Of a stretch of DNA of 64,000 nucleotides, positions 1 through 64,000 are shown piece after piece. The notes beneath the pieces were generated by a model that made no database searches, was not told the DNA's origin, and saw only the letters and a program-made list of their open reading frames with translations. Source of the DNA: Escherichia phage PC3; sequence record ON184125; one strand, given 5' to 3'. The position numbers were made by a program, and so were the translations under genes. Every line of letters begins with the position of its first letter. The stretch's first letter is position 1.

Positions 1-2
1 TC

Positions 3-2558
3 GCTCTCAATACTCCACCAACAATCGTGGACGTGTATGCTGATGGGAAACGTCTTTCGGAATCCAAATATTCACTAGATGGGAATGTAATCACTTTCAG
101 TCCTTCTTTGCCACCCAACACAGAACTCCAGGTGATTGAATATACTCCTATTCAATTGGGTAATGGCGGTGGTTCTAGTTCTTCTACGATTACTTGGGTC
201 TATAATGGGGGTTCAGCGATTGGCGGTGAAACCGAAATCACGTTGGACGTCGTTGTTGACGATGTTCCGGCCATTGATATAAACGGAAGTCGCCAGTATA
301 AAAATCTGGGATTCACATTCGATCCATTAACCAGTAAAATCACTCTTGCGCAAGAACTGGAACCAGAGGATGAAGTTGTTGTAATTATCAATGGAACACC
401 AAACATCTATAATCAAATTGATTATACTTTGCGGGAAGTGGCTCGTGTAACCAATGTTAAAGATACAGAGGTCGTTTATTTTAGTGTTGGTGCTGCGTTA
501 AGTGGGTATAAAGTTATTTATGACAAGGAGACGCAAAGGGCTTATCCCTTGCCTGCTGATATTGCCCCAGGTACTACTGCTATCAGTCTTAGTCCTTCCG
601 CTGTACTTGTGCATTCAGCGGGTTCTGTAGATCTCGGGGAATTGGCCGTATCTCGTGAGGAATACGTTACATTGTCTGGGTCATTTGATACCGGTGTAAC
701 AGTTAATACCAAGAATGAATTAGTTGTCTTTACAGATGGGAAGTATCGCTGGGATGGGGAATTGCCTAAAGAGGTTTCTGCTGGCTCAACCCCAGGGAGT
801 GCTGGTGGTACTGGTGCAGGAAAATGGTTAAGTGTTGGTGATGTAAGTTTAAGAAGTGACCTGGCTGATGATGACGGAGTTGATTTAGTTAACGGAGCAG
901 TCAAGGATAAAGATTTTGAGCTTTACAAAAGGCAATCAATTGCAAAAAATAGATTTAATTTCGCTTTTGGGAATAAATACTCAAGAAGCTTTAACAATAA
1001 TTTGCGCTTACAGTTGCAAACTTATGTGGAGAATGTATTTAACTTTGCACCAAAAGCGGTGTCACTTCCAAGTGGGCGGGTGGTATGTATCTACACAGTG
1101 AAGGATGGTGCTAATATTGACCCAGGACAGGACGGCACACCTATGCACATTGATTACCTAATATCTGATGATAACGGTGTGAACTGGACCACTGGAACTG
1201 TTGTTAACAAAGGGCCAGGATATGCCACTTCTGAAACGGTACTATTCCTAAATAATCTTGATGGGTATTTGTATTGTTTCTTTACATCAATGAAGGGGAT
1301 TACGGGGTGGGGGCATGCACAACAAGGAACTAACCCTGACACAACATCAACTATTGAATATGTCATATCAAAGGATGGTGGCAATACATGGAGCACCCCT
1401 GTTGATATTACGCCATTGGTTAAACCATCTGGTGCTTACTTCTCATCAATTGCACCTACACAAGTCGGGTACATAAATGGCAAGCCTGCAATTCCTTATT
1501 ATTATTTAACTCAACTATCTACCGGAATAGTTGAGGGGTATATCACAGTTGATGATAGCGGTAACTACACCTACGGTGAAGATGTCAGGAAAGACACGGA
1601 TACCGATACTCTCGGTACATCTGGCGGTGAAATTGGTTTCGGAAATTTTTATGACGGAACACCGTTTGCCATTGAGCGCGCAGCAGATACGACCACTAAG
1701 CCTTACAAAATAGCCATTCAAAAGCTATTGATGCAAGATTCTAGTGGAAAGTGGGTTGTAAAAGGACAGTTCCCTACCACTAACTGTATGGCGTCGTTCT
1801 TACGCGTTGGCCCTGATTATGGTTTTGATAAGGATTATCTCTTTGTTATCGCACCTGTTGGTCAATCAGGTAATTACGAAGGACGTGCAAACATTAGAGT
1901 ATTCGACTGCTCTGACGATTTTAGCAATCCTATTGATCGCGGCATGATAACAGACACAAATGCTTTGGAGGCAGGTTACAGTTCAACCGTGCTTCTATCT
2001 TCTGGTTCATTTATGAGTATGTGGAACGGTAGACAGTGGACGATCAGCAATTCAATTTACACTATTAACAGGCTTGCGGGTAACGTGATTATCCCTGTCC
2101 CGTTTTGCGGCACTATTAAAATTGTTGACATTAGAAAGACTTTTGCACCCGATTTAAGAATCAACGAGCGAGTGATTGGTCTTGCTGACGGCAAAGAATA
2201 TACATGGAACGGTTCATCATTTGTGCTTGGTATTTCGTCACCAACGAAAACGCTAACAACTGAAACAACTACATTAGATGCCAACTCTTGCGACGTATTT
2301 TATCTCGACGCTGGAAGTAATGGATCAGTGATAACGTCAATCACTGGTGGATATATCGGACAAAGGATATCAATACTTCCGTTATCCGGCAACACTGTTG
2401 TGACGCTTTCAAAACAAGCGTCCGGCGTCTCTGTCACCGACAGAATTATGTATAATACAGAAACCGGGAAGACAAAATACAAGACAAACGGGGAGATTGT
2501 AGAGTTAATAAAAACGAACTACGGATGGTATTTAAACAAATCAGCAAATGCATCATAA
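3..2558 (+). CDS. Tailspike protein 1 (5' partial; BNR/Asp-box sialidase-like domain)
   Basis: Open frame runs off the window start. Carries the ~110-aa module shared with the next tailspikes (VTNVKD...SAGSVDLGELAVSREEYV...NTKNELVVFTDGKYRWDG) and two Asp-box motifs (SDDNGVNW, SKDGGNTW). Confidence 0.75.
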   Translation, partial: ALNTPPTIVDVYADGKRLSESKYSLDGNVITFSPSLPPNTELQVIEYTPIQLGNGGGSSSSTITWVYNGGSAIGGETEITLDVVVDDVPAIDINGSRQYKNLGFTFDPLTSKITLAQELEPEDEVVVIINGTPNIYNQIDYTLREVARVTNVKDTEVVYFSVGAALSGYKVIYDKETQRAYPLPADIAPGTTAISLSPSAVLVHSAGSVDLGELAVSREEYVTLSGSFDTGVTVNTKNELVVFTDGKYRWDGELPKEVSAGSTPGSAGGTGAGKWLSVGDVSLRSDLADDDGVDLVNGAVKDKDFELYKRQSIAKNRFNFAFGNKYSRSFNNNLRLQLQTYVENVFNFAPKAVSLPSGRVVCIYTVKDGANIDPGQDGTPMHIDYLISDDNGVNWTTGTVVNKGPGYATSETVLFLNNLDGYLYCFFTSMKGITGWGHAQQGTNPDTTSTIEYVISKDGGNTWSTPVDITPLVKPSGAYFSSIAPTQVGYINGKPAIPYYYLTQLSTGIVEGYITVDDSGNYTYGEDVRKDTDTDTLGTSGGEIGFGNFYDGTPFAIERAADTTTKPYKIAIQKLLMQDSSGKWVVKGQFPTTNCMASFLRVGPDYGFDKDYLFVIAPVGQSGNYEGRANIRVFDCSDDFSNPIDRGMITDTNALEAGYSSTVLLSSGSFMSMWNGRQWTISNSIYTINRLAGNVIIPVPFCGTIKIVDIRKTFAPDLRINERVIGLADGKEYTWNGSSFVLGISSPTKTLTTETTTLDANSCDVFYLDAGSNGSVITSITGGYIGQRISILPLSGNTVVTLSKQASGVSVTDRIMYNTETGKTKYKTNGEIVELIKTNYGWYLNKSANAS

Positions 2559-2564
2559 CAATAA

Positions 2565-2589
2565 ACCCCGCTTCGGCGGGGTTCTTATT
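2565..2589 (+). terminator. Rho-independent terminator after TSP1
   Basis: ccccgc-ttcg-gcgggg stem-loop followed by TTCTTATT. Confidence 0.6.
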
Positions 2590-2620
2590 ATAACTTTGTT
2601 CATAAATTTATTAGTTCAGA

Positions 2621-2631
2621 CTAAATACCCC
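2621..2631 (+). promoter_or_regulatory. Putative late promoter (CTAAATAcccc)
   Basis: Motif ~27 nt upstream of the TSP2 ATG; recurs before late genes. Confidence 0.45.
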
Positions 2632-2657
2632 ATATTGGTCATCTTTGGGGTATTATC

Positions 2658-5207
2658 ATGATTTCTCAATTCAATCAACCACGCGGCTCCACTTCCATAG
2701 AAGTTAACAAACAATCTATCGCTCGAAATTTCGGTGTCAAAGAAGACGAAGTCATTTATTTCACTGCTGGTATTGATCTCAGTGGATTTAAAGTAATTTA
2801 TGATGAGTCTACCCAACGGGCTTATTCTCTTCCTTCAGGTATTGTTTCAGGAACGACTGCGATAAGTCTGAACGAACAAGCCATCCTCACTCATTCCGCT
2901 GGTTCTGTTGACCTTGGGGAATTAGCAGTAAGCCGCGAAGAGTATGTAACCTTACCTGGTTCATTTGATACCGGTGTAACTGTTAATACTAAGAATGAAT
3001 TAGTTGTATTTACTGATGGTAAGTACCGTTGGGATGGGGCATTACCTAAAGTAGTTCCTGCTGGCACAGACCCTACTCTTCCAGGGAGTGGTTATATTAG
3101 GTGCTCCAATCAGTTCACAAGCACACAGACCCGTGAGGCGTTGCGCCGTAGCTATGCAACAGCAGGCTATAATCTAGTAGATGGTAGCTTTGAGTCGGGC
3201 GGTACACTAGTGAACGCCAACGATGTGCTACTACAAGAACGCACTGGTAAGGCGTTCTCTGGTCCTGCTGGTATAGTTGTCGCTGGGACTAACCCGATAA
3301 CTGGTGGTTACAAAGTTGCTGGAATATACAAACATTTCTCCTCTTTTTACGAGATGATTGCGTCCACGGAGGCAGAGTTACCTGTAGATTCAGTATGCTC
3401 AACCGGCGGTACAATGTGGGTCAGGTCTGCTTCCCAGCCAGCATTAACATCATTTACCCCTATAAGTGCGATTTGCGGGGATGATTTCGGCATAACCGCT
3501 GGAGAGTCTGTCTCTGGCCAGACTATATCTGAATTCCTAACTGTAGCTTACACATCAGGGTGCCGTGGGTACTTCAAGTCAGTCGGTGAAGTTACTGTAA
3601 CCAGCAATATAGAACTATTGTCGATTGATAAAAACTTAGTTGTTGATTGGACTGGTATAAAGTTGTTCGGGGCATCTGATGGGGTGGAAATGCACTTGTC
3701 ATCAACCGAGATTCGGTCTTCACTTCTAGCTGATATGGTAAGTGGCTCCACAGTTGTGCAGGTGGATGGGGCTGTAGAAGGAGATTTGATTTATATAGAG
3801 GACAACAAGACGTATGAGACTCAGTGGAATTTTAACTCAAGGGAGTTGTTTATTGCAGAGCGTGAATCTGGTTCTAGTATGAAAGTTGATAGGCCAGCGC
3901 TATTCAATCATTTAGTAGCAAACAACGTTAAGGTCAACAGGTACAAACCGGTAAGGTTGATTTTCAATAACTTCAAGATGGAGCACTTCAACAATCGTGA
4001 TAACTCATCTTTTGTTAATATAGGCTCCGCATCATTCGGGGTTTCATCTTCATGGTTTCGTGGTTTTTATATGCCAGTCTTTTCTGGTGACGTGGAAACC
4101 AGTGGTGGTTCTTCGTACTTATTGATAGCCTGCTATATGCCAAGAATTGGCAATGTAGTTGCTAATAGGTGTCAGTATCCTATCAGCCCTGCGGCGGGTA
4201 CTTACGATACAGTTATTGATAGCATCACAGCATCATTCTGTCGACATGCTGCCTCCCCAACAACATGGTTCAACAAGTTCGAGGTTAAAAAGTGCTTCGG
4301 TTATAATAACTTCGCCACGATGGACTCGCACGCTGGTTTTGATGCTAAATGGCGTAACGTATTTGCCACCGAAGAATATGATATGCCAAATATAAGATGT
4401 CTTGGTGGTGAGCTGACAGATATCAATATAGTTGCCAGTTTGGGCACAACCCCAGCAGAAGACCCTCAGATAGGTATCGTCACATTTACTGGTGATGCTT
4501 CTATGCACCGAGACTGGATCGCTACTAATGTTGCTCTAAATTATAAAAACCGGACGGATGATATTTTCGCATTACCGTGGCAGGCTGATAATGTCTATTA
4601 CGAAAATATTAACTGCATGGGTGGTTTTATTAGATGTGTAAACACAGCATCAAAAATAAAAACAGTAACATTAACAAACATCAATGCCTGCGTGAGACTG
4701 GTAGGTGACTGCGGAAATCTGAAAACATTAATAAACAACAGGGTAATTCCAGATGATAGTCTCTACATGTATGAGAATGCACCGAACGGGAAGAAAACTA
4801 CATTATGGGAAGTTAACTGTGGGCATACTTCGGGGGCTTCTGCTAACAAAGTTTTAAAGATTTTTGATAACTATGGAACATTAGAATCGCAAAACCTACT
4901 AGTAAAAATTAAGTCGTGTTCTTCATATAATAACGGAGGATCCGTTGCTTATATTGAGAAGACGTACCTAGTAAATCATAAGCTCAGCGCGAATTCTTCC
5001 GCGTCGATATCAGGACCTGTGAATGAAACTCGCATAAACGGCGTGACAGATTCGGACATATCACTCAATGTAACATTAACTAATTCTGCGGGATACACAC
5101 AGTCACCAGATATAAACGCGCATTTCTTTGAGCTAACTATAGCTACAACCACAAGTAGACCGAATAACGTATTCGGTATAACTGTAGAGATATCAAAACT
5201 CAATTGA
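2658..5207 (+). CDS. Tailspike protein 2
   Basis: 849-aa ORF; the conserved module lies at residues ~15-130 and is ~90% identical at DNA level to the TSP1 copy; CTAAATA motif 27 nt upstream. Confidence 0.7.
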   Translation: MISQFNQPRGSTSIEVNKQSIARNFGVKEDEVIYFTAGIDLSGFKVIYDESTQRAYSLPSGIVSGTTAISLNEQAILTHSAGSVDLGELAVSREEYVTLPGSFDTGVTVNTKNELVVFTDGKYRWDGALPKVVPAGTDPTLPGSGYIRCSNQFTSTQTREALRRSYATAGYNLVDGSFESGGTLVNANDVLLQERTGKAFSGPAGIVVAGTNPITGGYKVAGIYKHFSSFYEMIASTEAELPVDSVCSTGGTMWVRSASQPALTSFTPISAICGDDFGITAGESVSGQTISEFLTVAYTSGCRGYFKSVGEVTVTSNIELLSIDKNLVVDWTGIKLFGASDGVEMHLSSTEIRSSLLADMVSGSTVVQVDGAVEGDLIYIEDNKTYETQWNFNSRELFIAERESGSSMKVDRPALFNHLVANNVKVNRYKPVRLIFNNFKMEHFNNRDNSSFVNIGSASFGVSSSWFRGFYMPVFSGDVETSGGSSYLLIACYMPRIGNVVANRCQYPISPAAGTYDTVIDSITASFCRHAASPTTWFNKFEVKKCFGYNNFATMDSHAGFDAKWRNVFATEEYDMPNIRCLGGELTDINIVASLGTTPAEDPQIGIVTFTGDASMHRDWIATNVALNYKNRTDDIFALPWQADNVYYENINCMGGFIRCVNTASKIKTVTLTNINACVRLVGDCGNLKTLINNRVIPDDSLYMYENAPNGKKTTLWEVNCGHTSGASANKVLKIFDNYGTLESQNLLVKIKSCSSYNNGGSVAYIEKTYLVNHKLSANSSASISGPVNETRINGVTDSDISLNVTLTNSAGYTQSPDINAHFFELTIATTTSRPNNVFGITVEISKLN

Positions 5208-5226
5208 CACACCACAAATAAAAACT

Positions 5227-5255
5227 AGCCCTGCTTTGGCGGGGCTCTTTTTGTT
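5227..5255 (+). terminator. Rho-independent terminator after TSP2
   Basis: agccctgc-tttg-gcggggct hairpin plus CTTTTTG. Confidence 0.55.
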
Positions 5256-5395
5256 GTACCACAAACAAACCATTATGTAGACTATTTCAGTCAATCCTGA
5301 CTTAACTAACCTGAGAAATCCCCTATGGTAAATGAACCAGATAACGTAACTCTAGCCAGACTCGAAGAGAGACTGAGAAACATTTTTGAAAACCA

Positions 5396-5423
5396 AAACC
5401 CCGCTTCGGCGGGGTTCTTATTA
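5396..5423 (+). terminator. Terminator hairpin (duplicate of 2565..2589)
   Basis: Same ccccgcttcggcggggttcttatta sequence. Confidence 0.55.
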
Positions 5424-5454
5424 TATCCATGTTCATAAATTTTATTAGTTCAGG

Positions 5455-5465
5455 CTAAATACCCC
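5455..5465 (+). promoter_or_regulatory. Putative late promoter (CTAAATAcccc)
   Basis: Identical copy upstream of TSP3. Confidence 0.45.
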
Positions 5466-5497
5466 ATATTGGCAAATCCTCTATGGGGTATCTTCAA

Positions 5498-7906
5498 ATG
5501 ACCAGAAACGTCGAGAGCATCTTTGGAGCGGTCGTAACAGCTCCGCACCAGATTCCATACACTTACACAGCAACGGGCGGAGAGAAGTTTATCTCCCTCC
5601 CTTTCTACCCTGTCACTGGTATAGTCACAATCAACGGTGGTATGCAAGTTCCGTTAGACAACTTTGAAATCGATGGAAATACGTTGAATCTCGGACGCGC
5701 ATTATCCAAAGGTGACGTTGTGTTCTGTCTGTTTGACAAGATTCTGTCTCCAGAAGATTATAAAACCGGGGTTCGAATCTATAAGTTTCAGGCTATAGGA
5801 GGTGAAACCGAGTTCACTCCTGATTACACATCTTATGGAGTCCAATCTCTTTATATCGGTGGTGAGTACAAAACACCCGAAATTGAATATTCCTATGACA
5901 GCACGACAGGGAAAGTGACTTTACAAACTGCGCTGACTGCAGGCGTTTGGGTAGTCGCTGAAATGTCTGTTAAACAACCGAATATCAGTCCGTTGTTTGA
6001 CCGAAGTATTCAAGAAATCGCTCGTGCTACTAACGTCAAGGATAGTGAAGTAATCCTCAGCACGGATACTACTCAGTCCCTCAATGGTAAGAAGGTTGTT
6101 TATTCTGTTAGTGAGCAGAAGGCATATGGGTTGCCTACATTGCCTACTAACGTATATATTTCTTCCGTTAATGGTGACCAACTAACATACAATCCTGGTG
6201 GGATTGTTGTTGACCTGCTCCCTGCACCCAATGATGTAACTCCAGTGGAGAATGAGTTGCAGGTATATAAAACGGCTATGGTTACTGATGGGGGAACATT
6301 AGTAAATTCTGGCTTATCTGGTGTTTCTTCTGCAATTAAGCGAACCATTGATAGCCATTTTAAAGACTACTATAACGTTAAAGATTTTGGTGCTGTTGGT
6401 GACGGAGCTACTGATGATACGGTAGCCATAAAAGCAGCTATAGCTTATGCTGGCACCACAAAAGGCGTGGTTTATTTCCCGGATGGTAACTATAAAATAA
6501 GCAGTACTCTTGCTCTACCATCGAATGTATCAGTAATAGGGAGAAGTCGTGAATCAGTTATTATAACGAAAACGACATCCACCACCGTTACAGTTCTGGT
6601 GACAGCGCCTGCACTATCTGGAGGGTATACCGGAACCCTGCCTACAGATATGAATGCGGTTATTTGTTTAGGGGATTCTAGTAGTTCAAGATGGTCCGGT
6701 GTCATCACAGGGGTTACTCTGTATGGGACAAAAACTACAACGGAAAACCACGCGGTAGAATTTGGTATCGTAAATGCAGGCGTGGTATCCGACGCCACGA
6801 TAGAAGACGTCTATATTTACGATTGCAAGTATGGGCTAATTCTCCCTGTTGTATTTGCGTCGCGAGTAGGAAACAACCGCGTTACCGCATGTCTCGGTGG
6901 GGTATTTATAAACAACGGCACTTCATGCGTAATATCTACTAACTATAGTAATAGTTGCCGTGATTATGGGCATTGCTATCGGGATCTTAAATACTCTGTT
7001 ATAGAGGCTAATGCCTGTGATCACACTAACAGGAACGACTATTATCCGGACAGGACAAGAGTGTGTTATGGCTATATATTACAGAACCTGCTAGGGGTAA
7101 CGGTAACTGGGAATGGTCAAGAAGGCACTCTGGGTATTAACTGGAGATTGGATAATTTCGACCATAGCTCATTCACCAATAACACCAGTATTAGACTTGG
7201 TTCTGATTACACAGGCCCGTCTAACATATCATGGCTAGAATTAAATGGAGTGGCGCGCAACAGCATCATTGAGAACAATGTATCTTATGAGTACAACTCT
7301 AATGGGATGTTGTTTGGTGGGGCCGTAGCTGGGCAACACCATAATATTTACATCTCCGATATTACGTTTTTTAACGCAATATTGCGTAACAACATTGTAA
7401 GGTCTACACGAAATGGGGTTCCGGTGGAGGCTGGTTGGCTCAACAATGTTACCAGAACGGTGGCGAATTCATCCGCCAAAATCAGGCCAGACCGTACTTT
7501 CTTAGCGAATGACCCCGGTTCGCCTGAAATTACAGTTCAATCAGGCACCAATGCGGTGATATCATACGGCGAGTATACCGTACATAACATAAATTATGTC
7601 GGAGATTTTGCTCATATATTCGGTGTGTTTGATGTGACAATTGAATGGAGTTCCGGCACCAGTCAGTTCATATCTGTGACAGGATTTCCTGTCGCGCGGG
7701 ATTACGCATACATAGCAGTAACAGGGGTGAACAACGGGGACATCGGTTTTACCTCTGGAAATATTCCAGCCAGCTTTCGAATGAACATCGGGAACACTGG
7801 AGGAGCGTTCTTTACTGAAGGTGAAAAAACGCTTCGCATTGATGCAGTTGTGTCCGGTAAACGTTTGTATATTAGCTACGACGGGTGGTATCGGGTTAGC
7901 CCTTAA
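5498..7906 (+). CDS. Tailspike protein 3 (pectate-lyase-like right-handed beta-helix)
   Basis: Motif NVKDFGAVGDGATDDTVAIKAAIAYAG...VVYFPDGNYKISS typical of beta-helix glycanases; divergent copy of the shared module; start chosen by alignment with the TSP2 leader (alternative ATG 5483). Confidence 0.7.
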   Translation: MTRNVESIFGAVVTAPHQIPYTYTATGGEKFISLPFYPVTGIVTINGGMQVPLDNFEIDGNTLNLGRALSKGDVVFCLFDKILSPEDYKTGVRIYKFQAIGGETEFTPDYTSYGVQSLYIGGEYKTPEIEYSYDSTTGKVTLQTALTAGVWVVAEMSVKQPNISPLFDRSIQEIARATNVKDSEVILSTDTTQSLNGKKVVYSVSEQKAYGLPTLPTNVYISSVNGDQLTYNPGGIVVDLLPAPNDVTPVENELQVYKTAMVTDGGTLVNSGLSGVSSAIKRTIDSHFKDYYNVKDFGAVGDGATDDTVAIKAAIAYAGTTKGVVYFPDGNYKISSTLALPSNVSVIGRSRESVIITKTTSTTVTVLVTAPALSGGYTGTLPTDMNAVICLGDSSSSRWSGVITGVTLYGTKTTTENHAVEFGIVNAGVVSDATIEDVYIYDCKYGLILPVVFASRVGNNRVTACLGGVFINNGTSCVISTNYSNSCRDYGHCYRDLKYSVIEANACDHTNRNDYYPDRTRVCYGYILQNLLGVTVTGNGQEGTLGINWRLDNFDHSSFTNNTSIRLGSDYTGPSNISWLELNGVARNSIIENNVSYEYNSNGMLFGGAVAGQHHNIYISDITFFNAILRNNIVRSTRNGVPVEAGWLNNVTRTVANSSAKIRPDRTFLANDPGSPEITVQSGTNAVISYGEYTVHNINYVGDFAHIFGVFDVTIEWSSGTSQFISVTGFPVARDYAYIAVTGVNNGDIGFTSGNIPASFRMNIGNTGGAFFTEGEKTLRIDAVVSGKRLYISYDGWYRVSP

Positions 7907-7915
7907 TTTTATTAT

Positions 7916-7940
7916 AAAGGTCCCATTCGGGACCTTTTCT
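7916..7940 (+). terminator. Rho-independent terminator after TSP3
   Basis: aaaggtccc-attc-gggaccttt plus T-run. Confidence 0.6.
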
Positions 7941-8224
7941 TATATAGAGTTTAGTGTCTGTTGTGTATGCAAGTATTGTTGGTAATAATGGTATTAAAGA
8001 AGCGTATACCTGAGTTCTACAGAAAGGATGGAAAGAATTTGTTACTCCTGCTGGTTCAAGGTGAGGTTTAATACCAGACCGATGTGCATGGTTAGAGGCT
8101 GCTTACCCGTCTAGAATCAATAAACAAATTCTAGGTTGGTTAGCTGAATTGAGAATCGGTAAATAACTTTACTTACATGCCTCCCCACGTTGGGAGGCTT
8201 ACTTAGAAAAACAAAGAGGTCATT

Positions 8225-10450
8225 ATGAACGAAATGTTCTCACAAGGCGGTAAAGGCTCTACTGGTATTCTTACCAATAAGCAAGCCATTGCTCGTAAGT
8301 TTGGTGTTAAGCAAAATGAAGTAGTCTACTTTGCTGTGGGAGTGGACTTGGGTGGCTACAAAGTAATCTATGACAAGTCTACCCAACGTGCTTACTCATT
8401 ACCTGTACTTCCAGTAGGAACCACTGCCGTAAGCCTCAATAAACATGCAGTCCTGGTTCATTCCGCAGGCACAGTTGATTTGGGGGAACTGGCTGCTACA
8501 CGTAGAGAGTTCGTGAACCTATCCGACTCGTTTGCTACTGGTTTAGTTGTGAATACTAGAAATGAATTACTATTTCATAATGGCATAGGTTACACCTACT
8601 TAGGTTCCTTACCTGTAACTATTGTCGCAGGAACTAACCCAGTTGGTAACGCTGACTGGAAGCCGCAGACAGATCCTAATTTACGGGACGTGCGTGCTTT
8701 TGGGGTTGTCGGTGATGGGTCTGATGAGGCATCTAGTTTACAGTTAGCCATTAACTCGGGGAATGTTTTTGTTCCTCCGGGCATGACAATTTCCCATTCA
8801 CAAGTCAACATACCAAAAGGTACGATTTTTACTTTCGGTCACGGTGCTGGGTTGACATCATTGACCGCTAATGCTCTTAATTTCGTCAGCGAGAGCCAAT
8901 TCAGCTTGCTTTCCCCTGCGGCTTCCGGAGCAACGTCCATCACATTAACATCTGAGGTGGCAGGAACTGGGTATACTCGGGCGTTGGTAATACGCACTGA
9001 GGACACAAGTGACGCTTGGTATATTGCCAACGCACAGAATCCGGATGTAACCGGATACCAAGGAGAATCTTTTTTAATATCGTCCATATCAGGTGCTACT
9101 GTAAATTTAGCAACGGCTTTACCGTGGGACCTAACTACCTCCAATTCGGTTATTTATCTTATAAAAGGCAACGCTACTAAGTTCATCGGGGGAATCTTAA
9201 AAAATTCTGCGTCAGGGTCTAGCTACATGTACCAATCTGTGGGGGCTTCGCTTATAGAGTTCCATGGTACTGTTTTTGATTATAATGGAAATGGCGGTTC
9301 AAGGCATGATAACGCGTACGGTGTGGTGTACCACAACACTACCCATACCGGGCGTGTCGGAAATGGTAATATATTTTTTGGTTACGGATCTACAGATTGT
9401 ACTGTTACAGGTACGACCCACATTGGAGGGACCGGTGGGGATGCGCAAATAATATCTTATGCTGGCTGCCGTAACATCCGTACATCCCATAACACCCTAA
9501 AACCTACGGCCAACAACGGAGGTATATATTTTGGTGCAAAATGCTTCGACTGCAACACCCATGCTGATTATATTAAAGGCGGAAAGTATGGGGTTATGGG
9601 GGCATTTGGTGCTCAGTGTATTGTTGTGGACTCGCTGGCGGCAGACGACCAAATATCAGGCGCTATCTTTATGGAGCAATGCCAGAACTTTACCATCACA
9701 AACCCGTCTATTAGATTCGTAAGGACTGGCGCTCAAACAACCGCTGCGATATTAATTAAGGACTGCGATTATGTGACAGTGGATGCAAATGTCCCTGTAA
9801 ATACAGGGGCGAACGGGTATATAGTCAGTATGTATAGCGCTCCTGCATACGCCCTAACAGTTAGAAAAAATATAAACATTACGGTAAAAGGTACTGGCAG
9901 TGTATACCTTACTAGCCCTATGACCAATTTCTCGATTAAAGACTGTTTAACATCCGGCGGTATGACAGTTTACTACGCCAATGGTACGTCTACTTACGGC
10001 AAGGTTACGCGTAATAGTTGCCGGTTTTTAGTAGCTCAAAGTTTCCAATATTGTGACATAGATAGTAACACCATTGCGGGGGATTCTGATTCTGAGGGTA
10101 TACGCCTTGGTGGTAACTGTAGATGGAACAACGTATATAGAAACAAGGTTAGTGGGGTTACTACGGCATTCTTCGTTAACTCAGCACCCGCAAATCTATA
10201 CACAAATGCGTTTCATGATGATAACGTAATAGATTACTCAACAGTAACCACCTTCGTATCATCTCAGACTGGAACCACCACACCAGTTACTGGAGTGTTA
10301 AACCCCGCTCCAGTGAGGAATTTCTTTCTCCCGGCAACAGGTTGGCAGGATAGCCCTACGGTAAAAAGAACTGTTAGTGGCTGGAGGCATAAAGGCACTA
10401 CAACAGGCACAGCGTCTGATTGGTTTACTATCCCCTCGTCAGAAGCGTGA
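8225..10450 (+). CDS. Tailspike protein 4 (beta-helix)
   Basis: Shared module at N-terminus (FGVKQNEVVYF...SAGTVDLGELA), then VRAFGVVGDGSDEASSLQLAINSG beta-helix signature; SD aaagagg upstream. Confidence 0.75.
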   Translation: MNEMFSQGGKGSTGILTNKQAIARKFGVKQNEVVYFAVGVDLGGYKVIYDKSTQRAYSLPVLPVGTTAVSLNKHAVLVHSAGTVDLGELAATRREFVNLSDSFATGLVVNTRNELLFHNGIGYTYLGSLPVTIVAGTNPVGNADWKPQTDPNLRDVRAFGVVGDGSDEASSLQLAINSGNVFVPPGMTISHSQVNIPKGTIFTFGHGAGLTSLTANALNFVSESQFSLLSPAASGATSITLTSEVAGTGYTRALVIRTEDTSDAWYIANAQNPDVTGYQGESFLISSISGATVNLATALPWDLTTSNSVIYLIKGNATKFIGGILKNSASGSSYMYQSVGASLIEFHGTVFDYNGNGGSRHDNAYGVVYHNTTHTGRVGNGNIFFGYGSTDCTVTGTTHIGGTGGDAQIISYAGCRNIRTSHNTLKPTANNGGIYFGAKCFDCNTHADYIKGGKYGVMGAFGAQCIVVDSLAADDQISGAIFMEQCQNFTITNPSIRFVRTGAQTTAAILIKDCDYVTVDANVPVNTGANGYIVSMYSAPAYALTVRKNINITVKGTGSVYLTSPMTNFSIKDCLTSGGMTVYYANGTSTYGKVTRNSCRFLVAQSFQYCDIDSNTIAGDSDSEGIRLGGNCRWNNVYRNKVSGVTTAFFVNSAPANLYTNAFHDDNVIDYSTVTTFVSSQTGTTTPVTGVLNPAPVRNFFLPATGWQDSPTVKRTVSGWRHKGTTTGTASDWFTIPSSEA

Positions 10451-10467
10451 CTTATAGCTGTAAAACT

Positions 10468-10492
10468 AAGGCCCCAAATGGGGCCTTTTCTT
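10468..10492 (+). terminator. Rho-independent terminator after TSP4
   Basis: aaggcccc-aaat-ggggcctt plus T-run; same downstream tail as the 7916 terminator. Confidence 0.6.
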
Positions 10493-10860
10493 ATATAGAA
10501 TTTACTGTTTGCATTACCCTAACCGATACTGCTGTTAAGGTTATTACTTGCCCAGAGATATTAAACATACCCAATTGAATACCTTCTACCATGAAAGGGT
10601 CTGTCGAACCAAGTTTGTAAGTGGCTAATACGTTATCTCTGTTGGCAATGTCTGTACCCTGTACCTTAACACTAGCATCTGAACCTACTACTGTGGTTCC
10701 ATTGGTTCGCCTTGTTTGCGTTCTCCATTCCCTGGCTGTACCAGCACCCCTGCAATAGTTCCTGAAGAATGCGGAGGTCTTGAATCCATGACCATAACCA
10801 CAGAAAGATAATCAAAGCCCCTTCGGGCTTATTTCTTTCTATTCCTCGGTTGGTTGTATA

Positions 10861-10868
10861 CTAAATAT
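10861..10868 (+). promoter_or_regulatory. Putative late promoter (CTAAATAT)
   Basis: ~35 nt upstream of the 1612-aa gene. Confidence 0.4.
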
Positions 10869-10901
10869 CTCTATAATGGCACCTATCGATGGAGCATCAA
10901 A

Positions 10902-13900
10902 ATGCAAGAAATGAACCTCAACCGCCGCCCATATTGGGATGACTGGAATCCAGAGAAGCGTTTTTCGCGCATCCTATTCCGTCCGGCACCTATCAAAGTT
11001 CAGACGCGTGAACTGAACCAGATGCAGACCATCTTCCAGGATCAACTGGAGAAACTTGGCAACCATCTGTTCAAAGACGGTTCAATGGTTATCCCCGGCG
11101 GCCTAACGATCACCAACACTGCTGTGTCCATGAAGTTCACTCTGGCTGGTGGTAGTGAGTTCACTGATCTGGAAGGTATCTCCGAACTCTATGTTCTGGG
11201 CAAGGACAACAATGCGAAAGCACGCGTCCTGTCCTTGGAACGTTATCCAGCTGAGCCAGATACAATGTATGCCATCTTAGAGATGACTGAAAGTGGTAGT
11301 TCAGACGGTTTCGAAGCTGGCGACAATCTATATTTCAACACCTATGACGTGAACGATAACTTCATCCGTGTCGGCTATGGTGTGGCCGATACTGTTGGTG
11401 GTTCGATTGTCGCTCGCATGACAAAGGGTGTTTATTTCGTTCGTGGTATGTTCCTGGATGTTGAACCAGCCACTCTGATCGTAGACAACGCATCGAACTC
11501 TACATCTCACCGCATTGGCTTCAAAGTTACAGAAACAATCGTGACCGAAGCAGAAGATGAAAGTCTGTTCTCCAATGCTCAGGGTACTCCGAACTCTAAA
11601 GCCCCTGGTGCGCATCGCCTGCGCGTCGACCTCGTGTTGTCTCGCTACGGTTATGATGAAGAAGTGGCCGACTTCGTCGAACTGGCGAAGGTGAAAGACG
11701 GTCGCATTCAGTCCATGGTCACCCAGTCAACGTACAACATCCTCGAAGACGCCATGGCTCAGCGTACCTATGAGACCAATGGTGACTACAACGTCTCTAC
11801 TCACCAGATCGACCTGCGTGAACATCTGAAACAGAACAACAACGGCGGCGTTTACACTCCGGCTGAAGGCGGTGATGAAAGCAAATTCGTGGCGGTTATG
11901 AAGCCAGGCATTTCCTACGTTCGTGGTCGTCGTATCGAAAACCTCGGCGAAGAGCTGGTCATAATTGACAAAGCCCGTGACACTGATATCCTGAACAACA
12001 ACCCTGTGGCTGTTTCGACTGGAAACTATCTGGTGTCCAAGAACTCCAAAGGGGTTCCGGTTGTCTCCCGCACAATCCGCTACAAGTTCCTGAACGCATC
12101 CAGCGATGTGCAGGCCACCGCCCTGTTGATTTCGGCAGAGCGCTCTGGTACTGAATTCCGTCTGTATATGCGCGACCTTGTTGTGACTGGGGACATGGGT
12201 ACGGTGACCAAAGTTGCATATGAAGAAAGCGGTACAACGATGTTCTCCTGCGAACTGGAGTCCAATCAGTTCAGTCAGAGTTCAGCAATTGACCTGATCT
12301 TCCCTCTGCCTGTATTTGGTGTGAAGACTCTAGCACCTACAGGCACCATCGACATCAACTACACCGTCCTGCGGTCAAACAAGATCACGTTGAACGCCGC
12401 TGGTGCAGGATCAATCTCTGCTCCTCTGGGTTACAGCTTCAGCCCTGAGTTTTCACTGTACTCCGCAGCGAAAGCAGACGGCACTGCAGCTCAGTTTGAT
12501 ATCTCTTCGGGACTGTCCCTGGCTGGTACTCCGGTTGGTTCAGCACTGCAGATTTCCCTGGGCGCGGGGTACGCCAACCAGTCTATCAACCTGTTGGCAT
12601 TGATGGTCCGCACCACAGCGACGATCAAGACCAAGACTGTTACTGAAGTCACCGAGACTGTGACGTTTACTGCGGCGGCCAGCGCACAACTTGGGAACCA
12701 TGATGGTTACAAGCTGATCAGTGTGAAGAACGCAAATGGCGCTGACGTCACTTCTAACTTCACTCTGGACGGCGGCCAGCGTGATGCTGCATACTACCTT
12801 TCTAACCTCATATCGTCCACAGGAGCCATTTCAGGGACGTTCACGGTGGTGTATCAGTATTTCGCTCACAGCTCTGGTGATTTCTTCACAGCGGACTCCT
12901 ATTCGTCCATCAACTACCCAGACATCCCGAACTATGTTTCATCCAGTTCTGGTACTGTGTATGGGTTGGCCGACAGTCTGGACTTCCGTCCCAAGATCAC
13001 CAGCGGAGCGTCTGACACGGACATGGTTCGCCCGAACACCGCGATCATCCTAGATGCAGAGTACTATCTACCTCGTATTGATGCTGTGTATCTGGCCGAC
13101 AACGGTGTGTTCAACGTTGCGCGTGGTGTGAGTTCCAACAACCTGGCTTCCCCTGCGATCCCAGACAACAGCATGCGCCTGTATGAATTGATGATCCCAC
13201 CATACACGGCCAACATTGACGACATCCAGATTCGTACTATCGACAACCGCCGCTACACGATGCGCGATATCGGTAAACTGGAGACCCGTATCTCCAATGT
13301 CGAATATTACACCTCACTGTCTCAGCTGGAATCCTCGGCGATGTCACAACAGGTGTTCGATCCAATTACTGGCAACCCGCGCTTCAAGAACGGTATCGCA
13401 GCAGACCCGTTCAAAGATTTCCGTCTGATCGACGATTTGTCTGCAGACTGGGTGGGTTCAATCGACACTGACAATGGTCGTCTGCGTCCGTTTGTTCAGC
13501 AGAACGCGATTGACCTGACGCCAGTCGGTTGGAACAACGTTCAGGATGGCATGGTTGTATGCAACTACACCCGTGAGATCTCTGTCCGACAGGACTATGC
13601 AACCACGACCATCAACGTGAACCCGTATGCGGTGTTCAACTGGGAAGGATTCCTGAAACTGAACCCAACTACTGATTACTGGTTTGAGAACTACTATGTT
13701 ACTCCACGTGTGATCAACGAAACGATCAACACCCGTGGTGCGATCAAAGAAGGTTCCGTGTATGGCACATGGCGTACTGTGTCCGTGTCTGAGCGTGTGT
13801 GGGAACCGCATGGTGCAGGTGGTGTATGGTGGGGCTATCGCTACCGCACGACTGTGTCTACCCGTGACGTCACCACGTACACGTACACCGACAAGACGAC

Positions 13901-15740
13901 CACTACCCTGACTGGCGAGCAGATCGTTGAAACGCAGGTAATCCCATACATGCGCAAAACGAACATCAACTTCGAAGCCACAGGTCTGCGTCCGTTCACT
14001 CGTGTGTATCCGTTCTTCTCTGGACGTGATGTGAGCGCGTACTGTACCCCAAACGGTGGTGTACTGGGCGGTGCGTTGAACACTGATGCCAACGGCAACA
14101 TCAAAGGTGTGTTTGCGGTTCCTCAGAACGAGACTATCAAGTTTAACACGGGTGACAACGTCTTCCGTCTGACTGACAGTCCTGTGGACAGTAAGTCTGC
14201 TGATGATACCCTGACCAATGCTGAGGCTGTTCATAAGTCCTTCGGCAAGAAACAGGGCATCCAGAAGACTTATGTCAACACCCGCGTCCTGGGATACACT
14301 GCAACCAAGTCTACGGAAAACAAAACAGAGACGGTTGAAGTCGCGAAGTGGAAAGATCCTATCGCCCAGTCCTTTATGGTTGCCACCAATATCGGCGGCG
14401 AATACATCGAAGGGATTGAAGTCTTCTTCTCTACCAAGTCCCGTGATATCCCGATCACTCTGGAAATCCGCGAGATGAGCAATGGTCTGCCAGCAACGAC
14501 TGTCGTCACTCGTAAGACTCTGAATCCATCAGAAGTTTCCACCTCCACAGACTCTTCTGTGCCGACGATGTTCAAGTTTGATTATCCTGTGTATCTGCAG
14601 GCGCAAACCGAGTTCGCGATTGTTCTCTTGGCCAACACTCAGGACTACAACGCATACATCGCAGAGATGGGTAAGAAGAACTTGCTGACCAACGAGTTCA
14701 TTGCCAAACAGCCGTACACTGGCGTGTTCTTCACATCTTCAAATGGTACGACCTGGACTCCAAACCAGACTGCCGATATGAAGTTCCGTGTATATCGCTG
14801 TAACTTCTCCGCTGGTTCAAACATCGTGACCTTCGATGCTAAAGTCGGTCCGAAGATCCGCCCTCTGGGTCTGAACACCGTGAAATGTGTCAACGGTTCT
14901 TCAACTGTTACTGTGTACGCTCCGGGGCATGGCCTGACTGCGGGCGAAAGTGTTACTCTGTCTGGGTTGACGGGTGGTTGCGGTTTCACTCCTGAGCAAC
15001 TGAACGCTCAACACACTGTGACTGATGCGACGTTCACGACGTTCAAATTCGTTCTGAGTTCCAACGCCGACTCCGACGGTCAGATTGGTGGTGAAGCGGC
15101 TTCTTTCCTAGGCAACTACTTGGTAGACATGTTCTACGCAAGCGTCACCAATTCAGCCCTAGAAGGATCTATGTTGAAACTGGAATACCGCTATCGCGAT
15201 GCGACCTCCAACTCATTCTCTGATTGGGTTGAGTTCGAATCCGATACGGACGTGTCTCTGCCGACGGAAGGTATCTATCGTCAGGTGGGCGACTTCCAGG
15301 TTCGTGCAACCATGACTCGCAACGAGAGTAATGTCTACACGGCTCCAATGATCGACGGTGATGATTTCACTATCATCTTCAACACCTACGGTGTGGATCC
15401 GTTTGAAGATGTGTTCAGCTATGTGACCAAGGATATCGGATTCGATAACCCTTGCACCACTCTGAAGCAATACTTCGGCGCGATGCTGCCTTCTCAGTCT
15501 TCAATGACTGTGCAAGTTAAACTGCTGCGCGCAGGCCAGGAGATGGATGATGTGGCATGGGAAACTGTGACACCGACATCCCCTCTGGTCAATGACGGTT
15601 CTACATTCTTCGAATATGAGTATGACAAGACTGTAGACAGCACCAATCCTTTCGTTGGCCTGAAGATCCGCCTGCTGGTCAGAGGCAACCGCACAGCACC
15701 GCCGTCATTCAAAGATTTCCGTTTGATTGCTCTGGCATAA
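10902..15740 (+). CDS. Large virion structural protein (1612 aa; putative tail fibre/baseplate-associated)
   Basis: Long ORF between the tailspikes and neck genes; CTAAATA motif at 10861 and GGAG 7 nt before the ATG; function inferred from position only. Confidence 0.5.
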   Translation: MQEMNLNRRPYWDDWNPEKRFSRILFRPAPIKVQTRELNQMQTIFQDQLEKLGNHLFKDGSMVIPGGLTITNTAVSMKFTLAGGSEFTDLEGISELYVLGKDNNAKARVLSLERYPAEPDTMYAILEMTESGSSDGFEAGDNLYFNTYDVNDNFIRVGYGVADTVGGSIVARMTKGVYFVRGMFLDVEPATLIVDNASNSTSHRIGFKVTETIVTEAEDESLFSNAQGTPNSKAPGAHRLRVDLVLSRYGYDEEVADFVELAKVKDGRIQSMVTQSTYNILEDAMAQRTYETNGDYNVSTHQIDLREHLKQNNNGGVYTPAEGGDESKFVAVMKPGISYVRGRRIENLGEELVIIDKARDTDILNNNPVAVSTGNYLVSKNSKGVPVVSRTIRYKFLNASSDVQATALLISAERSGTEFRLYMRDLVVTGDMGTVTKVAYEESGTTMFSCELESNQFSQSSAIDLIFPLPVFGVKTLAPTGTIDINYTVLRSNKITLNAAGAGSISAPLGYSFSPEFSLYSAAKADGTAAQFDISSGLSLAGTPVGSALQISLGAGYANQSINLLALMVRTTATIKTKTVTEVTETVTFTAAASAQLGNHDGYKLISVKNANGADVTSNFTLDGGQRDAAYYLSNLISSTGAISGTFTVVYQYFAHSSGDFFTADSYSSINYPDIPNYVSSSSGTVYGLADSLDFRPKITSGASDTDMVRPNTAIILDAEYYLPRIDAVYLADNGVFNVARGVSSNNLASPAIPDNSMRLYELMIPPYTANIDDIQIRTIDNRRYTMRDIGKLETRISNVEYYTSLSQLESSAMSQQVFDPITGNPRFKNGIAADPFKDFRLIDDLSADWVGSIDTDNGRLRPFVQQNAIDLTPVGWNNVQDGMVVCNYTREISVRQDYATTTINVNPYAVFNWEGFLKLNPTTDYWFENYYVTPRVINETINTRGAIKEGSVYGTWRTVSVSERVWEPHGAGGVWWGYRYRTTVSTRDVTTYTYTDKTTTTLTGEQIVETQVIPYMRKTNINFEATGLRPFTRVYPFFSGRDVSAYCTPNGGVLGGALNTDANGNIKGVFAVPQNETIKFNTGDNVFRLTDSPVDSKSADDTLTNAEAVHKSFGKKQGIQKTYVNTRVLGYTATKSTENKTETVEVAKWKDPIAQSFMVATNIGGEYIEGIEVFFSTKSRDIPITLEIREMSNGLPATTVVTRKTLNPSEVSTSTDSSVPTMFKFDYPVYLQAQTEFAIVLLANTQDYNAYIAEMGKKNLLTNEFIAKQPYTGVFFTSSNGTTWTPNQTADMKFRVYRCNFSAGSNIVTFDAKVGPKIRPLGLNTVKCVNGSSTVTVYAPGHGLTAGESVTLSGLTGGCGFTPEQLNAQHTVTDATFTTFKFVLSSNADSDGQIGGEAASFLGNYLVDMFYASVTNSALEGSMLKLEYRYRDATSNSFSDWVEFESDTDVSLPTEGIYRQVGDFQVRATMTRNESNVYTAPMIDGDDFTIIFNTYGVDPFEDVFSYVTKDIGFDNPCTTLKQYFGAMLPSQSSMTVQVKLLRAGQEMDDVAWETVTPTSPLVNDGSTFFEYEYDKTVDSTNPFVGLKIRLLVRGNRTAPPSFKDFRLIALA

Positions 15741-15789
15741 GTAGTATTAACAAGGCGGGGTTGCCCCGCCATTAACAGAGGATATTATC

Positions 15790-16038
15790 ATGCGTGGTGT
15801 AAAAGTACAAGGGCATGCATCGATGATGAGAAGCAGCTCTTGCCCTGGGGCTATCATCTGCACAGACAATGCTGCCGGTTTGGCAGCACTGAACGCTCGT
15901 CGAAATCAGGAAGAAAAGGACAAAACTATTGCAGCGCAGGCAGCGCAAATAGATCAACTGACAGCGATGGTACAACTCATGGCGGAACACCTCGGGATTG
16001 AACTCCCGTCAGGAGGCCAAGATGGCAACCCAAACTGA
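15790..16038 (+). CDS. Hypothetical protein (82 aa)
   Basis: ORF with gagga SD; overlaps next gene by 17 nt. Confidence 0.35.
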   Translation: MRGVKVQGHASMMRSSSCPGAIICTDNAAGLAALNARRNQEEKDKTIAAQAAQIDQLTAMVQLMAEHLGIELPSGGQDGNPN

Positions 16039-16360
16039 CACTGTGATCGATGTGAAAGCGATCCTCACCGGGGTGCTGACGGCGACGATAGTCTCTGTTG
16101 GCTCGGTTGTTTGGATGATGGGTAAATTTGAGAATCGCCTTGATGTGGTTGAGCGTGACTCCAACAAGGTCGACCTAATCCTCACCAAGGTGAACGATAT
16201 GAATGAGAAGATTGCTGTGTTAAACACAGACGTCAACTACGTCAAGCAGAACGTTGCTGAGTTGAAACTCAATAGCAACAGTCTATCCGACGACGTTCGC
16301 ACTTTACGTATCACCGTCGCTGATATCCAGAGCAACAAGGGGAATGGCAATGGCCGTTAA
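16022..16360 (+). CDS. Hypothetical membrane-anchored coiled-coil protein (112 aa)
   Basis: AGGAGG SD 5 nt upstream; hydrophobic segment ILTGVLTATIVSVGSVVWMM followed by heptad-like region. Confidence 0.45.
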   Translation: MATQTDTVIDVKAILTGVLTATIVSVGSVVWMMGKFENRLDVVERDSNKVDLILTKVNDMNEKIAVLNTDVNYVKQNVAELKLNSNSLSDDVRTLRITVADIQSNKGNGNGR

Positions 16361-17102
16361 TTCTATTGTTGATCGTAAAGGATTTATGAATTACATTCTC
16401 AAGAAATTGGGGGCACCTGTAATTCAGATCAACCTTGACCCAACGCAAGTTTCGGATGCTGTAGACGATGCTCTACAGAAGTTTTGGGAGTATCATCGTG
16501 ATGGCAGTCAGGACGCATTCTTTGTTCACCAGGTGACTGAAGAAACTATCACCAACGGTTACATCGAATTCCCCAAAGACATCGACGACGTGGTTGAAGT
16601 CATCGTTGGCCCTCCGATTGAATCGATCGGTAACTGGGCAACCCCTCAATGGCAGATGGCCCAAGCCATGTTGGTACCAAAGGCCGCCCTCGTTTCCATC
16701 CGCTTGGTCGACTATGTTTCAATGCAACAGCGTTTGTCTGACATCACCAGTGTGCTGAACGTGAAGCGCACCTTCGTTTACAAGAAATTCCAGCGCAAAC
16801 TCTACCCACAATTCGCCCTGATAAAGGACGAGGTGTTGGCGTTCAAATGCTTCCAGAACATCGACCCAGAGGTTGAGGGTAATGAAGAAGCATGGAATGA
16901 TATGTGGCTGAAGGCATATGCAACTGCGTTGGTTAAGCGCCGCTGGGCAGAAGTGCTCAAGAAGGCAAGAGGCATCCGTCTCCCTGGTGGTATCGAGCTG
17001 GATGGCGATAGTATGTTCAGTGAGGCTGAAGCGGAGATCGAGCGTTTAGAGGAAGAATTGCGTACTGGTCAGCAGTACCCTATCGACTTCTACATGGGAT
17101 AA
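16344..17102 (+). CDS. Neck protein (gp13-like)
   Basis: Assigned by synteny upstream of recognisable gp14/gp15; start may be the second ATG at 16350. Confidence 0.45.
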   Translation: MAMAVNSIVDRKGFMNYILKKLGAPVIQINLDPTQVSDAVDDALQKFWEYHRDGSQDAFFVHQVTEETITNGYIEFPKDIDDVVEVIVGPPIESIGNWATPQWQMAQAMLVPKAALVSIRLVDYVSMQQRLSDITSVLNVKRTFVYKKFQRKLYPQFALIKDEVLAFKCFQNIDPEVEGNEEAWNDMWLKAYATALVKRRWAEVLKKARGIRLPGGIELDGDSMFSEAEAEIERLEEELRTGQQYPIDFYMG

Positions 17103-17104
17103 GG

Positions 17105-17132
17105 AAAGGCGGGATTACCCGCCCTTCTTTTA
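17105..17132. terminator. Bidirectional terminator hairpin between gp13 and the minus-strand small gene
   Basis: ggcggg-atta-cccgcc with T-runs on both strands. Confidence 0.5.
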
Positions 17133-17342
17133 GATTTTCAAATCCAGGTTTCCGTCGCCACTACCACGCAGCAGACCGTCTTCTGTCTTGTCTTTGGAGT
17201 TCCACCACTCAATGAAGTCTGTGCCATCTACTTCTTTCACCAGACCGACGATGTCGTAATCACCACCTCCAATCTTGGCGTCCACACAGATGATTCGGAC
17301 GCGACGACCGCTGCGAACTTCTTTGATGTCTTCCACTTGCAT
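17130..17342 (-). CDS. Hypothetical protein (70 aa)
   Basis: Minus-strand ORF with gagga SD 7 nt upstream; shares a bidirectional hairpin with gp13. Confidence 0.4.
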   Translation of the reverse strand: MQVEDIKEVRSGRRVRIICVDAKIGGGDYDIVGLVKEVDGTDFIEWWNSKDKTEDGLLRGSGDGNLDLKI

Positions 17343-17371
17343 GAGCTATTCCTCAAAAGAATAAACTTCGA

Positions 17372-17378
17372 CTAAATA
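17372..17378 (+). promoter_or_regulatory. Putative late promoter (CTAAATA)
   Basis: 24 nt upstream of gp14. Confidence 0.45.
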
Positions 17379-17401
17379 CCTTCAAAATTGAGGGTATCGA
17401 T

Positions 17402-18052
17402 ATGGCCACTTCTAAATATTTCAACGCCACCAATCACCAAGGCACACAGAAGCTGATTGAAGATTTGGTACAGGAAATGATTGAGTTGCGCGGGATAGAC
17501 ATCAAGTATATACCCCGTTCCATCGTTGAAAAATTTCCTATCACCAACGATGCTAACCACAGATTCGATCAGGCGTTCGACATCGAAGCATACATGCAGG
17601 ATTATCAGGGCTTCAACACCCAGATGTGGGAGAAGTTTGGGGGTATCCAATTACAAGACGAAGTGACGTTCTCTATCTCGCGCCGCCGATTTGCCGAGGT
17701 GATAGGCAACGGTGTTGGGTTTGAACAACAACCTCAGGAAGGTGACCTGATCTATCTACCACTGGCGAACAAGATCTTCAAGGTCAACAACCCGAACAAC
17801 GATGAAGACTTCATGCAATTTGGTAAATGGTATACGTTCTCTCTGCCGTGCACGTTGTTCCAGTACGGCAACGAAAACTTCGATACGGGCGTTCCGGAGA
17901 TCGACGATATCGACAAACGTCTGTCCATCTTGGACGAAGAGAACGAACCGGACGTGTACAAGGATTCTTCTTTACAGACCGACAATGCTTTAGCAGATGT
18001 TCTTGAGAAGGGGCTTGCAACAGACAATATGAAGATCGACTTTGGAGAATAA
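17402..18052 (+). CDS. gp14: Neck protein gp14
   Basis: KFGGIQLQDEVTFSIS...PQEGDLIYLPLANKIFKV resembles T4 gp14 (KFGMQVQDEVTLSIN...PKEGDLIYFPMDNSLFEI); CTAAATA 24 nt upstream. Confidence 0.7.
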   Translation: MATSKYFNATNHQGTQKLIEDLVQEMIELRGIDIKYIPRSIVEKFPITNDANHRFDQAFDIEAYMQDYQGFNTQMWEKFGGIQLQDEVTFSISRRRFAEVIGNGVGFEQQPQEGDLIYLPLANKIFKVNNPNNDEDFMQFGKWYTFSLPCTLFQYGNENFDTGVPEIDDIDKRLSILDEENEPDVYKDSSLQTDNALADVLEKGLATDNMKIDFGE

Positions 18053-18054
18053 TC

Positions 18055-18750
18055 ATGGCCAGACCATTTGAAAATTACTTCTACCATGATTCATTGATGA
18101 AATACATCAATCTGTTTGCCACCATTATGTCAGATCTGAAGGTGAACACAGAGCGTGGTCTTATGGAAGTCCCATTACACATGGCCATCGGGAGACGCAA
18201 TGACCTCAACAGGAACGTGCCGTCCAACATGCTTCCATTTGCGACCTTCTCTTTTGGTCAGTTTGAGATCAACAAACAGGTGACGAAGACGTACCACAAT
18301 CGACAATCGACACCAACAGCAGGGGCGAAGCAGCGAATCCCCCTGATTATCGATTTTGAGTACAATATCCGAACCAAGAAATTGGTTGAGATGTTACAGG
18401 TGCTAGAGCAGGTTTATTCGGTATTCACTCCCTCTCTAGACTGTGGTATCAAGGACAACGATACACTACAGCAAGACCAGAAGATCAAGATCCAACTGAT
18501 CAGCCACCAGATGTCCGATAACTGGGAAGGGGATGCTTCTGATTCACCACACGTCGACTGCTCCTTCATGTTCCAGCTGAGCGGCTTCATCTACGGGTAT
18601 GACTATTGGGTGGACAACGAGGGAGGCGGGGATCCTAACGGGATCAAAGAGATAATTATCGAAATGTCTAATGATTTGAAAACACCGTGGACGGAACTGC
18701 CGGAGTGGTTCCGTGTTGATAAAGACGGTGTACATCATCCTGGAGATTGA
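18055..18750 (+). CDS. gp15: Tail sheath stabiliser/completion protein gp15
   Basis: N-terminus FENYFYHDSLMKYINLFATIMSDLKV parallels T4 gp15 (FYNSSFRRYATLMGDLFSNIQI); T4 synteny. Confidence 0.65.
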   Translation: MARPFENYFYHDSLMKYINLFATIMSDLKVNTERGLMEVPLHMAIGRRNDLNRNVPSNMLPFATFSFGQFEINKQVTKTYHNRQSTPTAGAKQRIPLIIDFEYNIRTKKLVEMLQVLEQVYSVFTPSLDCGIKDNDTLQQDQKIKIQLISHQMSDNWEGDASDSPHVDCSFMFQLSGFIYGYDYWVDNEGGGDPNGIKEIIIEMSNDLKTPWTELPEWFRVDKDGVHHPGD

Positions 18751-18752
18751 TT

Positions 18753-19445
18753 ATGAGTGCTATGTCAGAACGCCTATTATCCACCCTCAGTGCTATCCAA
18801 GCGCGGGATGAGGTCGCTCAAGAAGTCATGGAGAAGACCTCGCCTATGGCCGGAAAAGATTACGATCCGGATACAGGCGAGTGGTTGGGTGAAAAGCCTG
18901 CGGGGTATGAGCCTGTGGTGTTTCCTCCTTCATTGGACCCAGAAGAGCTGAAGCCCAAGGAGTCTAAGGTTCCAGACTTCGAAGATACTGATGCCACCAC
19001 CGACTACAAACGCATCCGTGACACGACTTATGCCATGCAGGAAGCCACGATGTTCATGATGGGACAGGCAGCCAAACTTGCGACGACGACTGAAGCACCC
19101 CGTGCCTTCACAGTCTTCAAAGAGTTGGGTGAACTCATGCGCGGCCTGAACAAAGACCTGATGGAGAACCAGAAAACTATCAAGGCGGTCACGGGCGACA
19201 GAGAGCCACCTCCTGGAGATGAAACAACCGTCGAGGTCACCACGTCCCCTGATGGCACAACCACGGTCAACGTCGGTAAACAGGCCAGGTCTTCCCGTGA
19301 TCTACTGAAGACCATCGAAGACGCCCGTAAACGTGCTGAAGAACGTGCTGCAGCGAAAGCTGCGTCCAAAGGACCTGATCCCGAAGAAGATGTAATCGAC
19401 GTTCAGGCAGAGCCGAATGGAGAAGGTGAAGACGATGGCGTATAA
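18753..19445 (+). CDS. gp16: Terminase small subunit gp16
   Basis: Lies immediately upstream of and overlapping gp17; central region resembles T4 gp16; acidic C-terminus. Confidence 0.6.
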   Translation: MSAMSERLLSTLSAIQARDEVAQEVMEKTSPMAGKDYDPDTGEWLGEKPAGYEPVVFPPSLDPEELKPKESKVPDFEDTDATTDYKRIRDTTYAMQEATMFMMGQAAKLATTTEAPRAFTVFKELGELMRGLNKDLMENQKTIKAVTGDREPPPGDETTVEVTTSPDGTTTVNVGKQARSSRDLLKTIEDARKRAEERAAAKAASKGPDPEEDVIDVQAEPNGEGEDDGV

Positions 19446-21642
19446 AAAAGAGATAGATTGGGCACCAGAGAAAACTGGTTTTAAAACACCAGACGTCAGA
19501 CTGCGTATGGACCAAACGTTCATGCGCAAGCCGTCTGTGCGCGCTCCTCGTGTGGAGTTGATGCTAACCGACGAACAAGAATCGGAGTTCGTCGAGTGCG
19601 CGATGGACGCCCATTACTTCGCCGCCAACTACTACAAGATCACGACCATCGATAAAGGCTTCATCCTCTTTGACATGCACGATTACCAGAAGCAGTTGTT
19701 CCATGACTTCCAGGACTATCGATTCAATGCGGTCGTCCAGGCTCGTCAGTCTGGGAAATGTGTAAAAGGTGACACGCTTGTCACAGTTTACGATACTCTC
19801 AGCCAAGAGCAGTTGCTCCTGACCATAGGGGAGCTTCACAGCCGCTTCGAGAACGTCAACCACGCTGTGCCGCTGAATACCATTGGCAACCACGACAAGT
19901 TCGTGGACAGCCGCTTCGGCAAGCGTTACTTTGTGCAATCCGATAGTGGCTGGGTTCCGGTTATCGCAGCGCATAAGACGAAGAAATATGCGGAATTCGT
20001 TATTGTGACTGTTACTGGGCGTCGAATTAACGTGGCCGACGAACATATATTCTTCACTCCGGAAATGAAGGAGATATTTGCCAAAGACCTGAATGCTGGG
20101 TCATACATCATGACGTCAGAAGGTCCAGAAGAAATCCGCGAGGTTTGGCAGACTGGTGAGACGCATCACATGTATGACCTACAGGTGAAATCTAGTGATC
20201 AGCGCTACTACACCAACGGCTTCCTCAGCCACAACACGACAGTCGTGGCAGCGTTCCTGCTCTGGTATGCGATGTTCCACTCCGACAAAGAGATCGCAGT
20301 ACTGGCGAACAAAGAGAAGCAGGCGATTGAAATCCTAGATCGTATTCGCAAAGCATATCAAGATTTGCCATTCTTCCTCCAACAGGGTTGTGAGAAGTTC
20401 GGTTCCACGCTGATCGAGTTCGAAAACGGATCAAAGATCTACGCCTATGCGACATCTTCCGACTCCATCCGTGGTCGATCCGTATCGCTCCTGTATGTGG
20501 ACGAAGTGGCGTTCATTGAAAACGACTTTGAATTCTGGGAGTCTACATTCCCGGCGATTGCATCTGCAGAGACTTCACGTTGTATTCTGACCAGTACGCC
20601 GAAAGGTCAGCGCGGGTTGTTCTACGACATCGTCACCAAGGCGAACCCAGAACATCCACAATACAACGACTTCAAACTCACAGAGGTCCCATGGTATCGT
20701 GTTCCAACGTACACCAAAGATCCAGACTGGGAATCCAAACAAAGGGCGAAGCTGGGTGATGCACGTTTCGATCAAGAATTTGGCATTAAGTTCCGTGGTT
20801 CTGTGGGATCACTGATACCTGCCAAGTGTCTGGACAAGATGACCTCGAAGCTGTATCAGGAGCCGAACGAGTTCACCAAGATTTATCACGACTACGATCC
20901 TAAGCGCATCTATATGGGTATCGCAGATACAGGCAAGGGTGTCGAAGGGGATTATTCTGTGCTGACCATTATCGACATCACAGACTATCCTCACAAGATC
21001 GCAGCCAAGTATCGAAATAACACGATACCTCCAATGATGTACGCGTACACAATCGCCGATATGGGTGAGAAGTATGGAACATGCCCGATGCTAGTCGAGA
21101 CCAACAACGACGTGGGTGGTCAGGTAATCACAATTCTATATCAGGAAATTGAATATCCCGAGATCATCTTCACCACAACAGATACCAAGGGTACAGGCAA
21201 GAGAATCGGTGGTCGCCGCCCTGAGCCTGGTATCAATACCAACAAGAAGGTGCGCACAAACGGCTGTGCCAACCTGAAAGCCTTGATTGAACGTGAAATG
21301 CTGGTGATAGATGACCAGGACACGATAGATGAACTCAGTACATTCGTATGGACTGGAACAAGGTATGAAGCCGATGATGGTTGTCATGATGACTGTGTAA
21401 TGCCCCTCGTGTTGTATGCATGGGCGGTGAAACAAGAATGGTTTAGTGATCTCACCAATTCAAATATCTCTGTGGACATGAGAGGACGGTTGTCTGCGAT
21501 GGAAGAATCTCAGATGCTACCATTTGGGGGTATGATGTCGACGCCAGATCCTCACTCTGTGGAGAACATCTCAGGGTTCGGTGGAATTCAGGTTTATGAT
21601 GAACGCTCTGGTATGTCTATGGAAGAATGGCTGAGACGGTGA
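19435..21642 (+). CDS. gp17: Terminase large subunit gp17, intein-containing
   Basis: Split Walker A (ARQSGK...TTVVAAFLLWYAMFH), Walker B LLYVDEVAF, strong colinearity with T4 gp17 once residues 115-273 are removed. Confidence 0.9.
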   Translation: MAYKKEIDWAPEKTGFKTPDVRLRMDQTFMRKPSVRAPRVELMLTDEQESEFVECAMDAHYFAANYYKITTIDKGFILFDMHDYQKQLFHDFQDYRFNAVVQARQSGKCVKGDTLVTVYDTLSQEQLLLTIGELHSRFENVNHAVPLNTIGNHDKFVDSRFGKRYFVQSDSGWVPVIAAHKTKKYAEFVIVTVTGRRINVADEHIFFTPEMKEIFAKDLNAGSYIMTSEGPEEIREVWQTGETHHMYDLQVKSSDQRYYTNGFLSHNTTVVAAFLLWYAMFHSDKEIAVLANKEKQAIEILDRIRKAYQDLPFFLQQGCEKFGSTLIEFENGSKIYAYATSSDSIRGRSVSLLYVDEVAFIENDFEFWESTFPAIASAETSRCILTSTPKGQRGLFYDIVTKANPEHPQYNDFKLTEVPWYRVPTYTKDPDWESKQRAKLGDARFDQEFGIKFRGSVGSLIPAKCLDKMTSKLYQEPNEFTKIYHDYDPKRIYMGIADTGKGVEGDYSVLTIIDITDYPHKIAAKYRNNTIPPMMYAYTIADMGEKYGTCPMLVETNNDVGGQVITILYQEIEYPEIIFTTTDTKGTGKRIGGRRPEPGINTNKKVRTNGCANLKALIEREMLVIDDQDTIDELSTFVWTGTRYEADDGCHDDCVMPLVLYAWAVKQEWFSDLTNSNISVDMRGRLSAMEESQMLPFGGMMSTPDPHSVENISGFGGIQVYDERSGMSMEEWLRR
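19759..20235 (+). mobile_element. Mini-intein (159 aa) inserted in the terminase Walker A P-loop
   Basis: Begins with Cys after SGK (CVKGDTLVTV), ends ...MYDLQVKSSDQRYYTNGFLSHN followed by Thr; excision recreates SGKT. Confidence 0.8.
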
Positions 21643-21645
21643 TCA

Positions 21646-21652
21646 CTAAATA
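21646..21652 (+). promoter_or_regulatory. Putative late promoter (CTAAATA)
   Basis: Upstream of gp18. Confidence 0.45.
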
Positions 21653-21694
21653 TCTTTCAAATTGAGCGAAACTCTACAGAGAAGGAATAAGATT

Positions 21695-23590
21695 ATGGCA
21701 ACTAAAAGCTTCAGCGTTGCGCCGTCCGTACAGTGGACTGAGCGTGATGCCACGCTTCAGACGTCTCCATCCGTTGTTGTTCAGGGTGCGACTGTCGGCA
21801 AATTCCAATGGGGTGAAGCAGAACTCCCTGTGTTGGTCACTGGTGGCGAAACTGGTCTGGTGAAGAAATTCTTCAAGCCAAACGATGCAACTGCCACCGA
21901 CTTCTTAGTGATTGCTGACTTCCTGTCTTACAGCTCTGTTGCATGGGTGACCCGTGTGGTCGGTCCGGCGGCACGCAACGCTGTAACCAAAGGTCAGACT
22001 GCAATCCTTATCCGCAACAAACTAGACTTCGAAACTGCGTCCCCGTCTGCGTCTATTACCTGGACAGGCCGCTATGCTGGCTCCCTGGGTAACGACATTG
22101 CTGTGAACATCTGTGATGCTGCGCTGTTCCCGACCTGGGAATTCCGTAACAACTTCGCATATGCTCCACAGGATGGCGAGTACCATATCGCCATCGTTGA
22201 CAAAGTAGGTCGCATCACCGACTCTTCTGGCGCTGTTAGTCAGGTTGATCGTATCTCTGTATCCGGTACTGCCACCGCTGCTGGTTCCATCTCTGTTGCT
22301 GGTGAAGCCGTGGCGTACACTGACGCTGACACCCCGGCGACTCTGGCGACAAAGATCGGAACCGCGCTGACGTCTCTGTCTGAAGTGTATTCTTCTGTTG
22401 TCGTGAAGTCCAACACCGTCACCGTCACTCACAAAGCAATCGGTCCTCAGGCTGCGACTGCGATTGTTCCAGACGCGAATGGCCTGACTGCTACCGCTGC
22501 CGTCACCACTGTTGGTGCTTCCGGTACGATCATCGAGAAGTATGAACTGGTGCAGACCGCTCAGGGTTCTAAGAAATCTGATGGATCCAATGCGTACTTC
22601 AAAGACGTGATCAACGGCACCTCAAATTGGGTGTACACCTTCGCCACTACCCTGGCTGCTGGTGTCATTGAACTCGAAGGTGGTGTAGACGATTACACTG
22701 GGAACCGTGTTGCGGCTATCCAGGCACTGAACAACGCCGAAGCGTATGATGCCAAGCCAGTGTTCGGTTTCTGTGAAGAACTGATTGAGCAGCAGGCACT
22801 GATCGACCTGTCCACCGAGCGTAAAGACACAGTGTCCTTCGTGTCTCCTCTTCGCGATACGGTCGTCGGAAACCGTGGCCGTGAGATGGATGATGTTGTG
22901 GCCTGGCGTGAAAGCCTTGTTCGCGACTCCTCCTACTTCTTCATGGATGACAACTGGGCGTATGTGTACGACAAGTACAACGACAAAATGCGTTGGATTC
23001 CGGCTTGTGGTGGCACCGCAGGTGTTTGGGCGCGAAGCATTGAAATCGCGGGTATCTACAAGTCTCCAGCGTTCCACAACCGTGGTAAATACAACAACTA
23101 TAATCGAATGGCGTGGTCTGCGTCTTCTGATGAGCGTGCTGTGCTGTATCGCAACCAGATCAACAGCATCGTCACCTTCTCCAACGAAGGCATCGTGTTG
23201 TACGGCGACAAGACTGGCCTGACCCGCCCATCTGCGTTCGACCGCATCAACGTTCGTGGTCTGTTCATTATGGCAGAACAGAACATCGCAGCCATCGCCA
23301 AATACTACCTTGGTGAGAACAATGATGCATTCACTCGTGGGTTGTTCAGCAACGCTGTCCGCCCATATATCCGTCAGTTGGCCAACATGGGCGCGATCTA
23401 TGACGGGATGGTGAAGTGTGACGAGGACAACAACACCGCTGATGTTATTGCAGCCAACACCATGGTCGCGGGCATTTGGCTGAAACCAGAGTACAGCATA
23501 AATTGGGTGTATCTTGATTTTGCTTCCGTGCGTCCAGACATGGAATTCAGTGAGATCGAATCCGGTGGTGGTATCGTAGCTGCGTCCTAA
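21695..23590 (+). CDS. gp18: Tail sheath protein gp18
   Basis: GKFQWGEA motif as in T4 gp18 (GKFQWGPA); size 631 aa; CTAAATA and gaagga SD upstream. Confidence 0.85.
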   Translation: MATKSFSVAPSVQWTERDATLQTSPSVVVQGATVGKFQWGEAELPVLVTGGETGLVKKFFKPNDATATDFLVIADFLSYSSVAWVTRVVGPAARNAVTKGQTAILIRNKLDFETASPSASITWTGRYAGSLGNDIAVNICDAALFPTWEFRNNFAYAPQDGEYHIAIVDKVGRITDSSGAVSQVDRISVSGTATAAGSISVAGEAVAYTDADTPATLATKIGTALTSLSEVYSSVVVKSNTVTVTHKAIGPQAATAIVPDANGLTATAAVTTVGASGTIIEKYELVQTAQGSKKSDGSNAYFKDVINGTSNWVYTFATTLAAGVIELEGGVDDYTGNRVAAIQALNNAEAYDAKPVFGFCEELIEQQALIDLSTERKDTVSFVSPLRDTVVGNRGREMDDVVAWRESLVRDSSYFFMDDNWAYVYDKYNDKMRWIPACGGTAGVWARSIEIAGIYKSPAFHNRGKYNNYNRMAWSASSDERAVLYRNQINSIVTFSNEGIVLYGDKTGLTRPSAFDRINVRGLFIMAEQNIAAIAKYYLGENNDAFTRGLFSNAVRPYIRQLANMGAIYDGMVKCDEDNNTADVIAANTMVAGIWLKPEYSINWVYLDFASVRPDMEFSEIESGGGIVAAS

Positions 23591-23594
23591 AAAT

Positions 23595-23625
23595 AAACCC
23601 CGCTTCGGCGGGGTTTTAAATTTTT
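23595..23625 (+). terminator. Rho-independent terminator after gp18
   Basis: ccccgc-ttcg-gcgggg plus TTTTAAATTTTT. Confidence 0.6.
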
Positions 23626-23646
23626 CCAGATTATTTTATTGAATTA

Positions 23647-23675
23647 CTTTACTTCTTCAATAACTCACGTATAAT
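23647..23675 (+). promoter_or_regulatory. Sigma70-like promoter (CTTTAC-17-TATAAT)
   Basis: Upstream of the 23724 gene; -10 context TATAATTCTA recurs at 31852 and 38245. Confidence 0.4.
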
Positions 23676-23723
23676 TCTAAACATAAGCAGTACGACACCA
23701 ACTTGAAACGAAGGAACTATATC

Positions 23724-24080
23724 ATGACCAAGACCGAAATTAACGCTATCCTGAAAGAAATCGGCCTCTGTAACCTGAAACGCCGCATCAATCCTTACCA
23801 GCCTGCAAAACCAGTACGCGACAGCCAGGGAAAGATGATAAAAGGGATCTACTGTGCAGATGTTGGTCCAATGACGGTGACCAGTCCACACATTGACAGA
23901 TTTAACGCTATTGTTGGGGAGTTTTGTGGTAAGGTTCTGGGTGAACTAGCTAATGATTTATGCTCCCCAGATACCAAAGTTGTAGCTTTCGGGAGCCACC
24001 TCGTCACCTTCCACCTCACCAGCTTCCGTGCCCACGGTGATTATTATGTGTATTATGCTCAGGTTAGCATTCGCAAATAG
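23724..24080 (+). CDS. Hypothetical protein (118 aa)
   Basis: ORF with aaggaa SD, preceded by a sigma70-like promoter (CTTTAC-17-TATAAT). Confidence 0.4.
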   Translation: MTKTEINAILKEIGLCNLKRRINPYQPAKPVRDSQGKMIKGIYCADVGPMTVTSPHIDRFNAIVGEFCGKVLGELANDLCSPDTKVVAFGSHLVTFHLTSFRAHGDYYVYYAQVSIRK

Positions 24081-24086
24081 TAGTTT

Positions 24087-24114
24087 ACCCCGCTGAGGCG
24101 GGGTTTTAGTTTTC
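24087..24114. terminator. Terminator hairpin between convergent genes
   Basis: accccgc-tgag-gcggggt plus TTTTAGTTTT. Confidence 0.5.
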
Positions 24115-25890
24115 CAGTTCATACCGGATAAGACCACACCCCCAGATACGCCCCAACCCGGCTTCTATCGCCAGCATATCCTCTGTTTTACCTTCTACAT
24201 TGTATCCAAGTTTAAGGAATTTCTCTTTCCTGAAATTGAATTTGTGTATACGTGAGCCATAGTCTGGAGTCACATATTTGTAATCAGGGGGAAGGATTTC
24301 CTTTTCAACAAATCCGTTATTCAGGTAAACATTTTTCAGACGACTGACAACACAACGATCACCAAAAGAATATACTGTCTCACCCCGATGTCGAGCGATA
24401 TAATATTTCAGTAAGCGTGAGAATGCGCCATGACAATTGTTAGAAGCAAATCTCACCAATTCAATACCATGCGTCCGTTTGGTAAACAACATCACCGCCT
24501 GGATATTCCCAGTTTTGTCTACAAGGTGTATATAATCTGTCGCCACCACACCACCTTGTATATGGAATCGGTCGAGAAAGTCCTTGGACGTCCTATAGGA
24601 GCCTTCTAAAATGATATGTTGGCGAGCGTATGACAATGGTTTCCCTATCCCCAATTTTGCTTTAAGGAGTGATTTAACCACTTCCCGTTTGTCACGCCAC
24701 TCATCTTCCCAGATATGGATTAATTGAATACCCTGGGCTTCACAGTACATGGTCTTTTCAAGATGGTAGTCTTTGTATCGATGTTTCTCTGTATGCCAGT
24801 ACAAGCCGTTAAATTCTATTGCCAACTTATGTTCTGGGCAGTATATGTCTATCTGGCGTGTGGTCACCCTTCCGTCGAACATTTTACCTCTGAGGACGGA
24901 GAAATTACCAGATTCGCATATAACACCCAATGAATCCAGGTATGAACATATTTCTATTTCTGGCTGCGTTTGGCTTTGGCTGCTGGGGTACGTGAAAGAG
25001 TTCCTATATTCTTCAGAAGAGAAATAGTGAGGTACGCCGTATTTTTCTTTTGAAATGATCCTGGTATTGACCTGGCTTCTATCCCATATAGCCTTTACCT
25101 TCAACGGATAATCAACCCCATATTTTAAGACGCATGTTTTCTTTCTCTTTTCTATAATGGAATTGAGGAACATTGGATGATCCACACCATAGATCTTCCT
25201 CCAAGTCTCAATCACCCTTTCCCTCACTTCTGGCATTTTCATGACGTGTGATACGCCATAGCGTTCCATGACGGAAGCAGCCACTCTGTCCTTTATAACA
25301 TCAGACTTCATAGGGTGGTCGACCCCATATTTCTTAAGGACAGTTTCCCGCGACTTTTGTTTTACTTCTTCCAGTTGGAATGTGTTGGCTACGCCATATT
25401 TCTCTGATATGGCGTTTTCTAGGTTGACCCGTTCTGAGCCTCCCGCCTTCATTGATTTTCGTTGGCATTCTTCGGAACAAAACTTTTTGTATCTGGGTGG
25501 TTGGGCTTCCATTTCTAAGCCAACGTCAGCACCGCAAGTGACACACTGCGACTTCGGAATATCGTACAGCCAAGCAGTTATCGCTTGTGGTTCTTCTAAT
25601 AGGTCGTTGTGTGACACCACGTATCCAACAACATCAACCCCAGTATGGGCCGTGAGTAGGGGATGAGAGATAAGTTTGTAGTTCAACGAACCATCTTTCT
25701 TCCTGAGTTTACTATCAACCCAAGAGCGGCATTCGGTTTCGGTCGTCGGGATGTTATCCAACAAACCCGGATTGCGTTTCATCGTTCCCAGCATGAATGA
25801 TTTACATTCGTCACTACAATACAACGCAGCCTTCCTGGTTGGGGTGAACGGTTTGTGGCAGCATGAACAATTTTTATCGGGGAATGGCAT
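24106..25890 (-). CDS. Homing-endonuclease-like protein 1: two zinc ribbons, KYGV repeats, PD-(D/E)XK (Vsr/DUF559-like) domain
   Basis: CxxC pairs, repeated KYGVxHP units, IDIYCPEHKLAIEFNGLYWH...IHIWEDEW nuclease-like motif; paralog of 31887..33875; inserted between gp18 and gp19 on the opposite strand. Confidence 0.55.
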   Translation of the reverse strand: MPFPDKNCSCCHKPFTPTRKAALYCSDECKSFMLGTMKRNPGLLDNIPTTETECRSWVDSKLRKKDGSLNYKLISHPLLTAHTGVDVVGYVVSHNDLLEEPQAITAWLYDIPKSQCVTCGADVGLEMEAQPPRYKKFCSEECQRKSMKAGGSERVNLENAISEKYGVANTFQLEEVKQKSRETVLKKYGVDHPMKSDVIKDRVAASVMERYGVSHVMKMPEVRERVIETWRKIYGVDHPMFLNSIIEKRKKTCVLKYGVDYPLKVKAIWDRSQVNTRIISKEKYGVPHYFSSEEYRNSFTYPSSQSQTQPEIEICSYLDSLGVICESGNFSVLRGKMFDGRVTTRQIDIYCPEHKLAIEFNGLYWHTEKHRYKDYHLEKTMYCEAQGIQLIHIWEDEWRDKREVVKSLLKAKLGIGKPLSYARQHIILEGSYRTSKDFLDRFHIQGGVVATDYIHLVDKTGNIQAVMLFTKRTHGIELVRFASNNCHGAFSRLLKYYIARHRGETVYSFGDRCVVSRLKNVYLNNGFVEKEILPPDYKYVTPDYGSRIHKFNFRKEKFLKLGYNVEGKTEDMLAIEAGLGRIWGCGLIRYELEN

Positions 25891-25938
25891 AATAAATATC
25901 CTCACTTTGGAGTATTTTAACCCCCATTTATTTCAAAA

Positions 25939-25945
25939 CTAAATA
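25939..25945 (+). promoter_or_regulatory. Putative late promoter (CTAAATA)
   Basis: 27 nt upstream of gp19. Confidence 0.45.
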
Positions 25946-25971
25946 TTTACACTATTCAGAGGAGAACGACC

Positions 25972-26505
25972 ATGGCTACAGTTAATGAATTCAGAGCAGC
26001 TATGTCACGCGGGGGCGGCGTTCAGCGCCAACACCGTTGGCGTGTGACTGTTAACTTCCCTTCCTTCGTGGCTGGAAGCGATACCATCCGTGATGTTTCG
26101 CTGTTGGCGGTGACAACAAATACCCCAACAGGCCAGCTCGGGGAAATACTCGTCCCATGGGGTGGTCGTGAACTTCCATTCCCAGGTGACCGCCGCTTCG
26201 AAGCGCTGCCTGTGACGTTCATCAACGTCGTGGACAACGCCCCGTACAACGCATTCGAAGTCTGGCAGCAGTATATCAACGGCAGCAACAACAACCGTGC
26301 GTCTGCTAACCCAGATGATTATTTCCGTGATGTAATCATGGAACTACTGGATGCGAATGACAACGTCACCAAGACCTGGACCCTTCAGGGTGCCTGGCCT
26401 CAGAACCTCGGTCAGCTGGAACTGGACATGTCTGCAATGGACTCTTATACTCAGTTCACTGTTGACCTGCGTTACTTCCAGGCCATTTCAGACAAGTCTC
26501 TCTAA
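25972..26505 (+). CDS. gp19: Tail tube protein gp19
   Basis: C-terminal LDMSAMDSYTQFTVDLRYFQ resembles T4 gp19 (LDWDSNNEIQTFEVTLALDYWE); CTAAATA and gaggag SD upstream. Confidence 0.8.
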   Translation: MATVNEFRAAMSRGGGVQRQHRWRVTVNFPSFVAGSDTIRDVSLLAVTTNTPTGQLGEILVPWGGRELPFPGDRRFEALPVTFINVVDNAPYNAFEVWQQYINGSNNNRASANPDDYFRDVIMELLDANDNVTKTWTLQGAWPQNLGQLELDMSAMDSYTQFTVDLRYFQAISDKSL

Positions 26506-26571
26506 TGTCCTCAGTGCTGGGGGATCTTTATTCCCCCTCACTAATTACAAGAAAATGTTGAGGACTTAATC

Positions 26572-28266
26572 ATGGCATTCGGTAATGGTGCATTCGGAAA
26601 TGGGTTCTTCGGCCTGTTCGGTAGAGGCGGTAAAGTAGAAGCGCCGATTGATACCGACAAGATGGTCACGAACCAAGAAGAGAAGTTGCTTTCAAAAGCG
26701 ACTGTTGTTGCTCTGGACGATTCTCAGGATGGTTCCATCATCCTCCAGGGCGGCGCGAACACATTCAATTTCGTTGGTGTTGAGAATGAGTTGCTCAACG
26801 TCAAACAGCTGGTCGAAGAGTACCAATCTATGGCTCAGCAGCCTGAGATTCGTAAGGCTGTGGATATCATTGTCAACGACGTCGTCACTTGTGAAGAGGA
26901 AGAGACTCCTGTAACCATAAACCTGGAAAAGGTAGATGGCATCACAAACGAAGTCAAAGAGAAGATCACTGACGCATTCAAAGAGATCATGCATCTCCTT
27001 GACTTTGACAACACGGCGTATCAGAAGATCCGCAAATGGTATATTGAAGGCCGTCAGGCATTCCACGTTGTGGTGGACCCGAAGAACAAGAAAGCGGGTA
27101 TCGCCAAACTCATCATGATGGACTCACGCTGTATCCGCCCAGTGTACATCGTTCAAAAGGCGATGCGCGACGGTATCGAAGTCATCAATGACGTAAAACT
27201 TCAATACTACTACAACCCGAACTACAACCGCAACCAATTCACTGGCCAGTCCGGTACGTCTCAGAACTTCCAACCGTCACAGCAAGAGCTGGTGTTTGAT
27301 GATGAGAGCATAGTGTATCTGGACAGTGGTGAAGAGCCTCTGGCGAATGGGGTTGTACCAAGCCTGCTGAACCCAGCTATCCGTCCCCTGAACAACCTTG
27401 TTACAACTGAAGATGCAACGGTGATCTATGCGATCACACGTGCTCCTGAGAAGCGAGCGTTCTATCTCGACGTGGGTACGCTGGGTAAGAAATCGGCCGA
27501 AGAATACATGCAAGCCATGATGGGCAAATTCAAGAACCGTCTGGCGTATGATCGCACCACTGGTAAGGTGGCTGGTAACACTCATTTGATGGGTATCGCT
27601 GAGGACTACTGGCTACCACGTCGCGAAGGGCAGAACGCAACCGAGATCTCCAACGTAGGCGGTGGCGACCAACTGGGTCAAATGGATCATGTGGTATACT
27701 TCCGCGAGAAACTCTACGAGGCTCTGATGATCCCTAAGAGCCGCCTGCAAGAGGAAGGTTCCATCAACATCGGTGGTTCCAATCTTGCTGAAATTACGCA
27801 GGAAGAATTGCGCTTCAACAAGTTCTGTGCGAGCCTGCGCCGTCGTTATTCTTCTGGTATCTTCCTGGAACTTCTGCGCCGTCAGCTGATATTGAAAGGC
27901 ATTACAGACCAGGCTGACTGGAATGAGAAGATCAAGCCGTTCGTCAAGTTCGAATTCACTTCTGACAGCTTCATCCGTGAACAACAAGAGAACGAAATCT
28001 TGTCGCAGCGTATGGCGGCTCTCGGTCAGATCGAACCATATATCGGCACTCTCTTCTCTATCGATTTTGCTCAACGCAATCTGCTGCGCATGTCCGATGA
28101 AGACATCAAAGACCAGCAAGAGAAGATCGCGAAAGAGAAGAAAGAAGGCAAATACCCTGAAGTACAGGCAGATGAGTCCGGCGGCTTCGGCAGCGGGGAA
28201 GTCAGTCCACTGAAATTCAGACCTAACGTCATCCCAGCGACTAACCCTCCTGGTGGTGAAGAATAA
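26572..28266 (+). CDS. gp20: Portal protein gp20
   Basis: Extended similarity to T4 gp20 (e.g. YAITRAPEKRAFYLDVGTL...EDYWLPRREGQ vs YRITRAPDRRVWYVDTGNM...EDYWLQRRDGK). Confidence 0.9.
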   Translation: MAFGNGAFGNGFFGLFGRGGKVEAPIDTDKMVTNQEEKLLSKATVVALDDSQDGSIILQGGANTFNFVGVENELLNVKQLVEEYQSMAQQPEIRKAVDIIVNDVVTCEEEETPVTINLEKVDGITNEVKEKITDAFKEIMHLLDFDNTAYQKIRKWYIEGRQAFHVVVDPKNKKAGIAKLIMMDSRCIRPVYIVQKAMRDGIEVINDVKLQYYYNPNYNRNQFTGQSGTSQNFQPSQQELVFDDESIVYLDSGEEPLANGVVPSLLNPAIRPLNNLVTTEDATVIYAITRAPEKRAFYLDVGTLGKKSAEEYMQAMMGKFKNRLAYDRTTGKVAGNTHLMGIAEDYWLPRREGQNATEISNVGGGDQLGQMDHVVYFREKLYEALMIPKSRLQEEGSINIGGSNLAEITQEELRFNKFCASLRRRYSSGIFLELLRRQLILKGITDQADWNEKIKPFVKFEFTSDSFIREQQENEILSQRMAALGQIEPYIGTLFSIDFAQRNLLRMSDEDIKDQQEKIAKEKKEGKYPEVQADESGGFGSGEVSPLKFRPNVIPATNPPGGEE

Positions 28267-28303
28267 TTCGACTAAGTATAGAAAACATTTAGAGGATATG
28301 AAC

Positions 28304-28474
28304 ATGGCCGCTATCGATCTGGTAAAAGCAATCATCGCTGGTGATACTGATGCCGCTGCTGCTGAATGCGAAATGGAGCTATCCGCTCGCGCCCAAGAAC
28401 TGGTCCAGCAGGGTACTGAATATGTCTTGAACTCCCTGAGCCAAGACATGGGTCCTTTCGGCGACGACCAGTAA
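28304..28474 (+). CDS. Prohead core protein (gp67-like)
   Basis: Small acidic protein between portal and protease; start chosen by SD spacing. Confidence 0.45.
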   Translation: MAAIDLVKAIIAGDTDAAAAECEMELSARAQELVQQGTEYVLNSLSQDMGPFGDDQ

Positions 28475-28486
28475 GAGGAATGTATC

Positions 28487-28792
28487 ATGGAAATCGAAGA
28501 AGTTGCAACGTTCGCTGATTTCCTGGCTTCCCGCATGGATGAGCAGAAAGTCATTGACAAGGTGAACGCAAAAGGCAAACGCCGTCGCCGTCTGCAGTGT
28601 GCTCCTGGTTTCAAACTGTCTGCGGATGGTTCCCGTTGTGAGGTGATGGTCGCCAGTGAGCGCCGTACCCGCAAGCTGGGCAACCGCAAGGCGATCCGAG
28701 CCAAGAAACGCATGGGTATGGGATACCAGCGCAAAATCGAGCGTCGTAAGAAAAAAGCAATGAAGTTCCGTCGTATGATGGGACTGAGTTAA
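28487..28792 (+). CDS. Prohead core protein (gp68-like), highly basic
   Basis: 101-aa Lys/Arg-rich protein in the T4 gp68 position. Confidence 0.45.
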   Translation: MEIEEVATFADFLASRMDEQKVIDKVNAKGKRRRRLQCAPGFKLSADGSRCEVMVASERRTRKLGNRKAIRAKKRMGMGYQRKIERRKKKAMKFRRMMGLS

Positions 28793-28799
28793 GGAGCGA

Positions 28800-29468
28800 A
28801 TGATGAAACTGTTGCGTGAGATCACTGCGATAGGGAAAGACCTTCAGATTGGCGAAGCGGCCACGGCTACTGGCGGCAAAGCCATGTACATCGAAGGTCC
28901 ATTCGTGATGTGTAACCAGGTGAACCGTAATGGTCGCAACTACGATCTCCAAAAGGTGGGTATCCCTGCTGTCGAAGCATACGACAAAGAGTATATCCAG
29001 GATCGTCGTGCAATCGGTGAACTCAAGCATCCGGATTATCCTTTCCCCGATATCGAACACGCTGCACTCAAAACCGAATCTTTGCGCTGGGAAGGCACCA
29101 ACGCTATCGGTCGAGCGCGGATCCTGAATACACCGAAAGGTCAGATCATTCGTGCTCTGGCTGAAGCAGACTTCAACCTGGCCGTGTCTACACGTGGCCT
29201 TGGTGAGACCAAGTCAGTGAACGGCTATGATGACGTTCAACCCGGCTTTATGCTCACTGCTGTTGATGCAGTCGACCGTCCTTCTGGACAAGTTTGTTAT
29301 GTAAAGGCTGTGAGCGAATCTGTGGAATGGCAGCTTGATGAATCTTCAGGAATTTGGGTTCCTAAGGACATTAAGGGGCATGTGGTCGATTCATTGGTGA
29401 AAACCAATATTCAGTTAGAAGACGACTTCCTGCGCCGCCTCGATATCGCATTGAAACATCTGGGCTGA
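28800..29468 (+). CDS. gp21: Prohead core protease gp21
   Basis: YIEGPFVMCNQVNRNGRNY, GELKHP, GRARILNTPKG, STRGLGE match T4 gp21 blocks. Confidence 0.85.
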   Translation: MMKLLREITAIGKDLQIGEAATATGGKAMYIEGPFVMCNQVNRNGRNYDLQKVGIPAVEAYDKEYIQDRRAIGELKHPDYPFPDIEHAALKTESLRWEGTNAIGRARILNTPKGQIIRALAEADFNLAVSTRGLGETKSVNGYDDVQPGFMLTAVDAVDRPSGQVCYVKAVSESVEWQLDESSGIWVPKDIKGHVVDSLVKTNIQLEDDFLRRLDIALKHLG

Positions 29469-29479
29469 ATTCAGCCTCA

Positions 29480-29486
29480 CTAAATA
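29480..29486 (+). promoter_or_regulatory. Putative late promoter (CTAAATA)
   Basis: 28 nt upstream of gp22. Confidence 0.45.
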
Positions 29487-29513
29487 CTGAAAATCGTTCA
29501 GAAGGAAACAATC

Positions 29514-30368
29514 ATGAAACCTGAATTGCAAAAACTGTTTGAGGGCGTTAACGGCCTCAGCACCGACTTCCTGGATAAAGTGTCTGGTCTGCTGGAATCT
29601 AAAGTAGAAGCCGCTCGCCTGACCGCTATTCAAGAAACCGAAAACGCTGCCAACATTGAGCGCCTGCGTCTGGTTGAAGCTCATCAGGCTGAGATTGCTC
29701 AGCTGAAAGAGTCTCACTTGATGGAAATCGCGACCAAAGTCGATGGCTTCCTGAATGCTGTTGTAGAAGAGTGGGCTAACAAGAACGCTCCTGCTATCGA
29801 CGCTCAGATCAAACGTGAAGCGGCTGAAAATCTGCTGACTGGCCTGACTGGTGTTCTGAAAGAAGCTGGTATTAACTTTGCCACCGACGAAAACGGCCAG
29901 ATCGCTGCGCTGACTGCCCGCCTGGCCGAAGCAGAACAACGTGCTGCGATTGCCGAAAGCGAAAACCGTCAAATCAAAGAAGCCGCGAATGCGACTCTGC
30001 GTGACTCTGTGATCGCCCGTGTCTGTGAAGGTATGGTCGACACCAAGAAAGCAACGGTTGTCAATCTGCTGGAAGCTGTGCAGTTCACCACCGAAAGCGA
30101 ATTCGCTTCCCGCGTACACACCTTCCGCAACCTGGTAGAAGGTAAGTCCGTGAAGAAAGAAGGCGATGACGATGACGATGACTTCCAAGACAAAGTCGGC
30201 GGAAAAGACGGCGATGACGACAACAAAGATGGTAAAGTCGAAGAAGGCAAAAAGTCTAAGAAAGAAGGCGATGAAGATGACGATGAAGATGAAACAGACA
30301 AAGAGCTGAAAGAATCTATCAAGCGTCAGTTGGCCGACTATAATCGTCGCTTCGGCATCAACGGCTAA
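29514..30368 (+). CDS. gp22: Prohead scaffold protein gp22
   Basis: Coiled-coil-like, acidic C-terminus rich in D/E/K; position between gp21 and gp23; CTAAATA upstream. Confidence 0.75.
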   Translation: MKPELQKLFEGVNGLSTDFLDKVSGLLESKVEAARLTAIQETENAANIERLRLVEAHQAEIAQLKESHLMEIATKVDGFLNAVVEEWANKNAPAIDAQIKREAAENLLTGLTGVLKEAGINFATDENGQIAALTARLAEAEQRAAIAESENRQIKEAANATLRDSVIARVCEGMVDTKKATVVNLLEAVQFTTESEFASRVHTFRNLVEGKSVKKEGDDDDDDFQDKVGGKDGDDDNKDGKVEEGKKSKKEGDEDDDEDETDKELKESIKRQLADYNRRFGING

Positions 30369-30450
30369 TTTTAGCAGCCACAGCCCTCGAAAGGGGGCTT
30401 GATTTTGAACTACTAAGTAATTTCAACTTAACTGAATATCAATGTAAGGA

Positions 30451-31782
30451 ATGACCATCATGGCTAAGAAACTTGTTACCGAACAAATGCGCGAGCAGTG
30501 GCTGCCAGTTCTTCAGAAAGAATCTGAAAGCATCCAGCCGCTTTCTGCCGAAAACGTTGCCGTCCGTCTGCTGCAAAACCAGGCTGAGTGGAACGCCAAA
30601 AACCTGGGCGAATCTGACGCTCCTGGCTCCGTGAACGCCTCTGTGGGCAAATGGCAGCCAGTCCTGATCGACATGGCCAAACGTCTGGCTCCGGTCAACA
30701 TCGCGATGGACTTCTTCGGCGTTCAGCCGCTGTCTGGTCCTGACGGTCAGATCTTCGCACTGCGTGCTCGCCAGGGCGTTGCAGACGGCTCCAACACTGC
30801 CCAGTCCCGCGCTGAGCTGTTCATGAACGAAGCCAACTCCGGTTACTCCGGTGACGATACTGCACAGGCTGGCGACCCATCTGGCTTCTCCCAGACTGAG
30901 ATCGAAGGTTCCGGCGCTGCTACCACCACCATCGGTAAAGGCATGTCAACTTCCGACGCTGAACTGCTGGGCACCACCACCAACCCATGGGCACGTGTTG
31001 GTATCACCGTTCAGAAAGCAACCGTGACTGCGAAGTCTCGCGGCCTGTACGCTGACTACAGCCATGAACTGCGCCAGGACATGATGGCGATCCACGGCGA
31101 AGACGTTGACAGCATCCTGTCCGACGTGATGGTAACTGAAATTCAGGCAGAGATGAACCGTGAGTTTATCCGCACCATGAACTTCAGCGCAGTACGCTTC
31201 AAAAAATTCGGCACCAACGGTATCGTAGACATCTCCACTGACATCTCCGGTCGTTGGGCGCTGGAAAAATGGAAGTACATGACTTTCATGCTGGAAGTTG
31301 AAGCGAACGGCATCGGTGTTGACACCCGTCGTGGTAAAGGCAACCGTGTTCTGTGCTCCCCGAACGTAGCATCCGCTCTGGCGATGTCCGGCATGCTGGA
31401 TTATGCTCCGGCGCTGCAGGAAAACACCAAGCTGTCGATTGATCCGACTGGTCAGACCTTCGCTGGTGTGCTGTCGAACGGTATGCGTGTATACATTGAC
31501 CCGTATGCAGTAGCAGAATACATCACCCTGGCATACAAAGGTGCAACCGCGCTGGATGCTGGTATCTTCTTCGCACCATACGTGCCGCTGGAAATGTACC
31601 GCACCCAGGGTGAAACCACCTTCGCACCACGCATGGCGTTTAAAACCCGCTACGGCATCTGTGCTAACCCATTCGTTCAGATCCCAGCGAACCAGGATCC
31701 ACAGGTCTATGTGACTGCGGATGGTATCGCCAAGGACACCAACGTGTATTTCCGTAAAGGGCTGATCAAAGGCCTGTTCTAA
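30451..31782 (+). CDS. gp23: Major capsid protein gp23
   Basis: GVQPLSGPDGQIFALRA and C-terminal KTRYGICANPFV blocks match T4 gp23; 443 aa. Confidence 0.92.
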   Translation: MTIMAKKLVTEQMREQWLPVLQKESESIQPLSAENVAVRLLQNQAEWNAKNLGESDAPGSVNASVGKWQPVLIDMAKRLAPVNIAMDFFGVQPLSGPDGQIFALRARQGVADGSNTAQSRAELFMNEANSGYSGDDTAQAGDPSGFSQTEIEGSGAATTTIGKGMSTSDAELLGTTTNPWARVGITVQKATVTAKSRGLYADYSHELRQDMMAIHGEDVDSILSDVMVTEIQAEMNREFIRTMNFSAVRFKKFGTNGIVDISTDISGRWALEKWKYMTFMLEVEANGIGVDTRRGKGNRVLCSPNVASALAMSGMLDYAPALQENTKLSIDPTGQTFAGVLSNGMRVYIDPYAVAEYITLAYKGATALDAGIFFAPYVPLEMYRTQGETTFAPRMAFKTRYGICANPFVQIPANQDPQVYVTADGIAKDTNVYFRKGLIKGLF

Positions 31783-31807
31783 TCGAACAGTTGTCCTTAA
31801 CCCTGAC

Positions 31808-31837
31808 AAACCCCGCCAACGTGCGGGGTTTTCTTTT
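31808..31837 (+). terminator. Rho-independent terminator after gp23
   Basis: aaaccccgc-caacgt-gcggggttt plus TTTTCTTTT. Confidence 0.65.
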
Positions 31838-31886
31838 GAAACAAACCAGCATATAATTCTAAAATAATAATAGGTAGGATTAGATC

Positions 31887-33875
31887 ATGATTCATATATG
31901 CCGGACATGCAAAACCTCATTCGTCAATGCCCAGTCAAAGGCCGTCTACTGTAGTGTTGATTGCAGAACCTTTTACCAAACAGTTGGTATCAAATTCTCC
32001 CCAGAGTTAATGTCGGACGCCAAATTTATTCAAACTGAAGATGACTACAAAGACTTCATCCGTGAATATTTCTATATGAAGAATGGCAACCTGAATTACC
32101 AACTACTATCTTCACCCCTGTTGTCATCTTACCTTGGCGTAGACCCCCTCAAATATGCCAACCAGCACAACTCTGAAGAATCCGTGAACACCCGTGTATT
32201 GGTCTGGTTACACGACGTCAAACCAACACCTTGTATCACCTGCGGTGCTAGAACTTCTGTCGAGATTAAGAAGTCTATCCCATCCTACCGGAAATATTGT
32301 TCGGAGGAATGCTATGCCCAATCAATGAAGTTGGGTGGTGAAGCCCGTAAAGTCTTGGACAAGACAATACTGGACAAATATGGCGTGGAAAACGTGTTCC
32401 AGGATGAATCCATAAAAGGGAAGGCACGGTTGACCATGCTGCAGCGTTTCGGCGTAGAACACATTATGCAGTCTGAAGAGGGGCGGCAGCTATTCAGAGA
32501 TTCCGTTATGGAAAAATATGGGGTTGAGCACCCGATGCAGTTGGAAGAGATCAAACGGCGCGCATGGGATACCCTCGGTGCTCGGTCTTGGTATGCTACT
32601 TCAGAAGGTAAAGCTGCGCGGGAGAAGGCATTTGGTGGATACCAAGGCGGTCATCCGATGCGTGACAGGGGTGTTATAGAGAAGATAATCTCAAACAATC
32701 TCAAGCGGTATGGTGTTGAATGGCCTGCTCAAGACCCTGTTATCAAAGCTAAAGTTGTAGACACCATGTTGGAAAAATATGGTGTGTCCCACCCATTACA
32801 AATACCAGAAGTGAAAGCCAGAGTCAAACAAAGTCACCAAACAAAGTACGGTAGATTCTATTTCAATAGACATGAGGTTATGTTATTGGCTTCGGAACGT
32901 TCTAAAGAGACATGTGTTAGAAAATATGGTGTACCATATGCGTTGCAGAACAAATCCATGTGGGAACACATTACGTCATCCCTTAATTCGAAATCAAAAC
33001 CAGAAATAGAAATATCTGATTGGCTCACTTCAATGGGGGTTGCCCACAAATGCTCCGACTTCACCCTCCTAAACAATATGAATTGCCAGGACGGTGGAAC
33101 TCGACGCCAGATAGACATCTATTGCCCAGAACACAAACTGGCAATAGAATTTAATGGCCTGTATTGGCACAGTGAGATACACAAATATCGCCGTTATCAT
33201 CTCGAAAAGACAGAGGCATGTGAAGCACAAGGCGTTCAGCTGATACACATCTGGGAAGATGAGTGGCATAACAACCCAGAGATCGTGAAAGGGTTGCTGG
33301 CTGCCAAACTCGGGATCAAGAAGCCATCCGGGTACGCCCGTCAGTGTTATGTAGAGGAAGGTAAGAAGTCGGATATTCTAGAACTCCTGGCCTCTCAACA
33401 CATACAGGGCACCATTCATTCGGCCACGCATTACCTTCTCCTCAGAGATAAGAGAGACAACCGGGTTCGGGCTGTCATGACCTTTATCAAACGTGTGGTG
33501 AAGGGGGAACAGTGTATGGAACTTACGAGGTTTGCCTCCGACGGCATTCACGGGGCGTTCTCTAAACTGCTGGCGTACTACAAGGAACATCTCTGGGATG
33601 GCGTGAAGACTTTCTCCTTTGGCGATAGGTGTGTTGTTAGTCGGTTGTCCAACATTTACCTTTCTCACGGGTTCGTCGAGGAAGAAATACAAGACCCGGA
33701 TTACAAATATCACAAACCAGGGACTCTCATGCGGGAGCACAAGTTTGGATTCAGAAAGGCAGACTTTGCTCAGATGGGCTATGACGTAGAAGGTAAGACA
33801 GAAGATCAGTTAGCAACCGAAGCCGGGCTGGTCAGGATTTGGAATTGTGGACTGATCAAATATGTCTTGAACTAA
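31887..33875 (+). CDS. Homing-endonuclease-like protein 2 (paralog of 24106..25890)
   Basis: Same architecture; stretches such as RQIDIYCPEHKLAIEFNGLYWH are identical in both proteins (~88% DNA identity there). Confidence 0.55.
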   Translation: MIHICRTCKTSFVNAQSKAVYCSVDCRTFYQTVGIKFSPELMSDAKFIQTEDDYKDFIREYFYMKNGNLNYQLLSSPLLSSYLGVDPLKYANQHNSEESVNTRVLVWLHDVKPTPCITCGARTSVEIKKSIPSYRKYCSEECYAQSMKLGGEARKVLDKTILDKYGVENVFQDESIKGKARLTMLQRFGVEHIMQSEEGRQLFRDSVMEKYGVEHPMQLEEIKRRAWDTLGARSWYATSEGKAAREKAFGGYQGGHPMRDRGVIEKIISNNLKRYGVEWPAQDPVIKAKVVDTMLEKYGVSHPLQIPEVKARVKQSHQTKYGRFYFNRHEVMLLASERSKETCVRKYGVPYALQNKSMWEHITSSLNSKSKPEIEISDWLTSMGVAHKCSDFTLLNNMNCQDGGTRRQIDIYCPEHKLAIEFNGLYWHSEIHKYRRYHLEKTEACEAQGVQLIHIWEDEWHNNPEIVKGLLAAKLGIKKPSGYARQCYVEEGKKSDILELLASQHIQGTIHSATHYLLLRDKRDNRVRAVMTFIKRVVKGEQCMELTRFASDGIHGAFSKLLAYYKEHLWDGVKTFSFGDRCVVSRLSNIYLSHGFVEEEIQDPDYKYHKPGTLMREHKFGFRKADFAQMGYDVEGKTEDQLATEAGLVRIWNCGLIKYVLN

Positions 33876-33879
33876 AAGA

Positions 33880-33938
33880 ACATTTCAATAACGGGGCGAG
33901 AGGTATTATTGCCCCGTCTATTAATCGAGGAAATCGCA
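33880..33938 (+). repeat. Copy 1 of a ~45-bp direct repeat with internal hairpin
   Basis: ttcaataacggggcgagaggtattattgccccgtctattaatcgagg; second copy 260 bp downstream. Confidence 0.6.
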
Positions 33939-34139
33939 ATGAGCCTGAAAGAAGATTCTGTAAACACCACAGTCGCCAACTCCACCTTCCGTGAGTGGCA
34001 CGACGTATTGTGTAAAGTCGCGAAAAGCCAGGGTGGTTCGGCCGCCGACGCCGACGCCTGGCGTGATGACTACGAAGCGGGCAAGACCCCGCGCCAGTCT
34101 TGGGAAGATGAATGGGGTTGGGAAGAACAAGAAGGATAA
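33939..34139 (+). CDS. Small acidic Trp-rich protein (66 aa)
   Basis: ATG with gagga SD; preceded by a ~45-bp repeat; C-terminus WEDEWGWEEQEG. Confidence 0.35.
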   Translation: MSLKEDSVNTTVANSTFREWHDVLCKVAKSQGGSAADADAWRDDYEAGKTPRQSWEDEWGWEEQEG

Positions 34140-34199
34140 CAGTTTTCAATAACGGGGTGAGAGGTATTATTGCCCCGTCTACTATCCGAGGGTTGTACC
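34140..34199 (+). repeat. Copy 2 of the ~45-bp direct repeat
   Basis: ttcaataacggggtgagaggtattattgccccgtctactatccgagg. Confidence 0.6.
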
Positions 34200-34424
34200 A
34201 TGTACTTGAAAAAGATCGTGAAGAAGCCGAAAGCCGGTGTTGCCGAGGTGTGCCTCATCGAGGTTTACGTTGATTCTTGTAACAATGAGCAGTGTTACTT
34301 CATGGTCGACACGATGGTGTATGTGCCAGCCTCTCACCTGAACCGTGATTTCATCACAACCGAGAACATCGTCCGCTGGGAGATTGCAACGCAGTCCGAT
34401 ATCGACGAACACAACATTCTTTGA
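34200..34424 (+). CDS. Hypothetical protein (74 aa)
   Basis: ATG with gaggg SD, preceded by the second copy of the repeat. Confidence 0.35.
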   Translation: MYLKKIVKKPKAGVAEVCLIEVYVDSCNNEQCYFMVDTMVYVPASHLNRDFITTENIVRWEIATQSDIDEHNIL

Positions 34425-34441
34425 AAGGAAGGATCTATATC

Positions 34442-34885
34442 ATGTCAAAAGAGAAATACATTTTCATCAGTCCTGCCACGAAGGAGTTCTTCATCTCTGA
34501 CGTGAAAGACCGTGTTGAGAAGTTCCGCTACATGCGCAGCTATGGTCTGGCGTCTGGTGAGATCGATTACCAGTCCCTGGATAATGATCGCCAGGATCTG
34601 ATTGATGACGGCTGGCGTTTGGTCCCATCCCCTCAGTATATCCATATCAAGCTGTACTACATGAAGGACAGCGGGAAGTATTATTCTGAAGGTGAACTCG
34701 TCCTCAATCGTGGAGAGGCTGAAGCTGAACCTGCTAAGTCCTGGATGGAGACTATGGATAAAATCCGCTATCTGCTTGACTCAGGCAATTTGCCTGGTTT
34801 GGTTAAAGGTGCCCGGTACGAGGTCTTCGTGACCGGAGAAGGGCATCCAGGTGGGTATCCGGCGGCATTCCGCGTTAACAACTGA
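34442..34885 (+). CDS. Hypothetical protein (147 aa)
   Basis: ORF with aaggaagga SD. Confidence 0.45.
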   Translation: MSKEKYIFISPATKEFFISDVKDRVEKFRYMRSYGLASGEIDYQSLDNDRQDLIDDGWRLVPSPQYIHIKLYYMKDSGKYYSEGELVLNRGEAEAEPAKSWMETMDKIRYLLDSGNLPGLVKGARYEVFVTGEGHPGGYPAAFRVNN

Positions 34886-34893
34886 GGTTAAAC

Positions 34894-35130
34894 ATGATTA
34901 TCAAAAAGATCGGCGCAAGTCCTCTCACTGGTACTATATTCCAGGGCAGGTTGAACACCAAAACCAGCATGTGGGTTGGTGAGAAGACCGACGTGACAGA
35001 TGACTGCGTAGCAGCTGTAGCTGAACACTTGCGTCACATCAAGAAAGACTATTGCTTCCCAACGACGGATGGTAAGTTTCTGGTGCTGAGCGCCGAGGTT
35101 CACGACACCCTTCCTGATCGCTTCAAATAA
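34894..35130 (+). CDS. Hypothetical protein (78 aa)
   Basis: ORF with gagg SD. Confidence 0.4.
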   Translation: MIIKKIGASPLTGTIFQGRLNTKTSMWVGEKTDVTDDCVAAVAEHLRHIKKDYCFPTTDGKFLVLSAEVHDTLPDRFK

Positions 35131-35155
35131 ATTTTAAATTTATTCAATAAACGGG

Positions 35156-35184
35156 GTTTAATTCTTCAATAAACCCCGTATACT
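35156..35184 (+). promoter_or_regulatory. Sigma70-like promoter (GTTTAA-17-TATACT)
   Basis: Followed by a leader homologous to the one after the 23647 promoter. Confidence 0.35.
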
Positions 35185-35331
35185 TCATTCCATAAGCAGC
35201 ACAACACTGACTTGAAATGAAGGAACTATCACCACTCTCGTTACAAAGTAACATTGCAGCAATTTGTTCTAAACCTTTGAACAGGGTGTGTTAACCACAT
35301 ACCCTATTCCCTACAAATAGAGGACTTTATC

Positions 35332-35652
35332 ATGGCTAACAGCATCCCGATTTTAGAAGCGGTCGTAAAAGAGAACCCTCGTGCGCGCAAATCACGTCGC
35401 CGCCTGACCACCAAACTGGATATTCTGAAACAGAAGTTCGGCGACCACAGCGTGTTCACTCGCATTCGCAATGCAATAAAGGAAGGGCGAACTGAGCTGG
35501 AGCTATATCGACCGAACGGTTCGACACGCGCGTATCAGACCACTGACGGCTTACTGGAACTGATCCGCCTGAGCGGGATGACGATCGAACCTCGTTCGTC
35601 AGGTACTCCTCTGTGCTCCCTGTACGTAATCGGCAATCTTGGGGCGCTGTGA
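35332..35652 (+). CDS. Hypothetical protein (106 aa)
   Basis: ORF with agagga SD; long leader downstream of a sigma70-like promoter. Confidence 0.4.
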   Translation: MANSIPILEAVVKENPRARKSRRRLTTKLDILKQKFGDHSVFTRIRNAIKEGRTELELYRPNGSTRAYQTTDGLLELIRLSGMTIEPRSSGTPLCSLYVIGNLGAL

Positions 35653-35656
35653 TTCT

Positions 35657-36079
35657 ATGAAGAAGTATATCGTTCTCATTACGGGTTCCCGCTCAATCAC
35701 CGAGCGGGATAAGGTATTCGCCAAGCTGGACGAACTCTTGGATCCTCGTGAGGTCTATACACTGATTGAGGGTGAAGCCTCTGGTGTAGACAAGATTTGC
35801 CGTGATTGGGCTGAAATCAATTATGTTCATATCACTCCTATGCCAATACCTCCGAGCTATTATGAAAAGTATGGGAAAGGGATGGGCAACAAACGCAATC
35901 AGGACATGTTAGACAAGGCATTGGATCTCGTCAGACAGACCAAGCTGGAAGTGTATCCGATTGCGATGTGGGATGGTTCGTCCACTGGCACCCTGGACAT
36001 GATCAACCGTTGCAAGAAAGCTGGCCTCCCTGTGGATATCACTCTAATGGGTAAGCCGAAGACCAAGCGCCTTTTGTAA
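35657..36079 (+). CDS. SLOG/DUF2493-like protein (T4 Gp30.3-like)
   Basis: LITGSRS...LIEGEASGVDKICRDWA pattern recalled for DUF2493; overlaps the previous stop. Confidence 0.4.
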   Translation: MKKYIVLITGSRSITERDKVFAKLDELLDPREVYTLIEGEASGVDKICRDWAEINYVHITPMPIPPSYYEKYGKGMGNKRNQDMLDKALDLVRQTKLEVYPIAMWDGSSTGTLDMINRCKKAGLPVDITLMGKPKTKRLL

Positions 36080-36293
36080 CATACCATAAATAATTGAATA
36101 CACACAGCGGAGATACATCATGTTTGTCGTCATCAATCTGTTCTGTTATATCTTCACGGCGTACTTCTTGGGCGCGGTAGGGATCGAGACCTACAATGAC
36201 CTGAAGGATGGGGAATACGCCAACCGAATGGTTTATGTCAAGAAGTTTGTTCGTAAGTTCTGGTCCAACTTCGTTTACAAACTACCATGATCC

Positions 36294-36304
36294 CTAAATA
36301 CCCC
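36294..36304 (+). promoter_or_regulatory. Putative late promoter (CTAAATAcccc)
   Basis: Upstream of the 36329 gene. Confidence 0.45.
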
Positions 36305-36328
36305 CATCATCCATGGGGGTATTTTCTT

Positions 36329-37057
36329 ATGAACGCACAGATCTATGACGCCCTATCACAGGGCAACGCCTTTACCAATCCTCTCCCGTCCCTCAGCAGC
36401 GCCTCACAGGGGTTAATCACCAGCGGTAAGGCGACTACAGAGTCACTGGCTAACACCGGAAATGCGCAGATTCAGGAAGCGCTGACGGCAGGTGGGTTGA
36501 CTACAGCCAAACTCAACGAATCTACAGCAATGTTCAACTCAGCCAACAACAGCATCACTACTTTGAACAACTATGGCGACCAGTCAGTGAAAGAGGCATA
36601 TTCCCGCATCGGTACATCTGTGTCGTATAAGTCCGCCCTGAAGTCTATAGGTCGAGAACCGAACAACTGTGATCTGATCAATAATGCATTTGGGGTTATT
36701 CAGAACCTCGGCAAACAGTGGATCAACACCATGCAAAGTGTTCTCACAACTATCACAAACAAGATGAATGAGCTGGCTGAGTTGGTAGCTCAGGGCGTCG
36801 GTGCTGGTCTTGATGCTATTCAGGCACTGGCTGCTGAAGTTACTCAGGCCATCGACACTGCTGTCGCATCAGTAGCCTCTATTGCTCAGGACATCACGAA
36901 CGGTATTGCAGCAGAGTTAGCCCATATCCAAGACATGGTTGGTAAGTGTCTTAACTTCTCTTTTGCCAACGTGATCTCAGAGTGGGCGAAAGATATCTGC
37001 GCCGGAGGTGTCATCAACAGCATTGGTTCCGATAATCTGAAGAACGCACTGAAGTAA
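36329..37057 (+). CDS. Hypothetical late protein (242 aa, Ala/Ser/Thr-rich, helical)
   Basis: CTAAATA motif at 36294 followed by a hairpin and the ATG. Confidence 0.5.
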   Translation: MNAQIYDALSQGNAFTNPLPSLSSASQGLITSGKATTESLANTGNAQIQEALTAGGLTTAKLNESTAMFNSANNSITTLNNYGDQSVKEAYSRIGTSVSYKSALKSIGREPNNCDLINNAFGVIQNLGKQWINTMQSVLTTITNKMNELAELVAQGVGAGLDAIQALAAEVTQAIDTAVASVASIAQDITNGIAAELAHIQDMVGKCLNFSFANVISEWAKDICAGGVINSIGSDNLKNALK

Positions 37058-37537
37058 TCAGTGCTCCCGCGCCGGAAGAACTCCCACTGGTTCGATGCCA
37101 TCCAACAGCAGGGAGTTCACACCCACATTACTCAGTCTGATCAAGATCGTTCCCCCTGGGTTAACTTCAAAGATACTCATCCCATTTCCAACCGCGTCGT
37201 TGTTAACGAACACGCCCTGAGTTGCGATTCGTACTGGTTTATCTGTGTCATTCATGATCTTGAACGTCACGATTATATCCGATGTTGTACCCAGTCGTCC
37301 AACCATGCGTTGCTTCAGCTTGGCGTAGAATGATGGATTAAAGGTGATAATGATGCTGTTGTTCTGAGAGTAATAAATACTTGCTGAAATGTATGGTATC
37401 TTCCCTTCATCGCCATGCCGCAGGAGAGGAATTGTGGTCTTCCAGTATGGCTTGAGGGTGCTCATGTTCTCATCAAAGCAACCTAAAGGTACGAGTTTCT
37501 GGAAGGGCTGGAACTCTTGCACGATGATGTCCAGCAT
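37058..37537 (-). CDS. Hypothetical protein (minus strand, ~160 aa)
   Basis: Protein-like C-terminal part of the 37058..37873 minus ORF; N-terminal extension looks like shadow of the + gene; start uncertain. Confidence 0.35.
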   Translation of the reverse strand: MLDIIVQEFQPFQKLVPLGCFDENMSTLKPYWKTTIPLLRHGDEGKIPYISASIYYSQNNSIIITFNPSFYAKLKQRMVGRLGTTSDIIVTFKIMNDTDKPVRIATQGVFVNNDAVGNGMSIFEVNPGGTILIRLSNVGVNSLLLDGIEPVGVLPAREH

Positions 37538-37736
37538 ACCCTTGTCACAAGTAGGAACGCTGGCCGACAACGTCACAGGTACAGTGCGCACTTCTGGGTT
37601 CCAGAATTCGGAAACAGAAATTATTGGCGTGACAAAGATGCGACAGCTCGTAAACAAGAGCATCGAGCATGCCAACAACAATCTACTGATCCCGCGCATC
37701 AGGGTCACAAAATATCTCCACAGCAAAGGTGCTATT

Positions 37737-38249
37737 ATGTCCAACGTACAATTCAAGAACGAAAACCCTAATTTCGCGGCGTCCGATAAGTGGCGTCTGA
37801 CTATCGGAGACCTTATACTCCTAACCCGTAACATACACGACTTCAGTATACCAGGAGTGTACTCCGAAGGCATCGATGGTCCGTCTCCTGGTGACGTGTT
37901 GGTTTCTATACCTTCAGAGCGTTTAACCTATGACCCCGTCGTATTTACTTTCGTTATAGACGAGGACTGGAAATCATGGTTACAGATCCACCAATGGATT
38001 ACCAGCAACGTCGGCAAGGATTTGCCTGTCAGCAAGGACATTACCATTGAATTGCTGGATAACCTCAACCGACCGATTGGCCTCACTCTCGTGCTGGAGG
38101 AAGCCCGCCCGACTGCTTTGGACAACGTACTGGTGGACGTAGACGCGGCTGTACCTCAGCTGGTGACGACAGTGACCTTCAAGTTCCAACAGCTGGTTCC
38201 ACTATCTGGTGGGAAGGCGATTGATTCTAATCCGCAAAATGCGGTATAA
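37737..38249 (+). CDS. Hypothetical protein (170 aa)
   Basis: Protein-like 3' part of the 37389..38249 ORF starting at MSNVQFKN; alternative start at MRQLV. Confidence 0.45.
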   Translation: MSNVQFKNENPNFAASDKWRLTIGDLILLTRNIHDFSIPGVYSEGIDGPSPGDVLVSIPSERLTYDPVVFTFVIDEDWKSWLQIHQWITSNVGKDLPVSKDITIELLDNLNRPIGLTLVLEEARPTALDNVLVDVDAAVPQLVTTVTFKFQQLVPLSGGKAIDSNPQNAV

Positions 38250-38250
38250 T
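38221..38250 (+). promoter_or_regulatory. Possible sigma70-like promoter (TTGATT-18-TATAAT)
   Basis: Upstream of the uvsY-like gene; overlaps the preceding gene end. Confidence 0.3.
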
Positions 38251-38279
38251 TCTATGACATTGACAAGCTGGGATATTTT

Positions 38280-38732
38280 ATGAAAGAACAACTACAGACA
38301 ATGGCTACCGAGGACATCATGAACGAACTGGAGCCGCTGATCACAGTGGACCCAGAAGACATGAACCTTGACCAGATCTCACTGAAAATCGGGCGCTCTT
38401 GGATGGCTGTGCAGCGGCATTATCTGCGCGAGGGACGTTATCTTGAATTTCTCAACGGGCGCTTCCGCCAAATCGATCTCTATCTGCGCCGCTACTATGC
38501 AGGGGAGTTACCCCCTAACATCTACGCAGATCGCCCCCTGAAGGTTCGCCCCCTGAAGTCTGACCTAGATACATGGGTCAAAGCAGACGATGACTATGTG
38601 GAGTTGTCTGTTCTGTTACAAGAACAAAAAGCAAAAGTCAAGTTCATAGAGACTTGTTTGGATCGCCTAAACAAACTGGGATACGAAGTGAAAAATGCTA
38701 TTGAGTGGAGAAAATATATTGATGGTGTATAA
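38280..38732 (+). CDS. UvsY-like recombination mediator (tentative)
   Basis: Size and C-terminal pattern loosely parallel T4 UvsY; adjacent to uvsW. Confidence 0.35.
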   Translation: MKEQLQTMATEDIMNELEPLITVDPEDMNLDQISLKIGRSWMAVQRHYLREGRYLEFLNGRFRQIDLYLRRYYAGELPPNIYADRPLKVRPLKSDLDTWVKADDDYVELSVLLQEQKAKVKFIETCLDRLNKLGYEVKNAIEWRKYIDGV

Positions 38733-38747
38733 CGAGGATCACACATA

Positions 38748-39494
38748 ATGGCATCTCTCCAGGATCTACGCAAGCTGAATGACTTCGAAAACCGTCATTA
38801 CACATTTCAGCAATACGAACTTCCTCATAAGGAACTGGAGTGTGTTACGACGGAGAATGGTCGTCATTACGTTTCACCGTCTGGTGTAAAACTGACATCC
38901 GTCACGACTATGCTGGGACGCACTGGAGATCATGAATGGCTTGAGTCTTGGAGGAAGAAGCTGGGCGCAGAGGCCGCTGATCTTGAGACCATGCGCTGTG
39001 CTGACCGAGGGGAGAAGCTGCACCTTGCGTGTGAACTGTATCTAAAGAACCGCCCAATGAAAGAAGTGTTGGAAGCGGCTGGCGAATACATGTTCATGTT
39101 CAAGCAGCTGTTCCCTTACCTGAACAAGATGACAAAGATCTATGCTCAGGAGATCCCATTATATAGCGAGGTGCTTGGTCTTGCAGGTCGTGTAGACCTT
39201 ATCGGGGTTTATGAGGGTAAACCTGCTGTCATCGACTTCAAGACATCGAACACCATGAAGACGCGGGGCATGATCGAGGATTACAGTATCCAGCTGTGCT
39301 TATATTCGGTCATGTTCCAGCAGATGTTCGGCGTCAAGATCACCCGCCTCATCAACGTTATTGCCAACGAGTCTTCCCCTCTACCAACCGTCATTGAGTT
39401 CAACCGTGATGACATTCTGACAAAGATGTTTGAGCGTGTTCGTCTGTATCATCGCATGGATAAAGAACAAAACGGAGTCTGGTCGGATCACTAA
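38748..39494 (+). CDS. Putative PD-(D/E)XK-family nuclease
   Basis: GRVDLIGVYEGKPAVIDFKTS resembles a D...ExK nuclease core. Confidence 0.4.
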   Translation: MASLQDLRKLNDFENRHYTFQQYELPHKELECVTTENGRHYVSPSGVKLTSVTTMLGRTGDHEWLESWRKKLGAEAADLETMRCADRGEKLHLACELYLKNRPMKEVLEAAGEYMFMFKQLFPYLNKMTKIYAQEIPLYSEVLGLAGRVDLIGVYEGKPAVIDFKTSNTMKTRGMIEDYSIQLCLYSVMFQQMFGVKITRLINVIANESSPLPTVIEFNRDDILTKMFERVRLYHRMDKEQNGVWSDH

Positions 39495-39501
39495 ATACCC
39501 C
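39491..39501 (+). promoter_or_regulatory. Putative late promoter (CTAAATAcccc)
   Basis: Upstream of uvsW. Confidence 0.45.
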
Positions 39502-39522
39502 ATAATCCTTGGGAGATTTTGT

Positions 39523-41031
39523 ATGGCAGACATTCAGATTGTTAAGGTTAACGAAGTCCGCATGCGTTGCATCGCAGATCTTTCTATCAGGGAAGAACTT
39601 AATGACTACTTCAAATTCGAAGACCCGAACTTCGTTCCCAACCCCTTCTCTAAATGGGACGGGGTTGTCCGCCTATTTACCAAGTCATCTGGTCTAATCG
39701 ATATCGGTCTGCTGTTTGAGGTATTTAAGTTCTGTAAGAACAACGGATACACCATTGAACTGGATCCGGCACTGAAGTACATTCAGGACATCCCAGATGA
39801 AGAAATCCGTGAATTCATCGACAGTCTGCATCCAAAGATCCGTACCGAAAATCACGAATATATCGATGCCGAGACTCGTGACTACCAGTACGACACCATC
39901 GCCAAGGCTATGCGTCAAACCAGATGCGTCTGTGAACTGGCTACGAGTGCCGGTAAGTCCTTTATTCTGTATGTCATGGCGCGGTACTACAGGCGGCGCA
40001 GAGAAGCTCTCGAAAGTCCTCTGAAGACGCTTATCGTGGTGCCGTCAATCCACCTAGTCACTCAGCTGTACGACAACTTCGAAGAGTATGCGCATGGCAG
40101 TGATTGGAAGCCCGTTGTTAACACCCAGCTGATTTTTGAGGGCGCGACAAAGGAGATCAGCAAACCAATCGTCATCAGCACATGGCAAGGCATTCAAGAC
40201 CAGCCGAAGGAATGGTTCCACCAGTTCGGTGATATCGTGGTGGATGAAGTGCACACCTCCAAGTCTGAGAAACTGTCTTACATCCTAAACAACTGCATCT
40301 ATGCCGACCAGCGCCTGGGGGTTACAGGTACGCTGGCGAATACCAAAGTTGCCGGGCTTCAGGTGGTGGCTCACTTCGGGGCGTACCATAAGATCATCAC
40401 GGCTCGCGATCTCATCAATCTCGGGTACGCCACTGACATCAAAGTGAAGATGATTCAGCTGAAGCACACTCCGGCGGATGCTGTTGGTCTGGACGGGGAT
40501 TATTCCAAGGAAATAGAATACCTCATTACACACCAGTCCCGCAACGAACTGATCGCCAAGATGGCACTGAATCTGAAAGGAAACGTGGCCATCATGTTCG
40601 AGCGTATTGATGGTCACATGATGGTCGTGTATGATATGCTGAGCGCAGTCAAGCCCAACGTGTTTGTCATCAACGGGGAAGTGAAGATCGAAGACCGCCG
40701 CCGCATACAGAAAGCGATGGAGGATGGAGAGGACATCACCCTGTTGGCATCATACGGGACAATGCAGCAGGGAGTGTCGATCAAGAAGCTACACCACCTT
40801 GTACTGGCACACCCGAGCAAGTCATATATCCGCGTCATACAGACATTGGGTCGTCTGATGCGTCAGCACTCCTCTAAGGACGTCGCGTGGATATGGGACT
40901 TAGTGGATGATGCATCGTACAACGCCAGCACGAACCACACTCTTAGGCACTCTCACGAGCGTTACAAGTTTTACCTGGCAGAGCGCCACCCCGTGGAGTT
41001 CATGAAGGTGGCGCTGGGTAATCACGATTAA
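39523..41031 (+). CDS. uvsW: UvsW-like SF2 DNA helicase
   Basis: ELATSAGKS Walker A, VVDEVH DExH box, helicase C-terminal motifs; CTAAATA upstream, consistent with late expression of T4 uvsW. Confidence 0.8.
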   Translation: MADIQIVKVNEVRMRCIADLSIREELNDYFKFEDPNFVPNPFSKWDGVVRLFTKSSGLIDIGLLFEVFKFCKNNGYTIELDPALKYIQDIPDEEIREFIDSLHPKIRTENHEYIDAETRDYQYDTIAKAMRQTRCVCELATSAGKSFILYVMARYYRRRREALESPLKTLIVVPSIHLVTQLYDNFEEYAHGSDWKPVVNTQLIFEGATKEISKPIVISTWQGIQDQPKEWFHQFGDIVVDEVHTSKSEKLSYILNNCIYADQRLGVTGTLANTKVAGLQVVAHFGAYHKIITARDLINLGYATDIKVKMIQLKHTPADAVGLDGDYSKEIEYLITHQSRNELIAKMALNLKGNVAIMFERIDGHMMVVYDMLSAVKPNVFVINGEVKIEDRRRIQKAMEDGEDITLLASYGTMQQGVSIKKLHHLVLAHPSKSYIRVIQTLGRLMRQHSSKDVAWIWDLVDDASYNASTNHTLRHSHERYKFYLAERHPVEFMKVALGNHD

Positions 41032-41399
41032 TCTTGATTCACATAGGCGGGGGTGGCCTCGCCTTCATCAGCTACTACACCGAACAATTTGTCCAGAGAA
41101 GCCAGACATTGTGCGTTCAGGTGTTCACTGATCGTATCCTTCAGCATTTGTTCGCTGTTCAATTGGAATGGCAGAACCTTCGCTTCGATGCCGTTTTCAA
41201 ACGTCACAACGCCAACATACAGACCAACTTTCAGACCTGTCATCAAGCCAAGGGGGACAAATCGCGGCTCCGATGGTAAGTGCTTGTCTGACGCCAGCTG
41301 TGTCAGATAAACTGGGGTGCCTGTGATAAATTGACCTGTGGTGAGGTTGGCGTCTGGCTTACTACACCCGACTGCGTATAATCCTACGAACTGTTTCAT
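41028..41399 (-). CDS. Hypothetical protein (123 aa)
   Basis: Minus-strand ORF convergent with uvsW. Confidence 0.4.
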   Translation of the reverse strand: MKQFVGLYAVGCSKPDANLTTGQFITGTPVYLTQLASDKHLPSEPRFVPLGLMTGLKVGLYVGVVTFENGIEAKVLPFQLNSEQMLKDTISEHLNAQCLASLDKLFGVVADEGEATPAYVNQD

Positions 41400-41531
41400 A
41401 TATTACTCTCGTGTGTTGGTTAACATGACATACATATTATTTCGCGTGCATGTTTAGACCAAATAAATTATTTTTGCTGTTGAATAAAAACTGCTTTCTT
41501 GTTGAACAATGGCGTGGTATTATACGAGTTG

Positions 41532-41574
41532 TGAGCGAAGCGAACAACGAGTATTTGTTTTATGAGCGAAGCGA
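41532..41574. repeat. Direct repeat gagcgaagcgaa (two copies)
   Basis: Two copies about 30 bp apart in the same intergenic region. Confidence 0.5.
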
Positions 41575-41581
41575 ATAGGAT

Positions 41582-41627
41582 TAATAAAGATTATTATCTT
41601 TAATAAAGGTTATTATCTTTAATAAAG
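41582..41627. repeat. Tandem ~19-bp AT-rich repeats (TAATAAAG-Rttattatctt), iteron-like
   Basis: TAATAAAG occurs three times at regular spacing in the 360-bp intergenic region upstream of gp45. Confidence 0.55.
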
Positions 41628-41759
41628 TCCATAAATGCCGAAGGCATTTATTAATAACGCGTAGCGCAATTTGCCACTTGTTCTATAAGCAAAACACAGC
41701 GATACTAGATTGCGTCAAACATGACTTGAACCCCCACTATATTTTGAGGATACATACAA

Positions 41760-42428
41760 ATGCAAGAGATCACTCTCTCCGAACGTACACTTCAGTTGCT
41801 GGCCAACTTTGAGACCATCAACCCATCTATCGTTCTGACACCGGGCAAGATGCTGCGCAGTATTAATGATTCTTCTACTGTGATCGCCGTGGCGCAGATC
41901 GAAGAAGACTTCCCGTTTGAGTTCCCGATTCTGGACCTGACCAAACTTCTGGCCATCCAGCGCCTACCTTCCTTCAAAGGTGCCAAAGCCGAATTCCATC
42001 AGGACTACATCCTGTTGAAAGGCGAAAGCTCTCAGCTGCAATTCTGGCGTTCTGCTAAAGAACTCACGGTTGTCCCGGCTGATACTATTGAACTGCCGTC
42101 TGTCGACTTTGAAGCGATCATCACTCCAGAGAAGATGAAAGAACTGACCCGCGCCTGTTCTACCCTCGGACACAAGACTGTGCGCCTGGTTGCTCAGGGT
42201 GGCAAAACTCGCCTGGTTGCAACCACCACTACCCTGGACAACTCCAACAACTACACTGTTGAGCTGGGCGAAACCGCGCTGCCGGACTTCGTAATGCCAC
42301 TGGATGTTGCCAACCTGAAAATGATCGAAGGCAACTACACTCTGCGTGCATGTGCTGATCTACAAATGGTGAACTTCCAATCATCCGACGCGACGATCAA
42401 TTACTTCGTCGGCGCGCAGATTGAGTAA
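41760..42428 (+). CDS. gp45: Sliding clamp gp45
   Basis: LLANFETINPSIVL matches T4 gp45 LLKNFATINSGIML; 222 aa; gagga SD. Confidence 0.85.
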   Translation: MQEITLSERTLQLLANFETINPSIVLTPGKMLRSINDSSTVIAVAQIEEDFPFEFPILDLTKLLAIQRLPSFKGAKAEFHQDYILLKGESSQLQFWRSAKELTVVPADTIELPSVDFEAIITPEKMKELTRACSTLGHKTVRLVAQGGKTRLVATTTTLDNSNNYTVELGETALPDFVMPLDVANLKMIEGNYTLRACADLQMVNFQSSDATINYFVGAQIE

Positions 42429-42509
42429 TCAATCTCCAGCCTGATGCTATAATGTGTGGGCGGGGGAGTTCCCCGCCTATTTGAAATGATTCTTCTACAC
42501 GAGGCTGAA

Positions 42510-43166
42510 ATGAGGAACCAACCGTTTGTATATCATTTGTTAGGGAAGGATGGTTCTTTCTATTTTGGTTCTAGAACGAAATTGGGTGCACATCCTTTAC
42601 AATTGTTCACTTCATATTTCACTTCTTCACAAACAGTCAAGGAAATCATATCTAAGAAAGGTTCTGATTTCTTTGATGTAGAATTCGTAGAACTGTTTGA
42701 CTCCCCAGAAGAAGCATATTGGAGAGAGCAGCAGTTGATTAGTGAGAACATTGATCACCCAAAATGTTTAAACAAATCATTTCAGCCACTGGGTTGTGGT
42801 ATCGCCAACGGTAGGTCAGCGGGACCCAAACATCACCGAGTTGGTGTCTCGAGTTGGTTGAAGGGTAAGTCTGGGAATCTTCATCCCATGCACGGAAGAA
42901 CTGGTAAAAGTCACCCCGCCGCAGGAATAAAACCTTGGGACACCGGGGCTGCGCTGCTACACAACACCAGACCGATGTGGTTAAAGGCTGGGGTAGTGTA
43001 TGATCACTGGGTTTCTACTGGTGATGGGTGCCATAGAATTGCCCGTTTGTTCTCTATCAAAGAGAACACCGTAACGAGTATGTTAAACAAATTCAAAGAG
43101 GGCTGGAACCCGTATGATGACGACGCTTGGGTTCTGTTCTGTAAACTATATCATGGAAATACATAA
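42510..43166 (+). CDS. GIY-YIG homing endonuclease (Seg-like) with NUMOD-like C-terminal repeats
   Basis: VYHLLGKDGSFYFGSRT...EEAYWREQQLI GIY-YIG core; inserted between gp45 and gp44. Confidence 0.75.
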   Translation: MRNQPFVYHLLGKDGSFYFGSRTKLGAHPLQLFTSYFTSSQTVKEIISKKGSDFFDVEFVELFDSPEEAYWREQQLISENIDHPKCLNKSFQPLGCGIANGRSAGPKHHRVGVSSWLKGKSGNLHPMHGRTGKSHPAAGIKPWDTGAALLHNTRPMWLKAGVVYDHWVSTGDGCHRIARLFSIKENTVTSMLNKFKEGWNPYDDDAWVLFCKLYHGNT

Positions 43167-44155
43167 TGTCTAATATCACGATTGTAAAAGACCAGTACGC
43201 CTGGGAGAACCGTTTCCGCCCTGACAACCTGGACGAGATTATCATCCCTCAAGACGTCCGCGCTAAAATCCATGGCTACATCACCAGCGGTAACGGCAAC
43301 ATCCCGTCTATGCTGTTTTACTCCCCTCAGCCTGGTACTGGCAAGACCACTTCTGCTTTGGCCGTGTGTAATGAAATCGGTTGTAAGCAACCACTGATGA
43401 TCAACGCATCCCTGGACAACAGCATCGACGTTATCCGTGACCGCGTGATTCAGTATTCTACTGGTGTGAGCGTATTCGGTGGCCGCAAAGTCGTTATCCT
43501 CGACGAAGTAGAGCGTCTGTCTATGGCGGCACAGGAGTCGCTGAAGGGTATTGTGGAGAAGGTCTCCAAGAACTGTTCATTCATCTTGACCACCAACGCC
43601 AAGCAACGTGTGAACGAACCTCTGCGCTCTCGTTGCCGTGAAATCGACTTTATCTGGAATGAGGCTGAGGCTGATGAGGTAAAACTTCAGTTCATGCGCC
43701 GCTGTGCTGAAATCCTTCGCAGCGAAGGTGTTGAGTATGACCCTCCTGTGTTGGCTGCTATTGTCAAGCGCCATTTCCCTGATAACCGCCGCATCATGGG
43801 TGTTCTACAGGATAACGTCACCACTTACGGCAAGATCGACGAACGTGCACTGGCTGTGTTAAAATCGGCCGATATGGGCATGTTGGTGAATATGTTGAAG
43901 GATAATGACTGGGCTGGGATGAAGCAGTGGGTGACCGACAACCAGAACTATATCACTGAAGACTTCTATTCCCGCTTCTTCCAGTTCTGTGTACCACAGG
44001 ATAAAGAGAAGCAAATGTTGGTTCAGAATGAGTCTATCCCTGATCTGGTGTGCGTATGTGGTCAGTCTCAGATTGAACACCGTCAAGTCGGCGATGTCTG
44101 GCTGCATGCTGTGTTTTTCCTGACCAATGTCATGCTCAACATCAAGTGGAAGTGA
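43166..44155 (+). CDS. gp44: Clamp loader large subunit gp44 (AAA+)
   Basis: Walker A PQPGTGKTT, ILDEVERL box, sensor motifs; start overlaps the seg stop. Confidence 0.9.
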   Translation: MSNITIVKDQYAWENRFRPDNLDEIIIPQDVRAKIHGYITSGNGNIPSMLFYSPQPGTGKTTSALAVCNEIGCKQPLMINASLDNSIDVIRDRVIQYSTGVSVFGGRKVVILDEVERLSMAAQESLKGIVEKVSKNCSFILTTNAKQRVNEPLRSRCREIDFIWNEAEADEVKLQFMRRCAEILRSEGVEYDPPVLAAIVKRHFPDNRRIMGVLQDNVTTYGKIDERALAVLKSADMGMLVNMLKDNDWAGMKQWVTDNQNYITEDFYSRFFQFCVPQDKEKQMLVQNESIPDLVCVCGQSQIEHRQVGDVWLHAVFFLTNVMLNIKWK

Positions 44156-44159
44156 TATT

Positions 44160-44582
44160 ATGGCCGCCCTTGGATTGTTCGATTACCTGGCTGCTCTGAA
44201 CAGCAGCAAAGAAAACCTTTTGCGGTCTGATGACCCAGAAGTGTTGAAAGGATTCGACCCGTTTATGACGCGGCGTGGTTTAGCTCAGAGCAAAGACACT
44301 CTAGTGGCTGCACAACAGATGAATAAGCTACATGCTGTCACTCCATGGATGCAATGGTCATATGCCTTTTACACCATTCCGGCTCGGAAACGCTACGACA
44401 AATGGTCTAAGAAAGGTCCGATTGATCCTGACGTGAAGTTACTCTCCCAGTACTTCTACATCAGCATGGAGAAGGCATCGGAGTACGTCCGTTTCTTGCC
44501 GAAGGAAGTCCTGGCCGAAATACGCGAGAAGATGAGACGCACTGAGCTGAACGCCAAAGCGAAACCGCGCAAGGCTAAGTAG
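44160..44582 (+). CDS. gp62: Clamp loader small subunit gp62
   Basis: ARKRYDKWSK matches T4 gp62 RGKRYGKWAK; follows gp44. Confidence 0.6.
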   Translation: MAALGLFDYLAALNSSKENLLRSDDPEVLKGFDPFMTRRGLAQSKDTLVAAQQMNKLHAVTPWMQWSYAFYTIPARKRYDKWSKKGPIDPDVKLLSQYFYISMEKASEYVRFLPKEVLAEIREKMRRTELNAKAKPRKAK

Positions 44583-44611
44583 TTCAAACTATTGTAAAAG
44601 GGGAATGAGTC

Positions 44612-45076
44612 ATGGCGCGTAATACGCTAGACATATTGAATATTTCAGCAGTCAACGATGAGGCCAGCATCGTTGATTGTATGGTTGAAGTTCAATTGAA
44701 CCAAGATCGGCCAGGTATATTCCTGGGGATCAAGGAAACACTGAGTCGAATTGGGGTAAACACGCGCCAAGAGCCGAATACTCTGTATCAGACTTGCCAT
44801 ATTCTTCATAAGTGTGGCAAGTATTATATCGTCCACTTTAAGCATCTATTTATGCTGGACGGGCATTACAACGGATTTAACCGCGAAGATGTCCTGAGGA
44901 TGAACCGAATCATCAAGCTGCTGGAGCAGTGGAACATGGTGAAGGTCATTCATCCTGAGCAGGTCACCGAAGCAGCCGATATGTCTCGCATTAAAGTGGT
45001 TAAACACGATCAGGTTCCTGAATGGAAACTGGTTCCAAAATACATCATCCGGCCTACGAAGGCAAAAAGCGAATAA
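44612..45076 (+). CDS. regA: Translational repressor RegA
   Basis: LYQTCHILHKCGKYYIVHFKHLFMLDG and EWKLVPKY match T4 RegA; start may be an internal Met. Confidence 0.85.
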   Translation: MARNTLDILNISAVNDEASIVDCMVEVQLNQDRPGIFLGIKETLSRIGVNTRQEPNTLYQTCHILHKCGKYYIVHFKHLFMLDGHYNGFNREDVLRMNRIIKLLEQWNMVKVIHPEQVTEAADMSRIKVVKHDQVPEWKLVPKYIIRPTKAKSE

Positions 45077-45092
45077 CTGGAGTCGCTAAATC

Positions 45093-45965
45093 ATGACAAC
45101 TACATTTTCCAAGAACGTGAATCTGAATCTGGCTTTCGGTAATGCAAAGGGCGACGTCACATCGCCCGACTTTGGTAAGATCCGCAATCAGGCGAAACTG
45201 GTGCTGGAAGAAACCCGTGAACTGCTGGAAGCGGCGTATTTCGACCACGAGGTGAAAATTGAGTTCACTGCATCTCCGCGAGTCCTGAAAGAACCCGTTG
45301 TTGTCGACATCAAAGACATTATGCGCCAGATCATGGATGCCCAGGGTGACATCACAACAGTCAACGACGGCGTGGCTCATATTGCTGGTTTCGACGGTGA
45401 CGAATGCCTACAGCGCGTGTATGCCTCTAACATGAGCAAGTTCATCCGTAATGAAGGTGAAGTTGTGCCAGCACTGGATTACTACTACAACAAAGGATTC
45501 CCACGCGAAAGTCTGCGCATCGAAGGGGAATTCCCTCAGGCGTGCATCAAAGTGGTAGACACCATCACCGTCGACGGCAAAGAGTACCCGGCTGGCAAGT
45601 TCCTGAAGAACATGGCAACCTTCAAAGAGCCGGACTTCTCTGATATGTTGACCGCCGAGCCTAAGCGCCAGATCACTGAAATCATTCTGACGGGTACGGC
45701 CATTCCAGGCCAGCTCGGTTCTAACGAACACGCTGGTGTTGCCTTCGCTCCGTTCGATTTTATTGACGAGATCATGGGATACACCAAGATGGGCTTCCAG
45801 GCGTTCTCTGGCGAAACAGTCGAGAGCTACATTCCCGTGTTTGTTTTCAATGAAGACAACTTCCCAACTCTACCGTTGATCTGGGGTGAATGGAAAGCCA
45901 ACGTCCGTATCTATGTGGCCAGCCCAGTGCAATCATCTATCACCCAACTGACCCGTATCGATTAA
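45093..45965 (+). CDS. Hypothetical protein (290 aa; N-terminus faintly MazG-like)
   Basis: LEETRELLEAAYF resembles a MazG helix; no further support. Confidence 0.4.
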   Translation: MTTTFSKNVNLNLAFGNAKGDVTSPDFGKIRNQAKLVLEETRELLEAAYFDHEVKIEFTASPRVLKEPVVVDIKDIMRQIMDAQGDITTVNDGVAHIAGFDGDECLQRVYASNMSKFIRNEGEVVPALDYYYNKGFPRESLRIEGEFPQACIKVVDTITVDGKEYPAGKFLKNMATFKEPDFSDMLTAEPKRQITEIILTGTAIPGQLGSNEHAGVAFAPFDFIDEIMGYTKMGFQAFSGETVESYIPVFVFNEDNFPTLPLIWGEWKANVRIYVASPVQSSITQLTRID

Positions 45966-45987
45966 GATATACAGTTATTCACTAAAC

Positions 45988-46020
45988 AACAGAGGCTATA
46001 ATGGCCTCTGTTTTCGTATT
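45988..46020 (+). terminator. Rho-independent terminator
   Basis: cagaggc-tataatg-gcctctg plus TTTTCG. Confidence 0.5.
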
Positions 46021-46033
46021 CTAAGAGGATACC

Positions 46034-47254
46034 ATGAAAGATAAAGCCCTGGACGTCCCGTACTGCGGTGTCCGTGAAGAAAAGATAAAGTCGGCCAAAC
46101 CGGTTCTCAGTCCGACCCATACCAGCCTGTCTTACGAATGGATGCGCGATCGTTATCAGATCCACGTCAAGAAGGACGTCCAGCGCCTTCCTGCTCCTTG
46201 GACTGATAATCCCATATTACGGCAGGTCAAGTTCTGTAACGTCCGGAGAGAGCACGACAGGCAGTCTCTCAACCTGATCAACAACATCGTCAACAACGAT
46301 GCTCTGGGTATGGCCGACAAGATGTTCAACTGCGTGATGTTTCGCATGTTCAACCTCTGGGATCCAATCCAGGCTATCGGCGGCGCGATGACGATCAAAG
46401 AATTCGCCGAGATCAACCTCGATGCAACCCGCGAACGACTTCAGAAGTTCGAGGCCGACGGCGGTAAGGTATTCACCAATGCCTTCAACACGGGCGGCCT
46501 GAAGCAATGCCTGGCTTTCCCTGAGATGGTTGTCAACCACAAGGAGCAGCGCTTCGGTGGGATGATGGTGAATCTGATCTGTAAAGATGGTTCAACCCAG
46601 AACATGGATTATAAAGAAGCCAAGGCGATAGCCGAAGCAGAACCGGACTTCTACACCATCGAAGGTTGGGAACCGTACATGCCAATGCGTGTCATCCGCT
46701 CCCTGAAGGCATTCGTCAACAAGTATCCAAATTATTTCCATGACCTGCTGCGCCTTGGTACTCCTTTGGAAGTATACCAGCGCATGTACGACGACATCGA
46801 AGGGCTTGGTCCATTCCTGGCCTATCAGATCTGGGTAGACTTCACTTACATTCCTGAATATCCTTTCAGTGAGAACCACTTCACGGTTGCTGGACCAGGC
46901 TGTCGCGCAGGGATCGACCTGATGTTCCAGGACAAAGATGGCATGACGCATGAAGAATGCATCTTCTGGTTGCGGGACAATCAGGACGCGGTTTATGGCC
47001 CTCTTGGGTATAACAGGGAAGAATTTTGGTCTGCGGAAGAGCCTTGGGATCGCCATTTAAATATAATGGCAGGAGAAAATATGTTTTGTGAACTTCAGAA
47101 ATATACCCGTTGTGTAGAGGCCATACAGCAAGGTAAAAAGCCGCGCGGGAAGGTTGGATATGACGGCGGTGGGGAATACAAAAAGCGCTGTGATGAAGTC
47201 GTGCTCAAACGTGGTTCCGTCAATTTGCTGGACCGTTTGAAGAAACCTGAATAA
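46034..47254 (+). CDS. Hypothetical protein (406 aa)
   Basis: Long ORF, no motif recognised. Confidence 0.5.
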   Translation: MKDKALDVPYCGVREEKIKSAKPVLSPTHTSLSYEWMRDRYQIHVKKDVQRLPAPWTDNPILRQVKFCNVRREHDRQSLNLINNIVNNDALGMADKMFNCVMFRMFNLWDPIQAIGGAMTIKEFAEINLDATRERLQKFEADGGKVFTNAFNTGGLKQCLAFPEMVVNHKEQRFGGMMVNLICKDGSTQNMDYKEAKAIAEAEPDFYTIEGWEPYMPMRVIRSLKAFVNKYPNYFHDLLRLGTPLEVYQRMYDDIEGLGPFLAYQIWVDFTYIPEYPFSENHFTVAGPGCRAGIDLMFQDKDGMTHEECIFWLRDNQDAVYGPLGYNREEFWSAEEPWDRHLNIMAGENMFCELQKYTRCVEAIQQGKKPRGKVGYDGGGEYKKRCDEVVLKRGSVNLLDRLKKPE

Positions 47255-47368
47255 AGATTCCCTTTACTTCGTTCTTCAATAACTCAATCCAGCGTATATT
47301 GACCTCACTTAAACGAAGCGCCCTGGCAAACGGGGCGCACATTTGAACTGAAACAGGAAGATTACATC

Positions 47369-49387
47369 ATGTCAGATTTTAAGCCCTTCGCAGTAGCTGT
47401 CAACAATAACGTGCTGGCCATGTCAGCAACTGGTCTGTTCATGACCAACATCGATAAAGATGCTCTGTGGGATCTGTATCTGTCTTCTTTCCCTGCTGGC
47501 ACTAACCCGCTTTATCGTGAGCGTACCGAGCACGACTGCACCTGCTGTAAACAATTCATCCGTAACATCGGCGGTGTGGTCACCATCGACTCCGACCTGA
47601 ACGTGATCTCTATCTGGGATAACATTCAGCTGGGTAACGAATACGACGTTGTCGCTGCGGCGCTGTCAGCATATGTTAAGCAGCACGCAATCGTCGACGT
47701 GTACTTCAACGACACCAAGAAAGTTGGTGTTGAGTCGAATCACGAAATGAAAGACGGTATTGTCCGCACCTACAACCACTTCCACACCGACCTGCTGGGT
47801 AGCTATGTTCTGCGGGCAGATACCATCGCTTCTAAGAAGGGTGAAATCCGCCAGGCGATTGAAGTGTTTGAGCGCGGCCTGCGTGAACTGTCTCTGGAAT
47901 CGGCTGAAATCGTTCTTGAATTGATTGACCAGAATTCTCTGTATCGCGGTGAAGAGCACAAAGCGGCAGTGCAGGCGTTCGTGGTGAACAAGACCCTGTA
48001 CGAACAAACTGCAGAAGAGAAACGCGCTCTGTGGGCTTGGCGCACTGGCTACCGTGCAAACGGTCATACCCCTCACGGCATTCGTAATACCGTGATTGGC
48101 TCTCTGCTGGTAGACCTCAATGAAGGTCGGGATCTGGAAACCGCCGTGAAGTCCTTTGAAGCCAAAGTCGCTCCGACGAACTACAAGCGCCCAACCGCGC
48201 TGGTCACGAAGTCGATGATTGAAAACGCGCAGAAAGAAGTCGAAGCACTGGGTCTGACTGATTCACTGGGTCGCCGTTATGCCGTGTATGACGATCTGAC
48301 CATCAACAACGTTCTGTTCGCCGACCTAGCAGCTCAGAAGAAGATGGACCCGTTTGCTCAGCTGGCGTCTGAAGTGAAGACTCCGACCAAGTCCCTGGAC
48401 AAGGTTGAAGAGATCACGATCGACGACTTCCTGACCAACGTGTTGCCAAAGGCGCATTCCCTGGAAGTGCTGGTCGAAAACTCTCACATTGGCAACCTGA
48501 TGTCCCTGATCGCTCCGGCCACCGCAGGCGCTCCTAACCTGTTCAAGTGGAACAACGGCTTCAGCTGGTCGTACAATGGCGAAGTGGCCGACTCCATCAA
48601 AGAGCGCGTGAAGACCGCAGGCGGCAATGTCGACAGCTTCCTCCGTGTGTCACTGGCTTGGCATAACAACGACGACCTGGATCTGAGCCTGAACGATCCT
48701 CTTCACAACCACGTGTATTATCACAACCGTCGTTCGACAACTGGCGCAACTCTAGACATCGACATGAACGGTATGGACGGCATTGATCCAAACCGCCGTC
48801 CGGTGGAGAACATCTTCTTCAGCGATGAACGCAAGCTGCGTGATGGTCTGTACGAGTTCTATGTCACTAACTTCAGCCAGCGTGAAACCTGTGATATGGG
48901 ATTCGAAATCGAAGTTGAATACAAAGGCCAGACCAAGCGTTTTTCGCATCCTGGCCTGAAGCACAAAGATCGCACTCTGGCTGTTGTGATTGATGTCCGC
49001 GCTGGACAAGTGGTAGACATCCGTTCTACCCTGAAAGACGACGCTCGCTCTCAGGAAATCTGGGGCATCAAGACCTCCGTCTTCCAGAAGGTACAGCTGG
49101 TTCTGAACTCACCAAACCATTGGGACGGCGAGCAGACTGGCAACAAGCACGTGTTCTTCATCCTGGAAGGTTGTGTTAACCCTGTCGGCACCCGTGGTTT
49201 CTATAACGAATATCTGAAGCCGGAACTTGATAAACACCGCAAGGTTTTTGAAATGTTAGGCAGTAAGATTAAAGTACAGCCAAGCACTGAGCAGCTGTCC
49301 GGTCTGGGCTTCTCTACCACCCAACGCAACCACGTGTTCGTGAAGGTGAGCGGTTCTTTCAACCGCACTGTGAAAGTTGTGTTCTAA
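47369..49387 (+). CDS. Hypothetical protein (672 aa)
   Basis: Long ORF, Cys cluster HDCTCCKQF, no polymerase or ATPase motif recognised. Confidence 0.5.
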   Translation: MSDFKPFAVAVNNNVLAMSATGLFMTNIDKDALWDLYLSSFPAGTNPLYRERTEHDCTCCKQFIRNIGGVVTIDSDLNVISIWDNIQLGNEYDVVAAALSAYVKQHAIVDVYFNDTKKVGVESNHEMKDGIVRTYNHFHTDLLGSYVLRADTIASKKGEIRQAIEVFERGLRELSLESAEIVLELIDQNSLYRGEEHKAAVQAFVVNKTLYEQTAEEKRALWAWRTGYRANGHTPHGIRNTVIGSLLVDLNEGRDLETAVKSFEAKVAPTNYKRPTALVTKSMIENAQKEVEALGLTDSLGRRYAVYDDLTINNVLFADLAAQKKMDPFAQLASEVKTPTKSLDKVEEITIDDFLTNVLPKAHSLEVLVENSHIGNLMSLIAPATAGAPNLFKWNNGFSWSYNGEVADSIKERVKTAGGNVDSFLRVSLAWHNNDDLDLSLNDPLHNHVYYHNRRSTTGATLDIDMNGMDGIDPNRRPVENIFFSDERKLRDGLYEFYVTNFSQRETCDMGFEIEVEYKGQTKRFSHPGLKHKDRTLAVVIDVRAGQVVDIRSTLKDDARSQEIWGIKTSVFQKVQLVLNSPNHWDGEQTGNKHVFFILEGCVNPVGTRGFYNEYLKPELDKHRKVFEMLGSKIKVQPSTEQLSGLGFSTTQRNHVFVKVSGSFNRTVKVVF

Positions 49388-49431
49388 ACCTGATTTGAAA
49401 TTGTAACCCATTCATCATTGAGGATAGTAAA

Positions 49432-49803
49432 ATGTTTGATAAAGCAACCCGTATGAAACTGCGCTTCGAGTCTAACAAAGGTCTGCTGTCTGTTGAGCAG
49501 GTCTGGGACCTGAGCCTGACTGCCCTGAACGAAATGGCGAAAGGTCTGAGCCGTCAGGTGAAAGCAGCAGAAACCGATGAAGAAGATTTCATTGGCACCA
49601 AAAGCAACGTTGACTCCGAACTGCAGCTGCGCTTCGACGTTGTCAAGCACATCATCGGCGTTAAGCTGAAAGAACGTGACGACAGCAGAGAAGCGGCAGA
49701 GCGTAAGGCGAACAACCAGGTTATCCTGGAGCTGATCCAACGTAAGAAACAGCAAGAGCTGGAAAGCAAATCTGTTGAAGAACTGGAAGCACTCCTGAAA
49801 TAA
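49432..49803 (+). CDS. Hypothetical protein (123 aa, charged/helical)
   Basis: ORF followed by a hairpin terminator. Confidence 0.45.
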   Translation: MFDKATRMKLRFESNKGLLSVEQVWDLSLTALNEMAKGLSRQVKAAETDEEDFIGTKSNVDSELQLRFDVVKHIIGVKLKERDDSREAAERKANNQVILELIQRKKQQELESKSVEELEALLK

Positions 49804-49825
49804 TCTGTCTGACCTCAGCCTGAGC

Positions 49826-49854
49826 AACCCCGCCATGTGCGGGGTTTCTTTTGG
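49826..49854 (+). terminator. Rho-independent terminator
   Basis: ccccgc-catgt-gcgggg plus TTTCTTTTGG. Confidence 0.55.
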
Positions 49855-49863
49855 ACAAAGAAT

Positions 49864-50238
49864 ATGAAACCTGTCATTTGTGATTACTGCGGCCTCCCAG
49901 CCGAATTCGTCGGTGGTGATGTTCTCTACCCTCATCGCCCTGACCTCCGCAATCTGAAGTTCTGGGTGTGCACTCCATGTGATGCCCGTGTCGGTTGCCA
50001 TACCCATGGCGACGGCAGACAACCTTTGGGAAGGATGGCGAATGCCGCTCTCCGTGCTGCTAAGCAGGAAGCCCATAGATCGTTTGACCCATTGTGGAAA
50101 AGCGGAGAGAGGAGCAGGAGCGACGCTTATAGTTGGCTGGCGCATAAGCTGGGGATAAAGAAGCGTGAGTGTCATATTGGCTTGTTCGATATCGACATGT
50201 GCCGTAAAGTAGTGGAGGTCTGTAAACAAATATCATAG
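49864..50238 (+). CDS. Zinc-ribbon protein (CxxC...CxxC; DUF3268-like)
   Basis: ICDYCG and CTPCD cysteine pairs. Confidence 0.45.
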   Translation: MKPVICDYCGLPAEFVGGDVLYPHRPDLRNLKFWVCTPCDARVGCHTHGDGRQPLGRMANAALRAAKQEAHRSFDPLWKSGERSRSDAYSWLAHKLGIKKRECHIGLFDIDMCRKVVEVCKQIS

Positions 50239-50246
50239 GATAACAC

Positions 50247-51119
50247 ATGACAAATCGTACTGGCATAAAACTCACTCCTGAAGTCCTGAAGTCACATATC
50301 GCTGAGGTGATTTACGAAGACCGCGAAGTCGGCGGTCACCGGGCTATCACTTGTCATTTCAAGATGGATAACGGCTTCGTCGTTCACGGCACCAAGCCCA
50401 GCACATCCATAGACCCGGCCAACTTTGATGAAGCCCTGGGCAAAGAGATTTCCTACAATAATACCTTCGACCAGCTGTGGCAGCTCGAGGCGTACCGGGC
50501 GCTTGTTGAACAAGATCTGTTGGCCAAAGCCACGGAAACGGCAGAGATCCGGATCGATAAATACGCTGTTGAACGTAGCGCCCTCTATCCGGCCTATCAC
50601 CTCGGCTTCAATGTGATGATTCAGGACGTGATGTTCAGAGCGGAAAATGGCGAGCGCTTCTTGGCGTCTTTCGTTTGTGGGCCGGATGACATGGAACTTG
50701 TTGTTGAATCTCACAACGCCAAATCTCGTAAGGCTGTTAGTGATTTCCTGCGCGCCAACTCCAAACTCGATCTCACTTATTCGCCATTGGTTCTGCGCAT
50801 CGCCAAGATTTGTCATGAAGCCAACCGCGCATACTGTAAGTCTGTTGGTGACGACTCTCAACTGCCTTGGGAACAATCTCCGGCCTGGCAACGTGAGAGC
50901 GCTTGCAAAGGTGTTATCTTCCATCTCACTGGTGATCGTAAGCCCAGCGAATCACATGAGAGATGGATGGCGGAGAAGGAGTCTGAGGGTTGGGTGTATG
51001 GCCCAGTCAAAGACCCTCAGACCAAACAACACCCTTGCATGGTTCCGTATGGAGAACTCCCGGTACAACAACGCTCCAAAGATTATATTTTCAAATCCAT
51101 TGTAGACTCCTTTAAATAA
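50247..51119 (+). CDS. Hypothetical protein with C-terminal RyR-like domain
   Basis: LPWEQSPAWQRESACKGVIFHLTGDRKPSE...GWVYGPVKDPQTKQHPCMVPYGELP recalls the RyR domain seen in phage proteins. Confidence 0.45.
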   Translation: MTNRTGIKLTPEVLKSHIAEVIYEDREVGGHRAITCHFKMDNGFVVHGTKPSTSIDPANFDEALGKEISYNNTFDQLWQLEAYRALVEQDLLAKATETAEIRIDKYAVERSALYPAYHLGFNVMIQDVMFRAENGERFLASFVCGPDDMELVVESHNAKSRKAVSDFLRANSKLDLTYSPLVLRIAKICHEANRAYCKSVGDDSQLPWEQSPAWQRESACKGVIFHLTGDRKPSESHERWMAEKESEGWVYGPVKDPQTKQHPCMVPYGELPVQQRSKDYIFKSIVDSFK

Positions 51120-51152
51120 GCTCTGAATAATATTTCAACCTGTCAATAATAT

Positions 51153-51188
51153 AATGCCCGGTTATATTCAATCGGGCATTTTTATTAT
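51153..51188 (+). terminator. Terminator hairpin preceding the early promoter
   Basis: aatgcccg-(12-nt loop)-cgggcatt plus TTTTATTAT. Confidence 0.5.
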
Positions 51189-51193
51189 ATTAA

Positions 51194-51224
51194 TTGACAT
51201 CAATACCGCCTGTCGTAATATAAT
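51194..51224 (+). promoter_or_regulatory. Sigma70-like early promoter (TTGACA-16-TAATAT / -19-TATAAT)
   Basis: Canonical -35 TTGACA with AT-rich -10 just after a terminator hairpin; drives the vWA operon. Confidence 0.55.
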
Positions 51225-51269
51225 AGTTCCATGTTGAAATAGTTGGGAAATATAACTCACGAGAGCCTG

Positions 51270-51446
51270 ATGACCGACAACAAATTAAAACGTGCCGGAC
51301 TTGATTGTCTTGACAAATCATTCCGCCCCAGTGATGTTCTGGTCGCCCAAATGGAAAACAACCGGGATTTCATTGAAACTATGCTGGAGAACGCCGACGC
51401 GAACTCCAAACACTCCAAAGCCCAAAAAGGTCAAAACGATGATTGA
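51270..51446 (+). CDS. Small hypothetical protein (58 aa), translationally coupled to the vWA gene
   Basis: ATG downstream of the sigma70-like promoter; stop overlaps the next start (ATGATTGA). Confidence 0.35.
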   Translation: MTDNKLKRAGLDCLDKSFRPSDVLVAQMENNRDFIETMLENADANSKHSKAQKGQNDD

Positions 51447-53640
51447 ATCATTAACATTTAAGAATGCGGTTGCGACCGTCGCGCCGTCTAACCATGTAAT
51501 CGTTGTGGATATCTCCGGTTCCATGTATCGTTCACTTCCAGAAGTCCGTAAGCATCTGAAGGAGAACATGCCTTCCCTGGTGAAACCCGAAGATACTGTG
51601 AGCATCCTTTACTTTTCATCTCGCGGTGATTTCGGAACGGTATTTGCCGGGCGTCAGATCGGTGCCGCATCTGACCTGAGCGAGCTGAACAAACTGATCG
51701 ATCGCTTCCTGCAACCGTCCGGATGTACTGGCTTTGTTGAGCCGTTGAAACTGGCAATGGACACTGCTCGTGGCCTGAAGAAGCCTGGCTATGTCAACAA
51801 CCTGGCGTTCATGACTGACGGGTATGACAACTGCTGGCGTACCAACGAAATTCTACTGGTTGCTGAGACCCTGCCATTTGCTTTCGATAACATTACATTT
51901 ATCGAATATGGCTGGTACTGTAACCGCGAACTGCTGGCGCAGATGGCCGAACGCTCTGGTGCTACTCACGTGTTTGCCGAAGGTCAGACCGAATACCAGA
52001 CCGAGCTGGAAAACGTGCTGAAGTCATCAGTGCCGAAGGTGGTTGTTGATGTGCCTCTGCTATACACCCACGCCATCTATGTTGAAAACGGCGTAGCAAC
52101 TGTTCTGGCGGTACAGCCGGATGAAGACCATCCTATCGGCCACGTGAGCATCCCTGAGAGCGTCGCCAAGCTGTGGGTTGTAAACCCTAACATGATCGAC
52201 CAGCTTGATGCGCTGGCGGATATCCAGGCGGCATACGTGCTGGCGTTCTACGGCGTACACATTATGGACGCGGACCTGGTGTGGGCTGCACTGAAGAAAA
52301 CGGGTGACGTTCGCTTCATCAAACAGTACAGCAACTGCTTCACCAAGCAGGACTACTCCAACATCAAAGTTGATCTGACCCAGGCCATCGTTGATGACCA
52401 GCTGCGCGGCGTTGACGGTATTGACTATGACCTGGTTCCGGCTGAAGATGCGACGACCGTCGTTGACGTGCTGACGTATCTGGCTGAAGCTGGCGTGTGT
52501 GTTGCTACCAAACATCCTATGTTCTCCTACAAGAGCATCGGGCGCGGTACTGTGCAGAAAACCGACGACACCGAAGACAAGCTGGCAGAACAGATCGCGA
52601 ATGCTCAGTCCAAAGAAGAGCGTAAAGCCCTGGCTCTCAAGCTGGCAGAGCACGAAGAGTGGAACCCGACGTTCGAACCTACCAACGACCTGGGTGTTGT
52701 GCCAATCAGCGATTTGGTCTATAACTCCGAGCGCCCGAACATCAGTGTGCGTACAATTCAACACGGTACTGTGGCTGTGCCTGAATTCGCACAGAAGAAG
52801 TTTGGCCTGCCTGAAGAACTGGATACTTTCCAGTGGCGCAACTACACCATCGTCAAAGACGGTATCATTAACGTGAAGACTCTGCCGTTCAAGGCTGATA
52901 TCGAAGTTGTACAGAAGCTGATCGAAATGGGTGTCCACGTGTTTGGTGGTCCGGAAGTGTTTGTCCTGAACCTGGAAAGCGTACCGCTGGTCAACCGCGC
53001 CATGGTCAAAAACATCAGTGCTGCTCAGTTCTTTGCGGATAATGTCCGTCTGGAAGCCCTGAAAGGCAAGCAGAAGGTGCTGAAGTTCTATCGAGACGCC
53101 CTGGTTGGTAAGGGTAACGCCAAAGGCCTGGCAGTACAGTACGGCGCTGAGGCGGCCGAGTTCCTGTCCTCCTACGGTATCCGCGATTACGGCTTCTCAC
53201 CGAAGACTGAGACCAAAGAGTCTACCGACTTCTACATGAGCCGTGAGCTGAACGTTAAGATCGCCGGGGCGTCTTCACTACCGAGCATCGCGGCAGTACA
53301 GAAGAAGATTGCCGAGAACAAGAAACTCAATGCTGGTGACTTGTTCATCGCTAATGCGCTGAAGGAGTACGAAGCATTCGTGAAGTCTCCTATGATCACT
53401 GCCGTGCCTGAATCCTTACAGAAATATCTGATCGAAAACTGGATCGACGCTGCTGCCAAGGCGGCCATCACCGAAGTCCGCGCCCTGAACAAGACACTGT
53501 CTAAAGTGGTTTATGGTATCGTTGCTGGTCATGGCTGGTTCACCGACCTCGACCTGGAAGAGTCCACCATGGAAGTTGAAGTGGATGGCGTGAAGTACAA
53601 GGTCACTGCCGAACTGACAGAGAAAGAAATCAAAATCTAA
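51439..53640 (+). CDS. von Willebrand factor A (vWA) domain protein (733 aa)
   Basis: MIDAS motif VVVDISGSM near the N-terminus; long C-terminal extension of unknown function. Confidence 0.65.
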   Translation: MIESLTFKNAVATVAPSNHVIVVDISGSMYRSLPEVRKHLKENMPSLVKPEDTVSILYFSSRGDFGTVFAGRQIGAASDLSELNKLIDRFLQPSGCTGFVEPLKLAMDTARGLKKPGYVNNLAFMTDGYDNCWRTNEILLVAETLPFAFDNITFIEYGWYCNRELLAQMAERSGATHVFAEGQTEYQTELENVLKSSVPKVVVDVPLLYTHAIYVENGVATVLAVQPDEDHPIGHVSIPESVAKLWVVNPNMIDQLDALADIQAAYVLAFYGVHIMDADLVWAALKKTGDVRFIKQYSNCFTKQDYSNIKVDLTQAIVDDQLRGVDGIDYDLVPAEDATTVVDVLTYLAEAGVCVATKHPMFSYKSIGRGTVQKTDDTEDKLAEQIANAQSKEERKALALKLAEHEEWNPTFEPTNDLGVVPISDLVYNSERPNISVRTIQHGTVAVPEFAQKKFGLPEELDTFQWRNYTIVKDGIINVKTLPFKADIEVVQKLIEMGVHVFGGPEVFVLNLESVPLVNRAMVKNISAAQFFADNVRLEALKGKQKVLKFYRDALVGKGNAKGLAVQYGAEAAEFLSSYGIRDYGFSPKTETKESTDFYMSRELNVKIAGASSLPSIAAVQKKIAENKKLNAGDLFIANALKEYEAFVKSPMITAVPESLQKYLIENWIDAAAKAAITEVRALNKTLSKVVYGIVAGHGWFTDLDLEESTMEVEVDGVKYKVTAELTEKEIKI

Positions 53641-53645
53641 TCCAA

Positions 53646-53670
53646 CGGGCGGGGCAACCCGCCTTTCTTT
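53646..53670 (+). terminator. Rho-independent terminator after the vWA gene
   Basis: ggcggg-gcaa-cccgcc plus TTTCTTT. Confidence 0.55.
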
Positions 53671-53681
53671 GGAGTAATAAC

Positions 53682-54005
53682 ATGAGCAGTAAACCAACAT
53701 ATGTTGAAGTCATGCGTCATCTGGCTCAGTACGCCACTGACAATCTGAATATGGATCTGTGGCGTGACGATGACAAGCGCAAATTGCTGGACGACGTGGC
53801 ATCTCAGAACGAGGACGCCCTGGACAAGCTGGCTGGTCTCCGTACCAAGAAAGACCTCGGCGGTGACGAACTGGATGCCATCGAAATCGTAATGGAACTA
53901 GAAGAAGAGTTTCAGGTCGAAATCGACGACGGGTGGCTAGGTAGTAAAGGCGATGACCCGACCATGGGTGAACTCGCTGAACTCGTGGTTGCCCTGCGCA
54001 AATAA
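53682..54005 (+). CDS. Acyl-carrier-protein-like protein, conserved Ser replaced by Glu
   Basis: KDLGGDELDAIEIVMELEEEFQVEI aligns with the ACP core [24 protein letters not shown]; Glu occupies the phosphopantetheine site. Confidence 0.6.
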   Translation: MSSKPTYVEVMRHLAQYATDNLNMDLWRDDDKRKLLDDVASQNEDALDKLAGLRTKKDLGGDELDAIEIVMELEEEFQVEIDDGWLGSKGDDPTMGELAELVVALRK

Positions 54006-54010
54006 CAGAA

Positions 54011-54042
54011 GTCCCCAACAAACGTTGGGGATTTTTACTTTT
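54011..54042 (+). terminator. Rho-independent terminator after the ACP-like gene
   Basis: tccccaac-aaac-gttgggga plus TTTTTACTTTT. Confidence 0.6.
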
Positions 54043-54046
54043 AGGG

Positions 54047-54076
54047 GTTTACTTCCTCTAAGGAATGTCCTATTAT
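54047..54076 (+). promoter_or_regulatory. Sigma70-like promoter (GTTTAC-18-TATTAT)
   Basis: Upstream of the 54128 gene, after a terminator. Confidence 0.4.
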
Positions 54077-54127
54077 TCAATAACTGGCGAACGATGGGTT
54101 CACCGGGTTGAAAGGTAAGATTATATC

Positions 54128-54367
54128 ATGAAGAACAAAATGGTCGAAACTTCAGTAGAGATTGATCGCAATTGGGGATTGCTCCGCGCTAAAGGGTTCC
54201 GTCGTGTGTATGCGACCAAAGAAGTCTACGCACAGCGCCGTGACGTTATCATCAGCAAGAAAGGCAAAGAGTGGGTTGCTGAAGAAGTTGATGTCGAGAC
54301 AGGCATCGTAGGAAAGGTAAAGGCCAAGGCCGTGATCCTCTTCGCTCTTCTGAAGCACATCAGTTAA
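54128..54367 (+). CDS. Hypothetical protein (79 aa)
   Basis: ORF downstream of a GTTTAC-18-TATTAT promoter-like element. Confidence 0.4.
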   Translation: MKNKMVETSVEIDRNWGLLRAKGFRRVYATKEVYAQRRDVIISKKGKEWVAEEVDVETGIVGKVKAKAVILFALLKHIS

Positions 54368-54426
54368 TTCTATAACTTTGGGCGGGGTATGATTACCCCG
54401 TCTATTTGAAACCAAGAGACTATATC

Positions 54427-54801
54427 ATGAAAAAGTTAATCCTCGCTGTTGCCCTGCTGGGCGCTTCCTTTGCTGCTGTTTCCGCCCCTCCTGTCATCAC
54501 CGGAGTGTCTACCAACGGTGTTTATGCTTTCAAGGCGTATGGCCAAGACCTCGTTCTGTATAAGAACGGGAAGATGATTGAGCGCTGCGTATCAGACGAC
54601 GTGAATCGTGGGATCGACAATCAGGGTAGCCCATACGTCCTGGACATCTATTCCTGCTCCAACGGGACGAAGTCCTTTGGCGTCAAGACCTTTGGCAACG
54701 TCGCCGACGGTGGCTGGGGCTTCATGTTCGAAACCCGCAACCACCACCCGGTCAAGACCATGCAAGAAGAGTTCTTGATCTCTGTCGGGGGTACGTTATG
54801 A
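54427..54801 (+). CDS. Predicted exported protein (signal peptide)
   Basis: MKKLILAVALLGASFAAVSA leader. Confidence 0.5.
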   Translation: MKKLILAVALLGASFAAVSAPPVITGVSTNGVYAFKAYGQDLVLYKNGKMIERCVSDDVNRGIDNQGSPYVLDIYSCSNGTKSFGVKTFGNVADGGWGFMFETRNHHPVKTMQEEFLISVGGTL

Positions 54802-55085
54802 CACCATCAGAGAGAAGTTCTATCAAGGAGATGATCAGAGACAAGGCGTGTGTTGGTCATACTCAGTCAGAGAACATCTTGCGCCTGATGGTAATAAAGA
54901 ACGATATCGACAACAGCCGATTCCAAACAGCGTTGTATGGCATGCTGGAGTTTATATCGCGGTCATCTGATCTTGGCACGGTCCGATATCTTGACGATCT
55001 TACCAAGCTGCTGAACACGGGCGGGGAAACTTTCGACACCGCTCGTATCCTGATTGACGGTAGACCTGAAGAAGACGAGGTATAA
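54798..55085 (+). CDS. Hypothetical protein (95 aa)
   Basis: ORF overlapping neighbours by 4 nt. Confidence 0.4.
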   Translation: MTPSERSSIKEMIRDKACVGHTQSENILRLMVIKNDIDNSRFQTALYGMLEFISRSSDLGTVRYLDDLTKLLNTGGETFDTARILIDGRPEEDEV

Positions 55086-55245
55086 TTTGGATAAAGAATT
55101 GGTTTGGGAAATTGTGAAGGGTGTCCTAGTAATAATCGCGGTGGTTTTCATCTTGGGTGGGAACTTCTTCTATTGGTTATTCCGATCCGACCAGAAACGT
55201 CGCGAACGCAAGGAGAAAGAGAGAAAGGATCGATGGATGCGCTAA
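55054..55245 (+). CDS. Small membrane protein (start uncertain)
   Basis: Hydrophobic helix VLVIIAVVFILGG then basic tail; start may be downstream. Confidence 0.3.
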   Translation: MTVDLKKTRYNLDKELVWEIVKGVLVIIAVVFILGGNFFYWLFRSDQKRRERKEKERKDRWMR

Positions 55246-55277
55246 CTAAGGGATAACCCTATATCCCGAGGTGTGTC

Positions 55278-55727
55278 ATGTTCCTTACATCCTTTATTGA
55301 CTGGTTGAACATCATTAACGGCCTGAGGATCCCTGTTGGGAACCTCGGGCTTTCGCGTTCTTCTATGCCACAAATCGATGCCGACAAACAAGAAGATTTT
55401 CACAAATATCTTGAAGACAACGGCGTGTCCATAGATGCTGTACAAGTGCCCATCAAAATGCTTCGTCTCACCCAGAACGAAATCAACAAGATGAAGGTCT
55501 GGAAGATCATGAAGAACATCAGAAATAAGAAACCTATGGGTCGAGTTTGGGTGTCTTCTGACAATTACGTTGTTGACGGTTCTCACCGATTTGTCGCTGC
55601 GTTGAACATGGACGGCAAACAGCGCATGAAGGTCTACAAAGTTGATTTGCCAGCGATGGAATTTGTTAAACTCGCTAAACAGTTTCAGGGTGTGCGATAC
55701 AGAACGGTCAGCGATACTCGTTTCTGA
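55278..55727 (+). CDS. ParB/sulfiredoxin-like nuclease-domain protein
   Basis: NYVVDGSHRFVAALNMDG resembles the ParB N-terminal DGHHR core. Confidence 0.5.
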   Translation: MFLTSFIDWLNIINGLRIPVGNLGLSRSSMPQIDADKQEDFHKYLEDNGVSIDAVQVPIKMLRLTQNEINKMKVWKIMKNIRNKKPMGRVWVSSDNYVVDGSHRFVAALNMDGKQRMKVYKVDLPAMEFVKLAKQFQGVRYRTVSDTRF

Positions 55728-55806
55728 ATACGATAGTTTATTGAATCCCTTTACTCATCATGGTGAGCCGCCTATCATTTCATCCAATGAAATAAGGAGA
55801 ATCACC

Positions 55807-56493
55807 ATGAAACGTTTAATCCTCGGGGTTGTGCTGGCTGGTCTGGCATTACCCGCCGCTACCAAGCTGAATTCCACAGGTGATAAACTGTGGTCTGACC
55901 TTTCCTATTGTGCTGGGTTCTCCCAGGCGGTTGCCATCGACAAGTCTGGTTCCATAGAGAACTTCGCTGAACTCTGGAACACAGGCAACGTCTCCACTGC
56001 TGTCATCAATGCCGGAATTGAGTTCAACCGTTACAAACAGGGAGCCTATAACCTCAAAGGCTACCTCAATGACGACGAATTTAACCGTGGAGGCATGGAG
56101 GCTGGCGATTTGATCATGACTGGGCGTATGGGCACCCAAGGCCGAATGACCGTAAGACAGTGCCGTTCGCTCCCTTCTCCGGCATTACAGAAGGGTGTGC
56201 AGGTTGGTCGCCGCCACCTGAACCTTATCAACGATGGCAACCAGTGCATCAAAGTATTCGAATACAGCGCTACGCAGACCTCTGATCGCGTCCTGAAGAA
56301 GGAATGGCGCACCCGCGCTCTTGGTCTCAGAGCCTGGCTGGTTGAGAACGATTATTACTTTGAAGACAGGGTTCAGAACGGTCTGAAAGACCTGGCCACG
56401 AATCTGAGCGTGAACCTTGATGATCCCCGCATGTCGCGCGAACTCCAGCAGACTCGTGTTGACTGCGACAATATGATGAAGGAGAACGAGTGA
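55807..56493 (+). CDS. Predicted exported protein (228 aa)
   Basis: MKRLILGVVLAGLALPAA leader; aaggaga SD. Confidence 0.5.
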   Translation: MKRLILGVVLAGLALPAATKLNSTGDKLWSDLSYCAGFSQAVAIDKSGSIENFAELWNTGNVSTAVINAGIEFNRYKQGAYNLKGYLNDDEFNRGGMEAGDLIMTGRMGTQGRMTVRQCRSLPSPALQKGVQVGRRHLNLINDGNQCIKVFEYSATQTSDRVLKKEWRTRALGLRAWLVENDYYFEDRVQNGLKDLATNLSVNLDDPRMSRELQQTRVDCDNMMKENE

Positions 56494-56819
56494 TGAAATG
56501 TAAAATCCTGCTCTTGTTGGTACTGATAGCCGGGTGTGTAAATGCCGCGCCACCGTCTAAACTGAACACATGTGTGGCATGGATGGAGACGTATCAGCAG
56601 TTCCACCCAGATGACAAAGACACATCTATCCTCCTGTCCGACTTCGAGGGGGAGCTGAAGCGCCTTGATCTGTTCAGTGTTGATCAGATAGAGAATGCGC
56701 TGGATCTTCCCATGATGCTGACTGCGGCTGATAACAGTCCACAAACGAAGAAAGACCTGATGTATTGCCGGGGAATTGCCCAGGACTTTGTCGGATTTCA
56801 AAATAAAGTTTCGGGTTAA
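56490..56819 (+). CDS. Predicted lipoprotein (lipobox LIAGC)
   Basis: MMKCKILLLLVLIAGCVNA leader; start overlaps the previous stop. Confidence 0.5.
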   Translation: MMKCKILLLLVLIAGCVNAAPPSKLNTCVAWMETYQQFHPDDKDTSILLSDFEGELKRLDLFSVDQIENALDLPMMLTAADNSPQTKKDLMYCRGIAQDFVGFQNKVSG

Positions 56820-56858
56820 AATTTAGCCCTACATTGTGAACTGAAGGAATACACTGTG

Positions 56859-57725
56859 ATGCTCCTGACCAAAACAATCGCTGCGGCGATTATCGAAAAG
56901 AATAAGGCTTTTGCCCCCAACGCAGCCAAAGTTATGTTGGTACACGAAGACGCTCGCGTGATCTTCGCCGAGAAGTTCGAGATGGGCGCGAAGTTCTGGT
57001 ATGCCGACAACTTACGTGAGAGCAAACTTCAGGGTATCATCCACAAACTGACTCTGGTCGCCAAGCGTAATGACCAGGGTGACTGGGTCGGCGTTTCTGA
57101 CTTCAGTACGAAGATCACCCCAAAGGCTCCGCTTTCTCGTCAAGAGCGCATTCTGGAAGCCCAGGAAAAGCTGCGTGCGGCTCGGAGTACCCCAAAGGCG
57201 AAACCAGATGCAAGCCCTGTCATCAAGCCAGCGGTTGTTCCTAAGTCCAAATACCTCCCGCCCGTGAGTCAAAAGGCTGTGGAGCAATTGGTCGAGAAGC
57301 GCAAGGGTGACGTTGTGATGAAGTCTGACTCTTCAGTGGAGTCGTTCAAGCCGGATCCAGCAGAAGTACAGGCGCTAGCAGAAAAGGTAAAGAATTCACA
57401 ATTCATTTCCCTGCGTGAACTTGAACCGCCTACTCGCCGTCGTGTCGCCAACGAGCTGTTTGTGTCGTTCAGGTCGGATGGCAAGATCGTCCTGTGCAAA
57501 GCCCTGCGCGATGCAATCCCTTGGACAACTCTGAACATGATGGTCACTCGCGACTTCAAGCGTTTTGGTATCATGCAAGGCAAGGACTACAACGTGAACC
57601 AGAGTGGGACTTATGTCAATCGCGCCATGTGCTCTAAGCTGTCATTCCCTGAAGATACCGGAACGATCCGTGTCGTTCTGAATTGGGATGACAATCTGAA
57701 CATGTATGTTGGCGATTTCCAATAA
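56859..57725 (+). CDS. Hypothetical protein (288 aa)
   Basis: ORF with gaaggaa SD. Confidence 0.45.
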   Translation: MLLTKTIAAAIIEKNKAFAPNAAKVMLVHEDARVIFAEKFEMGAKFWYADNLRESKLQGIIHKLTLVAKRNDQGDWVGVSDFSTKITPKAPLSRQERILEAQEKLRAARSTPKAKPDASPVIKPAVVPKSKYLPPVSQKAVEQLVEKRKGDVVMKSDSSVESFKPDPAEVQALAEKVKNSQFISLRELEPPTRRRVANELFVSFRSDGKIVLCKALRDAIPWTTLNMMVTRDFKRFGIMQGKDYNVNQSGTYVNRAMCSKLSFPEDTGTIRVVLNWDDNLNMYVGDFQ

Positions 57726-57781
57726 TCAATAACCTCGGGCGGCTTATCATAAAGCTGCCCTTTCATTTGAGTGACTATATC

Positions 57782-58444
57782 ATGGAAAAACTTTATTCTA
57801 TTATCGTCGGTCCTGATCCTGACGGATTATTCTTCGCCCCGTTGTCTTATATTGCCCACGCCCGTATCGGTAGCCATTACGCATATTGCACACGTGGCCA
57901 CGACGGTTCCAATATCCTCCATTATAGCCGCCTGAACGATTTCCTGGCACTTCAACCAGAAGATGTTGTGCTGGCGCGTCGCGTGTTCATCGACTTCAAC
58001 GCGATGCACAACAACGAAATCGACGCTCGCTATCATGCCATGCGTTCTATGGAAGGGGGAGACTGCATTTATCGTATCGACCATTTTAGTGAGTTTACCG
58101 AATGTATTGATTGGTTTATCTCTGATAAAGTGATGGGTGAAAGAATCGTCACAACTTCGTGGGTACATGCGGAACAACTTCGTGTGTCTACCGATGCATA
58201 CAAAGAAGTCGAAAATCTGTGCAACAAGTTCCGCATCTCGGTGGCCTGTAATCAAGACCTGGGCGAAGAGATACAATGGACAGCTGAGTCTCCTCATTTC
58301 AGTGGCCTGGTGATGACGGCCGAAACCCGTTCCCGTGCTGTTGTCCAGTTAGTACTCTGGGCGTTCTACCAGCGCACCCCGTTCTCATACATGGGACAGA
58401 AAGAGATTGATGAACTCCTGAAGTCTCACGCGGTGGAGGTGTGA
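57782..58444 (+). CDS. Hypothetical protein (220 aa)
   Basis: ORF. Confidence 0.45.
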   Translation: MEKLYSIIVGPDPDGLFFAPLSYIAHARIGSHYAYCTRGHDGSNILHYSRLNDFLALQPEDVVLARRVFIDFNAMHNNEIDARYHAMRSMEGGDCIYRIDHFSEFTECIDWFISDKVMGERIVTTSWVHAEQLRVSTDAYKEVENLCNKFRISVACNQDLGEEIQWTAESPHFSGLVMTAETRSRAVVQLVLWAFYQRTPFSYMGQKEIDELLKSHAVEV

Positions 58445-58445
58445 C

Positions 58446-58730
58446 ATGGCTGGCGTATGGTGTGATGTCTTGCTGGTTCGTTACAGCGTAAATGGGTGTG
58501 CCCAAGTGCGTTCCGCCTTCTATCCAGTACCGTTCTCCTCTGGTGGCCTGACGGTTCAGCGAGTTCTCGATATTGAGGCAGAACTGAACAAACGATCTTG
58601 GGGTGTGCGTGGTGTACAAGTCCTGGGGTACGATCTTCTGAACGAAATGTTGATCGATGAAGATCGTGTAGAAACGATTATTTCCCGGACAGACATGGAA
58701 TCATTCATCTCTAAAGGAAACACCCAATAA
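58446..58730 (+). CDS. Hypothetical protein (94 aa)
   Basis: ORF abutting the previous stop. Confidence 0.4.
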   Translation: MAGVWCDVLLVRYSVNGCAQVRSAFYPVPFSSGGLTVQRVLDIEAELNKRSWGVRGVQVLGYDLLNEMLIDEDRVETIISRTDMESFISKGNTQ

Positions 58731-58820
58731 TTTCGCTTTATTCAATATGTTTTGTTAGGTAAGATGTAGTCCTCTTGTAGTGAACATGAAAGTAAACATT
58801 AACCCAACGGAGAAATCCAG

Positions 58821-59099
58821 ATGAATCGTACTGAATTTGTTGCCCACATTGCTTCGACCCAGAATATCACCAAAGGCGAAGCGGAGAAAGTAGTGGCATC
58901 CTTTATCGACGGTGTTAAAACTGCAGTTGCTGCAGGCGCATCTGTACAGCTGGTTGGCTTCGGTGCGTTCGAAGTGAAACACCAAGAAGCGCGTGAAGGT
59001 CGCAACCCTCTGAACGGCCAGACCATTCAGATCGCGGCGAAAAACGTTGTGAAATTCAAAGTGGGCGAAGGTCTGAAGAACGCTGCCAACGGCAAGTAA
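58821..59099 (+). CDS. HU/IHF-family histone-like DNA-binding protein
   Basis: VQLVGFGAFEVKHQEAREGRNPLNGQTIQIAAKNV matches the HU core; followed by a hairpin terminator. Confidence 0.85.
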   Translation: MNRTEFVAHIASTQNITKGEAEKVVASFIDGVKTAVAAGASVQLVGFGAFEVKHQEAREGRNPLNGQTIQIAAKNVVKFKVGEGLKNAANGK

Positions 59100-59147
59100 T
59101 TCTATCTGACGCGCGGCCAGGCTCTGCAATCAGGGTATGGCAAAAGA

Positions 59148-59184
59148 GAAAGCCGGAGTACAATGCTCCGGCTTTTTCGTTCTT
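59148..59184 (+). terminator. Rho-independent terminator after the HU gene
   Basis: aaagccggag-tacaatg-ctccggcttt plus TTTTCGTTCTT. Confidence 0.65.
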
Positions 59185-59227
59185 GGGGATCGGGTAAACT
59201 ATAGGCGAATCCCATAGGAGGAAGAAA

Positions 59228-60946
59228 GTGACAGCATTCAACCAATATACCAAGGCGCTTGACGGCGTCGGACCAGTCAGCATAGACCGCATCAAGTCTC
59301 TTGCCACTGAGTTCTTCCCGTATGACACCGCCAACCCCGGCCAGATGGAATGCATCGTTGAAGCCATTGATGCCCTTGTGAATAAGAAATTCAAACACGT
59401 GATCATCGAGGCTCCGACTGGTGTAGGTAAATCCCTCATCGGCACTACCATCCATAACGTGCTTCGCCATTTGGTTCTTGAGCACAACCCGTATGGTCAG
59501 TTCCGCACGTCTATCACGACGCCGACCAAAGGTTTACAGGATCAGTATGCAGCAGAGAAAGCCGTGGCGATAGACATCCTGAAGGGCAAGAAGAACTATC
59601 GTTGCCACATCAGTCCCGACCTATACTACAACGCCATTCAGTGCCGTATGGCATGCCGTGATGGCCACTGTAGTAAGAATCGTTGCCCATATGTTCAGGC
59701 GCGTAGACAGTGGACCGACGTCTCCTCCCTGCGCTGCACCAACGCCGCCATGATGGTGGAGATGTGTACGACGATTTGTATGAAGCCGGAAAACCGTGCC
59801 GATATGCTGATCCTTGACGAGTGTCATAAGATGCCCTCTACGCTCCTAGAGCATACTATCATGGAATACAACATAAAGGCTGTGGAAGGGTTGCTTACGA
59901 TCCCCGAGGGAGTGCCTATCGTGGAGACCATCAAGGATATCATCATCCGCACAGAGAACTATGAATTGGGCAAGCTGTATTCCCTGTCTGGTGAGATGCA
60001 TGCGATATTTGATGAACTGCACGGCAAGGTTGAATCCCTGTTGGAAACTCTTGAGGAACTGGTAGAGGACGAGCGCCTGACTGAAGCCCAGGTGATGAAG
60101 CTGTCTGATATTATTGATACTCTTCACAACCTCAGCGACTACTGTGGTATCATGGGGCAGACCAACGCCAGCACTTTCATCGTGCAGGAGAAGGACAAGG
60201 GTATGATTCAGTTCAAGCCTGTCATCGCCTCTGATGTATCCCAGTTCGGCCTGTTCCGCAAGGGTGACTACCACGTTCACATGTCGGCTACCATTTGTGG
60301 GATTGACTCGTACGCCCGGTCACTGGGTATCCGCGAGGGTGAGTACCACAAGATACAGATCGGCAACCCTATCCCGATTGAGAACCGGAAAGTCAACTAC
60401 ATGCCCATCATGAAGATGACAGCGAACATGGGTGACTACGAGATGAAGAAGCTGGCTGAATACGTGGATGAAATTATCGCGTTCCACCCTGGGCAGTCTG
60501 GCATCATTCACACAGTCAGTTATGACCGCGCCCTGGCTCTACAAAAGTTCAGTAAGTACCGGAATATGATTCACGTTCCTCGTACTCGTAAGGCTCTGAT
60601 GGACATCATGGAACACGCGTTCAGGACGAAGACACCTTGTGTCATCGCCAGTCCGGCCATGGAAGAGGGGTATGACTTCAAAGGCGATTATAGTCGATTT
60701 CAGATCTTGATCAAGGTGCCATATGATTACCTTGGTGATCCTCTGGTGGCCCACGTCAACAGCGTGGACCCATCGGCGTACTTCAGGATGGCGGTACTGC
60801 GTATCGTTCAGATGTGTGGGCGTTCGGTCAGGGGTGTGAATGACTGGGCTGCGACGTACATCCTTGATTCTTCTTTTGAATCACTGATGATGCGCAACCC
60901 AGAGTTCTTCCCCGCTTGGTTCACTGATGCCGTGTTTGAGGTTTAG
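59228..60946 (+). CDS. DinG/XPD-like (Rad3-family) Fe-S helicase
   Basis: GTG start after AGGAGG; Walker A IEAPTGVGKS, DEAH-like LILDECH, cysteine cluster CHISPD...CRMACRDGHCSKNRCPY between them. Confidence 0.75.
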   Translation: MTAFNQYTKALDGVGPVSIDRIKSLATEFFPYDTANPGQMECIVEAIDALVNKKFKHVIIEAPTGVGKSLIGTTIHNVLRHLVLEHNPYGQFRTSITTPTKGLQDQYAAEKAVAIDILKGKKNYRCHISPDLYYNAIQCRMACRDGHCSKNRCPYVQARRQWTDVSSLRCTNAAMMVEMCTTICMKPENRADMLILDECHKMPSTLLEHTIMEYNIKAVEGLLTIPEGVPIVETIKDIIIRTENYELGKLYSLSGEMHAIFDELHGKVESLLETLEELVEDERLTEAQVMKLSDIIDTLHNLSDYCGIMGQTNASTFIVQEKDKGMIQFKPVIASDVSQFGLFRKGDYHVHMSATICGIDSYARSLGIREGEYHKIQIGNPIPIENRKVNYMPIMKMTANMGDYEMKKLAEYVDEIIAFHPGQSGIIHTVSYDRALALQKFSKYRNMIHVPRTRKALMDIMEHAFRTKTPCVIASPAMEEGYDFKGDYSRFQILIKVPYDYLGDPLVAHVNSVDPSAYFRMAVLRIVQMCGRSVRGVNDWAATYILDSSFESLMMRNPEFFPAWFTDAVFEV

Positions 60947-61710
60947 TAACCCGCAACGAAGGACAGATGGCACTTGACATTCGGTTCCAACGACGTCACA
61001 GAAACCGTCATATTGTCCGTATCTTGGCTGAAGTCAATGGTGGCGAGAGGTTTGGTCTGAATATGGTTGTAGACACTGTAGATCAGATCCTCGCCACGAT
61101 ACCCTACCTTCCCGTCGGTGTCTTGCCAATGACCCAGTGTCTCATCGTAGACATGCACTCTGAACTCGATCATATGGAAGAGTGCCTTGGGGATGTCCTT
61201 GAGTACGCTGGTGCCAACCACGGGAATTTCTATGCTGGAATTATTGGAGTTCCCTTCATAGACCGAAGCCCATGCAAAGGTAGGATCACCCCCAGCAACA
61301 GGGGTTCGCTTCCAGTATTGGAATTCTGGGTTGCCCGAAGCGTTCTTCTGAAGTAGAATGACCTCACCACCTTTGAAGTTCGAGGTATCGATGTCGCCTC
61401 GCTGAAGTTCATCTGCTGGAGATCCAATAAATTTCCAGCCTTCGCGATCCAGTAAAGACTTATAATAGTCGGTGAACACGTTGCTGTCTTCTGCATCGTT
61501 GATGGCATCTTTGAGACCTTGGCCTGTCACCATCTCGTTGAGCTTCAACCACATGTTCTTGACAGCAGAAGCTGCTGCGACTTGTCCAGCAGTCCCACCT
61601 GCAGCATAATCATAGATGATATCTTCTGACTTGATAGCATCATAGATAGAGAGGAGCAATTGCTCAATCTGCGGGGCGGTGAGACTGAAACGATATGCGC
61701 GGGGTGCCAT
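60943..61710 (-). CDS. Hypothetical protein (minus strand, 255 aa)
   Basis: AAGAGGA SD before the ATG at 61710; convergent with the helicase, divergent from RNase H. Confidence 0.5.
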   Translation of the reverse strand: MAPRAYRFSLTAPQIEQLLLSIYDAIKSEDIIYDYAAGGTAGQVAAASAVKNMWLKLNEMVTGQGLKDAINDAEDSNVFTDYYKSLLDREGWKFIGSPADELQRGDIDTSNFKGGEVILLQKNASGNPEFQYWKRTPVAGGDPTFAWASVYEGNSNNSSIEIPVVGTSVLKDIPKALFHMIEFRVHVYDETLGHWQDTDGKVGYRGEDLIYSVYNHIQTKPLATIDFSQDTDNMTVSVTSLEPNVKCHLSFVAGY

Positions 61711-61755
61711 AGTTTCATTCCTCTTTCTATAAAACCAGTTTGGGATATTTATATC

Positions 61756-62283
61756 ATGATAGAAATTTATTCTGACGGGGGTTCTAACCCGAAGACCAAC
61801 CAGGCCGCAGGATGGGCATTTGTCATCAGGCCAATAACGGGTATGCAATGGAAGGTGTTCTTCGGTCATCTACCTCCCCCGTCCACTAACAATATCGCCG
61901 AGTTGTTGGGTGTGACCAACGCATTGAAGCTACTGTGGGCATTCTCAGGAAAGGGTGAGCGCAGAATACCAAAGGCAACAATTTGGTCTGACAGCCAATA
62001 TGCTATCAAGAGCGTCACCGAATGGCGAGCGAAGTGGGAGTATCAGGGTTTCCCAGAAAAGAACGTTGAACTCATCAAAGATCTGTTCAGAATCTATGAT
62101 CTCGTTTGTTCAATTTGTGATGTTGAACTAAAATGGGTTAAGGGTCATGCGGGGCACGAAGGCAACGAACTTGCCGATGACTGGGCCACAGCAGCCAAAA
62201 ACGACAGCAACTTCCTGATTGAGAATGACAAGATCTCGGTGAAGAAGGTTGTTGGATCTTTTGATGAATTTATCGGTATCTGA
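61756..62283 (+). CDS. rnhA: Ribonuclease HI
   Basis: IEIYSDGGSNP, IWSDSQYAIKSV, WVKGHAGHEGNELADDWA match RNase HI catalytic blocks. Confidence 0.85.
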   Translation: MIEIYSDGGSNPKTNQAAGWAFVIRPITGMQWKVFFGHLPPPSTNNIAELLGVTNALKLLWAFSGKGERRIPKATIWSDSQYAIKSVTEWRAKWEYQGFPEKNVELIKDLFRIYDLVCSICDVELKWVKGHAGHEGNELADDWATAAKNDSNFLIENDKISVKKVVGSFDEFIGI

Positions 62284-62294
62284 GGGATTTCATA

Positions 62295-63086
62295 ATGGGA
62301 ATGAACTTCGTGGACAGAGGGGAGAATGTCGTCAAATATTTCACAGACGAAGATAACGAGCGTGTCATCAGTATCCTTCGTGATTGGATCCCTGCTCGTA
62401 AGAAGGCTCTGGCTGAAGGCACCAGGCTTCCAAAGATCCCCAACTATGTTGCTCTACAGGTCCAGCGCATCATCACCAAGATGAGCACCCGCTACAACTA
62501 TCGCGACTATCCCTTCCGTGAAGACATGGTCTCTGAAGCAATAGTCAACATCTTGCGCTACCTCCACACATTTGACGTCGAACACATTGGAAAGAAAGGG
62601 AAGATCAACTTCTTCTCTTGGGTGACCATGTGTGCTGATCGATCATTCGCTCGTAAACTGAATATCGAAGAAGAGCACACGTACATTAAATTGCGCTCAT
62701 TTGAAGAGGCGGGTGGGTTCGCAGGCCTGGCAGACGATCCCGACTTCCAACAAGAGGTCTTTGTTGATGCTACAGGAATTGGCATGGACTTCCGTGAACG
62801 TATCGGCAACTTTGAGAACAAAAAGGACGCTCAAAGGCAGAAGGAACGAGAGAAGGTGGAGGCAGCTCGTCTCGCAGAATCGAATAAAAAGATTGCGAAA
62901 GGCATACTTCAATACATGGCGCAGGCTAAGAATACGGTAACAGCGCAGGCCGAAGACAATTCAGATCAGGACTTCGGCAAAACCCAATTCAATCTGGAAG
63001 ATGATATCTGTGCGATGGAACCAGATTGGGAAGCCCTCAAACAAAGATTAGAAGAACGGGAGAAAAAGAACAATGGCGATTGCTAA
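62295..63086 (+). CDS. gp55: Late-transcription sigma factor gp55-like
   Basis: N-terminal half parallels T4 gp55 (ISILRDW vs IIDWK; NILRYLHTFD vs IKGLHNFD); next to gp47 as in T4. Confidence 0.6.
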   Translation: MGMNFVDRGENVVKYFTDEDNERVISILRDWIPARKKALAEGTRLPKIPNYVALQVQRIITKMSTRYNYRDYPFREDMVSEAIVNILRYLHTFDVEHIGKKGKINFFSWVTMCADRSFARKLNIEEEHTYIKLRSFEEAGGFAGLADDPDFQQEVFVDATGIGMDFRERIGNFENKKDAQRQKEREKVEAARLAESNKKIAKGILQYMAQAKNTVTAQAEDNSDQDFGKTQFNLEDDICAMEPDWEALKQRLEEREKKNNGDC

Positions 63087-64000
63087 AATTGGCGATCTGC
63101 ATATCGGGAGCCGTAATGGTTCTCGATACGTTCGCGACTTCATCAAGAACTATCTCATCAATTATTTCATTCCTGAACTTGCCGACTCTGATATCAAAGA
63201 GGTCTGGCAGTTCGGTGATATGTTTGATGTCCGCAAATTCATGTACGGTCGTGACAAAGACTGGCTGAAGGATGAACTCACCCCTGCATTGAAAGCGGCT
63301 GGTATCAAGTGGAATGGCATCGTGGGTAACCATGACATCACCCTGGAAGAGTCCAACCGCATCAACTGGCCATCCTACCTGAACGAACTCGACCCGGATG
63401 TGTACTGCTATTACAGCGAACCGACCGAAGTGATGATCGAGGGTGTCAAGACTCTGCTGCTGCCTTGGATCAACAAGGAGAACTATGATGCGTCTATTAA
63501 AGCGATACAAGATACAGACGCCGAGTACTGTTTTGCGCATCTGGAGCTGGCGGGGTTCAAAATGTACCAGTCTTCTACTTGTGATCACGGTCAGATCGAC
63601 GTTGCTCTGCTTTCCAAGTTTACCAGGGTCGACACGGGCCATTTCCATACCCGTTCGATGGAAGGTAACATTCAATATATTGGGACTCCATATCACCTGA
63701 ACTGGGAAGACTACAAAGACGGCACTAACCGTGGCTTCTATGTGGACGACATGCGTGGTGGTGAGATCTTTATCCCGAACGCCGAGCACCAGACGCTGTT
63801 CCGCTATGTGGAATATGATTACACCAAGTTGTCCTCTGATGAAGAAGGTAATTGGATCGACCCGGAATGGCTGAACACAGGCTTGGGTATTGAAGGGCAA
63901 ATTGTTAAGGTTATTGTACAGAACCGTGACAATGCTAAGCATTATGAAAAGTTCTGTGATGCGATGAAGCGATGCAAGTGTATTGACTACAACTTCATCG
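63073..64000 (+). CDS. gp47: Recombination endonuclease subunit gp47 (Mre11/SbcD-like), 3' partial
   Basis: GDLHIG, GDMFD, GNHD, HFHT phosphoesterase motifs colinear with T4 gp47; runs off the window end. Confidence 0.8.
   Translation, partial: MAIAKIGDLHIGSRNGSRYVRDFIKNYLINYFIPELADSDIKEVWQFGDMFDVRKFMYGRDKDWLKDELTPALKAAGIKWNGIVGNHDITLEESNRINWPSYLNELDPDVYCYYSEPTEVMIEGVKTLLLPWINKENYDASIKAIQDTDAEYCFAHLELAGFKMYQSSTCDHGQIDVALLSKFTRVDTGHFHTRSMEGNIQYIGTPYHLNWEDYKDGTNRGFYVDDMRGGEIFIPNAEHQTLFRYVEYDYTKLSSDEEGNWIDPEWLNTGLGIEGQIVKVIVQNRDNAKHYEKFCDAMKRCKCIDYNFI

What the first reader, a model, noticed from the sequence alone, without database searches (positions are those of the whole stretch)
59228..60946. 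DinG/XPD-like Fe-S helicase with GTG start in a T4-like background
T4 itself encodes Dda, UvsW and gp41 helicases but, as far as I recall, no Rad3-family Fe-S helicase. This gene has Walker A, a DECH box and a four-to-five-cysteine cluster between them, and starts at GTG 6 nt after AGGAGG.
Basis: partly seen in the sequence, partly recalled or inferred. Interest (0 to 1): 0.45.

Follow-up and report, generated by a model that had tools for sequence, protein, structure and literature searches.

The report
Phage DinG/XPD-type iron-sulfur DNA helicase
This is a real, already annotated DNA helicase gene of an Ackermannviridae phage (Escherichia phage PH4); it belongs to the well-known DinG/XPD family that carries an iron-sulfur cluster, so it is an ordinary replication/repair gene and not a surprise.

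Summary
Window 59228-60946 (+) is a 572-aa ORF that starts at GTG, 6 nt after AGGAGG. It has a Walker A motif, a DECH box and a cysteine cluster between them.

The window is Escherichia phage PH4 (ON184126.1, Ackermannviridae), where this ORF is already annotated "ATP-dependent helicase".

Evidence that it is an XPD/Rad3/DinG-family SF2 helicase:
- Profile and PDB-sequence searches agree (Pfam Helicase_C_2; PHROG 2488; best PDB matches DinG, XPD, Rad3, FANCJ).

Four cysteines (C126, C139, C148, C153) lie between motifs Ia and II. They are invariant in 119 homologues down to about 35% identity and nearly so in 134 more distant representatives. They align with Fe-S ligand positions of E. coli and Finegoldia DinG. 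Cluster binding itself is inferred.

The gene is a conserved core gene between an HU-like gene and RNase H/gp55/gp47/gp46. PH4 has gp41 and UvsW but no detectable Dda, so a role as a 5'-3' accessory helicase is plausible but untested. "T4-like" holds only as T4 superfamily.

Homologues are already labelled Rad3-related or DinG. Interest is low.

The parts
59149..59175 (.). GC-rich hairpin (AAAGCCGGAG-loop-CTCCGGCTTT) followed by a T-run. It is a terminator-like element that separates the upstream HU-like gene from the helicase gene.
   Evidence: The consensus scan reports it on the minus strand. On the + strand the stem is followed by TTTTTCGTT. The stem is kept by compensatory changes in relatives. 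Function is inferred.
59183..59203 (+). Conserved 21-nt upstream element TTGGGGATCGGGTAAACTATA, between the hairpin and the Shine-Dalgarno sequence. Possibly a gene-specific regulatory site or promoter.
   Evidence: Conserved across five Ackermannviridae genera while the flanks vary. It occurs once in the window and once in the whole PH4 genome. It does not match the sigma-70 consensus. Function unknown.
59216..59221 (+). Shine-Dalgarno sequence AGGAGG, 6 nt upstream of the GTG start.
   Evidence: Read directly. Conserved in relatives.
59228..60946 (+). Coding sequence of the 572-aa DinG/XPD-family helicase (GTG start, TAG stop). Equals PH4_000065 / URX66043.1.
   Evidence: PHROG 2488 at E = 1.5e-259.
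59336..59344 (+). Q-motif region (P37-G38-Q39).
   Evidence: Q39 invariant and G38 nearly invariant.
59411..59434 (+). Motif I / Walker A, APTGVGKS (aa 62-69).
   Evidence: P63, G65, G67 and K68 are invariant.
59519..59545 (+). Motif Ia, TPTKGLQDQ (aa 98-106).
   Evidence: L103, Q104 and Q106 are invariant. It aligns with the LQDQ of E. coli DinG.
59585..59722 (+). Compact Fe-S domain (about aa 120-165) with the four invariant cysteines: C126 (59603-59605), C139 (59642-59644), C148 (59669-59671) and C153 (59684-59686). The conserved CPY...R..W segment follows.
   Evidence: The four Cys are 119/119 in close and medium homologues and invariant in A1. They are kept in a 29%-identical Rhizobium phage protein. 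In 134 distant representatives the counts are 134, 124, 126 and 134. C148/C153 align with DinG C199/C205. C126/C139/C153 align with Finegoldia DinG C282/C294/C307, whose Fe-S cluster is seen in the crystal (PMC13650095). Boundaries are approximate. Metal binding is inferred.
59816..59827 (+). Motif II / Walker B, DECH (aa 197-200), a DEAH-type box.
   Evidence: D197, E198 and H200 are invariant. C199 is C in 110/119 close homologues and alternates with A in distant ones.
59864..60247 (+). Arch domain (about aa 213-340), mostly long helices, inserted between motifs II and III.
   Evidence: Secondary structure of the AF2 model. The position of the insertion is read from the sequence. The region aligns with the DinG arch. 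Whole-fold matches to XPD/DinG. Boundaries are approximate.
60284..60301 (+). Motif III, SATICG (aa 353-358).
   Evidence: T355, C357 and G358 are invariant in A1.
60320..60943 (+). Second RecA-like motor domain (about aa 365-572), with motif V SPAMEEGYD (60650-60676) and motif VI QMCGRSVRG (60809-60835).
   Evidence: Pfam Helicase_C_2 on aa 465-565. Q528, G531, R532, R535 and G536 are invariant.
58821..59099 (+). Context: upstream HU-type DNA-binding protein gene.
   Evidence: Pfam Bac_DNA_binding at E = 6e-30. This neighbour is conserved in Ackermannviridae.
60943..61710 (-). Context: convergent 255-aa ORF that overlaps the helicase stop codon by 4 nt. It has a T4-type late-promoter motif TATAAATA at 61753-61746 (-), 35 nt before its ATG.
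   Evidence: It has no Pfam hit. Some relatives call it a structural protein.
61756..62283 (+). Context: RNase HI-type ribonuclease gene. It is followed by gp55 (62301-63086) and gp47 (63073 onward, running off the window).
   Evidence: Pfam RNase_H at E = 4.6e-25. Annotation. The same order is found in Ag3 and in Vibrio phage K474.

Best explanation
The ORF encodes a superfamily-2 DNA helicase of the XPD/Rad3/DinG family.

Shown:
- All SF2 motor motifs are present.
- The domain order is that of the family: motor domain 1 carries two insertions, a small cysteine-rich domain between motifs Ia and II and a helical Arch domain between motifs II and III. Motor domain 2 follows.
- The predicted fold matches solved DinG and XPD structures before anything else.
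- Four cysteines in the small domain are conserved across a large, mostly viral clade.

Inferred from the family:
- The four cysteines hold a [4Fe-4S] cluster.
- The enzyme loads on single-stranded DNA, moves 5' to 3' using ATP, threads the strand through the pore formed by the Fe-S domain, the Arch domain and motor domain 1, and separates the duplex at the Fe-S wedge.

Inferred from context:
- It is a non-late gene of the phage replication/recombination module.
- It most likely acts as an accessory helicase that clears R-loops, RNA polymerase or other obstacles, or that processes recombination intermediates. T4 assigns this job to the unrelated 5'-3' helicase Dda, which this phage lacks.
- My estimate for this specific biological role is only about 0.35. 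The confidence figure below is for the molecular identity.
For: - Sequence profiles: Helicase_C_2 at 4.8e-12, above its cut-off. PHROG 2488 'DNA helicase' at 1.5e-259. NCBIfam best hits are DinG and YoaA. The family profile finds in the PDB: DinG 1.5e-18, Finegoldia DinG 2.6e-17, XPD 2.5e-12, then Rad3, FANCJ and CHL1.
- Cysteines: C126, C139, C148 and C153 are invariant in 119 homologues. They are kept at 29% identity and in 124-134 of 134 distant representatives. They are positionally equivalent to DinG C199/C205 and to FmaDinG C282/C294/C307. The family definition and the essential role of the cluster come from PMC3378879 and PMC13650095.
- Context: the order HU - helicase - (convergent ORF) - RNase H - gp55 - gp47 - gp46 is conserved from PH4 and Ag3 to a 45%-identical Vibrio phage homologue.
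- Helicase census of PH4: gp41, UvsW and this protein. T4 Dda finds nothing in PH4 (best E = 0.67), while the gp41 control gives 9e-77.
- Distribution: Dda-like genes occur in 2186 phage records, led by Escherichia, Klebsiella and Pseudomonas phages, with T4-type genomes filling the upper ranks of the sampled list. This helicase occurs in 497 records of other lineages.
- No TATAAATA late-promoter motif lies upstream of the gene.
- E. coli DinG promotes replication across transcribed DNA, possibly by unwinding R-loops or displacing RNA polymerase (PMC2770101 abstract; PMC3378879).
Against: - No experiment exists on any member of this phage clade. None was found.
- Pfam DEAD_2 (PF06733), the usual N-terminal signature of the family, does not hit at E <= 1.
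- NCBIfam DinG and YoaA scores (66 and 56 bits) are far below the equivalog cut-offs (598 and 680), so it is not an orthologue of either.
- The model coordinates could not be inspected, so the geometry of the four thiols is unverified.
- A few distant homologues show only three cysteines in the region.
- Absence of Dda rests on tblastn and on annotation only.
- The link to RNase H may simply reflect inherited gene order.
Confidence: 0.85

Rival explanations
1. The fold is the same, but the four cysteines bind a structural zinc ion, or nothing, instead of a [4Fe-4S] cluster. The protein would then be a DinG-like helicase with a pseudo-Fe-S domain.
For: The cysteine spacing is tight (C-x12-C-x8-C-x4-C) and no metal analysis exists. 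Family members without a cluster are known: CasDinG has a vestigial FeS domain (PMC10450177 abstract) and pseudo-FeS variants are described (PMC13650095).
Confidence: 0.1
2. The protein is the same, but its main job is recombination or repair together with gp46/gp47, UvsX/UvsY and the RuvC-like resolvase. Examples are end processing, D-loop handling or lesion bypass in the manner of YoaA. Clearing obstacles ahead of the fork would not be its main job.
For: The gene lies 2 kb from gp47/gp46 in PH4, Ag3 and Vibrio phage K474. YoaA is the second-best NCBIfam hit. In a Rhizobium phage the homologue lies near an endonuclease V (DenV-type) gene and UvsY.
Against: Nothing separates this from the fork-accessory role with the data at hand. 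The gene order is inherited within one lineage, and in Acinetobacter and Aeromonas phages the neighbours differ.
Confidence: 0.3
3. It is a defence-related or counter-defence DinG, akin to CasDinG of type IV CRISPR systems, and not a replication gene.
Against: - The curated Csf4 equivalog scores 11.6 bits against a cut-off of 400.
- CasDinG lacks the Fe-S cysteines.
- No cas genes or CRISPR array are annotated near the gene.
- It is a syntenic core gene of a lytic phage family inside the replication module.
- DinG and FmaDinG score better than CasDinG.
- The PADLOC model is probably a generic DinG/Rad3 profile. I could not check this.
Confidence: 0.03
4. It acts in late transcription, opening DNA for the gp55/gp33/gp45 machinery, by analogy with XPD in TFIIH.
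For: The gene lies 1.4 kb upstream of gp55. XPD/Rad3 within TFIIH complexes are among the fold hits.
Against: T4-type late transcription needs no helicase (established knowledge of the gp55/gp33/gp45 system; see also PMC3121705). The closest relatives by sequence and fold are bacterial DinG proteins, not TFIIH XPD. Proximity to gp55 is shared with RNase H and gp46/47, which are replication/recombination genes.
Confidence: 0.03

Closest known systems
Bacterial DinG (E. coli DinG, PDB 6FWR/6FWS)
   Same: It is the best sequence-profile match in the PDB (1.5e-18) and the best Foldseek match (3.8e-27). The four-domain layout is the same: motor domain 1, the Fe-S domain, the Arch domain and motor domain 2. 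The last two Fe-S cysteines and the CP(F/Y) motif align. The presumed 5'-3' polarity and accessory role at forks and R-loops are shared.
   Different: - Only 16-17% identity.
- 572 aa against 716 aa.
- The cysteine-bearing stretch spans 28 residues (C126-C153) against 86 in DinG (C120-C205). C120 is recalled from the literature, not tested here.
- It fails the DinG equivalog cut-off (66 bits against 598), so it is not an orthologue.
- It is encoded by a lytic phage, not by an SOS-regulated chromosomal gene.
Finegoldia magna EndoDinG (PDB 9KQH; PMC13650095)
   Different: FmaDinG carries an N-terminal PD-(D/E)XK nuclease domain that is absent here. Identity is 15%. The fourth ligand sits at a different position: Fma C289 aligns with phage Y134, and phage C148 aligns with Fma Y301.
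Archaeal/eukaryotic XPD (Rad3), FANCJ, CHL1
   Same: Same family and fold. The Fe-S domain lies between Walker A and Walker B, and the Arch domain lies between motifs II and III, as the family is defined (PMC3378879).
   Different: These are more distant than DinG. The HMM alignments cover only motif II onward. There are no TFIIH-type partners.
Phage and archaeal-virus 'Rad3-related DNA helicase' / PHROG 2488
   Same: Direct homologues. PHROG 2488 matches end to end. The gene occurs in 497 phage records, including Ackermannviridae, Vibrio, Aeromonas, Acinetobacter and Rhizobium phages, haloarchaeal tailed viruses (HF1, HRTV, HJTV) and Lak megaphages. Some are already named Rad3-related or DinG.
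   Different: Nothing essential. This protein is simply the PH4 copy. None of these appears to have been studied biochemically.
T4 Dda (SF1B 5'-3' helicase)
   Same: Possible functional counterpart: a monomeric 5'-3' accessory helicase in a T4-type replisome. The two are found in largely different phage lineages.
   Different: It belongs to an unrelated superfamily and has no Fe-S or Arch domains. tblastn of Dda against the PH4 genome finds no hit at the helicase locus. Equivalence of function is an inference only.

Membership tests
XPD/Rad3/DinG family of SF2 Fe-S helicases | Complete SF2 motor motifs (Q, I, Ia, II of DEAH type, III, V, VI). | tested here: met
   PGQ 37-39, APTGVGKS 62-69, TPTKGLQDQ 98-106, DECH 197-200, SATICG 353-358, SPAMEEGYD 475-483 and QMCGRSVRG 528-536. 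The key residues are invariant.
XPD/Rad3/DinG family of SF2 Fe-S helicases | Family-specific C-terminal motor domain (Pfam Helicase_C_2, PF13307). | tested here: met
   46.7 bits, E = 4.8e-12, cut-off 25.3, on aa 465-565.
XPD/Rad3/DinG family of SF2 Fe-S helicases | Four conserved cysteines in a domain inserted between Walker A/motif Ia and Walker B (sequence level). | tested here: met
   C126, C139, C148 and C153 are 119/119 and invariant in A1. In distant representatives the counts are 134, 124, 126 and 134 of 134. They align with ligand positions of DinG and FmaDinG. The family definition comes from PMC3378879.
XPD/Rad3/DinG family of SF2 Fe-S helicases | Actual binding of a [4Fe-4S] cluster. 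| not testable with these tools
   This needs purified protein. The thiol geometry in the model could not be measured either, because the coordinates are not exposed.
XPD/Rad3/DinG family of SF2 Fe-S helicases | Arch domain inserted in motor domain 1 between motifs II and III, and an overall four-domain fold. | tested here: met
XPD/Rad3/DinG family of SF2 Fe-S helicases | Match to Pfam DEAD_2 (PF06733). This is a diagnostic profile for the N-terminal half, not a property of the protein. | tested here: not met
   No hit at E <= 1. The N-terminal half is matched by ResIII and DEAD instead. Only one listed homologue (P0061) carries PF06733. The shortened Fe-S domain probably explains the miss. 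The structural features that the profile stands for are met (rows above).
XPD/Rad3/DinG family of SF2 Fe-S helicases | ATP-dependent 5'-3' translocation and unwinding. | not testable with these tools
   Biochemical assay needed. Inferred from the family (PMC3378879; PMC13650095).
E. coli DinG / YoaA orthologue groups (NCBIfam NF008729, NF053712) | Score above the curated equivalog cut-off. | tested here: not met
   DinG scores 66.4 bits against 598, and YoaA 55.6 against 680. The protein is related to both but is an orthologue of neither.
CasDinG / Csf4 of type IV CRISPR-Cas | Csf4 equivalog score, a degenerate Fe-S domain without cysteines, and location in a type IV cas operon. | tested here: not met
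   TIGR03117 scores 11.6 bits against 400. Four invariant cysteines are present. The neighbours are HU, RNase H, gp55 and gp47, not cas genes. The PADLOC 'typeIV_DinG associated' model does hit at 172.8 bits, but it has no curated threshold and may be a generic DinG profile.
PHROG 2488 (phage DNA helicase) | Full-length profile match. | tested here: met
   E = 1.5e-259, 863.7 bits, aa 19-572 on profile positions 3-579 of 579.
T4 Dda-type SF1B helicases | Sequence similarity to Dda. | tested here: not met
   tblastn of T4 Dda against the whole PH4 genome gives a best E of 0.67, at the PhoH locus and not at this gene. Any relation is one of function only.

The most novel reading that the evidence does not exclude
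The compact-Fe-S phage clade has at least 1131 representatives at 50% identity with E <= 1e-30. It could be the standing replacement for Dda in those T4-superfamily and other large phages that lack Dda. If so, their genome replication would depend on the host's Fe-S assembly machinery and on its iron or redox state. That would be a host dependency, and possibly a regulatory input, that T4 itself does not have.
Probability: 0.2. Interest if true: 0.4.

Novelty: already known. Interest (0 to 1): 0.15.

Why it matters
It matters little beyond correct annotation.

- The gene could be labelled "DinG/XPD-family Fe-S DNA helicase" in place of the generic "ATP-dependent helicase".
- Some RefSeq entries, such as PhiSH19, start the gene at an internal ATG and so cut off the N-terminus, including the Q motif.
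- If the Fe-S cluster and the accessory role were confirmed, it would give a first biochemical example of a phage-encoded Fe-S helicase. It would also link the replication of Ackermannviridae, which are used in phage therapy and biocontrol, to host iron-sulfur metabolism.
- This would extend known biology. It would not open a new kind of system.

Tried and rejected
Family membership was established through Helicase_C_2, a PDB profile search and the fold instead.
- **Orthology to DinG, YoaA, Rad3 or Csf4** in NCBIfam: all scores are far below the cut-offs.
- **AlphaFold-database fold search (afdb50):** the library was not available.
- **Literature on phage-encoded DinG/XPD/Fe-S helicases**: nothing specific was found. 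A 2026 review of Fe-S proteins in nucleic-acid metabolism, which includes viruses, yielded no passage on a phage helicase for the terms searched.
- **Transcriptome data for Ackermannviridae,** to time the gene's expression: nothing usable.
- **Is the conserved upstream 21-mer a repeated phage promoter?** It occurs only once in the genome.
- **Sigma-70 promoter scan:** only a 9/12 match, whose -10 hexamer lies in the terminator hairpin (its last base in the 3' arm). This is not convincing.
- **T4-type late promoter (TATAAATA) upstream of the helicase:** absent.
- **Dda homologue in PH4:** none by tblastn. A Walker-A census found only gp41, UvsW, gp44, gp46, PhoH, a kinase-like ORF and this protein.
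- **Measuring Cys-Cys distances in the model:** not possible, because the coordinates are not exposed.
- **Foreign origin of the gene:** there is no sign of it. Gene GC is 51.3% against 48.8% for the genome.
Full report
**1. The observation**

The stretch 59228-60946 on the + strand is an open reading frame of 572 codons plus a TAG stop. It starts with GTG. AGGAGG lies at 59216-59221, six bases upstream.

No other start codon lies in frame before M40. M40 sits just after the conserved PGQ motif, so the GTG is the only sensible start. The GTG and the Shine-Dalgarno sequence are conserved in Agtrevirus Ag3, Kuttervirus PhiSH19, Taipeivirus KpS110 and Miltonvirus 2050H1.

The protein has APTGVGKS at residues 62-69 and DECH at 197-200. 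Eight cysteines lie between them (126, 139, 143, 148, 153, 170, 180, 184).

**2. Where the window comes from**

The ORF is 100% identical, at the same coordinates, to CDS PH4_000065 ("ATP-dependent helicase") of Escherichia phage PH4, ON184126.1. PH4 belongs to Ackermannviridae, subfamily Aglimvirinae. The window is therefore bases 1-64000 of that record.

The well-annotated close relative Ag3 carries the T4 core set: rIIA/B, gp41, gp59, gp61, gp43, gp45, gp44/62, gp32, gp46/47, UvsW/X/Y, gp55, gp33 and T4-type head and tail genes. PH4's own sparser annotation names many of the same genes.

The paper describing Ag3 places it in the "T4 superfamily". It counts the homologue of this gene (orf125) among three proteins with helicase activity (PMC3121705).

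"T4-like background" is thus right in the broad sense only. The phage is ViI-like, not a Straboviridae phage. T4's own helicases are gp41, UvsW and Dda (PMC2993671).

**3. What the protein is**

Sequence profiles:
- Pfam gives Helicase_C_2, the C-terminal domain typical of XPD/DinG, at 46.7 bits against a cut-off of 25.3.
- ResIII and DEAD hits cover the N-terminal motor domain.
- DEAD_2 does not hit.
- PHROG 2488 "DNA helicase" matches end to end at 1.5e-259.
- In NCBIfam the best hits are DinG (66 bits) and YoaA (56 bits), then a DinG-related model and Rad3. All are far below the equivalog cut-offs.
- A profile of 82 homologues (A1), searched against PDB sequences, finds E. coli DinG (1.5e-18), Finegoldia magna DinG (2.6e-17), XPD (2.5e-12), Rad3, FANCJ and CHL1 before any other helicase.

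Structure:
- An AlphaFold2 model built on that alignment is confident, with mean pLDDT 91.5 and pTM 0.89.
- Foldseek against the PDB returns XPD/DinG-family helicases in its best 39 places. E. coli DinG is first at 3.8e-27.

The order of elements along the sequence is that of the family:
- motifs Q, I and Ia;
- a cysteine-rich insertion;
- motif II;
- a long helical insertion (the Arch domain, about residues 213-340);
- motif III;
- the second motor domain with motifs V and VI.

**4. The cysteines**

In an alignment of 119 full-length homologues reaching down to about 35% identity, C126, C139, C148 and C153 are present in all 119. C143, C170, C180 and C184 vary (confirmed in A1).

The four are also present in a Rhizobium phage protein of 29% identity. 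An exhaustive search returned more distant cluster representatives (28-48% identity). Among 134 of these, C126 and C153 are in 134, C139 in 124 and C148 in 126. Most of the apparent misses are alignment shifts in sequences that still show four cysteines, and a few have only three.

The pattern is C-x12-C-x8-C-x4-C-P-Y.

- In the HMM alignments, C148 and C153 fall on C199 and C205 of E. coli DinG. I recall these as cluster ligands from the literature. Together with C194 they follow the family's cysteine pattern.
- C126, C139 and C153 fall on C282, C294 and C307 of FmaDinG. That protein has an equally short cysteine stretch. Its crystal shows Fe-S density, and its C289A/C294A mutant is unstable (PMC13650095).

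That the cluster is really bound remains an inference.

**5. Context and distribution**

An HU-type DNA-binding protein gene lies upstream at 58821-59099 (Pfam 6e-30). A GC-rich hairpin with a T-run follows at 59149-59175.

Downstream, a convergent 255-aa ORF (60943-61710, minus strand) overlaps the helicase stop by four bases. Then come:
- an RNase HI-type gene at 61756-62283 (Pfam 4.6e-25);
- gp55 and gp47;
- gp46 (unnamed in PH4's annotation, named in Ag3), which starts just past the window's end.

The same order is found in Ag3 and in a Vibrio phage whose helicase is only 45% identical. In Aeromonas, Acinetobacter and Rhizobium phages the neighbours differ in part.

The gene is found at 80% coverage or more in 175 phage records by DNA search and in 398 by protein search. 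Weaker matches occur in haloarchaeal tailed viruses, Lak megaphages and others, 497 records in all. Several of these are already named "Rad3-related DNA helicase" or "ATP-dependent DNA helicase DinG".

An exhaustive search of 1.84 billion cluster representatives finds 1131 at E <= 1e-30 and 4440 at E <= 1e-10. The clade is large.

**6. How it probably works**

*Shown:* motor motifs, domain order, fold and conserved cysteines.

*Inferred from the family:* the enzyme binds single-stranded DNA and moves 5' to 3' by ATP hydrolysis between the two motor domains. It passes the strand through the pore bounded by the Fe-S domain, the Arch domain and motor domain 1, and splits the duplex at the Fe-S domain.

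*Inferred from context:*
- PH4 has a gp41 homologue (97872-99296; T4 gp41 finds it at 9e-77).
- It has a UvsW homologue (window 39523-41031; Pfam UvsW_N).
- Nothing in PH4 resembles T4 Dda (best tblastn E = 0.67, at the PhoH gene).
- Dda-like genes occur in 2186 phage records. These are led by Escherichia, Klebsiella and Pseudomonas phages, and T4-type genomes fill the upper ranks of the sampled list. The present helicase is in other lineages.
- E. coli DinG helps replication through transcribed regions, possibly by removing R-loops or RNA polymerase (PMC2770101; PMC3378879).

I therefore think the most likely role is that of a 5'-3' accessory helicase of the phage replisome and recombination system. 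This is the niche Dda fills in T4, and the nearby RNase H would be a natural partner on R-loops.

I give this specific role about 0.35. A mainly recombination/repair role with gp46/47 is about as likely. No TATAAATA late-promoter motif precedes the gene, which fits early or middle expression, but no expression data were found.

**7. Rivals**

- *Structural zinc site or an empty pseudo-Fe-S domain.* This cannot be excluded without protein work. The known cluster-less relatives have lost their cysteines, and the nearest solved structure, with the same compact spacing, does hold a cluster.
- *Defence-type DinG.* The PADLOC model "typeIV_DinG, CAS-IV-A associated" matches at 172.8 bits. Against this, the curated Csf4 model gives 11.6 bits against 400, the cysteines are present, no cas genes are annotated nearby, and the gene is a syntenic core gene of a lytic phage.
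- *A part in late transcription by analogy with TFIIH.* This has only proximity to gp55 in its favour.

**8. Comparison and novelty**

The protein works like DinG or XPD and passes the structural membership tests of that family. It is not an orthologue of DinG, YoaA, XPD or Csf4.

It is a member of a phage clade (PHROG 2488) that public annotation already calls a helicase, and in places Rad3-related or DinG. The exact sequence is deposited and annotated.

I found no paper that studies any phage member, or that mentions an Fe-S cluster in one. That absence is limited to the library searched.

I rate the finding as already known in kind and in instance. It carries a modest untested point, the cluster and the Dda-like role.

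**9. Verdict**

Specialists would not be surprised, and no long-standing question becomes testable. Interest 0.15.

Noticed in passing
window 59183-59203: A 21-nt element, TTGGGGATCGGGTAAACTATA, lies between the HU-gene hairpin and the helicase Shine-Dalgarno sequence. It is conserved across five Ackermannviridae genera while the flanks diverge, and it occurs only once in the PH4 genome. It does not fit a sigma-70 or T4 late promoter. It may be a gene-specific regulatory site.
   Followed up: partly
window 60943-61753 (minus strand): A convergent 255-aa ORF (60943-61710) overlaps the helicase stop codon by 4 nt and has no Pfam hit. A perfect T4-type late-promoter motif, TATAAATA (61753-61746), lies 35 nt before its ATG. 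Some relatives annotate it as a virion structural protein. Of the five TATAAATA copies in the genome, four lie 24-40 nt upstream of a start codon in the right orientation.
   Followed up: partly
L014 (Salmonella phage PhiSH19 NC_019530.1), locus 401-2122: The RefSeq annotation starts the helicase at an internal ATG (equivalent to M40), which removes the N-terminus and the Q motif. The GTG and Shine-Dalgarno sequence used in PH4 are conserved there. A 533-aa Klebsiella phage entry (P0012) looks truncated in the same way.
   Followed up: partly
window 59149-59175: The terminator-like hairpin after the HU gene reads as a terminator on both strands. A sigma-70-like -10 hexamer (TACAAT) lies almost wholly in its loop and belongs to a 9/12 promoter-like match (59137-59164). 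Probably chance.
   Followed up: no
window 24106-25794 (-) and 32010-33875 (+): Two large ORFs annotated as homing endonucleases sit among the structural genes (tail tube/portal and major head protein). They share a near-identical C-terminal motif, GY(N/D)VEGKTED, so they look like paralogues.
   Followed up: no
L007 29130-32594 (PH4 record 139130-142594, outside the window): The DNA polymerase (gp43) is annotated as two separate CDSs with a gap of about 400 nt. In Ag3 it is a single 3-kb gene. This could be an intervening element, a frameshift or an assembly error.
   Followed up: no
window 46034-54005: A run of large ORFs of unknown function (homologues noted in Ralstonia phage RSL1 and in RB43) ends with an acyl-carrier-protein gene. 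From memory, ViI-like phages hypermodify thymidine, and this may be part of that pathway. Delftia phage PhiW-14, another phage with hypermodified thymine, also carries a homologue of the helicase (P0074).
   Followed up: no
window 59228-60946 (protein level): The PADLOC model PDLC01439 ('typeIV_DinG; CAS-IV-A; associated') matches the phage helicase over nearly its full length (172.8 bits). This is much better than the curated Csf4 models. Either that model is a generic DinG/Rad3 profile, or some DinG proteins linked to type IV systems are close to this phage clade.
   Followed up: partly
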